This document shows, piece after piece, positions 1 to 64,000 of a DNA stretch of 64,000 nucleotides (within the stretch, counting starts at the first letter, position 1; the number at the start of each line of letters is the position of its first letter). The stretch covers positions 34,782,001-34,846,000 of the forward strand of contig CM060732.1 of the NCBI GenBank assembly GCA_030704615.1. The letters run 5' to 3'. Under the pieces are notes generated by a model. It saw nothing but the letters and a program-made list of their open reading frames with translations, made no database searches and was not told where the DNA came from. The translations under genes and the position numbers were made by a program. This DNA comes from Takakia lepidozioides. Lineage: Eukaryota; Plantae; Bryophyta.

Positions 1-379
1 TTGATGGAACTAGGGGGGCGGAAGTTGAAGGAGAGGAAGTGTGAGAAGCTCATTGGTGATTGACAGTGTCTCAAAGCTGTGTCAAGAAGCAGGTGGTGGG
101 GTGGTGGGTCGGAGCTGGTTGATGAGATGAGGATGTAGCTATGTTCCAATGTTTTCCTTGAGAGATCCAGTTACAGGGAGTACCAGCCGCCCTCTTTTTT
201 GCCTCAGCCTGTCTTGGCAAGTCCTCGCCCCTCCACTTGAGTTTGCGCCTCTTCTGCTGCTGCTTCCGTTATTCCTGTACCCCATCCTTCGATGCTATAG
301 CAAGTTTTGGTCCTGGTCAGGTCAGCTTCTGGAAGAGAATGGAGGGGTGGTTAGCGGTCACTTTCAAAGCTGCACAAGC

Positions 380-871
380 ACTCTCAAAGTGGGGCAGGTT
401 TAAGGTGGCCTATTTACCAAATGAGAAAGATGTACCGTGAAGAAACAGAGTCACAAGTTGTGTGTTTTTCCTCTGTTGCAGAGGTGTGGTTGTTGCATCC
501 AGAACTTGTAAACTCAAGGTGATAGAGCATTTTTTATCGCCATTCTTCAGGAACAACCGCACCTTTGCAACAGGAAATCTCCCATCTTGTGATACTTTCT
601 TCACTGTATATGTTTCTTCTTTTGGCTGGACTTTCCACAAGCACGACAACAGTTGAACTTGCCTAGGTGCCTTCCTTCTTCACATGCACACAAGGTAAAC
701 CGTAGCTGCCTCAAAGACATTTGTAAAACATACACAATTGATGCATGTAGGCAAGGGCATAACTTTGAGCACCACGCCAGATCTATTTGCTTTCATGGAA
801 TTAACTAAGGAGAGTATCCAATCGAGATGAGTGAAATCTGCCAAATGGTTATTCAGATCTGATATTGTCAC
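380..871 (-). pseudogene. Possible degenerate retroelement ORF1/gag fragment with decayed CCHC zinc knuckle
   Basis: Near 385-430 the minus strand reads S-F-S-F-G-K-(frameshift)-G-H-L-K..C-P, resembling a decayed CxxCxxxxHxxxxC knuckle. Upstream ORF pieces are 410-649 and 680-871. Weak evidence. Confidence 0.25.
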
Positions 872-1073
872 GGAGTCTTCTATTGCATAGTTCTCTTGAA
901 TTAGCTCAATGCTTATCGGTAGATTAATCAGTGTTTACCTAGCAAACCATGTCCCAACTTTACCCATTAGCAGCTAGAGACATTCTCCTCAAACCGGTAC
1001 TTTCGACGTTAGTCCTTGTGTAAAACAACACTGAGTTATGATTCTTTCAACTGATGCACACATACAACTGATT

Positions 1074-2860
1074 TCGCCAGTAATCTCCACAAAGAACAAA
1101 CATCATGGCATCTAGGACAATAGTTTTCGAATTGAACTCGGTGGCTGTGTGGCAGTCACCGCACACACACGGAGGTTCTGATGATGCGATTACATCCACA
1201 AATTGAGGAAATCCATGCGGAAATGAAGAGATTGTCTGGGCAGATGAAGAAGGGCGGGTTTGTGTCCCAGGGGATGTGTTTACGAGCCTAATGGCGAGCT
1301 TTTTCACTGCGGTGGCAAAGAGACACTCCCTTTGTTCCTCCTCGAAATCGTGCAGCACAAATCGTGTGTCAGGCACGTACCCCGCATTCTTCATCTTCAC
1401 ATACAATCCCTCCAGCTCAGCATGGATTTCCTATGCAATTCGCCTTCTACACGGAACGTATGTACACAATTGTCCACCTCAAATGCACCTGCATCCTGCC
1501 TGCTTTCTGACATCTTTCCTCCATAATTTCTATCACCTTTGCTTTATCCTGCCAGCTGCCGCATAGATGTTTGATAAGAGAACATAAGCTGCGGGGTGCT
1601 GTAGATCCAACTTGAGAATGTACATTGCATTTTGCAGCATGCTCGGCTAGCTGTACATTGCCATGATTTCTGCAGGCACCGAGCAATACTCGCCACACTG
1701 CATTTGCTTGAATTGTAATCTTATCAATAAAGTCCTCTGCTTCATCTAATCGTCCACCACGCCCAAGAAGCTTCACCATGCAGCCAAAATGCTTCAATAG
1801 CTTTGAGGCTATAATCTTGATACATGGAATAGAAATAATGACAGTCTTTCATCCACTAGGCCTGCATGGTTACCTATGTACTACATTGGACTTCAGGGCC
1901 TCCTTCCTGTCGCATTTGGTCAAAATGATGCAGGGTCTCCCTAGCACACTCATGCTTTGGCATATCCTGCGATCCATGAAACCACATCTCGTCCAGCCAT
2001 ATTCTCAAACACTTTATGTGCATTCTTCATGCTCCCACATTTGGCATCCATGTCGACAAGAGTAGTCTCCAAAATAATCTCCGATGGAATTAAAGCTTTG
2101 ATGATGTTAGTATGGATCTCTTTGCCCCTTCCCATCGGCACACGCATTGAGAACGCAAATGAATGTCACCCTGTCAGGAGCCATCCCTTTTTGTTGCATT
2201 AGCTCAAAGATCTTGAAAGTCTCTGTACCACACTCATGCTGAGCAGGGAGTTCCATAATGGCATCTCCTTTATACATTTTTTCAAACACTCCGCGTGAAT
2301 GCTTCGTGCTCGCACATTTGGAATACACGTCCAGAAGTGCAGTGAATAAGTTTTGATATGATTCCAGCTTTGATAATACTGGCATGGACTCTTTGCCCTT
2401 TTCCAGGGCTCCCCGGCTGGCACATGCCTGCAGACTGTAAATGAAAGTGACCTGTCAGGCATCACTCCTTGTTGAATGTGTTCATAGATCGTCAAAGCCT
2501 CTCGGCCACACCCATGCTTAACATACCCTGATGCACCATACTTCCACACTTGTCATACATGTTGACAAGGGTGTTCAGAAGAAAACCATTTGGCTTGAAT
2601 CCACTTTGGAGAATGTGGGCATGCGGCTTTCTCTGTGCCAGATCTTTCCTGCGGATGCACCCACGCAACAAGCAGACAGAGATATTGTAGTCTGCCTGAT
2701 TCTCCATTCCATGAAGTGCTTGTTTCAGACAGCCAGCCTTGCATAGTGCCATCACCTCCTGACAAGTGCTGGAACTGCTAACCATGCTGCCAGTTTGCTG
2801 TCCACCAAACATTTGATTCGACGCTGACATCCTACAGGCAATCATCTGCTTTGAGAACAA
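1074..2860 (-). pseudogene. PLS-class PPR protein with E/E+/DYW domains (RNA-editing factor), pseudogene
   Basis: Frameshifted ORF pieces contain LLNTLVNMYDKCGS, LVDMDAKCGSMKNAHKVF, HFGCMVKLLGRGGRLDEAE, VWRVLLGACRNHGNV, GYVPDTRFVLHD, CGDCHTA and terminal CGDYW. The HSE zinc motif is decayed. Confidence 0.93.
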
Positions 2861-3314
2861 GCAGTACCTATTTGAGTTGACAACCTTCGATCATCATATA
2901 AACAACAGGTTGAAACATCAGCAACAACAATGCCTATTGTGTTCTCGGCTTGGAGCTCCATGGTGTACATCGACATTAGATACTAAACGAGGTTGAGCAC
3001 TTTTATAAATGCAGCTAGCTCTGCTTTACCCAAGGAGGTTCGACCGACTCTGAATCCAAAGGACCGACATTGTGAGCTTATGCCTCAAGTCTGGTGATCT
3101 TGTGGTTTTCTGTGTAATGCAGCTGAGCTCCCAGAGCTTCAACCACAGCCTCGTGGACCAGGCTACAACCCACAAAAGATGCACACGGCATCCATTTCAA
3201 TGACAGACTACAATCTTGCGCAGACAACTTAAATGACACTGTGAACAAACAGCCAACGATCCAACAATACGAACCAGTATAGTATTTAGAAGTGCTGTAA
3301 CATTCACATTGAAT

Positions 3315-3902
3315 GAGTGAATAAACCAAAGAAAGGAAGAAAGTAACAATAGAGCACATTGGCCAAAACAAATCTCAAAATTCAGTTTTGTTTTCCCGCG
3401 GGCACTGGGCAGATTAAAAAAATGACGACAGTGACGTGGGATGATGACGTGGCAATAGCAACGTGGCTATGATGAGTGAATAAACCAAAGAAAGGAAGAA
3501 AGTAACAATAGAGAACATTGGCCAAAAACAATCTCAAAATTCAGTTTTGTTTTCCCTCGGGCAGAGTGAAAAAATGACGACAATGACGTGAGATGATGAC
3601 GTGGCGATAGCAACGTGGCAATGAAGAGTGAATAAACCAAAGAAAGGAAGAAAGTAACAATAGAGCACATTGGCCAAAACAAATCTCAAAATTCAGTTTT
3701 GTTTTCCCACGGGCAGATTGGAAAAATGACGACAATGACGTGGGATGATGAGTGAATAAACCAAAGAAAGGAAGAAAGTAATAATAGAGCACATTGGCCA
3801 AAAAACAATCTCAAAATTCAGTTTTGTTTTCACGCGGGCAGATTAAAAAAATGACGACAGTGACGTGGGCTGATGACGTGACGATAGCAACGTGGCAATG
3901 AT
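3315..3902. repeat. Tandem repeat, 4 copies of a ~125-160 bp unit
   Basis: The unit gagtgaataaaccaaagaaaggaagaaagtaacaatagagcacattggccaaaa...tgacgtgg...caacgtggc starts at ~3315, 3474, 3626 and 3750. Confidence 0.95.
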
Positions 3903-4127
3903 GACAATTTTTCAAAAATCAATTTTTTTGTTTGATTTCTGGGACGACAATGATGTGACGACCATGATGTGTCACTATGGCACCCTATTCCTGCTCTACA
4001 CTGAAACTAGTCTGCAACCTTTAGTCTCTGACCTTCCGTTGTCACTAGAATTGTTTGCTAATCACGACAGCACCTTAGTTTGGAGCAATATTGGATAAAG
4101 TTTAGAGCACATGTGTCAAATCATTTC

Positions 4128-4260
4128 CAGCAATCAACATATTAAGTTTGGTAGGTTGTTTTGTTTGTACAGTAGTTGAGATCTCCCAAACAGCAATCAA
4201 CATATTAAGTTTGGTAGGTTGTTTTGTTTGTACAGTAGTTGAGATCTCCCAAACAGCAAT
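4128..4260. repeat. 63-bp direct tandem duplication
   Basis: cagcaatcaacatattaagtttggtaggttgttttgtttgtacagtagttgagatctcccaaa occurs at 4128-4190 and 4191-4253. Confidence 0.95.
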
Positions 4261-4850
4261 GCCTCCGCCTGGGGTCTTGATACTGCTAGAAAGCCCTCAT
4301 GAGTAGGGGTGTATCGAGGCGGTTTCATAACTTTTGGGCAAGGCCGATGCTCAAAAAGCTCAGTGAAGCTACAGTACAGCTCGTGAAGAGCACATAGTTA
4401 TGGCACACTAGTAAGGAAAATTACAGACGTTTCTACAGCCTTACTGCGATCACAGTTGATAATGGCATGAACTTCCTCACAAAACAGGAGGGCTAAAATA
4501 CACACCGTTGAGAGCCAGCTAGTGTGGCTCCATATTGATTGCCTCTGATATTTGACTGGAAGACACACGCTATTTGTGTTGATCTTGCTAGAAACACATG
4601 CCAGAGCACATCTCTGGGTATAAATCTGACTAATTACAGATGCTAAGTGCTCGTGTATATGCACATATGGCTGTGAAAAGGTGGCTAAGAACCTTTGAGT
4701 ACATACTGTATTTCCCCTGGACGTAAAATTAAGGGGTGTAGGTGGAGCTCGCTTCCTAAATGCTCATAGTATTTCTACATCTATAATATAAGTATTCGCT
4801 GTAGGGCCCATCAGTAGCCTGTTGACGTGAATGAAAAGAAAGGAGTCAGG

Positions 4851-7800
4851 TCACCTACTGGTAGGAGGCTTTGGAGGCTTAGGCCGTCGGCTCAGCAAAG
4901 ACCGTAGAAGGCTCTTGCTGCGTGAGGGTCCAAGTCTCATTTCTTTTTTGAATCCATTTTCAGTTGCTGATGGGTGCGGGATCATTGTCATTGAACGCCC
5001 CAAAGGCTGCAGGATCACACGTTCACAACAAAAGAGAATGAGCTTGCAGACATGACAAAACAAAACCACTCCATTGCAAATATGACCAGGTGGTACCTCT
5101 AGATTCTCATTAGAATTGCATAGTGATCAAAACAGGGTTAAGAATTCGACAGTCAAAGAAAAAGTGTGCTGATTGCCCTGCCTGCTTGTGTTTGGTTCTC
5201 CAGACATTACTATGTCACAACACCAACCCCTTGCTACTAAATTGTCAAAGACTAGTACCAGGAAGGAGAAAGAGGGTTGCAAGTGTGCCTTACTGGAGCA
5301 GCACGGGCAGATCTTGTTGGGGGAATCGATCCGGACCTCATCACACTGACTTTGGCTGACAATGGATATTTGGATAGTGCCTGCGTTGTGGTCGAGCCAG
5401 CCATTTGTGGAGATAGAGGTAACATCTCACCATTTTCTGCAATCCTCCCAAGGAAAGAACTTGGTTGAATGCTTTTTCTGTGTAGTGGATGTGATTGAAC
5501 TCTAATTTCTTATACTCAAAGATGTCCATGGTAGTCCTTTCCTGCTGTGATAGACCACGGCCCATTTTTGAAAGGAGCAGACAAAGAGGGAATGAGGACC
5601 ATTTGTTATGGCCTCACCTCTAGATGTTGGACTATCTACTTCGTAAACAAGCAGTTTGATGCATCCTGATGCCATCTATAGTGTATTTTATATAAGGGAG
5701 AATAATTAAAATTAATCAAGAATTGAGCTTGGAGTCAGAAAAAGAGGAAAAAGAACACAAAGTTGGATCACACAACAGTTAGCCACCACAACCATAAATA
5801 ACTGATTGATTTGAGTTGTTATCTAAGGTGAAAAACTCGTGCTAATATGCTCTTGAGTCTCAACTTGAGAGACCTAGAGGCATCTTGAGGGATAATACTA
5901 GAGGGACCTTGAGATCTAAAGAACGTGATATCTGAAAGCACAGGGAGATGATTAGGTGATTTAATTATATAACAGATACCCCATAATGTAATACTTATGG
6001 ATGAGACACAACTTCGGAAGGGGAACAAAAGCACACAAGTCCTCTGTGTAAGGTAAGGGTTAAACTAGATTAGTGGGGAAGGCACATCAGGCATCAAGTA
6101 TTTTTGGCACTGTTATGGTCTCCTCGTGAGGGAGGACCTAACAAAGGGTTTGGACTTTCAGAGTTTCTTTTTATCCTATACCAAAGAGCATCCTGCCAGG
6201 CATATAGTTGACACAAGCAAAACAAACATTCTAGAAAAAAACCAGCTGATGGAAAGGGGATTGTGATTACGGAAGGAGGCAGTGAGGAAGGAACCCCTTG
6301 ACAGGGAGGTTTCGAGCAGATTCACCCCTGCCGGTACAGGTGGCAACATTCTCGAGTCCATGCTGCCAAGCCAACCAACTGAATATTACTAACAAACACT
6401 TTCCCACAGCAGTAATAACAAAATGAAGCGAATTTGCTAGCCTGATGGAGGAAAAGAGACAACAAAATAAGATGAGTTTACTAGAGTGAGGGAGGGAGAG
6501 ATATGATGATGTACTCAGTAGCGGTGACTTGCCGTAGCATTGTCACCATAGACCCCGTGCCTGGTTTTGATGGAGCAGCGAAGAAAGGCAAGGTGTAAGG
6601 GAGGAGAGAAGCAGGAGAGCCATTACAGACACAACAGGCTCGCTCCAGCAGAAACAGATAGAAAATGTACTCATAAGACCTTGTTTGCCATAGACTTGTG
6701 GCCATAGACCCCGTGCCCAGTTTGGGTGGAACAGAAAAGAGAGAGAGTGTGTGTACTCGTAAGACATTTTTTGCCGTAGCCTTGTGGCCATCGACAAAAG
6801 GGAGAGACAGAGAGACAGAGAGAGAGGAACTTTACGACTTCCAATGGAAGCCCAGTGTGCTCAAGGACAGTAACTTGTAACAGACAGAGAAGCACTAGCA
6901 AAATAGTTGCTCAGATGTGCTCCAGTCAAAGATTTCTGGTCTTCACAACTAAGATAGCAGCCTCTGGAAAGAATGTACTCATAAGACGTTGTTTGCCGTA
7001 GCCTTGGGGCCATTGACCCCGCGCCCAGTTTGAGCGGAACACAAAGGGACAGAACCTACCTCTGTCAGGGGCTGATGTTGGTAGTAAGACTTACCTTGGT
7101 ATAAAGCATTGATCCGGGTTTTCCAGATATCCTCTAGAAATCCCTTCACACAAGCATCAATCTGCTGTGTGTGGTTTGTCCAAGCCTCTGGAAAGAGAGC
7201 GAGCAGAGAGGAAGAGATAAAGAAAATTATACGTCAGTGGCGGGAGAAACACAGACCAAAATTTGAACATATTTTCAACGCCAAAGAGGCTAGATATTAG
7301 ACTGCTTACCTGTTCTGCTGTTGTGGACTAGCACTGCCCTCGCTAGTCGATGAAGTAGCGGGATCTGAAGCAAAATGCCATGCCAACGGTCGAGATGCAC
7401 TCCAACCTGCCAATCCAAATTCTACATTTCTGAGACTCCCTTCCACCCTTCTAGGCATGAAGTTTTGTCGTGAACAGAAGTGGACCTGAGCGTGTTGAGT
7501 TCATATACAGACAGAAAGATGACCTCATTTGTGTTTCAGAGGTTATTTGAACTTTCCAGAATTCTAATCTAGTGAACTGATCATATATGTGAATTGCCAG
7601 AAGTCTTTGGAGGAATCTTTACAAGTTACAACAGCCACAAAGAAATGAAAAACTACACACTACCCACAATAAAATTTACCAAGCATAGTGCTAAAAGAAC
7701 CAAAAGCAGGCCTACCTACCCCTTGGAATGTCAGAGCTCTCTCTCTTTCTATGCCCACCCACTCTGAAAGACACTGCACTAGTTGTGTATAGATGTCTTG

Positions 7801-9910
7801 GTTCCAAGGAGCTTGCCAGTATCTGGGGATTGAACAGCATCCTGTGGGAGAGGCAGTGGTAGTGGGAGCGGGAGTGGGAGTGGTAGAGGTTGTGGTTGTG
7901 GTTGAGCATGTGAATGTAGCAGAGGCTGTGGTTGAGGATGTGGATGTAGCAGTGGTTGTGGTTGTGACGGTGGATGATGTTGAGGGTGTGGTTGACTTGA
8001 ATCAAATGTCTCCCGCAGCATCGGCATGTTGTGCTCCCTTGTCCTTTTAGCCGCATCTGCAAGAGCATCTGCATGATGTGCCATTATTCAAGCCACTAAG
8101 TTGATGACAGCAGCTACTGTTATGTCTTCAAGACCTGCACTATGCTCACGCAAACTATATCCACACTCTAGGTCAATGCAATACCACAAGAAAACAAAAC
8201 CCGGCACTTGATTGCCTGCACTTCGCCGCTGGTCAATGTGACTAGCCCTTGGAGCAACTGCCGCATTAGATATGCAACTCATAAGAGAGCTATCTTAAGA
8301 GGTGAGGGAAAGGTGGGAGCGTGTAAGAGAGAGAAAGCGAGAGAAGGTACTCATTGACAGCTCCCTGCAAAGAGCTAGCGGGACACAAATCCATTCGAAA
8401 AGTGCACTGAGAGAGAGCTGTTGCTTGTCAAAGTATCTGAAGCAACCTACAGATTACCAAGCTTAGCAAGGTTTTCTCATTGAGTTCTAATTCTCTAAGT
8501 CTCTTTGTCCCCTCTCGTTCAACATAATGTAGTTACTGACATAGGTGGGAGAGTTAAGAGGAAACAAATGGAAAAGAGATACATGCCAGGAAGAACGTAG
8601 TGCTTGTGGTTGGCGTGCATAGTCTTGGCTATGGATTGCTGCTTCAGCCCCTCACGATCTGAATGCTCTTGGCAGGACCGCATCCGCTGCAATGGACACA
8701 AGAATTCTCCTCAATAAGCTCTCATGACTTGAAATCCACCTGAAATGATCACACTACTACAGCTTACATAGATTGATTCCAAGGTACCATGTGTTCACAA
8801 GTGTTTGGTGACCAACTAACCTTCTAATAAATGTTGTGAATGTTATAAACTACTGCCCTTCTGCTTGGCCATTATTTATAGCCACAATGTGAGTTAAATA
8901 GCTTTGAGAACAGAAATGTAAACACGAAGTCCCCACATTAATTGTTTAGAAGAATTTACTAGGCATCAAAAGACACCAAACATGCTCTACAACCATAGAG
9001 GGGGTGAATAATGAGGCGTGTCATTGTAAGGGAGGAGGTGGAGGTCAAAAATTTGGATGCAGTTCTGGAATTGAAGGCAAAGTTTCTACCTGGGCAAGAG
9101 ATGCTGCACGCAGTTCATTTGTGGAGAATTCAGCAGTTTGCTGGCTAAGCAGGTCGTTCAGTTTAAAAGCAACAGTACCCAAATGGTCTACTGCATTTAC
9201 CAAAGCCTTGATTGAGTAATCCTTGAGATTGTCAAGCACCCTGCCACATTTCAATCATACCATAATTATTTGTTCTCCAAAACTCCACCTCAAAATTCAA
9301 GGCAAGCACTTAGCTCAATGGATTAAATTCAATGCATCACAGAAGTACCCTTCTTCCAGCAAAATGGGCTTACCTCTTCCCATTTCATTGCTCTCAACAG
9401 TGATGCACTCTAGGGATGAGGGTACAATCTGAATTTATCCCTCCTATTACCAAACCATTTGGTATAATGCACAGATCAGAAAGAAAGAGGGAGTTCAGAA
9501 AGACAATCCTAGCAGTGAAGGAATAGACAGATTGGAGAGCTCACACTTGTTTTTGGTCACTGAAGAGGTATGAAGATTCGCAGTACTCTGCTGCTGAATA
9601 CAGCTGTGGACGTAGATTCTTGAGTTCCTGATAGCTCCCCATCTGTTAGGCTTCACTATTCCTAAAACCCACCCCTCTAAAAATCTCTCTGCCATTGGAA
9701 AACCACTTTGAAAGGGACGATCTGAGCCCCTCAACATCAATCGAATTGATGCAATGGTGTGCGAATTAAGCACACCAAAGCCTTGTGGTGCATACATATT
9801 CGCACATTTGACCTTTGATGGGAAGATTTGCACTTATCACAAACGTAATAATTACCAATAACACTGACAGCACCTACCTCCTACCTACACCCACCTCGTC
9901 TCTCTTTCTC

Positions 9911-9941
<31 letters not shown>

Positions 9942-10539
9942 GGGCCAGTGGACGTTGAAAAATTCCTCCTTTCCTCCTGTCTCTAAGAGAGTCCGCATGG
10001 CGTATTCGATGGCAGCCAGTGACCCACATTCTACTACTCAACCTGTCTATTTCCCTGTATTCAGGGTCATTGAGTCTGATCCCCTGTCCTCTCCTGAGAT
10101 CAAATCAATATCATCACTTGAATCTCAACCGTAGGCATTGAATAAATGGAGTCCACAAAGCTGCCGCATTGCTTTGGAAGAAAGTCACTAGGTGAAATTT
10201 CAAATACAAACAAGGATGATCCGGACTGCTCATGGAATGAAACAGTGCACATTACCAACCTCACTTTCATATCATCACACTCTTCAGAATAATCCCAACA
10301 CACTCTCCCACTACGTATACCTGCAGTGCCGTGATGAAGGGACGACTGCGACGCATCTCGGCCTCATCGTAGGTGAGGCAAGGATGTACCGCCGCCTGAG
10401 CCGGTGACGATAAACCGCTGGCAGCTCCTGCTTGAGGCTGCGGCATGGTTGGCGACCCCCTCAAAGGGGAGGTACGTGCAGATAGCATCACAGGAGATTG
10501 CAGGACGGGCGATGGCGACCGCCCCGGCTGCTGTGACAT
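4851..10539 (-). CDS. ABIL: ABI-like (Abl interactor-like) protein, SCAR/WAVE complex subunit; multi-exon gene
   Basis: Phase-consistent exons: 10539-10321 (..TYDEAEMRRSRPFITALQ), 9627-9545 (ELKNLRPQLYSAAEYCESSYLFSDQKQV), 9240-9090 (VLDNLKDYSIKALVNAVDHLGTVAFKL), 8686-8587 (RMRSCQEHSDREGLKQQ..HKHYVLP), probable 8056-7817 (P/Q-rich), 7406-7310 (PLAWHF), 5436-5294 and 5006-4851 (SRSKSLLRSLLSRR..stop). Exon(s) between 7310 and 5436 are uncertain. Confidence 0.92.
6510..7040. repeat. Four diverged copies of a ~45-70 bp motif within the ABIL locus
   Basis: gtactc.taagac...ttgcc.tag.cttg.ggccat.gacccc.gcc occurs at ~6511, 6667, 6753 and 6975. Confidence 0.75.
9899..9941. repeat. (CT)n microsatellite in ABIL intron 1
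   Basis: Imperfect tctctctc run. Confidence 0.9.
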
Positions 10540-13500
10540 TCCTGGAGGCCCCGATTCGAAATAAAAATATCTTCTTCGTGCAGATTTTCTGAATCTGCCG
10601 TCAGGATTTGAGCAACATGCTCGTTCGTGCGGGCCGATTTGTTGCAATGTCTGTGAGGATTTCTGCCTACCTCCACTCAGAGCTGTTCTCGCACGCGCAT
10701 ATTTGTTGCAGCTTCTGTGCTGAGTTCGAAGCTAACCCCCTGCAAAGCAACTCATTCTTTCCCGCAAATTCGTTGCAGCTTCTGCAACGATAAGAGGCTC
10801 AACGCAATGCAACGCTCCTCCTATTCCAGACATGTCGCAGCTCCACCAGCTTCACAGCCAGCGCCATGGCAATCAAACATGGAGTGTGAAGAATTGAAGC
10901 CACGCATCACCTCCCTCCTCCAAAACTGCGAGACACACTCCGCTCCCGCAGGGAATGTCTGTTCCTTCTTTCCTTCCATAATTTCTCCCTATCATTTATG
11001 AATACTCTGTAAATCCTCTTGATGATTGTAAATAGTAAATACCATTCCGTTAGTAAGTCACCATCGTTTAGTGTGTTACTAATCTACAAGCAAGTACTAG
11101 TAAAGCAGAGGGTTAGTAGTTAATAGCTTCGTAAGTTACTAGTTACTACCATCGCTCGTATCTGGCAAAGTAGCCAGCAGGTTAGTGAGTTTACTGGTAA
11201 GTTACTAAACGTACTAGTACAGCTGGCTCTCACTTGGTAGCCAATCAAAATCAATGATGGGGGTAGAATCTTTGTTGTACTGGATAACGGTAATTGTTCT
11301 GCTCTCGAGGCTGCACAAACATTCATCGCCTCAATGGATGAGTCTGAATTGATGGATGATATTTAGTAGTCTTTTTCTTTTTCTTTTCTTTTTCTTTTCT
11401 TTTTCCTCATTTTCTTTTACGGCTACCTTTTTCTATTTGTTTATTTTTTATTTTTTCTGACCGTCGTACATTCAAAGTCACAGACCCGAGGCCTCACGAG
11501 GCGGAGGAAAAGGTTAAAAAAAGGAAAGGCTGCAAGTCCTGCACTGTGTCCGAAGAGAGAAAGAGGCCGTCATGTTCGTGCTTGTCAAGCTGTCCACCAG
11601 GATTTCTGACCTCTGCTGTGGAGGAGACAGAAGACAGGCTTGCCTTCCGCACTCTCCTCGCACTCGCTAAGGTGTGTAAAGGTATGTAAGCGTCATGCCA
11701 CTCGGGACAAAGTAGATTTGAAAGAAAAGTGATGCACAGAGCTGAGCACGTGGTTGCATAGTGTTGCAAGCTGTGGAGGTAAGTTAGGGCTGCACAATGC
11801 AGGCGGTGAGCATAACGACCGGGTCCCTCTCAATTGACTTGGAGTGGGCGGGCTGCATTAGTTAAGTTAGTGAGGTCAGGTACCCGCACTTGATGGATAG
11901 GGCTGCAGATAAGTCATAAGCGTTGAATATTGGTAGGGTGGAGCTGGATGGAGATGGTTGCCAGTTGCCACGGGTCTTTGATTGTTGTATGGGAAGTGGA
12001 CTCATGCTCTCAAAGTCTCGCCAATGCTTAGACGGTACTACCCTAGGTGCTCAAGGAAGGTAATCCCTAATTTCCCAAGCGACCATTTTAAAGTTTGTAC
12101 CGGGGTTTAGGGTATCCTAATTATCTGCAATCAACCTGCTTCCTGAAAGAGAGGTTACAAAAAAGCTTTTGCAACAAAATGGTGGCAGTCTGGCACGGTG
12201 GTCACCTCGCTAGTTTTCGATTTGTTTTGATTTGATAGAATTTCGCAAGCAAATGCCCTACTAGACTCCCTAACCCTGGAACTTAGCTAGAAGTAGGAGG
12301 CTATGGGGAAACCCGCTGAAGGGCCAAGTCTCGGGGTATCCTATGTCCCTATGTTCTTGTGTCCTGTCGGCGGGGGGTCCCAGGGGGTAGGTCCACATTT
12401 GTTTGGGTCCCTCTCTATCCACCCTCTCTTCAAGAGGGCCAGCATGTGTGATTTCCGGGATCTGACCAGCGTTGGGCGGGTATTACTTTTTAAACCCTTA
12501 AACGCCCACTGCCATAGTTTGACTTTTTTAGAACCCTGTAGTGAAAAAATGGTGTAGCTTTGAGAAAATTAACTTTCTTAAGAACTAGACTGCACGTTAT
12601 GTGCTTACCTTTCTCTTGCACCCACCTGCCAATTTCCAAGGGCAATCACCAGAAAACATCACAGTTCCTTCAGAGAAACATATCATTTCCCTGTAGTTTT
12701 TTTAAGATTTGAGTGACTCGATCAACTGGATCCGTGATTTTTTATTTTATTTTTATTTTTATGTTTTTTGAGTTCTCAGGGACGGAGCCCTGAGAACTTC
12801 CAATATCGCCACAAGTGCCACCCAGCGCCCATGTTGGCGAGAATAACGAGATGCCAGGGTTAGAAAAGTAGCTTATATAACAGGTGTCGCATTTTAACAC
12901 GTCCATGTTGAAAAATCTGGCTCCTGATATTTAACCATTGGTGCTTTCTGGCGAATTTTTTATTTTTACTCCCATAATTCCTTTGTAAAAGTAGATGACC
13001 CATTTTCCAAGTCGAAATCTGGCGATTTTTTGCCAGATTTAGAAATACTAACCAAAAAAAAAAAAACTAACTGGATTGAGGCAAGATTAAGATAACCTAA
13101 CCCCAAACCACACGAATAAGGAATACAGCTAAAATGACGTTTTTTCTTTATAATGTGTTATTTTTCCTATACTGGCAATATAATTCTGGGTTCGTCCCTC
13201 ACCATCTGGTGTGTATGCCTTATGGGCCCTCAGGGGTTTGCTTTTTCGCCTCTATTAATAAAATATCGGGGCTTCATTCCCTTTATTAAAATATATATAT
13301 ACATATATAATTTGGAAACCATCCTAAGTTGTTTCGTAATTTTTGGAGTAGTTGCGAATTAGTTATGATTTTTTACCTGGTTAGAAGTAGACTCACCTAT
13401 TCATGTTAGTAGGCTGGCCTAGTACCGTCACCAATTCAGCTCAGCGGACTCTCCCGTTCCAGTCCGCACACTCACCCATTTTTATCATCCATCTATGATT

Positions 13501-14514
13501 CTTCATCCAATGATGTCTAAACATGTGTTTTGCGAGTATCATGGGACATGGACATCATGAGCGGACGGATTTGCAATGCTTTGATGTTGGAAACGGAGAC
13601 ATCAGATGTTGGAAATGGGGGGCTATAGTTATGGGTGACGGTTTTAGGTGGGGTGTTGGAATTGGATGAGGTTACCTTAGTAGGGCTTCATCCCCTTGGA
13701 TCCCTCATCCAACAAGCCAGAAACAATCCAATTTAGCCAACGCCCGTGGTGCTGCCACTTGGTCGAACCTAGTCAAAGCCCCTCACAATGACCCTCTCAC
13801 ACACACATGTGAAGAAATTTTACCGGTCCAACAGTGGATCCGCCCCTCCAAACCCAACAGATTTAATCCTTGTAAAATATTATGAAATCTCCTCATATCA
13901 TCCCACATACTCACCATTGGAAATTTGTAGATTCCTTGAATCTGGCCTATTGCAAAAATGGTAAGTGAAGTTTTGGGCTCAGTGCCTATTCTAGTTAACT
14001 CCCCTTAGCAAATGGCACTATAAGGGAAGTACAAGGAGAACAACACGGAAAACTCTGAAAATTTGTGGGAAGGTGGATAATCTGGTAAAAAATGTGGATA
14101 GGCATAGTTTTCGCCCGATAAAAACTGTCGGGATATTTTCTGACTGCATCTAAATCGTTATAATATCTCAAATTCTGGAGTGGATTTCGCTGAAATTTGT
14201 GAGGTGTTGGGGCCAAGTCAGTATCTCAACTTTTACATGGTCAATTGTCATGAATGTTAGGTTTCTAGTAGCTACAAGGCCCTATTATGTAGGTGGAGGT
14301 TCCATTTTGTTTTTCCAATTTTGCAAAAGGATTTCATGCATGACTGACTATGTGCGGGGACAGAAAATGCCACATCATCTCATCGATTATGACTGTCCCA
14401 TATGACTACTTGACCTATGGTCAACATGACTTGGTATTCATCTCTTCAGTGCATGAAAGTCATAAGTGGCATGTATGAAATGTAGTCATAAGAGTAATCG
14501 TAAAAGCTAGGATC

Positions 14515-17500
14515 TGTTGTAGTGATAGGGGGCTTGGGAAATTATGTTGAGTATATATGCATACTCAGTTCGCCACTGAGCATTAGTTACTTACTGATAA
14601 CTAAGCTGGTTTAGTTAGTGCCACGTTGGATTAGTTAATTAGATTCTTGTACTAGTTATCTTCATGGCACGGTGTTTAGGTAGTGCTCTTGAACTTTTGC
14701 AGCTCATTCCTTATGGCTGTAGTCGCAGGCTGTAGTTGCATTGTACAATAGCAAGCAATGTGCTGATTGTTGTAGTGTAATGGAATCACGAAACATACGT
14801 AGGTTAATGACGAAGAAGGTTATCATATGAAAGGTTGGTGAATGCAAATCTATCTGTAGGAGTTGATGTAGCAGAGTCAACAGCAATCAACAGCAATTAT
14901 TAACAAAAGGTTATGAGCCCAAATAGCGTGGTGTTGCGTAGAGAGATTATCAAGGAAGTTAGAAAGTTGCTGTGAGCAAGAACGATGGAGAGAGACCTAG
15001 GAAACATTGGGCGGTTTTCGGGAGAGAATTTTCATCTTTGGAAGTTTCAAATGCAGGCAGTGTGGAGAGGAAGAGATCTGATGACAGTTTGTTGATGGAA
15101 CTGAGACAAGAGATAACACCATCTTGAGAGAAGTTGAGTGGATAAAGAAGGACAACATAGCAGTGAACTTGTTGTGCCAAGCAATAGATAGGAAGTTGTT
15201 GAATCCTTTGCTAAGTTGCGAGATATCTGCTATAGAGGAAGCTTATTACAATACACGAACAGAGGGCTACAGAGAATGTTCATCACTTACAGAAGAAATT
15301 TTATGAGTGCAGAATGACAGACGGAAAGGATGTAACTACTTACATTGGAGAGATAGAGCTAATTATTCGTCAGTTACGTGATATTGATAATGCTTTTAAC
15401 GATGGATCTATAATGACTAAGATGGTGAGCAATCTACCTGATGACTACGATCAACTTATGACCGCATGGGACAGTGTTCCCGAGGAGAGCAAGACGTTGG
15501 AGCAATTGACCCTGAGATTGCTCAAAGAGGAAGCAAAGATCAAGAAGCGTCAAAATCAAGAAGAGGCTGCAAATACTAAAGCATTTTTTGTGAACAAATG
15601 CAAGAATCAGTATCCAAGTCGAGGCACACACAGTATGAGTTCTGTATACCATGGTGGAGGTGCTAACAGTGGGAAGGAATGACCTGAAAAAATGGATCAA
15701 GGAAGAAAAGTTTTCATTGCAGACGTGCAAGATCATGAGTCGGCTTTAGTCACCCGGGCATTCATGGCAAGTTTCACAGAGATTGCATCTTCAAGCGGAA
15801 ACGTGGTGGCCGACGATGTGGCCAATGATGATACATTGTGGTATGCAGATAGCGGAGCATCTCAACACATGACCGATAACAGACATTGGTTTAAGAACTT
15901 CAAGGCCATTCCTGTTGGCAAAATGCCAGTACAAGCCATAGGAAACCACATAGTGTGGGTGACTGGATGCGGAGATATTGACTTATTAACTCTTTGTCAA
16001 TGGACAGTGGGAGCTTGCTTTACTGCAGGATGTTCTCTATGTACCGGGCCTTAAGATAAAATTTGTTATCTATAGCGAGAATCGCTGCAAAGGATGTTAT
16101 TACGACATACAGCAAACACAGCAGTAAAATCATGTGGAGTGGGAAGACAGTCGTTATGGAGGGAATTCTCAAGGATATGATGTTTGAGTTAAAGATTCAA
16201 GTGCTGATACCCGTGATAAAAGCAAATTTTGCTGCCTCTCTTGGGACAAGTTCAACCATCGATGGACGTCAAAGCCTATATCTATGGCATTGCAGGCTGG
16301 GACATATTAACCCAGCTATGATTCAAAAGATGGAGACCATAGGCATGGTTGAAGGATTGAAGATCATCGGTGATACAACACCTGCTGAAGTATGCAAGGG
16401 TTGTGTCTATGGCAAGAATCACAGAAAAAGTTTTCCTAAGAACGCTGACAAGGAGAAAGATACCATGCCAGGCCAACTCATACACACAGATGTGTGTGGT
16501 CCGATGAATGTAACTTCAGATAGAGGAGCTCGGTACTATGTTTTGTTTACTGCATAAAGCGGAAGTCAAAGGTCTTAAGTTGTTTCAAGGACATGGTCCA
16601 GAAAGTACGCTGAGACATTCCACATCGCATTCGCACTCTTAGGAGCGACCGAGGTGGCGAATACATGAGCAATGATTTCCAAGACTTTCTAAGACAAGAA
16701 AACATTCGATATGAAATGACCGTTGCCTACAAACCTGAACAAAATGGAGCGGCGGAGAAAGACAATCGTACCATTGTCAAAAGTATTCGCAGTATGCTCC
16801 ATCACATAAATGTTCCTCTGAAATTTTGGGGTGAAGCCACTCACACGACTGTTTACATACTTAACAGGACCAGATCTCGAATGCTTGAAGGCAAAACACC
16901 TTTTGAAGCTTGGACAGAGATAAAACCATCAGTGGAACACATGAAGGTGTTCGGTTGTGATGCATACATTCACATTCCAAAAGCACTTCGTAAGAAGCTT
17001 GATGCTAAGAGCGAGAGATGACTCTTTCTTGGATATTCTGATGAGAGCAAGGCTTATCGATCATGTCTGGGATACTGCAAGAAATCGAGTTGTTATTGTT
17101 CGAGATGTTATTTTTGACGAATCTTCTCCTCACGCGCCACAAGGTCAAGAAAATGTGAATTCTGCTGACATCATCCAACTGTAGGAACAGTTATCCCTAC
17201 TCATACTGATGATCTTGTAGGACCACAATCACCAGAGTTGATTATAGATTTACACAATATTGCCCCTGAAGAGGATGTTGAGATTCCTCAACAAGTTACA
17301 GTGACTACTGAGGACATAGTCATTGAGCCCGAGAACTTACCTGGACGCCGACAACCACTTGAGGACATAGCCATTGAGCCTGACATCTTATTTCGACGCA
17401 TACAACCACATAAACAATATGGTGAATGAATTTACCCTGCACATGCATGCTCTGCTAAGGCAATTGAGCTACCAGAAGCTCCAAAGACATTTCATCAGGC

Positions 17501-17544
17501 TATGCACTCTGAACATGCTGACAAATGGATGGCTGCTATTATCA
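14515..17544 (+). mobile_element. Ty1/Copia LTR retrotransposon, 3'-truncated (5' LTR, PBS, gag, protease, integrase, pre-RT region)
   Basis: Putative LTR TGTTG...TAACA at 14515-14905. Gag/UBN2-like 15124-15682, protease WYADSGASQHMT, LWHCRLGH, integrase IHTDVCGP and PEQNGAAEKDNRT, and pre-RT motif PKTFHQAM..KWMAA ending at ~17540. Multiple frameshifts. Confidence 0.93.
14909..14921 (+). promoter_or_regulatory. Copia primer-binding site, half-tRNA-iMet type
   Basis: GGTTATGAGCCCA lies 3 nt after the LTR end and is complementary to the anticodon-stem region of initiator tRNA-Met. Confidence 0.75.
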
Positions 17545-20500
17545 AGTCAAGGACGAGAACATGACTGAACACAAACAAGAGATCAGACTAGACGTAGAAG
17601 ACTAGACAAGAAGTCAAGGTCGGCGTGGCCGAATGCATGATGGATAAATATGAATCAAGATGATCTATATAACAATGGAGTACATGATAAATCCGGCGAA
17701 TGGTAATTGCCAAGTATTCGGCTCTTCGTTCTTGACTCAAATGATTTATAGGTCTCTGCAACCATCGATAGTGTCCAACACCTTAAACTTGGGACCACAC
17801 AATGATTTGAACATTCTGATTTTCGAAACTGCCGATGAGGGGTTGGTACGGAAACTCTCTCTGAAATATTCGATGGATGATACAACTCCAATAATGAAAC
17901 ATGAAAGATTGGATGGATGTGCATATTTCGTGGGAGTTCAAGTCGACTGACCAGATTTATTTGTCGAATAATTTTGAATGGTCTCAGGTGTTGATAATCC
18001 AACTTCCTTGATGGTCGCGAGGTTTGTATGTCCCGTCAAAGAAGCCGTACACAATCTCCGACCGTGAACTGGGGTTGAAGTTGTCGATGTTGATGTGCAT
18101 ACTCCTTGAATTGTTTTTGAGCTTCTGCTAGGTGGATGGAAGCTCCTTGTGAATCGTAGCAAGATGAAGAGCAAGGTTTTCTACAGCAGGGCTTCCAACA
18201 GTCTTCATGTGGAAAGGGTTTGCTCGAGGATTATGACCATAATTGGAGAAAAATGGAGTTTGTTTGGTAGAAGAATGTATAGTGTTGTTGTAGGCAAACT
18301 CAGCCAATGACAGAATGTCCATCCAATTATCTTGGTGATAATTTATCGTATAGCAAAGATACTGCTCCAAAATCTGGTTTACGCGACCATCAATCTGTGG
18401 ATGATTAGCTGTAGAGAGGTTGATCTTACTATCCAATATGTGAAATAATCCCCTCTAGAAATTTGATATGAACTGTGGTCCTCGATCAGATACGATGTCT
18501 TTTGAGAGTCCATGAATGCGGTAGATATTATTGAGGAAGAGTTTTGCAATTTCCTCGCCTGTAACCGTCTTATTACATGGAATGAAATGTGTCATCTTTG
18601 TAAATTGATCTACAATAACAAGGATTGAATCGGTGGTCTTGGAAATTGGAAGGTCCGTAATAAAGTCCATAGACACGGACGACCATAGACCCTTGGGAAT
18701 GGGTAACGGTTGAAGAAGGTCATAAGGTCGATGTCGTGGTCCCTTCGCTCTAGCACACGTGTCGCAAGATTTTATAAATTCTTTCACGAGTTTCTACATC
18801 TGCGGCCACCAATAGTCCCTGGATATCAATTCTATTGTTTTGTTGAAGCCGATATGTCCTGCAGCCGGAAGATCATGATATGTTTGAAGAATTCGAAGTC
18901 GTGTAGGTCTTGGAGGTACATTAAAAAGTCCCTTGAAATAAAGTAAGTCATTTTTTAATTCGAAGTCGTTTGTTACATATAGATTGTCTCGAGGTTAATT
19001 TAGTTGACTTCGCAGTGTCGTAGCAAATTGGTCGCTCTTCAGTGCTTCCCGAATCTTCTTCATGATCTCTGCATCGTCATAGGTGGACATGGATAACATA
19101 TTCAATTGGAGATTTGCTGGTTTTAATATGATGGATTTCTGTTGGTTGAAAGCTGCCTCCTTTTTTTATTACCTATCGCCCCGGACATCTTCAAGGGAAA
19201 CCCGATGCTCTTTCTCGACGATCGTATCTTGCGCCAAAATCAAATATTGCTAGTGACATACCCCATCTTGCTTGACGTCGATTCAAAACACGAGCACTTA
19301 TAAAATATTCGATGTTTTTGTGATCAGTGTAGACATTGACCTAATGTTTAGCTCATTCCAATAGATGACGCCACTCCTCAAAAACATCGATGATCGCTAG
19401 AAATTCTTTGTCATAGATTTTACAATTGATCTCCACAGCGAAAAATTTGCGAGAACGAAAACCAACAGGGTGAAGTCGGCCATCCGTACTGTTTTGAGAG
19501 AGTATAGCGCCAAGTGCAAAGTCCGATGCATTTGCTTCCAAAAAGAATGGTTTAGATGGGTCTGCATGTACCACTATTGGAGCCGTTGTAAATGTCTTCT
19601 TCAGCCTTTCAAATGTTTGGTCAGCCTTCTCGTCCCATACAAATTTGTCATTTCTTGTGAGTCGTGTCAATGGTGCAGCAATTTTGGAATAGTCATTGAT
19701 GAAAATTCTATAGAAATTTGAAAATCCCAGAAAACATTGTACATCTCATACTGAAATTGGTTTAATCCACTCGATGATGGTTTGTATTTTTTTCTGATCC
19801 ATAAAGACGTCTTTGTCGGAATAATGTAGCCAATAAATTCGACCTCAGATTGATGAAAAAGACATTTTTCCAACTTGGCATATAGTCCTCTTTCTCTTAA
19901 TTTATCAAGGACAAAGCGTACATGGCGACCATGTTCTTCTTCATTCTGTGAAAATATCAAAATGTCGTCCAAATAGATGATTACAAAGTCATCTAAAAAT
20001 TCTCGAAAGATGTCATTCATCATATGTTGGAAAATTACTGGAGCATTTGTAAGAGCAAAAGGCATAACATTGTATTCAAAATATCCATACCTTGTTCGAA
20101 AAGCTGTTTTCCATTTGTCTCTTTCTTTTATCCGTACAAGGTTATAAACTCCTCTAAAGTCAAATTTGGTGAAAATCTTCGCTCGTCCCAGCTGGTCGAG
20201 AAGCCCAGAAATCAGCGATAACGGATAACAATTCTTAATTGTGACTTTGTTGAGACCGCGATAGTCTACCACAGGCGTAATGATCCGTCCTTCTTTTTCA
20301 CAAACAAGATAGACGCCTCTGCAGGTGATTTTGAATGTCGGATGAAGTTCTTCGATAAAATTTCCAATGTACTCACGTAATGCAGCCAACTCTGTTTGGG
20401 ATAATTTATAGATTGGGCCGAATGGTGGTTGGGCTTTTTCTTGTAACTCAATTGCACAGTCATAAGGTCGATGTTCTGGCAATATGTTTGCATTTTTGTT

Positions 20501-22755
20501 CTCGAAGACATCCTTGAAATCTTGATATTGAGTGGGTAATGTTGAAGTATCTTTGTCTGTTGTGGTCTTGATCGGAGTCGCATAAAGTACAAATGCCGCA
20601 TCTTTTTTTATAGCTCTCATAAAAGCTCTAGCTCCAATGAACAGGGGTTGAATACCTTTGATATTTCTACATTTTTGTCTTGCAGAAATTTTTCGCGATC
20701 GTCAGTCGATGTAATGATTGTGAAGTACGAACCAAGGAAGTTCAAGGATCACAAGATTTGTTGGAGACCGGATGACGTTGAAAACAATATGTGATGTTTG
20801 ATCTTCAAGCTTCACTTAAAGTGGTTGAGTTTCATGGTCAACATTTCCTGATGCTAACGGTCGTTCATCGATGACTTCAATGGGGGCCGAGAATTTCTTC
20901 TTTACGAGCGTTAAATTGTGTTGCTTCGCAAAGTTTTTGTCAATAAAACATGTTGAAGCCCCTGAGTCCAAAAGTACTTCTACAAAGATATCTTGATTTT
21001 GCACTCTGATTTATACTGGAACTGTGAAGCAAGGTGCAGGGTCTAGAGGTAGAAAAAGATTTTTTTTTTTTTAAGGAATTTGTGGTGTCTAGCCGCATGG
21101 TCCATACTGTGACTGGACATCTTCGTTTTCCGAGATCCTCGTATTGAACACTTGAGTTGCGCCCTGAGCTTTGAATCTTCTCTTGTTGGGCAGTTTAATG
21201 TTATGTGATCTTCTTCTCCGCAATAGAGGCATAATCCGTTCGAGCGCCGTCTTTATTTTACTTGTGGCGTCAATGGCTTGAATCGGACAGCATCAATCTG
21301 CGTAGGATCACTACCGGATGTCTGATGGATCATTGTATTTGGTGTCGTAGTAGCAGCGGCATGATACGTCGTCGACCATCCAGATCGCTTTTCTTGACGT
21401 CTTTCGAACAAACGATTATCGCATGCAATGACTTGGGTGATGAATTCGCTCAGTGTGCTCACGTTTGGCATTGTCAGCAACAAATCTTTTACATCATCTT
21501 TTAGCCCACATCGAAACTGACTAATGAGGCTCTTCTCATTCTAGTCGAGGTCGCACGCAAGTTGTCGAAATTCGGCAGCATAAACAGAAGCAAGACGTGC
21601 TCCTTGTCGAAGATTTTGCATCTTTGTCTTTGCAACTCTCTCTCTATCATTCTTTTCAAACGTTGCAGTGAACTCGGACATGAATGCTTCAAAATTGTAT
21701 AGTAAATACGATTTTTTTTTTAATAGCGGTGCAAACCAAGATAGGGCAATGTCTGATAGAAGGATGCCCATGAATCCCACTTGAATACCTTCATCGGGGT
21801 AGCGTAAATGATGTAATCGTAGGAACAGTCGTATTTGTTGAACAAAACCGCGATATCTTGATCTCGTCCCATCAAATTTCTCAGACATGCTGATCTTTGA
21901 TTCTCTCATAATATGTTGAACAAGAACCGTTGCAGTACGAGCTGTTGCAATAGAGACTCGTATGGTTGAAGATCCATTGTTCGACTCATTTATCTCTGAA
22001 ATTTGTTGTTGCAAATTGTGGAGAGCATTGTCAAGATCTTGAGACTGATCAGCTTGTAATTGGGTGATAGAGGTATGAAATTCTTGCATCTGGAGCTGAA
22101 GACTCTGCAATGTGGCGACCATTTCCGCAAATGTGCCTTTCATCTTAACTAACTAAGAAACAAACTTTAGCCTCGCCAAACTGTCAAGGACGAGAACATG
22201 ACTAAACACAAACAATAGATCAGACTAGAGGTGCAAGACTAAACAAGAAGTCAAGGTCGGTGTGACCGAATGCATGATGGGTAAACATGAATCAAGATGA
22301 TCCATATAACAATGGATGTCCAAGAGTACATGATACTGGAACTCGACTTGAATATTGGAAGCTGAACTGGAGTACTGGGACTAGAAACAAGAGTAGCTTG
22401 AACTTGTGTTGGCGAGACTTAAGAATATCCAGTCTCACCTCCTATATATACTGGTTACTAGGAAGTTATCTAAGAAGCTTCCCCAATGGAGGTTTCTTGA
22501 TGGAGAAGTTTCCTTAAACAAATGAGGTATTTTGATAGAGAAGTTTCATCCAAATGAAGCTTCCTAAGCAGTTTCCCAAGCTACTCTCGATAATTTGGTA
22601 AACTCCCAGTAACTTGATAACTAATGGTAACTTACGGTAACTTATGATAAATTATGGTAGATCATGGTACATCACAGTAATTCATGATAACTTCCGGTAA
22701 CATGGTAACATGGTAACGGAAAAAAATGTGGCACAACCGAACCAGACATGTCACA
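17545..22755 (-). mobile_element. Ty3/Gypsy LTR retrotransposon (chromovirus/Tcn1-like), degenerate
   Basis: 5' LTR 22182-22755 (TG..CA) and a partial 3' LTR 17545-~17688 matching it. Gag 21541-22143 (EKFDGTRS, LRQG), CCHC knuckle ~21190-21235, protease LLDSGAS, RT (DYRGLN, YLDDILIF), RNase H (ANASDFALGAIL), integrase (SVSMDFITDLP, VSDRGPQF). The Tcn1 label is an inference. Confidence 0.93.
22182..22755 (-). repeat. 5' LTR of the Gypsy element (574 bp)
   Basis: On the + strand it begins tgtcaaggacgagaacatg and ends gacatgtcaca. Its first ~140 bp recur at 17545. Confidence 0.85.
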
Positions 22756-23677
22756 GCTTGTCTTGCTTAAGTCACACCAGAATAGTCAACGGTATGAAAC
22801 CTAAGGTTGACCCCTACATATTTTCCGAGTTGGCACCCTGATAAAAAAAACAACCAACACCGCATGGCATGCCTTGATTCGTCCAGGTTCTCAAATGTCT
22901 GACCTGTGCAGCCACTCTGGCGGTGTGTAGCCACTCGGGCGGACGTAGAGCATTGTTCCAAGGGTTGCGGGGGCGTTCAACCGGGACGTAAGTATGATCA
23001 GAGGATGTGCGGGAAATCATCTGCAGAAAGCTGCAAGAGTCTGGCATGTGTAGGTTTGTCTTCGAGGTCTTTGAGTGAAAGTTTTTCAACCGAATCACGC
23101 TTTCAAGGACTCTTGTATTTCGTGTGTGCAGTCTTGTACGTGTTTGATACCGGAGTGCTAGGGTTTTGGGTTTCTTGGTGGACAGCAGGTCAGCCGAGAG
23201 CGCCTATGGAGGGAATGGCACCTTTCAAGAAGAAGTGGAGAAATAAGGGTGCGACCCAGGGTTAAAGAAGAAGATGAAGATTCCGCATATTAGCCCACGT
23301 TACAGGACCTTACGATCCCCCACGATTGCGGGACCTACGGCGCCAAAACTGGTGCACGGCGCTCACATTTTCCGAAATGGATTCAAGCCTGACGTTTTGC
23401 TGCCCAACACCCTTGTGAACGTGAGAGAAGACTTGCCTTCCTTCCTGGTCATTTTCAGAGACTACTCTACAATCTCCAGACTGCAAATTACATAAGCTGG
23501 GTTAGCATCTATGTAAGTCTGGACATGTTCGTTATTCATTATCGTGTAGAGCCCAATGGAGCCCAAAACAACTTGCATGAATGTTGTTGAAAGCTCACTA
23601 GCACCCCTCAGGACCTTGTCAAAATGTTGATGCTGTCGAATTTTCGAGCACAAACCTCGGAGCAGACCTCGGAGCAC

Positions 23678-23803
23678 GGAGCAGACCTGGCATGAGTTTT
23701 TTAAAGCTCCTTCACGATGGTGGGACAACCGCGGAGTACGGAGCAGACCTGACATGAGTTTTTTAAAGATCCTTCACGATGGAGGGACAACTGCAATCGC
23801 AAG
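23678..23803 (+). pseudogene. Two tandem OSB-like PDF-motif fragments (W.EFF..P..WWDNR)
   Basis: Translates TEQTWHEFFKAPSRWWDNR, then a second copy QT*HEFFKDPSRWRDNCNRK followed by a GT donor. Confidence 0.65.
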
Positions 23804-24239
23804 GTGTGGCTTTTTCTTAATGTACGAGGTGAAGAAGTTCGTCCATCCTGCGCATGTGGGCTCTTGGCTCCTGTTAGTACCATGATTTGGTATTCTTCCT
23901 GATGTTTACAAGGTTCTTGGGAGATTCAGCTTGGTCTTAGCAGGCCGTGTTTAATCTCGGCCCGCTCAGCTGCCCCGTGGTGGTTCTCACAGACCAATCC
24001 GACATTACCTGATGACTACAGACACAAGCAGCATACACAAGGGGTCCTCTTGGGTTCATGGTCAGTCAAATCCTCCATGGGCCATGACACAAGGTCGAGG
24101 ATAATGTGGTGAGGGCACCTTCTTCTTCAACCTATTTCAGCCTGTTTTCCCTCTCATCAGACTCGGCCCTGACATGCATATTGAATTCTGTAAGTTAGCT
24201 CGTTGGCTTCTGAAAGAGCTTCAAGAGAAGGAGTCCATA

Positions 24240-24915
24240 ATGCTCTTCTGGCTCTTCTAGGCATGTGAAGATGCTTTGTGAGGTAGGCAGACTGAAAGAG
24301 GCTCTACAGACTTTAAGCAAAGAGCATTTCAGCAGATTCAGATATGTATGTACGTCTCTTGCTTCAGTACATCAAGATGAAAGGTCTGGAAGCTGGAAAG
24401 CAGGTGCACACCCACATTATCCAAGTTGGATTCATGATGCCAAGTGTTTTCCCCCTCAACACCCTTGTCAACATGTATGGTAAGTGTGGGAGCATCATGC
24501 ATGCTCACCAAGTGTTCAACGGAATGCCTCAACGATCTTTGATCACGTGGAATACAATGTTGGCAGGATTTACCAAGCATGGGTATGGTAGGAATGCTTG
24601 GAGACATATGATCAAATGTTGCGCGAAGGGGTGAAGCCCAACCACATCACATTTGTTTGTGTTTGAAATGTGTGCGCAAGCCTAGGAGCCTTGTAAAAGG
24701 GGAAAGAGGTCCATGGCGACATCTTCAGAGCTGGAATTGTACCAATGTCATTCTGAACAGTACCCTGGTGGACATGTATGCAAAATGTGGGTGCATCGAG
24801 GATGCAAAGGGAGTGTTCAACACTATGGCTGAATGAGATGTGGTGTTGTGGAGTGCGATGCTTGCAGGGTATACACATCAGGGACGTGGATGGAGGCTTT
24901 GGAGACCTATGATCC
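24240..24915 (+). pseudogene. PLS-class PPR pseudogene, N-terminal repeats
   Basis: [50 protein letters not shown], with stops and frameshifts. It is a close paralogue of 54082-55002. A further small PPR fragment lies at ~23350-23420. Confidence 0.9.
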
Positions 24916-25873
24916 GGGGCTCATGTGGTCATGCCCTAACTATGCATTACCTTGTTTTTACCAGACTCACAAGACACAAAGGAAGGAGAGCAGCAGAAGG
25001 GAGACATAGGAGACTGTGGTGACGTCGATTTCGTAAGCATGCCCAGGGTTGCCGATCCTACCAAATTGTGGTACTTGTTCGACAAGAATTCACTTCTGTT
25101 ACCTACTTGTCATGTAGTGTTTGTCCCAGCAGGTTGGTGATGTGGACGCTCTGAAGCCCCTCTTCCACAGTACTGGACAGCCCTCCAGTTGTGGTTTTTG
25201 TGCTTGTCCTTGGCGCCAATGCCGGCTCTGCTGCTTCGAACGACCTTTAGTCAGCGGAGTAGTGTGTTGGCTGATAAAGTGCAGCAATTCCAACAGGCGG
25301 CAAATCCCATTTTGTGTTGTTAAGGTAGTATCTGATTTGTATGTGTACCGTAGTTAAGCATGTTGAGGCAAATGCATTTTGACTTGTAGGCACCTGGATT
25401 CTCAAAGTATATCTTCATGCTATTGCGGAACTCGATGCTGTTGGCTTCCAAAACTTTAACATGTCAATGATAAATCATTTTGGAAACCCTTTGGTCTTTT
25501 GTTCATGTCATGTATGCTGCTTCTATCATGTGCAGGGTCTATGTATGTATGGATTTGTTGGTTTGCAGTATGTTCCTGTGCCCATTTCCTCTCTGTAGAC
25601 AATGTCACTGCCATGAGAGACCGTTCACATGGCGAAGTCCACTGCCACAGTGAAGAATTCCACACCCTGAACTGTGACATTTCCCACACACAGGTGGAAA
25701 CATCCACAGTGGCGTCATGTGACCACGACCACCCCCACAACCCACCCCCGACCACGTGTCCCCTCCTCATTCTTGCACGCGTGGCAATCCTGTCATTCTA
25801 GACTCACACGTGTCGCCACCTCTTTTTTCCACGTGTCTCCCTTACAAAGCCATGCCAATTTCTACGTGTCATT

Positions 25874-28800
25874 CACTACAGCAAATGGGGGGGGGGGTTT
25901 TGCGACGCCAGCCGCGACCCCACGCCCCGCGCGGCGCCGAGCGTGCGACACCAACCCCGCAGGCCGCCACCTGGTGCTGGGGCCAGGCGGCGACGCCGGG
26001 CCGTCGCACGGAGTGATGGAGGGCAAATGGCAGCCCTTCCGTGCGACGCCCTAGCGAAGGGCAGAAGGCAGCCCTTTCGGGCGACAGCCGCTCGTCGCAC
26101 GCCGGAAAAAAAAAAAAACCCTTCTTTCATCGCAGCCCTTTCTTGCGACGCCAGGCCGTCGCATGGTGCCATGAAGGGCAAAAGGCCCCTGTGACGGCGG
26201 GCGTCGCAAACTGCCCGGCTGCCCTATTTTTGCAAAAAAAAAAAAAATTGGGTCACAGTGTGCAACGGCTGGCCGTCGCCGTGTGCGACCCCCGGCCTCA
26301 TAAATCCATTAAAAAAAACTGGTCGCAGATGGCGACGATTGGCCGTCGCCGTTTGCAACCCCAGGCCTAAAAAACTCGTCGCAGGTGGCGACGCGTGGGG
26401 GTCGCAGGCAGCGACGGCAGGGCTTTCTAGGTTTAGGTTTAGGGCCTTTGGGGGTTCTTAGTTTTTTTTTTTTTTCATATGGTACTAGGGTAGGGTGTTT
26501 GTTTTTCTTTATGGTTTAGCTTGTTGTTGTGGACCTTCTTGTAGATTGTGACATTCATTTTTATAATTCTCTTGATACCACATCTGTATGTGTTGCTCCA
26601 ACATATTCATTGCCTCTGCCTTCTTTCTTGAAAGACTACCAGCCACAACCATATTTGATGAATCATAGAAATAAACTACAATATGCATGTACATGTACAA
26701 TCAATCGAAGGGATGGGTCATGTTTGGTGCGAGAATTGTTATGTAGCTTTGATTTTGTGTCTAATCAATTTGAACATCATCATCCGGAGCCTCTTCATCC
26801 TCATCAAGCTGCAAGTCTTCTTGGTCATCGGAGTCATCGTCATAAATGGCCCGGCCCTCAAAAGGCACCTCCGAATCATCCTCCACCTTGTTGTCAATGG
26901 CCGTGTCTTCGTCTCCTTCTCCAACATCTGTATCTTCTCGAGCTTCATCATATAGGGTCCAGGATGCATTGTCCGGGGCGTCATCATCATCTTCTACCCC
27001 CTCTACCCAACCTCCATCATCAGCATCATTATGATCAGTCTCTCCGTCCACCGTAATTGCCTCACCCCATAGAGATCTGAGACCATGATAGATACGTCTT
27101 CTTCTTGGCTGAGCATGCACAACCACCTTCCAATTCCCCCCTCTTGTTTCGTCATCGGAGAAAAAAACTTGCTCCATGTCTAAAGGCCGTGAAAAAGGCT
27201 CATAGGAGGGACGATGAGTAGGGTTGAGCCTTTCTGCATTGACGCGCATGAAACCACAATCATCTTGCACTAGTGTTGCGGAGGGCCCCACAAGATGTGG
27301 CTGGAACCACCTTCCTTTGAAGAGAAGAGGCCGGTACCTTGTATACTGAAGTTGGAGTATGTTCTCAAGCTCTCCAATGTACTCAAGTTTGCTCATAGCA
27401 GGTCGTGTATCTCCCTTGCCCCACATGAAATCTTGCCAATATGTGGCACACAAGCCAGAATCAAAGGTTGTTTTGCGCTTCATGTCAAGAGCACGAATGC
27501 GGAAATGACGACCATGAACCCAAACCGCCGTGTATGAGGTCGCGAATTGAGAGGGGCCCCTTGCAATGTCTTGCACCAAATCTGAAACCACCTCTCCTTG
27601 AGCAACGGAAGTTTGAAGCCACTGTTGGAATGAACTTAGAGGCTGCAATTCCATGGGCAAATTTTGTGAAGGAACATTTCGGCGGCCCGCTCCTCGTCGT
27701 GGGCGTCTAGTAACTGGCCTTGGATGGTTCCGCCTCCATGCAAGCGTCTCCTCCTCTCGTTGCTAAACAAGATTATTGTATCTTGTCTCCCACTCATGTA
27801 TGGATGGGGTGTTCTTCAGTATGAAGTCATGCGCTTGCTCAATCACCAAGGTCGGCAATTTTACCCTCTTCGATTTTTTGGGCAAAACGATGTCATTGGT
27901 TCGTGCATCCTCCTCTTCCTTCCACATCCGAGGGGCTTCCTCATCCACCCTTGTCATGTACTCTGTGCAATTGAACATAGCTTCTGTATACCCCTCCGCC
28001 ATGCTACCCTCCGGGTGCGCCATTTGTTTTACAAATCCTTTCAAAGTCTTCATATAACGCTCAAGGAAGTACATCCACCGAGAATGAACGGGGCCGGCAA
28101 TCGAAGCCTCTTCCACTAAGTGCACTACCAAGTGCACTTGGATGTCAAAGAAGGAGGGAGGAAGGTGCATCTCTAACATACACATTACCTCCGCCGCCTC
28201 CTTCTTCATGCGTGGAAAATCTGCTTCTTCCAACTCTTTGAAGCAAATCCACCGGAACAAGCCTCCCAATCTATAGATTGTCTCATGAGCCTCGGGAGTC
28301 AATGTCCCACGTACTGCAATGGGCAAAATGTTTTGAAATAGATTGTGGCAGTCATGAGACTTCAAACCATGGACCCGTCTTCTTTGCTGAACTTCGTACG
28401 GAGGGATGACCCATAACCAGTTGGTGTTTGGACATCACTTATGGTGGCTATCACTTTTGTATTCCTCCTTTGTCCATTGCCAAAGTGCGCGCCTATACTT
28501 CCACCGTACAATACCCTTTGGGTCCACACCATTTTGTTCGGCCCATAGATGGCGCATGCGACCCTGCTCCTCAAACTCCTTTCTAACACCGAGAGAATCT
28601 CCTTTTGCAGCCACTCCCTTCTTTGCCGGCGTGCCATGAAGAACCCGAAAAAGGGACGAGCAGACATTCTTCTCAAATATGCATGGGATCTAGAAGATGA
28701 CAAATCTTCAGGTCCTACATATATCCCCACCCACAAAGATTTACACAAAATTTTTTACGTGAAAGTGACAATGCAACGCATACCAAATGTGCAATATCAC

Positions 28801-31800
28801 ATGCATGCATAGGGATATTGACGGTGTTTTTGTGGAATATGTACCGCCCAATATGACAACTCGTAGAAGATTGAAAGTCGTTTCATGCCGGGCACGTCCA
28901 CTTCACCGTCCGTGTCCGCATGGACCTCCTTCCATCGGTCCTCCCAAAACTGCCCGGACGGTGTCATAGGGGGGAGACGTACTTCCTCTTTGCCATCAAA
29001 CAAGTGTTTCTCTCTTCTTCTCCATCGATGGCTCATAAGAAGAAATTTGTGATAGTTGGGATACACCATCTTGTGAAGATGGCGGGAACTATGTGCATCA
29101 AGATCATCGCCACAATGCAAGCATGCATGGTACCTTTTGGTGCTTAGCCCCGAGAAAACAGTTAGTCTTGTACTACACATCCCGCCACATTAGCAAAAAC
29201 AAAAAGTTGTCATGTGCATGGCCCATAATGTCATCTACCCCACTACGGTGCACAAGACTGTCGCCGCTACTTCAATCAATCCCAATTTTCATCGATATTA
29301 TCCGGCATTGACAAATGAATGTACGCGGGTTGTTCATGGGGAACATAATATACCTGGATAATCATGCATTGTCCAAAGCAAGATGCATCTCATCTGAAAA
29401 GATTGTCCGGCCATAAGGTCAAGTGAAGCATCCAATGCCAGGACCCCCCTCCATAGCTCTTTAAGTTCATCAACAAGAGGTCGCAAGTACGTGTCCGTGT
29501 TTACCACTTGTTTTTTCCCTAGGAGACATTCACATCATTGTTTCAATACTCCACCAATATGCAGATTGTGACTACAAAATGAATTACACGTCTTATTCCA
29601 TGATTATGTTAATCATCAATCTTGCATCTGAATTGCGTCAAAGATCAGAAGTTCAATGTAAAGTCGAAGGCAATAATAAACATGAAATGAGTACACTCAC
29701 CTGACACAATGACAGCCAACATGATATGGCCTTTTTTAATTGAAAGATACGGAGGGATGTTGTAATTCACCATGGTCACCGGCCAAGTGGAATGACTACA
29801 TGACTAGACAGAGAATGGGTTGACCCCATCCGAGGAGAAGCCGAGGTGGACATGTCGTGGATCCTCTAAGAGAAAAGGCCACATCTCTTTAATATGCCTC
29901 CATGCTTGTGAATCTTGTGGCCCGCACACCTTTCCCAGGGGGCTCCCATGCGAGGCGTGCCATCTCATGAGTCTGGCCAATTCGGGGCTTCGGTACTGTG
30001 CCCTCAATCGCGGGATGATCGGAAAGTAATGCATTTTCTAGGATGAAATATCCCACGCCCCCCACATGTAATCATCCCATTAGCACACATAATACAACAC
30101 CCTTATGCATTTCCCTTTATGCAGCCTCTCCCTCATTTGGGTGTGAATGGTCAAAACCATACGTCGCTCCTTCCACTCCTCACTCACTCCTTTCAAAACC
30201 ACAATCAGATCTTGCATGAGTACTACTCTCTAAGCCCTAAACTTTGTGGAATACACTTTACATACATTGAGAAGATTAAAGAAAATAATCTCCATGCGAG
30301 GGGGAATGGCGCTTATACCTTGCGTGGTACTTTTTTCCTTTGGACATCACCCCGATATCGGTCTTTCTTGCACTTTGGGCACTTGGTGAGATGCGAATCT
30401 TCTCCGTAGTATAGGGTTTTATCACATGGACATGCATGAAAAATCTTATAGCCCATCCCCAAAGACTTCGCGTGCCTCTTTCCGCGACCGTGTCTTGGGT
30501 TTCAAGTGTGGAGCAAGGATATAGTCTGCAATAGTTCGCATTATGGCAGACATCCCAACATTACTTATGCCAAATCAAATTTGAAGATTGAGCAAAAGTA
30601 AGATTGTTGAAAGTCGACTCACTTTCGCCCCTTCGTACAAAGGAGTTCTCGCCTCCCTCTCCATGTCATTTGAGGGGGCCATTTCAGGATTATCGATTGG
30701 CCGGGTTCCCTCTCCATGGGATGCATCAGCGCCCACATGATGCATTAAGAGATCCTCCATGGCTTGCACATCCTCCTGGTTAATTCCATGCTCATTGTTG
30801 TTGTCACTGTCACTATCACTGTCATCGTCATCATCGTCCGGTACCGTGGGGGCGGCGTCTCGCCCACGGCTCCCGCCTGATGTACTTGGGTTGTTTTCGG
30901 ATGGGGTGCCAAGAGAAAAGACTGGGAAGGGATGAAGAAAGTCTTAATACGAACAAATGAACATAGGGACATATATTATAATGTGTCATTGCAACCATAC
31001 ACTTCATTATAAGCGAAATGCAAACAACAACCTTCAATGTGTGTGTGCATCAAATATGTCATTCAATAATTACATGTATGTGCGCAACGTACACGCATGC
31101 AAAGTTTCAAACCCAAACAAAATCATTTGCCCCTCCAATGACGCATTCACCCTATCAACCAATTTTTGTTTATTAATATGAAAGAAAATCCTCTCATGCC
31201 ATTGCACCCAACAAACGGATGTGGCTCAAGCTTCATTTTTTTCTACATGTGCTTAAATATGTGTGCAACACCTGTACAAAGATCCAGCAGGTTTTTTTTA
31301 TAAAAATAATTATTTTTAATTTTTTATTTTTAAAAAAATGCCTCCCCAACGACGCACTCATCCTTGCACCAATTTTGAATTAAATCGAATTTAAAATAAA
31401 TATTTGCATTTAGAAAATATAATTGCGGTTTTGAGGGGCGTAATGATTTTTTTTTTTAGCTCTATTTTGTTCTGTGACATCGGGCTTTGCACCACTACAT
31501 CCATGCAAAAAATGGGACAAAAAAAAATGGAAAAAAAAAAAGTATGTTTCTAGGATCACTTTTGCAGATCTCTATATGAAGAGTGCATGAAGTTGAAGAT
31601 TACTCAACTTTGGAGTGCAAATGAGAGAACAAAATCTGGTTATCGGTCCAAATGACTTTTGTTTACTCCCAAATTTTTCACGCACATTGCATATGCTATC
31701 ATTAAGCATATGGCTTGAAAATGGAATAAAAAAAAAAATCATCTGCAGGCGAAACACAATTTTCCGTCTCTATGACACGTAGCTGCGTTCAACACTAGAA

Positions 31801-33640
31801 TGACCCATTGAATCAACTTGGTTCAAGCTCATATTTGGTCCACATATACATAAGTATGTTTAGATCACATATGCAAAGTTGCAACCCACACGAGCAACAA
31901 GAAAAAAATTTACATCAATCGATTAATCGGATGTATACAAAGTACATCATGAGAATATCTACAATGTCCCTCTACGTGATCCCTGTCTCAAAGGAACCCT
32001 ATTTCTATCATACACATCCCACTCACGCTGTAATCGGAAATCCCAATCATCATGGGAGAACTCGTATGATGCAAATAGTTCGCTGCCAGCCCTAATAGTC
32101 CTACTAACACATGTCCTCACAAACATGTACATCCCCTCACAGTATATTGACGTATGACCACAAACGCTCTCATGCCCATCGCTTCGCTCGTCCCTTACTA
32201 CATTGGTTCTCCTAGGATGACCAAAAGAACTATTGACCAGCCTAGCAACATTGCCGAAGATGTCGGGGTCACCATCACAAAATCTGATCTCAATGGGAGA
32301 CAACCCTCGTCTACGTACATCCGGTCCGTTGACACACAAAATGTATGGTAGGATGTATGGGGCTTCGAGGCGTAATATACGGAACTCCGCGGAGGTGTAG
32401 TATGGACCATAGTAGGGAAACAAGTCCACCATGCTGTTTCTCCGAGGAAGAACCATAATATCATTGACCGTGAATAAACCCCGACCCATAACAGGGTCTG
32501 TAGCGGCTCTCACAACATACCGTCTCCCCCAATACTCGAACTCCACATTTTCTCGGAGGGGGGTGGGAGGGTCGAGATGATTCCCCCAACAACGAGGCTG
32601 GACGGTCCTCAGTAACATAGTCCTATGCGCTTCCCATCGGGGGCGAGGATCCGGCTCAGGCTGCCCAAGCCAAAAGGGAGGAAACCTAGGGCGAAGCCGA
32701 CCCCTCCTAGGGGTTCGGGGGGCACATGCACGTGGAGGTGGAGGTGGAGGTGGTGGTGGGTGGAGGTGGTATGCTGGCGGAGGAGATGAAGGTGGAGGTG
32801 GTTGAGGATGTAATGTCGGAGGTGCAGCCGGGGGTACAACCAGAGGTGGATCAGGCAAAGAAACAGACGAGGGGGGGAGGCCACAATCAGGGGGACCGCC
32901 TGAGGAAACTGGAGGGGGGGGCCTACTCGTCGCCGGCCATAACGCCTACGACACCTACGATACCCCTCGACCCTACGCATCTCATCTATGTGTTGCTGGG
33001 GGAACCAACTGGTCACATCGGGCACATGCTCTGGCACAAATTCTGCAAGTAGACCGGCGCGAAATGCCTCATGTGCAATGTGATTGCGAGCTTGGGCATC
33101 AAGTCGTGGCTGCAATGTGCGTAGTGAACGACGCATCAATACTTATGTCGTAATTTTGATTCATGTATGTTTACCAATCATACTATATTATTAGATAAAC
33201 CTAAATGTACCTTAAATGAATGTTAATGAGAGGGGTGGGAAAAACACTCACCTTTGCCGTTCTTCTTGTAATGTTTTTCGACAACATGCGGTCGCCGCCT
33301 CGGTGGTCTGGTGCCGCCCGGCGGTATCCGTTCCCAACACTTAGTGCACCAACACTCAATCCTGTCGAGGGGGTCAAAGGTGGACGTGGTTGGACAGGGT
33401 GGCCCGCGAGGGGGCAACCCGCGGCGCGCCCGACTCGATCCGGAGTGTCAACATCCTCCACATCACCTGAAATTTGGCCCCGGTCCCTTCTACGATTGTG
33501 CCTGGCAGCCTGTATTGGATCAGGTGCAATGGGTGCCTCCTCGCCACGAAAAATGGTCGCTCTAGGGCCACAATCGATATGTGGTACTACCTCCCCATCC
33601 TCGAGGGAGACGGGTCGATGTTTCCTCACCATCCCATCCT
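25874..33640 (-). mobile_element. CACTA/EnSpm transposon with intron-containing TnpD-like transposase; far end not found
   Basis: CACTACAGCAAAT terminus at 25874, followed by GCGACG/CGTCGC subterminal repeats to ~26420. DUF4216-like 26761-27660, DUF4218-like (MKSHDCH..PPSFFDIQVHL..RWMYFLERYM) 27763-28365, Transposase_21-like (YFPIIPRL, DSQAW, SDGVNPF) 28360-30035, and an N-terminal CWCTKC..H exon at ~33252-33632. Confidence 0.92.
31959..33139 (-). CDS. Proline-rich SET-domain-like protein (putative lysine methyltransferase) inside the CACTA element
   Basis: ORF 31959-32858 has SET motifs in the expected order: MGRGLFT, FPYYGP, DGD..FGNVARLVNSS (cf. GNxxRFINHS) and RTIRAGSELFASY (cf. RDIxxGEELxxDY). 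The upstream overlapping ORF 32609-33139 is probably joined across a poly-C frameshift. Confidence 0.75.
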
Positions 33641-36600
33641 AATTAACACACACCACCAACACTTTCATTTCTCAAAAACCGTTGGCAAAAAAACCTATGC
33701 CTCAGCCTCGGGGCTTTCAAAATTGGTAACCAAAGGCGGAGCATCCCTATGGTGCTAGAGACAATAAATCCTTCCTCTCGTTCTATCTTCAGGATGCTTA
33801 TACTATGGAAAAATTTGTTGAGACCCAGCGCTTTGCGATTATCAGATTGAACCACATTTTGGGTATGTGAATCCTAATTACACCGTTTATCCTTTTAACC
33901 CCAAGACCCACAACCAAAACCGCCAATCCAAAACCCAGCACCATAAAGAAAAGCAAACACCACAATGTTAATATCAACCCCATTTGTAGCCACCAAGGCT
34001 CTCAGTGCTGCAACCATCCAGCCTAATGTTATCAGTTGTCATCACCTGCCATGAGCTCCAGCAAAGGCAACCAACATACCTTTCCGTTGTTTCAAGCCAA
34101 CATTAAGAGAGGAAAGCGTTGAGGTAATAAATTGATGGATAGGAAGAAATATTACCTCTTGTTCTGAATGGTGTACTTTGCCAGGTGAGGAATGTTTGCT
34201 CTCCATATTGTGGGTGCCCTTTGGAGTGGGGACATCTTCACCACCATCAGACGACAGCTGCTGGGCTCTGCCACCTATTTTCCTCTTTGCACCCCCCCCC
34301 ACCCTTACCCTTTCCTCCCTGACAACTCTCCCCTTGTGCAAGATGACCTTCCAAAGCAGTTGCAGATGAGGAAAGGTTCAGAGTCTGCCCTGCTTTCAAC
34401 TTCACCAGGACCCCGCCTCTTTTTTTACCTTTTTCCTTAGCTCCTCTCTTCACCCTCTTGTTGCTGTCCATCTCTGGGACCTTTTCCTCACATTGTGAAC
34501 TAGAATCTTTGGATTTACTGGGATCATCAGACGCTGTATGTGTCCCACCAGGCGTTGCGCGTGCCACTTCACTTTCCCCAGAGCATTTTGTAAGGGCTTC
34601 TCCCGTTTCCTTGCCTCCTCCCTTCATCCCCTTGCTACTCTCCAGCTGTACAACCTCTACTTCATGTTCTGAACCACACTCCTTGGACTCGAGCGGAATT
34701 ACTTTGTGTTGGGTGGCTCGGCAAGGCCCCCAGCAGGTGATCCCCCCCCCTCTTCTGCATCTTTAAATGCAGATCCTAGACTCTTCCTAGAAATAGTTGA
34801 GGCAGAGGGTAATTTACGGGTGTCTGTAGGAGCTTCTTGCCCATGGGGAGGCGACGCTTTAAGAACCATGGCAGCATCACTCATTGCTTTGAGCACCAAC
34901 GCCATCATGTCCTTAACCTCTCGTCGACTCTCAACTATCTATGCTGACATGTCATTCAGCCGTGAATCCACTCCACTTCTCCAACTGGTGATTCCCTCCA
35001 GCTGCTGTGACAGCGCACTCCCGGACCCCTGCAGACATCCCAACGTCATCAGCAATAGAACCTGCATGTGGTTTGCCCAAAGAGAAATAGAGAGTAGAGA
35101 CAGAGGGAAAAACAAAACACATGAAGAGACTTCCACAAGTTCCCAAGGGCTCAGGTTGCACAGTACAACAACAGGGACCACATGTCAAAGAGGCACCAAA
35201 AACCAGGCAAAGCCGACATTGTATCTTTGACAATTATTCAGCAACGGCCACGAATGATGGTCAGCAGCCATGGCCACCAATGAAGAGACATGTACAAATG
35301 AATGCAACTGCATTCGAGTATGTAAAATAACCAGCCTTGCCACGACCTTATAAATAAACTCTTAACCCCTTGTTTCCATGACTTCCAACCTCCCAGCACT
35401 CAAACATCGACGAGAACAAGAACAGCTGCTACTCTGGGTGATGTGCCATTCATGATGAAGCCAAAACTAAATCCACACGTTTCTCCCCTTCAGCTGCAGC
35501 TCGTGTTCAATCACGACAACAATATGATACCTATTCAGCTCATGGTTAGTCATTACAAGCAGCAACAACAAATAAATATCAAAACGACACAAACAGCTAC
35601 TACACCTAATGGAAACCCATCTTTAAAGAACCAAAAAAAAGCGTACGGATTAAGTGTGACCCAAGGGGTTACTGAAGCTCAGGCAATCCAGTTTTGGTAT
35701 GGAATTCTGGACAAGGAGCTCAAGAGAAGGGTGCGAGATGCAACCCTGTTACAAGCAGCCCAACCCACATTAGCAGATGTGTTTCTGCTGGCTGAGCGGA
35801 TTGAGCTCAACATGGTGGGGGAGCGAGTTGTTACAATTGGATTTGGCAAGGACATGCCTGTACGGGGCACAGCTGTCAGCCCACAAGCACAAGGGACTGC
35901 CCAACAGCGTGGTCAGGGGGGCAAGGTTGCCCAGCCCAAGTTCCATGGAGCTTACAGGGGGCCTCAGGTGCAGAGGCCCGTGGCATCTTTTGCAGGCCAA
36001 CAGCAACCAGGGGTGATATGTTGGACATGTGGAGGACCCCATGTCAAGAGAGATTGCCCAGAGAGTGGCAGAAGGCCGGCACAAGCACAGCCTGCACAGT
36101 TGCAGTGTGGGCATTGTGGCAAGTATGGGCATGGAGATGCCCAGTGTTATGACTTGCATCCTGAGTTGCGCCTAGGCCAGTTCCAAGGGAACAATGGTGG
36201 CCGGGGGCGAGGTGGACCAGCCCAGAGAGGACGAGGTGGTCGGGCACGAGGTGCAGGCCAAGGGCAAGCTCAACATGGCCAAGGACGCTTAGGTCAGGGC
36301 GTTGATCAAGGCATGGCCAACCGGCTTCAGCAGCTAGAGCAGAGGCTCGCTGCCATGGCTATAGGTCAGGCGGTACCGGCTCCCAGGCGGGATGGTCCAC
36401 CTCCTGCTCCTGAGGGAGGAGATATGGGAGGCATGGGATTTATGTGCGGAGAGCAGCACTACCACTAGAGCAGGTGGAGTCTGCTGCAGCCGTGACTCGA
36501 GGAGCAGCACGAGTTCCTGAGCCACGAGGTGCAGAGGTGGAATTGGATCCACAGCGTGGGGAGGCAAGCCGTCAGGCAAGGCTTCCTCAGTCATTCACAT

Positions 36601-37809
36601 TGGCGGAGACTGTGTCGACGCCATCCATGGCACCTAGTTCGCCCGACTGTTACCGAGGCGGAGGTTACTATGCCATTGGGGAGAGCTACACGTGCAGCAT
36701 TGACTCCTGCTGCCAAGGCTAGTGCGGCCGGTGTGTTATTGGGGGCAGCCACCTCTGTGTGTCAGGCCCCACTGTTCTCAACAACAATGATTGCGACGCC
36801 GGGGGTGAGACCAGCTGCAGTGTTCAGACTAGCAGCAACACTCTGTGAGAGTGGGGAGGTCACTTCATCTTCTGCGGAGTTAGTGGAAGGTGTAGTGGCA
36901 GAGGGATCCTCGGATTTGAGGGTCAAGACTGCCACGGCTGCGCCATGGCAAGTTGCAGCTGCCAGGTTGACGGAGCTGCCAGCTAGGCCAGCCATTGAGC
37001 GCGCCATGGTAACACCTGGAGTTGTCTTGTTAGACAACCAGGGAGGCATTTTCACTTTGAGTGGACCGGCAGGCAAGAAGTACCGGCCACTGCGGGTCTT
37101 GTTGGACTCAGGAGCTCAGCCACTGATGTTGGGCAGAGCTGCTATTGCAGGTTTGGGCCTCATGGAGGCGGATATGGAGCCTTGTCCTTTCCAGATACAG
37201 ACATCTCTGGGAGGATCAGAGCAGGCTGCGGCATGACACGGCATCAGTTGGCTATTAGACTGCAGCCGGATCATCCTGTAGATGGCTCAGTGATGCGAGC
37301 CAAGGCCATTGTGACAGACGCGGTCTCTTACGATGTCCTCGTTGGTGGGGCAGTGTTATACCCCATGGGCTTCACCCTGGATTTCTGGGAGGAGTCAGCA
37401 TCCTACAGGCCTGGATGGCAGTCAGGGGATGGTCGCCGTGCACAGCTCCCTGTGACATTCATTGGGGGTATTGCAGCTGCCCAGCGGGGCAAGATGCCAA
37501 CACTAGCCGCCTTCACAGCTGCGTTAGTTGGCCTGGAGAGTTGCTGGAAGGCAATGCCCATGCAGAGGATGTGCCACCTCCAGCAGAGCAGGATGACATG
37601 CATGGTACGGCAGAGTTGCCTGCCATGGTTGCTCACACCCGTTGTGGGGTACGAGCAAGGATTTGCAGCAAGCTGCTGATGGACGGGTGCAACAAGCTTG
37701 GGAAGAAGTTTTTGTACCGTCAGGAGAGGGAGGAGAGAGTGCGGTGATTGCACCAGGGCCACCTCAGTTGTCGCCATTGGACACCACACCTCTTGTGTGG
37801 AAGCGGCCG

Positions 37810-38790
37810 GATGAAGGCATTTGCCTTCTGGACTTGTTTGGCGGGATCAGCACCGGATTGGCTGCTGTGCTACAGGCAGGTGTGCGGGTAAGGCGTTACC
37901 TGTATGTGGAGAGGGATGAGACTGCATGACGCGTCTCACTGCGCCATGTGCTCAGTTGGTACAGCAGTACCCTGACTTGTTGCCTGTGTCTGCAGTTCGT
38001 GGATACCAACAAGCCTTGCCAGCAGACATTCTTGTTGGGGCGCAAGATTTGGAGCAGGTTGGCTCCATTGATCTGATAGTGGCAGGTTGGCCCTGCCAAG
38101 GGCATTCATCAGCCGGGCATGGCAATGGATTGCGAGACTCGAGGACGGGTCTGTTTTGGGAGATGGTGCGGATTTTGCGCTGCTTGCAGCTTCATCAAGC
38201 TGTATCTCCAGCATACATCTTGGAGAATGTACCACTGATGGGTGATTCTCGGGCCAGGGTGATGGCCAGTGTGCATCAAGTCCGGTCGTGGCTTAGGTCA
38301 GCAGTGTTGCTGGATGCAGCTGCAGTGGGGTCACGGGCTCATCGTCCACGACTATGGTGGACTAACTTGATGCCACCCGCACTGCTCAAGCGTGCATTTG
38401 ATGGGGTGCAGCGGCCAGCACACCTCACCGTGGATGGCATTTTGGACACAGGAAGGCAGTCTCAACGTGTGAGACACGATGACCGTTTGCCTTTGGCAGT
38501 GGTCAACAGGGTGGGTCAACCACGAGCAGCATTACCTACACTGCTCAGCTTCCCAGGATCCCATGCTTTTCGGGATGGTGGACCTGGCCTCCTGTGGATG
38601 CTCAGTTGCAGCAGTTAGTGGAGCCTAATGCCGACGAGCGAGAGCGGGCTATGGGGTTTTCCACTGGGACCACGGCGGTGCCTTCTCTTTCTGAGGCATC
38701 ACGTCGTCAGGTGTTGGGGCAAGCAATGGATCTCAATTGCTTGACCTGGATTGTCAGCTTGGCTATGGCTGAGCAACGTAGAGTGCGGAG
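37810..38790 (+). pseudogene. C5-cytosine DNA methyltransferase domain (DNMT3-like) within Gypsy pol
   Basis: Motif I LLDLFGGISTGL, IV AGWPCQ, VI YILENV, VIII AHRPRLWWTNL, IX ERERAMGF, X RQVLGQAM. There is a premature TGA at 37927 and frameshifts near 37945 and 38600. Confidence 0.92.
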
Positions 38791-41504
38791 TACACTTCCC
38801 TTGACGGTCTCTCTGCCTACCGAGACGGTACAGGCAGCGAGTGGGGGCGAGCCGGTGAGGACCACGAGGTGTAGACATCCATGGCACATGTGGGAGGTGC
38901 TCGAGGTTCAGAGAGGAGTTGGCAGCGAAGCAGCTGTGATGGATGAGGTTGGGGATTCTTCTCGGGATGAGGAGGTTCTCAATGATGAGATGATGGGGCA
39001 GGATGAGGCCTTGTCATTGACTGAGCAGGAAGGGGGTACTGCTCAAGAGGTTGCAGCATAGCAACCACGGGACGCGTCCTCACCTCTAAGCCCACTGGAC
39101 TTAAGGTTGCAGTTACGGAGGACAATTGGGAGCCTGACATTGGACCCATTGTCACCGGAGGAGAGAGAGACGACATATAGGGCGGTTCCTGAGGGCTTAC
39201 AGGAATTGCTTTGCCTTCAGTTTGAAGGACTTGGGAGCACTGAAGGGTCAAGAGATCCGTATTGAGTTGGCCACTGACACGCCAATCTTTCGGAGACCCT
39301 ATAGATACAGTGACATGGAGAGGTCTTTGATTCAGATGAGGACTCAAGATCTCTGGGAGGTAGGTTTGGTGGAGCTCTCTGGTGGAGTGTATGCTTCAGC
39401 CACAGTGATGCCAGCTAAGAAGGATGTCTATGGCAATTGGACGGAGAGACGTATGTGCGGTGATTACCGGCCTGTAAATCGTCAGACCAAGTCCGATAGG
39501 TATGCCATGCCAACACCAGAGGAGATCTTTGATGCCATTGGGCATTCCAAGGTCTTTAGCACGTTGGATTTACGATCCGGATATCACCAGTTGCCGATCA
39601 AGGAGGCGGATAAGCAAAAGACGGCATTCTGGGGGATCAATGAGCACGGGAAGGATTGCCTATACCAGTGGCGGTTCTTACCATTTGGGCTTAAAAACGC
39701 CCGCTGAGTTTCAAAGAGTCATGGACAGGATTCTAGCAGGGGTGGAGTTTGCTCGGTGCTACATAGATGACATCATCATCTTTAGTGCTACGGTGGAGGA
39801 GCATGAGAGACACCTTCAGGGGGTATTTGAGCGCTTGAGGACGCACGGATTGAAGTTACATCCGGGCAAGTGCAAGTTTTTCCACAACCAGATTGAGTAT
39901 CTGGGTCACATGATATATCCTGGAGGATTGGGGGTACAGCAGACAGGTAAGGTAGAGTCCATTGCACAGGTTCCACGCCCCACGGATGTGAGCCGAGTTC
40001 GAGCTTTCATGGGGTTAGCAAACTATTACAGACGGTTTGTTAAGGGATTTAGTGCCATTGCAAAGGCTCTAACCAAGCTGACCAAGGTGGACCAGGAGTG
40101 GCAGTGGGAAGATGAGCAAGAACAAGCTTTTCAAGAGCTCAAGGCGAGGTTGACCTCGGCGCCCATCTTGAGACGACCTATCAGGGGGCGTCCTTTTCAG
40201 CTGCATACAGATTGGAGCATGTTGGGGCTTGGAGCGGTGCTCACACAGGTGGATGATGAGGGAAGAGAGTTCGTAGTGGCTTATGCTAGCCGCTCGAACA
40301 ATGCTGCAGAGTCTAAGTATAGCTCATATGAGGGAGAATGCTTAGCTGCAGTGTGGGCCGTGGCACACTTCAGGTGCTATTTATACGGCAATCTCTTCAC
40401 CCTTGTCACGGATCACCAACCACTCAAGTGGTTGATGGAGTCAGACAAGCTTACGGGGAAGCTTGCACGGTGGGCACTCATCCTTCAAGAGTATGACTTT
40501 CAGGTGGTGCATCGACCGGGTTTGGTCAATTGAAATGCAGGGTTGAGTCGTAATCCATGCACGAGCCAGCAGGATGACACTGGAGCTCGGTGGCATGGTG
40601 AGACGGACGAGGAGATGGTGCCCGGATGGCATGCATCTGCATTTCTGTGTATCTTGGCAGCGGAAGGCCAGGTTGGACCTACAATAGGGATGACTGTAGA
40701 TCAAGTGTCTGAGGACCCTGAGGCCAGCAATGAGCAGGGTGGCGCCAAAGATATACATGAGGTTAGTTGTGTTGGACTACCTCCGCAGTGGAGACACGGC
40801 AGCCACTGTGACTGCCAAGGAGAGGGATCGGATCCTACAACGAGCCAGGAGGTTCAAGTGGGAGGGGACACACCTGCTCCGAGTGTGGGAGGATGGTCGA
40901 GTGAGGATTGTGCCTCACCCAACACAGCGGGCACGGTTAGTGCGGCATGCCCACGAGGAGTTGGGGCATTTTGGGGTGCGACGCACCATAGCCTACTGCA
41001 GGGGCAGTATTGGTGGCGTGGTATGCACACAGAGGTCCAACAATTTGTGGCTAGGTGCATGGTGTGTGACAGGGTGCGTGCTTCATTCAACGCCCCTACT
41101 CCACAATTGCACCCTCTTCCGATCATGGGATTGGGCTACAGGTGGAGTCTTGACTTCGCAGGGCCGTTGCCACTGACCATGCGCCACAACAAGTACGTGT
41201 TGGTGATGGTGGAGCACTTCTCCAAGTGGATTGAATTGGTTCCATTGCCTGATAAGGCTAGTGAGGGAGCTGCGTATGCATTCTTGGATTGTGTGCTTAG
41301 CCGATTCGGTGCTCCGGCTGAGGTACTCACGGACCAAGGGAGAGAGTTCTTGGGGGAGTTTCAGGCTTTGTGTGACAAGGCCTTGATAGACCACCGCACC
41401 ACTTCTCAGGATCATCCTGAGGCCGATGGCTTGGCAGAGAGAGTTGTCCAGACAGTAAAGAGGGGTTTGCGCAAGTATGGCTTGCAGAAGGGACACCTAG
41501 GAGA

Positions 41505-42620
41505 TTGGGACCTTCAGTTACCCTGGTTAGCCATGGGCTACAGGTTCAGGTATGGGGCGATGCTGCTTTTAACCTACCTAGGACTCCTGCTGCACGGGAG
41601 TACAGTCGGGCTATGATTATGCCCTTCAACCAAATTCCCATTGTGCTGGATTTGGCTTGGAAGGAATTTAGTCCTCCGCAGTCATTGGCACATTACTACC
41701 AGATCATGCGCATTTGGTTGCCGGTGGCAACTCGGACTAAGGTTCTTCCAAACAATCGACCCATTGAGGATCATCACTTTGCGAGGTACTGGTTTGAGGC
41801 AGGTACCATGCTGAAGGAATTAATTGCCTTCCAGGTTGTACATGGGTACATCTATACCAAGACCAAAGAGGTATCTAGTATTGTCATGGGCTGTGGATTA
41901 TACTATGTTGCTAGTTTTTGGGCACGTTATCACATTGAGCAGCAAAAGATGCAATCACGATTTCTGAGTTATTCCAGTGGGGATCATTGGGTCTTACCTT
42001 TAGTGCCACCTCATATGTACCTATACGATGCAAAAGTTATGATGCAGAAAGATTCCCAACTTCGTTCATGGTTTAATTCGGCTTGGAACAATTTGACAAC
42101 ACAGAAATTTGGCCCTGAGGATATTTTCTTTAAGGGACATGAAGCCTGGAAATACTTACACTGTTCCAAAGTCATTGGCACACCTCTCACCTATACGGAT
42201 AAGGAGTTCAGGGCGTTCACTAATTTTGCTTGCAAGCGCTTAAAGCAAGTTGTACAATTTAAACTTCCAGACATGGTGGGATCATATTGTATGCCACACA
42301 GGATTCCACTTAAAGTTCGGCCGTTAAAACACCTAAGGGGGGACGAGGATTCTGATACTACTGTTTCTTCAGAGGACTCTTTTGACATGACAGAGGACTA
42401 TGCACTTCAGATGGCAGAGAAGAAACGACGGGGAATTCCTATGCCTGAGAGGTTACCTCATTATCAGCCAAAGGAGGGTCAGACATTTCCAGGTAGTGCT
42501 CAATCATCTCCATCAGCCAGTGACAGGACTCGGGCTCGCACATGGAGTCCTTCACGAGACTCTCACCGTCAGAAGGGTGCTCGCTCACAAAGGTTGCTAA
42601 TCCCAAACAGTAAACCGTGA
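41505..42620 (+). CDS. Extra ORF of unknown function in the 3' region of the Gypsy-DNMT element
   Basis: Uninterrupted 371-codon ORF between the truncated integrase and the PPT. No motif recognised. Confidence 0.5.
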   Translation: MGPSVTLVSHGLQVQVWGDAAFNLPRTPAAREYSRAMIMPFNQIPIVLDLAWKEFSPPQSLAHYYQIMRIWLPVATRTKVLPNNRPIEDHHFARYWFEAGTMLKELIAFQVVHGYIYTKTKEVSSIVMGCGLYYVASFWARYHIEQQKMQSRFLSYSSGDHWVLPLVPPHMYLYDAKVMMQKDSQLRSWFNSAWNNLTTQKFGPEDIFFKGHEAWKYLHCSKVIGTPLTYTDKEFRAFTNFACKRLKQVVQFKLPDMVGSYCMPHRIPLKVRPLKHLRGDEDSDTTVSSEDSFDMTEDYALQMAEKKRRGIPMPERLPHYQPKEGQTFPGSAQSSPSASDRTRARTWSPSRDSHRQKGARSQRLLIPNSKP

Positions 42621-42634
42621 GGACACGGCTTTTT

Positions 42635-42651
42635 GAGAGGGGGAGGGGGAA
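42635..42651 (+). promoter_or_regulatory. Polypurine tract
   Basis: gagagggggagggggaa immediately precedes the LTR start TGTTAG at 42652. Confidence 0.9.
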
Positions 42652-43980
42652 TGTTAGAGGGCTGCTTGGGACTTAGACGCTTTTATGGGTTCTGTGGGGT
42701 ACCCTTAATTTTTGCGCAGACTGAGACCAACAGGAGCCTTAAGGGTGGTAGGAGCAGGCTTTAGGGGGGTTACGGCAGCCCGAAAGCTTCGCAAGCCAGT
42801 CACAGGTCACAGCAGTCACAGCTGACAAGCTTCACACAGCCCGACACAGCTTTACACAGCACTAGAAGAGAAACCGGCTTTTTCCATGCTCTGCCATCTC
42901 ACACCTGGCATATTCCACGCTTTTATCACAGGGTCTGTAGAGTGAGCAAGGTGTGTGGGTCAAAATATGCCCTAATGTGGGATGTCTCAACTGTGATCCA
43001 CACCCGAGCCAAGAACGATGTGAAAACAGCCATGAGCTTGGCGGGAGTTGGCTTAGTTTACATGGCATGTTACACACATGTGTGAAATGGGACCATAGAA
43101 TTTCCACATGTGGGTGTAGGGAGTTTGAGAAATGATGCCCTTGGAAAATGATCATGAGTTTCATGTTCATGTTTAGCCATCTGCACGATGGGCTACTAGC
43201 AAGCGAAGAATCACCCCCTGCTACACCCCATTTTCAATCTCTACATTAGAAGTCTATAATGCCCTTGGTGAAATGAGCATGGGGATCACATCAAAGGTGG
43301 CCCTGTTCCGTTGCAACCTATGACACAACTAGGACAAACAAGCATAGGCATGATTTACATTTTTTGCCACAAATCACTTGCATCATCTCGAAAAAATCTA
43401 TAGAATTTTAATAAGAGACCAAAAAGGAAACCCAGGTCTAGGTGGGTAGCATAGTGAGTTTCTATACAAGGTGATTTATTTTAAATTGTAAGTGGTTTCA
43501 ACAACTTCATTAGCAACTCCACAATTATATTTTAAATTCATGTAAATTGAAATATATAAATCAGTATTAGATAGAAATAGTTGTTTTAACTACTCATTTC
43601 ATGACTATGAACCTTACCCAGTAAATAAATTAACCAGGGCCCTTTGTACCTTGTTATATATATACGTTTTGCACCCTAACATATATATATATATATATAT
43701 ATAGCTAAAAATACCTTCACATAATTACATGGACCATATAATTATTTTATATAATATTAGGATGCAAAACATTCAAAAACTTCAAAAGTTGGCTCGAATT
43801 TAGGGCTGCTAGGTCACGATGTGCAGGGCTGGGACTTAGCGTTTTTTGGGGTCCGGTCTTTCTTAGTGCCAAGCATCGTGATAGCAGGAACTCGAGGCCA
43901 ATGTGGTGAGGGCACATTCTTCTTCGACCTATTTCAGCATGTTTTGCCCTCTCATCAGACTCGGCCTTGAATTTGCAGCA

Positions 43981-44725
43981 CTGAGCAGAGTTGGCATGAG
44001 TTTTACCCTTCACGATGGTGGGACAACAGCCATGAGTTTTCCAAGGATGCGAAGGGTGTGTTCGACGAAATGGCTGCCAAGATGTCGTGTCGTGGAATGC
44101 AATGATCGCAGTGTGGTACGAAGGCTTTGGAGACATATGAGGAAATTATGCCAGACAGGTTGAACCCTAATGCATGATGTGTTTCAATTTCTGCCCGCTC
44201 AACTGCACCGTGGTGGTTCTCATTGACCAATCCGATATTGCCAGACTACAGACCAAGCAGCAGACACAAGAGGTCCTCTTGGGTTCATGGTCAGTCAAAT
44301 CCTCCATGGGTCATGACACAAGGTCGAGGACAATGTGGTGAGGGCACTTTCTTCTTCGACCTATTTCAGCCTGTTTTGCCCTCTCATCAGACTCGGCCCT
44401 GAATTTGCAGCACGGAGCAGAGCTGGCATGAGTTTCTTCACGATGGTGGGACAATCGCAATCGCAAAGTGTGGCTTTTTCTTAATGTAGGATGTAAAGAA
44501 GTTTGTCCATCCTACAAATGTGGGCTTTTGGCTCCTGTTAGTACCATGATGTACCCAATGTCATTCTGAACACTGCCCTGGTGGATTGCATTTATGCCAA
44601 ATATGGGTGCATCAAGGATGCAAAGGAAGTGGTTCGACAGTATGCTGAACGAGATGTGGTGTCGTGGAGTGCGATGATTGCAAGATATGCACAGCAAGGG
44701 CGCGGATGGAGGCTTTGGAGACCGG
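43981..44725 (+). pseudogene. Captured OSB-like motif and PPR fragments
   Basis: WHEF..SRWWDN at ~43990 and ~44423, each followed by PPR pieces (DAKGVFDEM..VSWNAMI, and VILNTALVD..DVVSWSAMIA). 44180-44545 closely resembles parts of 23680-24175. Confidence 0.8.
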
Positions 44726-44924
44726 GAAGGGGTGATTCCCCATGGAAAAATAGATAGAGCTGTAATGATAGAGTGAGGCATTAAGCAAGCTTTGGATGGC
44801 ACAGACATGAGAGCATAGGTACTAAAAGGTAGTAGGAACTGGGAATATGTCTACATTACAGAGCGTAACTTTATAGGCAAGAGAAAATGGTCACAAGCTT
44901 GTAAGATGAGTGCTTCAATCTGTT

Positions 44925-45055
44925 CTTATACAAGGTTCTCCTCAGTTTTATGACAGTCTGTTCGCTGGCTTTCTGGTTGCAGGGAACCCTTGGGTGTTGA
45001 TTTCGTGCTCCACGTCAGCACAATGGCCAAGGTCGGCTTTGTTCATGATGGCCTT
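44925..45055 (-). pseudogene. Degenerate Gypsy RT N-terminal fragment
   Basis: The minus strand reads ADLGHCADVEHEINTQGFPATRKPANRLS, typical of the segment preceding Gypsy RT. Confidence 0.45.
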
Positions 45056-46976
45056 CCAGGGCTTTTGGTGGTGGAGAGGACCTGACCAAGGGCTATGTTG
45101 TGGCAGTACCACCAACTCAGTCATAGATTTTCAAGCCTATCTGCAGCTTGTGGATTCCAAGCCCATTATGCTCTACAATCCACTCCCAGAACCAAATTTG
45201 TCAAGGACAAATTCAAGCGTTGCTATCTCCAAGTTGTTATGGGCCAAGCCAACCTCGGCGACATTAGCCAGATCTTTGAACGGTATCACACTAACTCTCA
45301 GGAAAGAACGCCACAAATTTGGGCTTACATTTTCATTGATCAACCCTCTCAAACACCTTTTGGTGGCCATAATGTGATCATCTCAAAGACAACATGTGAA
45401 CACAAGGGTTGCAAGCGGCTTGAATCCCTGACGAATGTTGCCAAATTGTTGGAAAAGGCTGGGTGTCATCAGGAGGCAGTCTTAAAATTGCTTCAGGCTC
45501 TGTGGTTGATGATGCTATGAGGCAATGGCAACACGGAATGGCATCTCAGGCCTTCTAATGAGGCCCTTGGGGTGCTGCAGGAAACTCAATCCCTGATACA
45601 AAGAGAAGGGATCAGCATTGATGTTGTATTATTGCATGAACTCCAACTTCTGCAATCAGTGAGATCTGGCACATTCCATGTAGACAAGGAGAACTGGGAA
45701 AAGGCAAAGACACCAAAACCATTCAGGCTTAGGCTGATCTCATGCCATCAGGCTGCCCCATATGCTAGCCAGATTTCTAGACCGGTGGAGGCACAACGCA
45801 ACGCACAAGCTCTCACTTATCAGGGTTTCAAATTAACTAAGCTGTGTCATGGTCTCTTTGAGGAGGTTGTTTCTCCCTGCGCCACTGCATGTATTGGGCG
45901 TATGAAGATGTGTGCAGGTTAGGGCAATTTTGTTGCTCTGTCAAATTTCACCACGCGTTGGCTGGTAGTTTTTCCCTCAACTCCGAGTTTGACAAACTAA
46001 GCACCCCGGGTATGGAAGCATTGGCGAGTGGGCTGCCATTCTTTTCCCTGCCACTAAGGCTGATCGACTGGGGTTGAGTATATATGGTGGGTGGGCTTTG
46101 ATGTTGCTTGGGACTCTCAACTTCACAGATTCAGGCTGCCCAACCTCTGTACCTGGTCTCTTTCTTCGGATGGTGTCTGGTACTGTGACCTCTTTACTTC
46201 ACCTCCTGTTTATGATGTATACTCAATGGCACATGCCCCTGTTCTTGGATCAACAGTATACTTCTGATCATTTTACTCTCATGCACATGCCCGCTTTCCA
46301 AATGTACATGCCACACTCCCCCCTCTATTTGATAAAAATCCAAGGAAATCTGTACATGCTCTTTATGTTGTCTTGTTCTATGATTTCGTTATCTCACTTC
46401 CATCCTATGATATGTATTTAGATATACATGCCCCGGTTCTTGGATCAACACTCAGTATCTTATTTTTACATACTTATCTCAAGTCTACTTACCAAATGGC
46501 GCATGTTATCAATTGCTGTACCAGTAATTACTATAACCATGCTGACAACATTCTATGTCTCCAACCTATGCACCCTAAGGCACATGCGCCTGCCACACCA
46601 TACAGGAACTCGGACTTATGATTATGAGCACTAACAATATATGTACATTTCCACTATGCTTAAGACAACAGGTTGCTGCTCACCATCTCAAAACATCCAC
46701 AACAATGACAGACCAAGGACTCTCACATTATGAAAACACCAGAATGCAGGTCAGGTTACATATCTATACTCTCCCCACTTCGTCTCAAGTGATATCCAAC
46801 TACAAGCGACCATGGTGAAGCAGCTCATTGAATCTCCCAGGTACCATTCCCCCTCTATGAACTTGTGTTCTTTTCAATGCCATGTCATTTCACTCTGTTT
46901 TCCCCTCTTATTAGAATCACCCTAAATTTTCATGTTTCAAGAATTATGCAAGTTAGCTGGTTGAGTGAACCTTTGA

Positions 46977-47548
46977 TAGTTTGGAGTGACTTTGACATGA
47001 TGCTGCCAAAGTGACAACAGGAAAGTATCCAGAAATAGGTAACATAGAGGAGAAGCTGTGGAATGAATACTTTTCTGACCCCAGTCAATGGTGGGACAAC
47101 CGTCTTGGAAGGTAGATGCCTTTGGATTACAGAGTGGTAAATGTAATTGAGAATAGGAACTGGTGTGATAAGTTGAGTTGGGTGCTTGCTAGAACAAATC
47201 TAGGCTGCCATTGTCAGCTGCTAACATCAATGCAAGGATGTATGCATGATCTGTGCAGAGGCATGGATAGCTGAAGGAGCAGGGATAGAGTGTCATCCAA
47301 GAGGGCCGGATTTCAAGCTCCAGATTACTTTTGATTCCCTGTGGAAGGATAGCTACAAGAAACCTGCATGGGTAGATGGTACATAGTTTGGAGTGATTTT
47401 GACATGATACTGCCAAAGTGACAATAGGAAAGTATCCAGAAACATGTAACAGAGATGAGGAGAAGTTGTGGAATGAATGTTTTTCTGACCCCAGTCAAGG
47501 GTGGGACAACCGAGGGAAAAAGGTGAATGTCTATTAGATTACAGAGAG
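46977..47548 (+). repeat. Two copies of a ~160-bp segment encoding an OSB-like PDF-motif exon
   Basis: EEKLWNEYFSDPSQWWDNRLG|gt at ~47047-47111 and EEKLWNECFSDPSQGWDNRGKK|gt at ~47457-47522. Confidence 0.8.
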
Positions 47549-48889
47549 TAGGAGACGCAACTCAGCATAGACACTAAGGCAAACTCTCCTTCCCTGCAAA
47601 AGGTGTGTTTTGGTATCTGAGCGAATAAATATAGTTTTTAAAAACATAATTTCAATATTTTGTTATTTAATAATGTTCTCATCAAGGCCACTGTCCATTT
47701 TCCCTATAATAATAATAATAATAACAATAAATTAAATCCATTAATATTCAAACTTAATATTGGAAATCCATTAATAATTAATTAATGCGTACCACCACAC
47801 AAGAACGAACACGTGTTGCATAATGACTTGTCGAAGGTGTGAAATATGACACGTGTCGCATAGTGGCTTGTTCAAGGTGCGAAATCCGCCGTGAAACATG
47901 CCACACTGGCCTTTTTCACACTCTGCCATGTCAGCTATGCCATCGGCCATGTCAGCAGCCATGTCACCATGCACCCCGTGAAAAAAGCCTCCCGTGGAAA
48001 AAGCCTCCCGTGGACTTTTCCACAGGGCCACCCGAGAGCCAGACTGTCCACGGGGTGTCCGAAAGCACTAGTCGTTTCTTACACCCACGGCAGGTGTGGA
48101 CTGCGGCTGATTCCACAGCAAAAAATATGGAAAAAGCCGTGGAAAAAGCCGGTTTCTCTTCTAGTGCAGCCCGACACAGCTTCGCACAACTAGTCACAGC
48201 CCGACACAGCTTTACACAGTCAGTCACAGCTCGGCACAGCTTGACACAGCCTGTCTCAGTACATGGGGAACAATTATCATTGACAGGGAACGACTGTGAG
48301 GGAACGACATCTGCAAAGGGAACGTGTTACTTCAGGGGTGACGGTTAGTTAGTTAGGTGGTTAGAACAGCTTGCGGATAGATTAGGAGAGCGGCAACGGG
48401 AAGGGGATCACTGGGAAGAAGATGGCGACTTGTTCAGGAGAGGAAGAGACGTAACGGAGAGCGGGGAAACAGTGTAGAGGAGATGATGACTTGAATGAGG
48501 CTTAGTTCATGCAAGCTGTAGAATTATACAGTAGGATAGAATAGAGACACCATGGCATAGGCATGATACATGATTAATCTTAATCCGATACTGAATCGAT
48601 ACAAACATACTGTGAAGAGAGACACGAGAGAAGCTGTGGAATGAATGCATGATTAATTGGAACTTAGTAGATACTGAAGCAATTTGATGCTTCAGTATAC
48701 ACGGTAAGGTAAATTGATAACATGAAGGCAGGAAGGAATACAAATAGGAAGCATAACCATGATTCACTAGCTGCAGGTCATGACTGATTGTTCTGAGCAG
48801 GCTGAGTGCTTAGAGATATCCAACTCTTCTATCTTGGAGTTTCCATCTCGGATAGCGAAGGGATGGGTGAGTAAAAGCCGCTCAACATT

Positions 48890-48907
48890 TCCCCAGTATG
48901 GTCGCCA
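48890..48907 (-). promoter_or_regulatory. Primer-binding site (tRNA-Arg-like)
   Basis: TGGCGACCATACTGGGGA begins 2 nt after the LTR end and resembles the complement of plant tRNA-Arg 3' ends (..GUCGCCA). Confidence 0.7.
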
Positions 48908-48909
48908 AA

Positions 48910-49793
48910 TGTCGAGCGGCTTTTACTCACCCATCCCTTCGCTATCCGAGGTGGAAACTCCAAGATAGAAGAGTTGGATATCTCTAAGCACTCAGCCCGC
49001 TTAGAACAATCAGTCATGACGTGCAGCTCGTGAATCATGGTTGTGCTTCCTATTTGTATTCATTCCTACCTTCATGTTATCAATTTACCTTATCGTGTAT
49101 ACTGAAGCATCAGATTGCTTCAGTATCTACTAAATTCTAGTTAATCATGCATTCATTCCACAGCTTCTCTCGTGTCTCTCTTCACAGTATGTTTGTATCG
49201 ATTTAGTATCGGATTAAGATTAATCATGTATCATGCCTATGCCATGGTGTCTCTATTCTATCCTACTGTATAATTCTACAGCTTGCATGAACTAAGCCTC
49301 ATTCAAGTCATCATCTCCTCTACACTGTTTCCCCGCTCTCCGTTACGTCTCTTCCTCTCCTGAACAAGTCGCCCTCTTCTCCCCAGTGATCCCCTTCCCG
49401 TTGCCACTCTCCTAATCTACCCGCAAGCTGTTCTAACCACCTAACTAAATAACCGTCACCCCTGAAGTAACACGTTCCCTCTGCAGATGTCGTTCCTTTA
49501 CAGTCGTTCCCTGTCAATGATAACTATTCCCCATGTACTGAGACAGGTTGTGTCAAGCTGTGCCGAGCTGTGACTGGTTGTGTAAAGCTGTGTCGGGCTG
49601 TGTGAAGCTGTGTCGGGCTGTGACTGGCTGTGCGAAGCTGTGTCGGGCTGTGTGAAGATGTGTCGGGCTGTGTAACCCCCCTAAAGCCTGCTCTTGCCAC
49701 CCCTAAGGCTCCTGTTGGTCTCAGTCTGCGCAAAAATTAAGGGTACCCCACAGAACCCATAAAAGCGTCTAAGTCCCAAGCAGCCCTCTAACA
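48910..49793 (-). mobile_element. Second LTR (884 bp) of the Gypsy-DNMT family, inverted, with adjacent PBS
   Basis: Near-identical to the reverse complement of 42652-42859 plus 48170-48887. TG..CA ends; followed on the minus strand by TT-TGGCGACCATACTGGGGA. Confidence 0.93.
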
Positions 49794-50490
49794 GATGTGT
49801 CACCTCTGGGAGAGCAGGATGACATGTATGGTATGGCGGAGTTGCCTGCCATGGTTGCTCACACTCCATTGTGGGGCTCGAGCAAGGATTTGCAGCGGGT
49901 TGCTGATCGACAGGTGCAACAAGCCTGGGAAGAGGCTTTTGTACCGTTATGAGAGGAGGACAGTGCGTGGATTGCACCAGGACCACCTCAGTTGTCACCA
50001 TTGGACACCACACCGATCATGTGGCAGTGTCCGGATGAAGGCATTTGCCTTTTGGACTTGTTTGGCGGGATCAGCACCGGATTGGCTGCTGTTCTATAGG
50101 CAGGTATACGGGTACGGCGTTACCTGTATGGGAGAGGGATGAGACTGCACGACGCGTCTCCCTACGCCGTGTTGCTCAGTTGGTGCAGTAGTACCCTGAG
50201 TTGTTGCCGGTGTCTGCAGTTAGTGGATATCAGCAGGCCTTTCTAGCAGACATTTCGTTGCTGGGGGCGCAGGATTTGGATCGGGTTGGCTCCATTGATT
50301 TGGTAGTGGCAGGTTGGCCCTGCCAAGGGCATTCATCAGCTGGGCATGGCAATGGATTGCGAGACTCGAGGTCGGGTCTGTTTTGGGAGATGGTGCGGGT
50401 TTTGCGCCACTTACAGCTTTATCAGGCTGTATCTCTAGCATACATCTTGGAGAATGTGTCACTAATGGGCGATTCTCGGGCCAGGGTGAT
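49794..50490 (+). pseudogene. Second fragment of Gypsy-DNMT pol (DNMT motifs I-VI)
   Basis: Paralogous to 37568-38262: DLFGGISTGL, VAGWPCQGHS, YILENV. Confidence 0.92.
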
Positions 50491-50634
50491 CTCTCTTCTT
50501 TCTTTTTCTCTCTTCTCTTTCTCGCTCTCTCTCTTGTACCATCTTGCTATCTTGGAGGCTACTGCAAGCAATGTCTTATGAGTACATACTCTTGTACCAT
50601 GGATCTCTGCAATGATTATGCATTTGTCCTTCAA

Positions 50635-50845
50635 GATCCAAGCATAAAGGACATGGCAGAGAAGAAAGCCAAGGACCTTGTCTTCAACCAGATGGCACAG
50701 CAGCTGCAACAGAGTGTGGAGAACGTGGGACAAGACGACATTCCACAGTTGGATACGAACCAGTACATCAAATGCTATGCAGCAAGTCATGCAGAACCCG
50801 GAATTTATGACCATGGCTGAACGCCTTGGTAATGCCCTCATGCAG
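50635..50845 (+). pseudogene. AKR2: Isolated exon fragment of ankyrin repeat protein AKR2 (N-terminal STI1-like region)
   Basis: DPSIKDMAE..AKDLVFNQMAQQLQ...(frameshift)..MQQVMQNPEFMTMAERLGNALMQ|gt. Confidence 0.8.
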
Positions 50846-51909
50846 GTGCTCTCTCCTCACTTGCTGAAACACACATACCACTTTTCAGTCCGAAGTTTTT
50901 GTCCCCAGTGAAGTTGACATAAGTTAAACCCAGTTTTCGACCTGTATGCGGTGTGATGTGAGCATCTGTGACATCAGCAGCAAAAGTATATAAACCTATT
51001 GACCACAATCAGCATACCAATCAGCAGACAGTGTCTGGGGACTGAATGACTGAATCAGTGAGCAAAAGAGCAAAATGATTCTTAGTCAAGACAAGCAGGC
51101 ATACGTGAAGCAGTATTCCTTGTCATTTATGATGCAGTCCTTGACCACCCCTCCCATCCTCAGATTCTGCCTCTCTTACCAAGCACATTTAGGAAGTGTT
51201 CACATGTAGTGCATCTTGCATGTGGCTACTGTTTTCCCCCAAAATATCTCCAAGAGTAGCTCTCTCTTTCTTGGCTCCCCCATGAAGCAACCGAGATCAT
51301 AACCTTCCTTTCCTTCAACCTCTTTGATGTCGTTTTGTCTGGCCCATGTAGAGACTGTTTGCAGATGGGTTAGCAGCACCTATTGATTGAGACAACCAGA
51401 TGGTGGTACCACTGGAAGGGATTGTCCAATAAACACTACTTATTTATCATTTGTCCTGCCTTAATGAGATTGAGGGCAAGAGGCTAAACTGTTGTTCTTC
51501 TACATTCCAGTCATCACAGTCAGCTTTCCACTTCGTAATATTCTTTCATTGATCATTTCCATGTAGAACCAGACATCCACACTATAGGTAACAAAGTATC
51601 AAACTGCTAAGAAACAGATCCACATTTTGCGGCGGATTGCATTCGCCATGCTGCTGCCATTTGTGCAATGTGGCAATGTGGCACCTTGCTACAAAAGGCG
51701 CCATTCACAAATCTCCAAAGCCTCCCTGCCGCACCCAGTACATAAACAGAGTACACATTAGTTCCCCACTAATTCTGAATTTCATCTTCATGCCCAAGCA
51801 ACACGGTTTCTCTTTCAAACTTCAGAGATCCCCTTGATTTTCAGATTTGGGCCACAAAAGAATCCATGAAATGTCAAAAAATAATAATCCTCTGAAAGCA
51901 CTAACCTTA

Positions 51910-52235
51910 TCATGCGTGTAAAATGTGACGACAAACAATCTCTCGTAGCTCAGCACCTACATTCAGGCCCCTGTCGACAACCGGCTCTTTATCATGAGCT
52001 AGATGATCTCGCTCCCTGATTGCTTCAAGCGCATCCATCTCGTTGAATACATCATCAAAGTCCACTTCCTTGAAGTCCACAAGTATGTTGTAAAGGATGC
52101 AACATGCATGGACCACCTGTGGTAGAAATGTAATATCAAGGCCTCTTCTCCAACCCACTTCCTTGAAGATTCGTTTGAGCCGTCCAAATGCAATCTCACT
52201 ATAAATCCTCGCTTTTGACAACTGATGCACTACAA
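51910..52235 (-). mobile_element. PIF/Harbinger transposase (DDE_Tnp_4) C-terminal fragment
   Basis: HQLSKARIYSEIAFGRLKRIF..VVHACCILYNIL..RE.VCRHI. Confidence 0.8.
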
Positions 52236-52551
52236 CACACCCTATGTAATTTCGACGATTTTGTTTGACGTTGGCGTTGACTGTTGTCACTTTCGACTGT
52301 TCCAACCATTTTTCAAACAAAATTTATATTAAAATATTCGAGGTGCTAGACAACCGCGAAAATTTTGACTGTAGTGAGAAACTTTGACTACCTAAAATGA
52401 GCTGACTGAGACAACCAGTTAAGTAATGGCACGTGTAATCACAATATATAAATTATATAGCAATATATATGTGGATAATAAGAAGTAAAACAACTTAACT
52501 ACGTTTTAACTGACCCAACTCATTAATAGTAAACTAATCGTGTGCCGGTTA

Positions 52552-52870
52552 AGGTTAGTGAAACAAAACAACTAAATTATCTGAATGAATGATAAAAAAA
52601 ACGCCTTTCTGGCAGCTATTGGATGAACGTATGAAAGGTTAGTGAAACAAGACAACTGAATTATGTGAACGAATGATAAACAAACGCTTTGCTGGCAGCT
52701 ATTGGATGAACATATGAAAGGTTAGTGAAACAAAACAACTGAACTATCTGAACGAATGATAAACAAACGCCTTGCTGGCAGTTATTGGATGAACGTACGA
52801 AATATAATTTTTGTGCACTGGATGAACGATAAATCAAACACCTTGCTGGCATTGGATGAATGTAGGAACG
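52552..52870. repeat. Tandem repeat, ~83-bp unit, 3 copies plus partial
   Basis: ggttagtgaaacaa.acaact.aa.tat.tgaa.gaatgataaa..aacgc..t.ctggcag.tattggatgaac at ~52553, 52637 and 52720. Confidence 0.9.
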
Positions 52871-53096
52871 AATGATAATGAAAATGCTGCTGCAAGCATG
52901 GCATTCCACAACTCCCAATCTCGTTGAGCCATATTGTTTAACACTCCCACACTTGGCATACATGTCCACGAGGGTATTGTTCATGGTACAATTCCATCTT
53001 TGGTGATGCAACCATGCACCTCTTTGCCCTTTTCCAGGGCTGCCAGGCTTCGACACGAACTACAAACGCACACAAACGTGATGTGCTCGGGCTTCA

Positions 53097-53443
53097 CCCC
53101 TGCCCCCATCAATTGCTCTCTCTCAGCTGCCTAGTAGAATATGCATATGAAAAACTTTTAAAGATACCATGTACTAACCAGCACTTTCTTGCTTCCACTG
53201 TCTTGAATATTCCACCCCTGCCCCATCAATTGCTCTCTCTCAACTGCTTAGAATATGCATATGAAAAACTTTTAAAGATACCATGTACTAACCAGCACTT
53301 TCTTGCTTCCACTGTCTTGAATATTCCACCCCTGCCCCCATCAATTGCTCTCTCTCAGCTGCCTAGAATATGCATATGAAAAACTTTTAAAGATACCATG
53401 TACTAACCAGCACTTTCTTGCTTCCACTGTCTTGAATATTCCA
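53097..53443. repeat. Tandem repeat, ~115-118-bp unit, 3 copies
   Basis: cccctgccccatcaattgctctctctca...gaatatgcatatgaaaaacttttaaagataccatgtactaaccagcac...gaatattcca at ~53097, 53215 and 53329. Confidence 0.95.
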
Positions 53444-53644
53444 TTCATTTAGATCCGGCTAAAGTGCCTCGTAAGCAGCTGGAAAGTAACTTCAAGCTCC
53501 CTTTCTCAAGCAGCACTTTCAACATTATGACTAGATCCGCTTGCATGCATACAATGCTTGGTAATTCCATGACCAATCCTAATGGGATGTAGAGATTCCG
53601 AAGCCCCCCTCCCCTCACTTATGGAACAAGGTATCTTCAACCCA

Positions 53645-53845
53645 CAAAAGATCTGCAACATTTGAAGGCAGCTCCTTGATAACAGTGTTGTAGAACCTTT
53701 GGAGGTCTTGGAGCATGCGCTCATCATCCTTTGAGACAAAATTAATGGCCACACCCTTGTGCCCAAAACGCCCACTGCGGCCAATACGGTGGAAATACTT
53801 CTCCGGCTGGGTGGGCAGGTCATAGTTAATGACCAGGGACACCTG
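53645..53845 (-). pseudogene. eIF4A: C-terminal fragment of eukaryotic initiation factor 4A (DEAD-box helicase)
   Basis: [54 protein letters not shown]. The position of the normal stop reads TGG. Confidence 0.92.
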
Positions 53846-55002
53846 ATACTTTCTTCGCGTCCTCAATGCACCCACATTTGCCATACATGTTCACCAGGGT
53901 ATTGTTCAGAATGAGATCTGGTACAATTCCAGCTTGGATGATGTCACCACGGACCTGTTTGCTCTTTTCAAGGGCTGACAGGCTCACACACATTGCAAAC
54001 GCAAACAAATGTGATGTGGTTCGGCCTCACCCCTTCTCGCATCATGTGCTCATAGGTCTCCCAAGCCTCCATCCTGCACCCCTACTGTGCATATCCTGCA
54101 ATCATTGCGTTCCATGACACCACATCTCTGTCAGCCATATTGTTGAACACTCCATTTGCGTCCTCAATGCACCCACATTTGGCATACATATCCACCAGGG
54201 TATTGTTCATAATGACATTTGGTACAATTCCACCTTTGATAATGTCACCATGGACCTCTTTGCCCTTTTCCAGGGCTGCCTGGCTCGCACAAGCATTGCA
54301 AACACAAACAAACGTGATGTGGTTAGGCTTCACCCCTTCCTGTACCATTTGCTCATAGGTCTCCAAAGCCTCCATCCCCCGCCCCTGCTGTGCATATCCT
54401 GCAATCATTGCATTCCACGACACCACATTTTGTTCAGCCATACTGTCAAACACTCCCTTTGCATCTTCAATGCTCCGGCTTTTGGCATACATGTCCACCA
54501 AGGCAGTGTTTAGGATGACAGCTGGCACAATTCCAGCTTTGACAATGGCACCATGGACCTCTTTGCCCTTTCCCAAGGCTGCCAGGCTCGCACACGCATT
54601 GCAAATGCAAACAAACGTAATGTGGTTCGGCTTCACCCCTTCCCGCATCATTGCCTCATATGTCTCCAAAGCATTCCTTCCACACCCATGCTTGGTAAAT
54701 CCTGCCATCATTATATTCCATGTGCTCAACCATCGTTGAGGCATTTTGTTGAACACTTGGTGAGCGTCCACAATGCTCCCACACTTAACATACATGTTAA
54801 CAAGGTTGTTGTGTAGAAAAACGTTTGGCTCGAATCCACTTTGGATAATGTGAGCGTGCACCTGCTTTCCAGCTTGCAGGTCTTTCATCTTGATGCACTT
54901 ATGCAAGAGACTGACATAAGTATCTGAATCTGCTGAAATGCCTCCTTGGTTTAAAGTCTGTAGAGCCTCTTTTAGTCGCCCTGCCTCACATAGCATCCTC
55001 AC

Positions 55003-56050
55003 ATGCCCATAAGTGCCCGAAGAGGCATTGTGGCAAAGTCTGGAAATAGGTTGTCAATGGATTTCCATTGCTTACTGTCAACTGCATGGCGTACAAGTCC
55101 ATCAGTGCTTGCATTCCTTGAATGCCATGTCATCAGTTCAGCGATGGTTTTACAACTGTACATCCTCTTCAGTCTTGGTATTAAGGGGAAGTGACGCAAT
55201 ACCTTCACAGGGAGAGCCTTCCTACCCACATCAACAAACCGGGGCTCGTTGCACTTGGGGCAATGTGTCCTGTCACGGTGTACACCACGGAAAATGACAC
55301 ATCCCTTTGGACATGCATGAATCACATTGTAACTAAGCCCAAGCTTTCATATCATGGTTGAGGCTTTGTAATCTGTTGATGGCAATGTGTTGGGGGGGGG
55401 GGAGGAGAATTGACCTTTTCAGGATACATAGCAGCTCATTTGTGAATGTTGATGACTCACGGTGAGTCCGGCAGGCATTCAACAAAACCAAGGTGGCAGA
55501 CAAACAATCTATGGTGCTCCCAACATACAATGGTGTCTTTAGCGCATCCTGGAACTTAAGATAGTTAGGGTCAATGTTGGGGGCATCGTCCTCTTGCCAT
55601 CCATCTGAATCCTCCTCTGAGGAAGAGTCACCTTGTCGACCATCATGAATTGGTACCCCATCCTGACTTCCTTCCCCTCCGCCCCCCCTCTATGGCTCCT
55701 TCAGGCGCTGGTCTACCTTCCAGTCTCATGTTAGATCGAGCAAGTTCGGCAGCCTCGTCTCCAAGGCGGAATGCCTCACTCAACATCCTCATCCCATCCA
55801 TTTGCATGTCATTATCCAGTTGTGGGGTGTTGTAATGCTGCCCAAAGTAGGCAGCATTCCAGTCTTCATCTGAAGAGTCCCCTTCATCACTTGGGTGCTT
55901 TACCCTTAGTCTGGGGTCCCTACCTTCAACTGCAAGGTGCCTTTGGACCACCCACCTCAATCTCTTAACCCCCCCATGGCAAACTCTGCACGGACAACGA
56001 ACCTTTCTGCATCCCAACGCATTGGCACGACGCTCCTCTCGTTGCCACAA
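55003..56050 (-). mobile_element. Second CACTA TnpD-like transposase, N-terminal fragment
   Basis: CPCRVC..VVQRHL, TPLYVGS, IHACPKGCVIFRG..CPKCNEPRF..KVLRHFPLIPRLKRMY..DSKQW. It is truncated against the PPR pseudogene. Confidence 0.88.
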
Positions 56051-56769
56051 CTTTTCATCTCGCTTGCGTATCCTCCTAGGGTCAGAAATGCTTTCCCAAC
56101 TCCCTGCTGGGCCGCCGCGTGACCCTGCTCTTCAGAGGCGGAGTGCTCGGATTCAAGAGAGTGCCATGGGAGGCAACGACCGACGTCTTGTGGTGGAGTC
56201 TGACGATTCGGAGAAGAGTTTCGATAGTGAGGCGGATAGATTGTTCCAAGCAGATGAGGCCGACGACTCGAAGGAATCAAGCGCAGAGGCAGAACCCCCA
56301 TCCCCGAAACGGATGAATGCGTTTTCCACCAAGATGCCACGATAAAACCGATGCTAGTTTTTGCTCTCTCTCCCACTCTGTTTCTTGTGTCCTTATCATT
56401 TGCATTCATTTGTTTCATGCCCAAATTCTTGGTTACCTGGTCAGTGTTGTCCTGAACGAGAGGGACGAGGGTTATGTCTTGTAGTGATTACCAAAATGTA
56501 TGTTACTTCATGATGAGAAATGCAGGAAAGGAAGATTAGAGTTGCAGATTGCGACACTGAAACCCCAAGTTCGACAGAAGTCTCAGCCTGTGACATATGG
56601 GCATTTCACGCCCACAAACTTCAAGGGGTCAGCCTTTAACCTCCACAGTTACGACTCCTTCAAGTACAGACTTTGTGATCTTGTAGGATCGTGCAAAACG
56701 ACAGAAGGGCTGTAGTTCAAAGACCCCTACATCCCTGCAGCCCCAATCTCTCCTGGTGGCCAAGGCTGG

Positions 56770-57735
56770 TTGTATGGGACTGTCGGGCAGATGTACCCTG
56801 TATCATCATCATCCTTCCAGCAGCCTGCATCAGGAGGCAATTACAACCAACAGCCTCAGTACATACAGCCCCCTTTCCAGGGTGCTCCGGTGCAGTTTGG
56901 AAACCAGCCTGGTTTTCACAACTTTGGGAGCAACAACCAGCCTTCTGTGTTGCCGTTTCCTTGCCAACAACAACAGAGCCAACATGGTGGTGCAATGGGG
57001 CAAGCTGCCCACCCAAATTGGGGGCTTTTGGGAGGATGGGGTGCTGGACCTGTAGGTGATGCCATCATCAAGGGCGAAGCAGTAGCAAAGGATGTACAGC
57101 CAGCGGTGGAGGGGGCAGCAGCAAAGGCGCGGAGGGCAGAGCTTCGACGGGAAGCAAGGAAAGACGATAAGGACTTACAGAAGCAGTGGAAGCGCAGTGC
57201 CTCAGAAGGTCAGCCTGTCTACACAATTACTACTACTAAGATAGGTGACATTGCGAAGGGGAAGTCGAAATGGCAAACAAAGATAAAAGGCCACGTGATA
57301 CGCTGTCTTGACTTTGGGGCCAGGGGAATTAAACACCAGAATGAGGATAAGATAAATTTCATTGTCAAGGAGATGCAAATTGAGTTCCGGTATGCACCAT
57401 TTCCTCTGAAGGCAAACGCAGTTCGTACCTACATAATGAATTTCATGAAGAGTGAGAGATCTCTCTGGAAGAGAGAGTGGACTGCACACAATCCCAGGCC
57501 CGATGATTGTCCTCCACATGCGTGGAAGAGCTTGGTGGGATGGTGGTCATCGAAAGAGGGGCAGGAGGAGGCCGAAGACAGGGCTGCATCTCGTGCTGCG
57601 GTAAAAAAAGGGAAGCCACGTTGGACGGGCTGGAATTGCAGGGACAACTGCCAAATTGGTAAGATGACTTATATGTATATTGCATGGGTTGACGCAATTT
57701 GTAATTTTGCCACTTCAATGTCTGCGTTCACCTAA
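56770..57735 (+). CDS. Putative CACTA TnpA-like (Ptta/En/Spm, Transposase_24-like) protein, partial
   Basis: P..CPPHAWKSLVGWWSSKEGQEEAEDRAASR resembles the W..LV..W.S motif of that family, and the ORF is adjacent to the TnpD fragment. Confidence 0.55.
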   Translation: MYGTVGQMYPVSSSSFQQPASGGNYNQQPQYIQPPFQGAPVQFGNQPGFHNFGSNNQPSVLPFPCQQQQSQHGGAMGQAAHPNWGLLGGWGAGPVGDAIIKGEAVAKDVQPAVEGAAAKARRAELRREARKDDKDLQKQWKRSASEGQPVYTITTTKIGDIAKGKSKWQTKIKGHVIRCLDFGARGIKHQNEDKINFIVKEMQIEFRYAPFPLKANAVRTYIMNFMKSERSLWKREWTAHNPRPDDCPPHAWKSLVGWWSSKEGQEEAEDRAASRAAVKKGKPRWTGWNCRDNCQIGKMTYMYIAWVDAICNFATSMSAFT

Positions 57736-58202
57736 TGGGTCTTATTGTGGCTGTACACAGGGGAAAGAAAGCGAAGGAAGCCCATCCATACAGGCCTTAA
57801 CTGCAGCGTTGACAACTCCCAAAGGATACTCGGAGACTCGAAGTGCAAGGGTAAGACTATCTAACTTATAACTCAGGTTTGGGGCTTCATGCTTGGAGCA
57901 CCTTTTATTTTTTCCTGATAGTGGAGATGAAGGAGGCTGGATGGAGATGATGTGATTGAAGATTGTGGGGAGGAGGGTACCATTTGGAATGTTGGTGCTT
58001 GAGATATGGTAATTAAACACGGAGCTGGCAGCTGTTTGAGGTATATGGTGATGATGTTCATTGGGATGTAACTGCTGCAACCTGCCCCTGATGTCTAGTA
58101 CATGTCTTTGGTATTTTGTCAGTCACTAACTTGTAGCATCTCCACGTTAGGTCAATGATTTTGTGTCACTATTAGATTAGTACTAGAGCCTTATAGTGTC
58201 AC

Positions 58203-58990
58203 GTGGAGGAGGTGCACATTGTGAGTGTCATTACGGAGTTACCCAAGGGTGGTGAGGGGAGTACGGCTACAGGCAGTAACAGTGAGAGTGGGTTCACAAG
58301 ACGAGGTATTCGGTTCAGACCACCTTCACCGCCACCCTCAATTACTGTAGAGTCAGACACAGACTCGGAGGCTTCATCAACAGGTGTGCACTTTCATTCG
58401 CCATTGTTGTGGGACGACATGGAGGAGATGTATGGAGCTACCAAGGGGCCTCGTAGGTACTCTGGAGCTGTGGGCACAATCGAGTTGGATGACTTTATCC
58501 AGGAGTTCGACAGCTGGTGTGATTTGCAGCAGATGCGCAATCCACAGCTATTCACCCCATTCATGGCGTGGAAGGGACTGTTCCAGCATTTGGAAGGCCC
58601 GCCTATGGACGATTACCACGAGTTCAGGCGAGGACATGAAGCAGAGATTGAGGAGTGGAGGATGTATTGGTCACCTGACTATATTTCCATTACTCGAGGC
58701 ACGACGCGACCAGTAGCTGCATCAGTACTAATAGCTCCCACTGCCAGCACTAGTAGTGGAGCAGGTAGTGCTGGTACTTCTGCAGGTGGTACCAGTTCAA
58801 AAGGTGCTACTACTCCTCCTGCCACAACTACAACACATGTGCCTAGATTCAACCCGGTGGTGGAGTTCTTCCAGGAGTTGCGGAGGAACTACCAAGGTGT
58901 ACGGACAGAGAAGCTGCGAAGTTTGCAAGACTTCCAGCGCAAACCCAGTGAGAGCCTGCGAGAGGCGTACACTCGTATGAGGCGCTTGGG
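58203..58990 (+). mobile_element. Gypsy gag N-terminal fragment
   Basis: PRRYSG..LDDFIQEFDSWC ... LRSLQDFQRKPSESLREAYTRMRRL (Retrotrans_gag Q..ES...Y..R motif). Confidence 0.75.
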
Positions 58991-59466
58991 TGGGCACCTG
59001 TTGCAGTTTTAAGGGTCATATTCCAATGGCTCAGGGCACCTGCACCTGCATCCACCGCAAGAACTCCTATGGTTGGCTGGTCATCAACCCAGCCTCACCA
59101 TAGAAGAAACACTGGTGGTCTTGCTGGTCATCACTCCAGCCTCACCACCGACAGCATACTCTAGGATTGACCGGTGATCAAATCCGGCCTAATCCCTATG
59201 AAAGCAAGCGCCCACACAAAACCAACATGGCGCACAGTCAAGCATGCAGGTGTTGGGGGGATCCAAACACAAGAAATCAAAACATCAACACCCCCACACC
59301 AAAATCCAGCTGCAATGCTGATCCTGCAGAATATCCCAGCCCAAAACCCCGGACTGACTGGCCTCCACCAAGAGAGGCTTTGGCAACTACAAGTACAAGG
59401 TAATGAAAATAGTACAGAGATGGAGGGGAAGAATAGAAGCCCGACCAAGCAAGATCTAATCCTGAT

Positions 59467-60216
59467 CTATGCTATCAACTGCCAGACTTCTCTCAAAGTG
59501 CCTCGCTCTGCATGATGGTAAGGTGTAGGAGGTATATCTATGTCCAGAAACCTGCCACTAACCTTGTCCCAAGCTACAGTAGCTTGCTCTAACCAACCCT
59601 TCTCCTCTTTCTGCCAGGTAGAGACAAAGCAATACTCCCCTATCTCCCGCTCACTGAACACTAAAGAAAACAAAGGTAGGGTCTGATAGTCTCTCAACTC
59701 GAAAGCTTTGAGACGGTTGCGGGTGTCCTCATTGCGAATGACTGCATCTCCTTCACGCACAACAAACATGTCATTGCTGATGAACCCCCGCTCGTGGTTG
59801 CCCTGTGCAGAGCGTATCCGGCTGCAACCATGTCTGATTGCACAAACTTGTGTAGCTCCTGCTCCTCTGCTCCAGTACACCACGGCCTTGTGACTGAACA
59901 CCTTGGTCCCCGGGGCTGTCTTTGGCTGTGTTTCAAGCCTAGCTTTCACCCACTTTGGTATTTCACCTACAGCTGCAGAACTGCTGGCTCCAACAGAGTT
60001 CTGACTGTCCAAGGCGATATTGAGGCCCTCAATGCCAACTACAGCAGTCTGTTGTCTACTGCTAATGCCTGACTCCCAGTATGCAATCAACTCGTCCAAC
60101 TGTTCTCCACTCAAATCAGTCTGAGTTCCTTGGGAAACATAAATCTTGTCCCCTTTGGTGCACAGGCTAAGAGAAGAGACCTGCCCTTCAACGACGTCCT
60201 CATTTCCCCCAGCCAT
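59467..60216 (-). CDS. Hypothetical 249-aa ORF
   Basis: ATG-initiated, uninterrupted and of normal composition. No motif recognised. Confidence 0.3.
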   Translation of the reverse strand: MAGGNEDVVEGQVSSLSLCTKGDKIYVSQGTQTDLSGEQLDELIAYWESGISSRQQTAVVGIEGLNIALDSQNSVGASSSAAVGEIPKWVKARLETQPKTAPGTKVFSHKAVVYWSRGAGATQVCAIRHGCSRIRSAQGNHERGFISNDMFVVREGDAVIRNEDTRNRLKAFELRDYQTLPLFSLVFSEREIGEYCFVSTWQKEEKGWLEQATVAWDKVSGRFLDIDIPPTPYHHAERGTLREVWQLIA

Positions 60217-62657
60217 ACAAGGAGTACATCCACAGATTTGTCTCTAATATAGACCAGCACAGGTTCTAGAGACAGGATTGTGGATCTTTCATGGCACACT
60301 CACACTCTAAAAATTCCATAGATTTTTAGCAGAGTCCCAAAAACAGAAACCAGGTCTAGATAGGTAGATTTCCCCTTTCTGCAGATATCCCCTCAAAAAC
60401 TGAGTCAAACGGAGCTCATTTGACAAAGATATGACCAACCAGGCTCTTTAAACATTTAAATTAGATCAAAAAGGTTTTTTTTTTTTTTTTTTTTAACACC
60501 AAAACGCTTTTGCCATTACAACCTGTTCCCAGGTTATCTACGAGTTCCCGAGGTCGTTCCCCTCCAGGATTCTCCAGGCACCAAGAGCTCGTTAATTCCA
60601 ACACTCGACCTCAGTTGGGTGGGGTATCACGATTTGCTTTCTCTGCGCGTGGGCCTGCCTCCTCGAGACCTAGAGACTACAAACCAGGAATTGGGGCGAT
60701 TGGGGGAGCAGATGCACTGCGCAGCACCTTCATGGCTTATGGACAGGCGGCCTGCTGTGATGTGGCCGTCTTTGCATGGAATCCAAAGCCAAGACCAGCT
60801 TGAAGTTCCATCAACTTGGTCTAATTCGCATCTCTCGCCAACGATTATTGTTGGCTTAGAATGGTTTCCGCCTTCCTGTTACTGCTCGTGTTTGCTTCAG
60901 TGTGCAATCTACAAGTCAGGGATCGGCGACAACAGGCACCAGATTGCCCCGTCACCACCCCACAAGGCACAGACGACTTCACTACCAGGAAAAAGAAAGT
61001 GAATCATGCTCAGCATGTAGACCCAAGGCCTGGGTCCATCTGCATCAGCTCCAGTATAAGAGAGACAATCATATAGTTATCAAGTCTCTACAGGAATTTG
61101 CGATTGCCTCAGTAAAGTGGAACTCAATCTGCAGCCTCCTTCCGCCGCCTCTCCATCAACCCTTGGAGGCTCTCGTCCGCTGGCCTCATCCGTCAGCATT
61201 GCTTCTCCTGCTACGAGTCTTCGCATTTCCCCCCCTGCTCGCCTGTGCAGAAGTAAGTACCCTTGACGCCGAAATGACAGTAGAGGCAAGTGATCAGTTG
61301 GAAGTGTTCAATGATGAGACAAATAGAGCTGGAGCTCCCTTGACCTGTATCGCCACAATCTTGGACTCGGGCAGTGTGCTGAGTTGAAAGCTGGGTTGTG
61401 AACCACCATTCGACTTTCCACCAGTTTCCACATCAAAATGGTGGAACCAAGGTGCAAGGCAACAACAGCTACTTGGCTTTGTACAAACCTGAAGCACTTA
61501 AAAAACGAAAACGACTTTGCACCTTGCACTCTCCGAAATCAACAATGCCCCCAACAACCCTTTTTGTCAGAAAGTTGGTTGCTTATGCAGATAATCGACC
61601 AGGTGAAAGCAACTTTCCCAGCCACAATCACAAGTAGCATGAAGATTTGTGAGACTCCTGGTTTTGCAGTGTTGATGATATGCCAGCAATGGGCTCCCCG
61701 TTCTCCATCGCTTTGTGCTAGGCTTTCTCTCTCGGGCCCTGCACCTTCAACCAGCTCGCTGCGCCATGCTCTACCTGCCGGCGCTGCATTTATTGGAGGG
61801 AGCAGATTTACAGCTCCTCCTTCAACTGGCTCCGCTACACCAGCTCCACCTGCTCTTCCGCTGCCTTTCCTGACCGCTTCTGGTCTGTCCTGGTTTTAAT
61901 TTAACACTGGTCTGTGCACATCGAACTAAGGCGAGCAGCCCGGCCATCTCCAGGCACGGAAGTTCTACCCATCTGCTCGATCACAGGCTCCTCCTTCAAG
62001 TCTCGCACTTGGTCAGTTTCCCAATGGCCAATCGCTGCTACTCCACGATGTCTCCTCACCGACCAAAACAAAGGCTGCTTCCATGCAGTGTAGCTCCATC
62101 ATGCCCGGCGGCCTCATGCCAGAACCAACGCTGATCGAAACCTGCATATTTTGTTTTGTTTTTTTTTTTTTTAAGCTTCTAAAACTAAGCACTACTTACA
62201 CACAGGTAATCGTACAAGTGCTAACCCTCAACTCCTACCTTGCACTCACAGGTAAGAGCTCATCTCTCTCGAGTGATACGAAAGCTAACAAATGACACTG
62301 CTCTCCACACAAGAAACAATGTGAAATCCAAAACCATCACTCTTTAAAACAGTAGTCGAGCCAGGGGCACCCCAAGCTATGGGGACTCCACCCCACAACA
62401 ACCTACACTCCCATCATGAGTACACTCAGATCTAAACGCACACAGGAGCTCGGTCGCGCAGGCTCAACTCGAGAGAGATGAGCTGCGCGACTGCCGCTCT
62501 CGTGAAGATAAGACGGACCAGGTGTCAAACTAAACTTGACACCTGATTTAACACTTGACCTAAATCCAAGTGTTAAATACAAATAACTAGTTTTATGCTA
62601 GTTGTTTTCACACCGTGCTTATTTAACTTGACACAGTTACTCATTGCGGACAGTAAG

Positions 62658-63490
62658 AATGAATTTTGGCGCCAAAATTCATCCATTTCAAAGAGAAATA
62701 AATATTGGAGGGAGGGCATTAGATGAACTTCGGCGCCGAAATCCAACGCTCAAACCCTTAAAAGAATTTGGAGGGATGACTTCAGATGAATTTCGGCGCC
62801 GAAATTCATTGCTCGCGAAGAAAAAAAAAAATTAGAAGGGAGGACTTGGATGAATTTCGGCGCCGAAATTCATTGCTCGTGAAGAAAAAAGAGAAAATTA
62901 GAAGGGAGGACTTGGATGAATTTCGGCGCCGAAATTCATTGCTCGCGAAGAAAAAAGAAAATTAGAAGGGAGGACTTGGATGAAATTCGGCGCCGAAATT
63001 CATCTGTCGCAAGGAAAAAGAAAAAGAAGGGAGGACTTCGGCGCCGAAATCCATCCGCAGGACAGCAGAATTAGAGTCGGAAAAGGAGAAGAAGAATGAA
63101 TTTCGGCTTCAAAATTCATCCATTCTGCCTATTCAGGATTAGTGTCATTCGGATGTCGGCACCGAAATCCGGACACGTGGTGAATCACGACTGTAATCAC
63201 GAACACATTCATCCGTATTTTGGCATCCAAATTCAACCCTTACGTGCAGAAACAATTTCATGAAGAAGATGTTCATCCGAATTTCGGCACCGAAATCCAT
63301 CCGTTGGGTGCTTGCTCAGTTTCATGAGGTGAACAAATTACGATTTCTGTCGCCGGAATTCATCCGCTGGCTTCCAAATCTGTTACATGACAGAGATGTG
63401 TTCATCCAGATTTCGGTGCCGAAATTCATGGGAAGACCTGATTTATTGTAGCCCAAGTGGTGGTACATCACAATTCAGGCACCAAATATC
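62658..63490. repeat. Array of palindromic motifs ATGAATTTCGGCGCCGAAATTCAT
   Basis: About 6-7 copies in ~62-65-bp tandem units at 62660-63055, with more degenerate dispersed copies to ~63490. Confidence 0.92.
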
Positions 63491-64000
63491 CGATGTGAAC
63501 TTGCTGTTGTCGTCCGTTTTTGTAACGTACGTTACACACCTTCATCCATACGTGCACTGATCACCCATCCTGTTGGATACAGAATCCTCCAGAAAATCAT
63601 TGTGGTATTAGGTATGACACACTCTTCTCATTGCAGGACTTCGCTGCGGAGCATACCGAGAGGTCCTGTCTTCAACATGGACTCCCGTGTTTGGGTAAAC
63701 GTGTACTTCCATCCTGATTATCTGAAAGCTAAAATACCATGCGACCAAGGATTTGCGATTGTCACTGAGCAGTACTTGTGTGTGAAGTTCAGGCTCCGCC
63801 CTGGAACGGTGTTTTTGGAAGAGGAGACGAAGGATGCTTATGGAAATTTTCTGGAAAGTGCCGTCATTCTGCATGCAGATTTCGGAAAAGGCAAAGAGTG
63901 GGGGCTCCCAGCTTCTGAATCCATTCGGTACAGTGCAATTGGTGAAATCGTGCCTAAAGAGTTCCCACGTTGGAACTTGGTTGACCCTCCTTCCACAAGA

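Follow-up and report, generated by a model that had tools for sequence, protein, structure and literature searches.

A decayed Ty3/Gypsy retrotransposon with a DNMT3-like methyltransferase in Takakia lepidozioides, and a conserved stop codon after the enzyme in its relatives

It has been asked since 2018 why a transposon should retain an enzyme of the very system that silences it. As far as the literature found goes, and in the sections of it available, Ty3/Gypsy elements carrying a DNMT3-like cytosine methyltransferase (DNMT) have been described only from Klebsormidium. KnitGypsy-Dnmt3 of Klebsormidium nitens (de Mendoza et al. 2018, PMC5890265) combines Ty3/Gypsy domains and DIRS-like split repeats with a DNMT3-related domain that is intronless, non-permuted and under purifying selection; this DNMT shares the Pol open reading frame (ORF) with reverse transcriptase (RT) and RNase H. 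According to that report, the domain gave no methylation in yeast, a result its authors call inconclusive, and SymbioDIRS-Dnmt3 methylates CG de novo in yeast. SymbioDIRS-Dnmt3 and the EpiLTRs are likewise retrotransposons with cytosine methyltransferases (PMC5890265; bioRxiv 10.64898/2026.05.21.726589), but they belong to other element classes; the EpiLTR enzymes group as sister to DNMT4 and, in Cymbomonas, are encoded at the 3' end of pol (bioRxiv 10.64898/2026.05.21.726589).

Within a 64,000-nt stretch of the Takakia lepidozioides genome (the window), we found a locus of the KnitGypsy-Dnmt3 kind in a land plant; the likeness is one of description rather than of compared sequences. The plus strand carries, in this order, gag, protease, C5 methyltransferase, RT, RNase H and integrase. 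The C-terminal half of gag (35650..36468) has two CCHC knuckles starting at 36019 and 36106 and is followed by a spacer and aspartic protease (36471..37463; LLDSG at 37099), a region broken by frame changes; Pfam matches the protease weakly here (E 0.084) and at E 2e-4 in the intact relative L024. The methyltransferase (37810..38752) has motifs I, IV, VI, VIII, IX and X in unpermuted order: LFGG at 37834, WPCQG at 38088, LENV at 38220, HRPR at 38340, ERAMGF at 38642 and LGQAM at 38714. The plus-strand series continues with RT and RNase H (39186..40530; YIDD at 39760) and the zinc finger and core of integrase (40745..41549), whose C-terminus and PHD finger are absent past 41549. Pfam profiles match PF00145 (E 4.2e-13), RVT_1 (5e-16), RT_RNaseH (1e-36), rve (5e-14) and Integrase_H2C2 (6.5e-7). 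These positions and profile matches bear out the preliminary description of a Ty3/Gypsy element in which a non-permuted, DNMT3-like methyltransferase is set between protease and RT, including the PF00145 assignment it proposed to check.

This copy is dead and rearranged. Its reading frame shifts at least nine times and is cut by premature stops at 37927 and 40531; one of these stops and two of the shifts lie within the methyltransferase. An element span of 35645..42859 had been proposed; its domain order stands, while its limits do not. The N-terminal part of gag lies at 58197..58990 (plus strand), complementing the piece at 35650: residues 1-181 of the Marchantia protein P0006 match 58419-58988, and residue 182 onward begins at 35650. 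At the other end, integrase already breaks off at 41549, and 42859 is the point at which a CACTA-type element entered a long terminal repeat (LTR). Between the two lie an ORF unrelated to the element and a polypurine tract (41550..42651, plus strand), then the first part of a conventional LTR with a TG start (42652..42859, plus strand). The ORF itself (41613-42617; 335 aa tested) gave no Pfam family and no usable Atlas match and occurs in none of 80 related loci. The stretch 41550-42859 probably represents the 3' part of a different Gypsy family. The CACTA-type element (42860..48166, no strand assigned) is flanked by a 3-bp CAG duplication, and the LTR resumes at 48170..48887 (plus strand) with a CA end. 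A second LTR is inverted (48891..49793, minus strand), running from 49793 to 48910 with 839 of 884 aligned bases identical and followed by a stretch from 48907 to 48891 that resembles a tRNA primer-binding site. A partial second methyltransferase region with motifs I, IV and VI (49794..50490, plus strand) is 88% identical to the first. Split repeats were not found in the window, and the copy's own ends appear to be lost. Elsewhere in the window, a minus-strand ORF (59467-60240) has no Pfam family and a best match of E 0.25 among related loci, a SET-like reading of the ORF at 31959-32945 was unsupported by Pfam or solved structures, and a window-wide search gave zero tRNA or Rfam matches.

The identity of the methyltransferase can be followed from sequence to predicted fold. 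Its closest solved matches by sequence are DNMT3A/B, and Foldseek returns the same proteins, upholding the earlier reading of its wording as DNMT3-type. In VIA-align comparisons, a structure model of the domain from L024 rather than from the window copy (mean pLDDT 74.7) scored Z 21.1 and 20.9 against DNMT3A/B, 18.1 against M.MpeI and 14.3-15.3 against DNMT2; a DNMT3-like fold is thus predicted. The match to DRM2 is limited to residues 1-122 (E 0.085). Cellular DNMT3 proteins such as PpDNMT3a/b (PMC6453930) share the unpermuted DNMT3-type catalytic domain but are stand-alone genes with DUF3444 at the C-terminus, whereas here the domain is embedded in a gag-protease ORF and no DUF3444 match was found in P0006 or L024 ORF1. 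With the Marchantia domain as query, Atlas gave generic PF00145 clusters, first from streptophytes and then from phage. In the comparisons by identity and structure, phage origin is not favoured: the best identities are 23-31% and the structure prefers DNMT3.

The methyltransferase is an integral part of the element family rather than a secondary insertion. Of 80 related metagenome loci, 61 have RT within 1.5 kb downstream of the domain, 3 have RNase H ahead of it and 16 show neither; other copies do carry the domain, so this condition for refuting the earlier claim failed. A 5009-nt contig from a second organism is collinear with the window across its DNMT, RT and integrase. Among named proteins, relatives come from Marchantia, Calypogeia and Sphagnum. 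Summed depth in run X1, which is not copy number, was 0.7-1.1 million over the DNMT, about 1.05-1.1 million over RT-RNase H and 531-604 in three flank bins. Clade A is monophyletic in the RT tree with support 99/98, the position of the domain is the same family-wide and the trees of DNMT and RT are congruent, with correlated distances (Spearman 0.565; 0 of 999 permutations). The RT tree used 28 of the 51 RT rows in the distance-correlation set. The DNMT tree, rooted on three phage enzymes and built without cellular DNMT3, held 77 of 223 classed database domains, left after a redundancy filter and random sampling of 40 unnamed chlorophyte-type rows, plus 14 loci, the 3 phage rows and the window, but not gene models P0008 and P0012. 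The domain is under purifying selection, with dN/dS of about 0.12 (0.125 and 0.119 in two pairs with L024). Between the window and Sphagnum-like loci it is 0.075 and 0.092, values near saturation; it is 0.31 between the two window copies and 0.75 between two decayed Sphagnum-like copies.

In chlorophyte relatives the methyltransferase lies between RNase H and integrase, a different domain order. The full split-repeat pattern (A1 ... B1 A2 B2) was found in 7 of the 25 long loci examined, five of which have an exact 4-bp target duplication, and its junction motif occurs in 18 of 80 metagenome loci, including clade-A L005, L017, L024 and L027. Because chlorophyte elements have the same domain and the window's relatives share the split repeats described from Klebsormidium, the independent capture in land plants that had been raised as an option is unlikely. 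No Klebsormidium-named rows were among the database matches listed for the relatives, and none of four pattern matches in viral contigs was confirmed.

Like other Gypsy-DNMT3 elements, these have the order PR-RT-RH-INT with a DDE integrase. Unlike KnitGypsy-Dnmt3 as described, clade A does not encode the DNMT in one open frame with RT and RNase H, and the single continuous pol for which the preliminary description proposed a test does not exist there: a conserved in-frame stop separates gag-PR-DNMT from RT-RH-INT. This stop was found in 25 of 25 clade-A loci, which represent four lineages (20 loci are one Sphagnum-like family), and in the window (TAG CAA CCA, 39059..39067, plus strand), where a later frame change hides the downstream frame; the evidence for conservation comes from the loci of other organisms. 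In 24 of the 25 it is followed by CAR-YY and is in frame with RT, with one change in the 25th. The type I readthrough motif is UAG-CAR-YYA (PMC3542737), and exact stop-CAR-YYA is present in the window, L024, L025, L027, L072 and L073. Within the Sphagnum-like family, 19 of 20 loci read CAR YYC, with CAA CCC off-consensus at the sixth base, and 5 of 20 use TAA. The arrangement is clearest in the intact L024, in which an ORF1 of 1369 aa ends at TAG CAG TTA and is followed by an ORF2 of 1047 aa. Recurrent CAG-to-TAG decay was rejected as the source of the stop: the intact loci L024, L027 and L072 have it between long open frames. Among PR-DNMT proteins without RT, 41 of 51 end 55-200 aa past the domain; for the Marchantia and Calypogeia ORFs of roughly 1280 aa, the analysis covered the protein ends.

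The nine-base context is that of tobamovirus type I readthrough (PMC3542737), here without a folded element downstream: none of six sequences had RNA structure after the stop beyond dinucleotide-block shuffles (z -1.21 to +0.85). Unlike in tobamoviruses, it is found in a retrotransposon, 3' of protease and methyltransferase, and unlike in gammaretroviruses, which place the stop between gag and pol and use a pseudoknot, it follows the methyltransferase. In the sister group, 11 of 22 in-frame linkers are fully open and the readthrough motif was seen in none of 10 tested out of 36; Gag-level methyltransferase output is therefore not needed by every carrier.

Taken as a whole, we lean toward reading the locus as a decayed member of an ancient Ty3/Gypsy lineage of green plants, widespread in land plants, with a Gag-side methyltransferase, a probably leaky stop and likely methylation of its own cDNA. 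The first frame would yield gag, protease and methyltransferase; since the stop lies after the methyltransferase, the enzyme belongs to the Gag side, and its output would match that of Gag. The sequence context suggests that the stop is quite probably read through at a low rate, giving RT-RNase H-integrase-PHD. The enzyme of intact copies is likely catalytically active. It would plausibly co-assemble with Gag in the particle and be freed by the protease. Its main substrate may be the new cDNA, probably at CG, so that fresh insertions would arrive pre-marked, although we hold this step with slightly less than even confidence. CG at synonymous sites is depleted to 0.23-0.81 of shuffles, which does not point to self-methylation because an RT from a different Gypsy family in the window is depleted as well (0.50); CG and CHG depletion do not separate self-methylation from host methylation.

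Alternatively, an active enzyme could work mainly outside the particle, in the nucleus and in trans: acting on host chromatin or on copies already integrated, it would hold the family in check or alter the methylome of the host. Gag-level output would supply a large free pool for this as well, integrase ends with a chromatin-reading PHD finger in 28 of the 32 loci with at least 700 nt beyond integrase, and a host-benefit role is discussed in PMC5890265. A PHD finger in a green-lineage Gypsy polyprotein is also known from Chlamydomonas Gypsy-7a_cRei, although a methyltransferase is not among the domains given in the accessible portion of that source (PMC9940879). Against a nuclear role, ORF1 encodes the enzyme without a chromatin-targeting partner and without DUF3444, and selection on the element's own lineage would favour a cis effect on its progeny, making such a role unlikely.

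A domain kept to bind nucleic acid or to methylate the element's RNA, not DNA, is less probable again. It would accord with the lack of activity reported for KnitGypsy-Dnmt3 in yeast, with one copy per Gag, which would exceed catalytic need, and with the replacement of WPC by WEC in some group B and chlorophyte copies. However, all catalytic motifs are conserved (PC and EN are retained in 41 of 41 clade-A proteins), and sequence and modelled fold are closer to DNMT3 than to the DNMT2 enzymes.

It is somewhat more improbable still that the stop is a true termination and that RT-integrase comes from a spliced or subgenomic RNA or from reinitiation. The Sphagnum-like family has an AUG three codons past the stop, and Marchantia gene models P0008 and P0012 fuse DNMT to RT. 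Yet the AUG position is not common to the lineages: the first Met past the stop is residue 3, 14, 48 or 117, and the window copy has none before its frame breaks. Moreover, frame is preserved over the stop in 21 of 25 clade-A loci, and CAR-YY persists despite linkers of varying length and sequence and synonymous distances of 0.8-1.5 even between L024 and L027. That a host or bacterial methyltransferase gene sits in this one copy, or that the assembly is at fault, has a negligible chance despite the heavily rearranged locus and the 23-31% identity of phage enzymes, being refuted by the same position in 61 loci, the second organism's contig, the named bryophyte proteins and the congruent trees.

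The Gypsy-DNMT3 kind was thus already described; what is new, on the reading we prefer, is that there is no continuous pol and that a conserved stop places the methyltransferase on the Gag side and RT-RNase H-integrase-PHD behind likely readthrough. The lineage is extended to chlorophytes, with a different domain order, and the conserved stop predicts far more methyltransferase than RT or integrase. We advance only tentatively the joint view that this lineage has been writing its own 5mC in green plants since before the chlorophyte-streptophyte split, that in the land-plant branch its enzyme came to lie on the Gag side of a leaky stop like those of plant viruses, and that each particle would carry about one methyltransferase per capsid protein and deliver pre-methylated cDNA. 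Marchantia polymorpha has apparently intact gag-protease-methyltransferase ORFs, annotated as hypothetical genes, and methylation mutants exist, making the question testable in a land plant. Enzymes carried by transposons may be hidden among the DNMT3 genes counted in bryophytes and behind de novo methylation phenotypes there. If the joint view holds, intact Marchantia copies (for example Mp4g09160 and Mp5g06330) would be an unrecognised source of de novo methylation.

In the window copy, motif readings place two CCHC knuckles at 36019 and 36106, the protease LLDSG at 37099, methyltransferase motifs at 37834-38730 and the YIDD of the reverse transcriptase (RT) at 39760, followed by RNase H and, further 3', integrase, all on the + strand. 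Motifs and Pfam together thus bear out the order gag-protease-DNMT-RT-RNase H-integrase on one strand given in the preliminary description, and the six C5-methyltransferase motifs that it named were all located, in the unpermuted order I-IV-VI-VIII-IX-X. The methyltransferase domain matches PF00145 (E 4.2e-13), and RT, RNase H and integrase have clear Pfam matches; that of the protease is weak here and clearer in L024, an intact relative from metagenome data.

The methyltransferase is a trait of the family. Its middle piece matched 53 longer proteins, with unnamed, Marchantia and Calypogeia proteins at the top (66-69% identity) and Sphagnum lower down. P0006, the Marchantia gag-protease-DNMT ORF Mp4g09160, leads a cluster of 18, in which several ORFs have about 1280 aa, and a profile search gave 521 representatives with E values of 1e-30 or lower. 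Among the best 80 of 383 confirmed metagenome loci, RT lies within 1.5 kb 3' of the domain in 61, so that other copies of the RT family carry it too, RNase H lies 5' of it in 3, and 16 have neither. In run X1, possibly the sample from which the window itself derives, summed depth, which is no copy number, was 0.7-1.1 million over the DNMT, equal to that over RT-RNase H, with 531-604 in three flank bins, showing DNMT and RT to be equally repeated. The DNMT tree places the window domain in one clade with liverwort and Sphagnum-like sequences (support 1.0), and the window RT is sister to RTs of L072 (a related locus), Marchantia and Sphagnum-like elements (95/91). DNMT and RT distances across 48 elements correlate at 0.565 (0/999 permutations); since kin share both DNMT and RT, this shows long joint residence and nothing beyond. 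DNMT dN/dS is 0.125 (L024/L027) and 0.119 (L024/L025), similar to that of protease (0.127) and above that of RT (0.04). The two copies in the window give 0.31 when compared with each other, and a pair of decayed Sphagnum-like copies gives 0.75.

The domain is DNMT3-like rather than MET1/CMT-like and is not permuted as in DRM, as had been claimed. Of the 50 solved sequences matched by the intact L024 domain, the top 29 all belong to DNMT3A, B or C, with a best E of 1e-7, followed by HaeIII and HhaI, and DRM2 aligns to residues 1-122 only. The predicted L024 structure (mean pLDDT 74.7, residues 220-258 unreliable) retrieves DNMT3A first with both Foldseek (E 1e-15) and VIA-align (Z 21.1, rmsd 2.8, 239 aligned), the latter followed by DNMT3B (20.9), M.MpeI (18.1), DNMT2 (14-15), and DNMT1, ZMET2 and MET1 (all about 13). 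Phage enzymes share 23-31% identity with the domain. Cellular DNMT3s of non-flowering streptophytes are marked by DUF3444 (PMC6453930), whereas Pfam finds none in P0006 or L024 ORF1.

A single continuous pol ORF, for which the preliminary description proposed a test, finds no support in the window's clade, which has a stop between DNMT and RT. We compared 61 DNMT-RT linkers; all 25 from this clade carry a stop at the corresponding position, and in 24 of them it is followed by CAR-YY and lies in the RT frame. The window reads TAG CAA CCA at 39059, L072/73 TAG CAA CTA, L024/25 TAG CAG TTA, L027 TAG CAA TCA, and 19 of 20 Sphagnum-like loci TAG or TAA CAA CCC (one CTC). These 25 loci represent four lineages, some loci probably being one copy assembled twice; the stop-bearing clade is also a single clade in the RT tree (99/98). 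The intact L024 encodes gag-protease-DNMT (1369 aa), the stop, and RT-RNase H-integrase-PHD (1047 aa) in the same frame. In agreement with the stop in the linkers, 41 of 51 protease-DNMT database proteins without RT end 55-200 residues past the domain; intact Marchantia ORFs end 88 residues past it. Tobamoviruses use UAG-CAR-YYA as their type I readthrough signal, for which six bases suffice (PMC3542737). In the elements studied here, no folded RNA element was found 3' of the stop.

Domain order, conservation, selection and the stop are thus direct observations, and we lean slightly towards a mechanism combining a leaky stop, a methyltransferase at Gag level and cDNA methylation. Most ribosomes would end after the methyltransferase and few would read on into RT-RNase H-integrase, as in other gag-pol systems (PMC5009743). 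The ORF1 product would build the particle, with roughly one methyltransferase for each Gag; once released by the protease, the enzyme would methylate cDNA, probably at CG, where DNMT3A and the dinoflagellate SymbioDIRS-Dnmt3 act (PMC5890265); the PHD finger may guide integration. Synonymous sites are depleted in CG and not in CHG, a pattern also seen in a Gypsy RT of another family in the window. Action of the methyltransferase in trans is a minority possibility. Retention of the domain for binding or an RNA role seems rather unlikely; in its favour, the counterpart from Klebsormidium showed no activity in yeast, an inconclusive result (PMC5890265), and against it, all 41 proteins of the window's clade retain the PC and EN motifs of catalysis. 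Least probable of these three rivals is that no readthrough occurs. Against readthrough stand the Sphagnum-like family, off-consensus at base six with an AUG three codons past the stop, and the 36 sister-group linkers without such a stop (11 of 22 in-frame ones open, CAR-YY stop motif in 0/10 tested); in favour of readthrough, the lineages have no AUG position in common after the stop.

The window element works like KnitGypsy-Dnmt3 of Klebsormidium nitens and is probably related to it, but lacks the single ORF of the latter. Among relatives, split repeats A1...B1-A2-B2 occur in 7 of 25 long loci, five with an exact 4-bp target duplication, and the B1/A2 joint motif in 18 of the best 80 of 383 loci, in both groups. 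Those seven (L017, L041, L044, L051, L061, L064, L078) are integrase-type elements bounded by TGTCA...ACA; most have a 4-bp target duplication, and none has a TGG primer site 3' of A1. Their internal B1/A2 joint resembles two joined ends two bases apart. Klebsormidium elements, compared here through their published description, likewise combine DIRS-type repeats with Gypsy domains (PMC5890265), and sharing such unusual repeats argues for common descent. In chlorophyte elements (Tetradesmus, Hariotina, Haematococcus, Chromochloris; for example proteins P0064, P0065, P0146, P0152 and loci L059, L071, L077), a related DNMT adjoins integrase after RNase H, as in 173 of 286 full-domain proteins, an order for which we found no description in the open-access literature searched. 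Neither tree places these elements within the streptophyte-type groups (0.85 and 0.89). A single old capture with a later shift in domain position accounts for this most simply, transfer between lineages being a less simple alternative.

The window copy itself is dead and rearranged. It has accumulated nine or more frame changes and a pair of premature stops; two of the frame changes and one of the stops fall within the methyltransferase. P0006 residues 1-181 match 58419-58988, and residue 182 onward starts at 35650; the gag halves (58197-58990, +, and 35650) thus break at adjoining residues and lie on the same strand, 22 kb apart in reversed order, a pattern that either misassembly or two neighbouring inversions would produce. 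An inverted leader-like stretch, weakly similar to the L024 leader (E 0.10), adjoins 58990, and upstream of it an ORF of about 258 aa without family (59467-60243, -) may represent an additional 5' retroelement ORF. Integrase ends at 41549, and relatives run on beyond the equivalent point, as does a second organism's contig, with unmatched sequence. The sequence beyond 41549 holds an ORF without family and a polypurine tract, then an LTR that is interrupted by a CACTA element (42860-48166, CAG duplication). We infer that this part is the end of another Gypsy family, because the ORF has no match in the 80 related loci, in relatives integrase is followed by a PHD finger (28 of the 32 loci that are long enough, among the best 80 of 383), summed depth at this point is 0.36-0.51 million, down from about 1.1 million, 3.3 kb upstream of the LTR on a second organism's contig lie outside its alignment to the element, and the window LTR lacks the family's B1/A2 joint motif. 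At 48170-49793, two LTR copies stand tail to tail (arms of 724 nt, 95% complementary) around a single primer-binding-site-like stretch. The methyltransferase recurs as a further fragment with 88% identity at 49794-50490.

Elsewhere in the window, several complete or fragmentary PPR genes whose repeats have a period of 303 nt, consistent with the land-plant PLS class, lie at 1900-2670, 23360-24910, 44040-44720 (inside the CACTA element) and 52890-55053. The lycophyte Diphasiastrum provides their six best single alignments (49-55% identity), and Sphagnum follows at 46-49%, which points to a seed-free host among the land plants, whether lycophyte, hornwort or moss, that has no closely related annotated species. 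A further Gypsy element has left gag and RT remnants (18227-22152, -), and a Copia-type gag-pre-integrase piece lies at 16060-16557 (+). The ORF at 31959-32945 (-), near CACTA transposase remnants (DUF4216/DUF4218, 26761-28434), looked SET-like by eye and was rejected as a SET domain, the databases giving no support.

In the open-access literature, retrieved in part, the element names occur only in the 2018 paper (PMC5890265) and a 2026 preprint (bioRxiv 10.64898/2026.05.21.726589), which cites streptophyte Gypsy-DNMT3, and we found there no mention of six Marchantia gene ids; subscription papers lie mostly outside this search, and both absences are weak. A 2025 survey again gives the range as "streptophytes and dinoflagellates" (PMC12344493), and its supplementary trees might include land-plant copies. 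The portions available of the REXdb paper (PMC6317226) contain neither "methyltransferase" nor "PHD", those of PMC11982613, PMC10952607 and PMC9940879 yielded no such element, and no open-access paper was found joining retrotransposon, readthrough and CARYYA. With its occurrence in land plants, a putative leaky-stop layout and ORFs that are intact in Marchantia, the family brings the question of why a transposon keeps such an enzyme within reach of testing.
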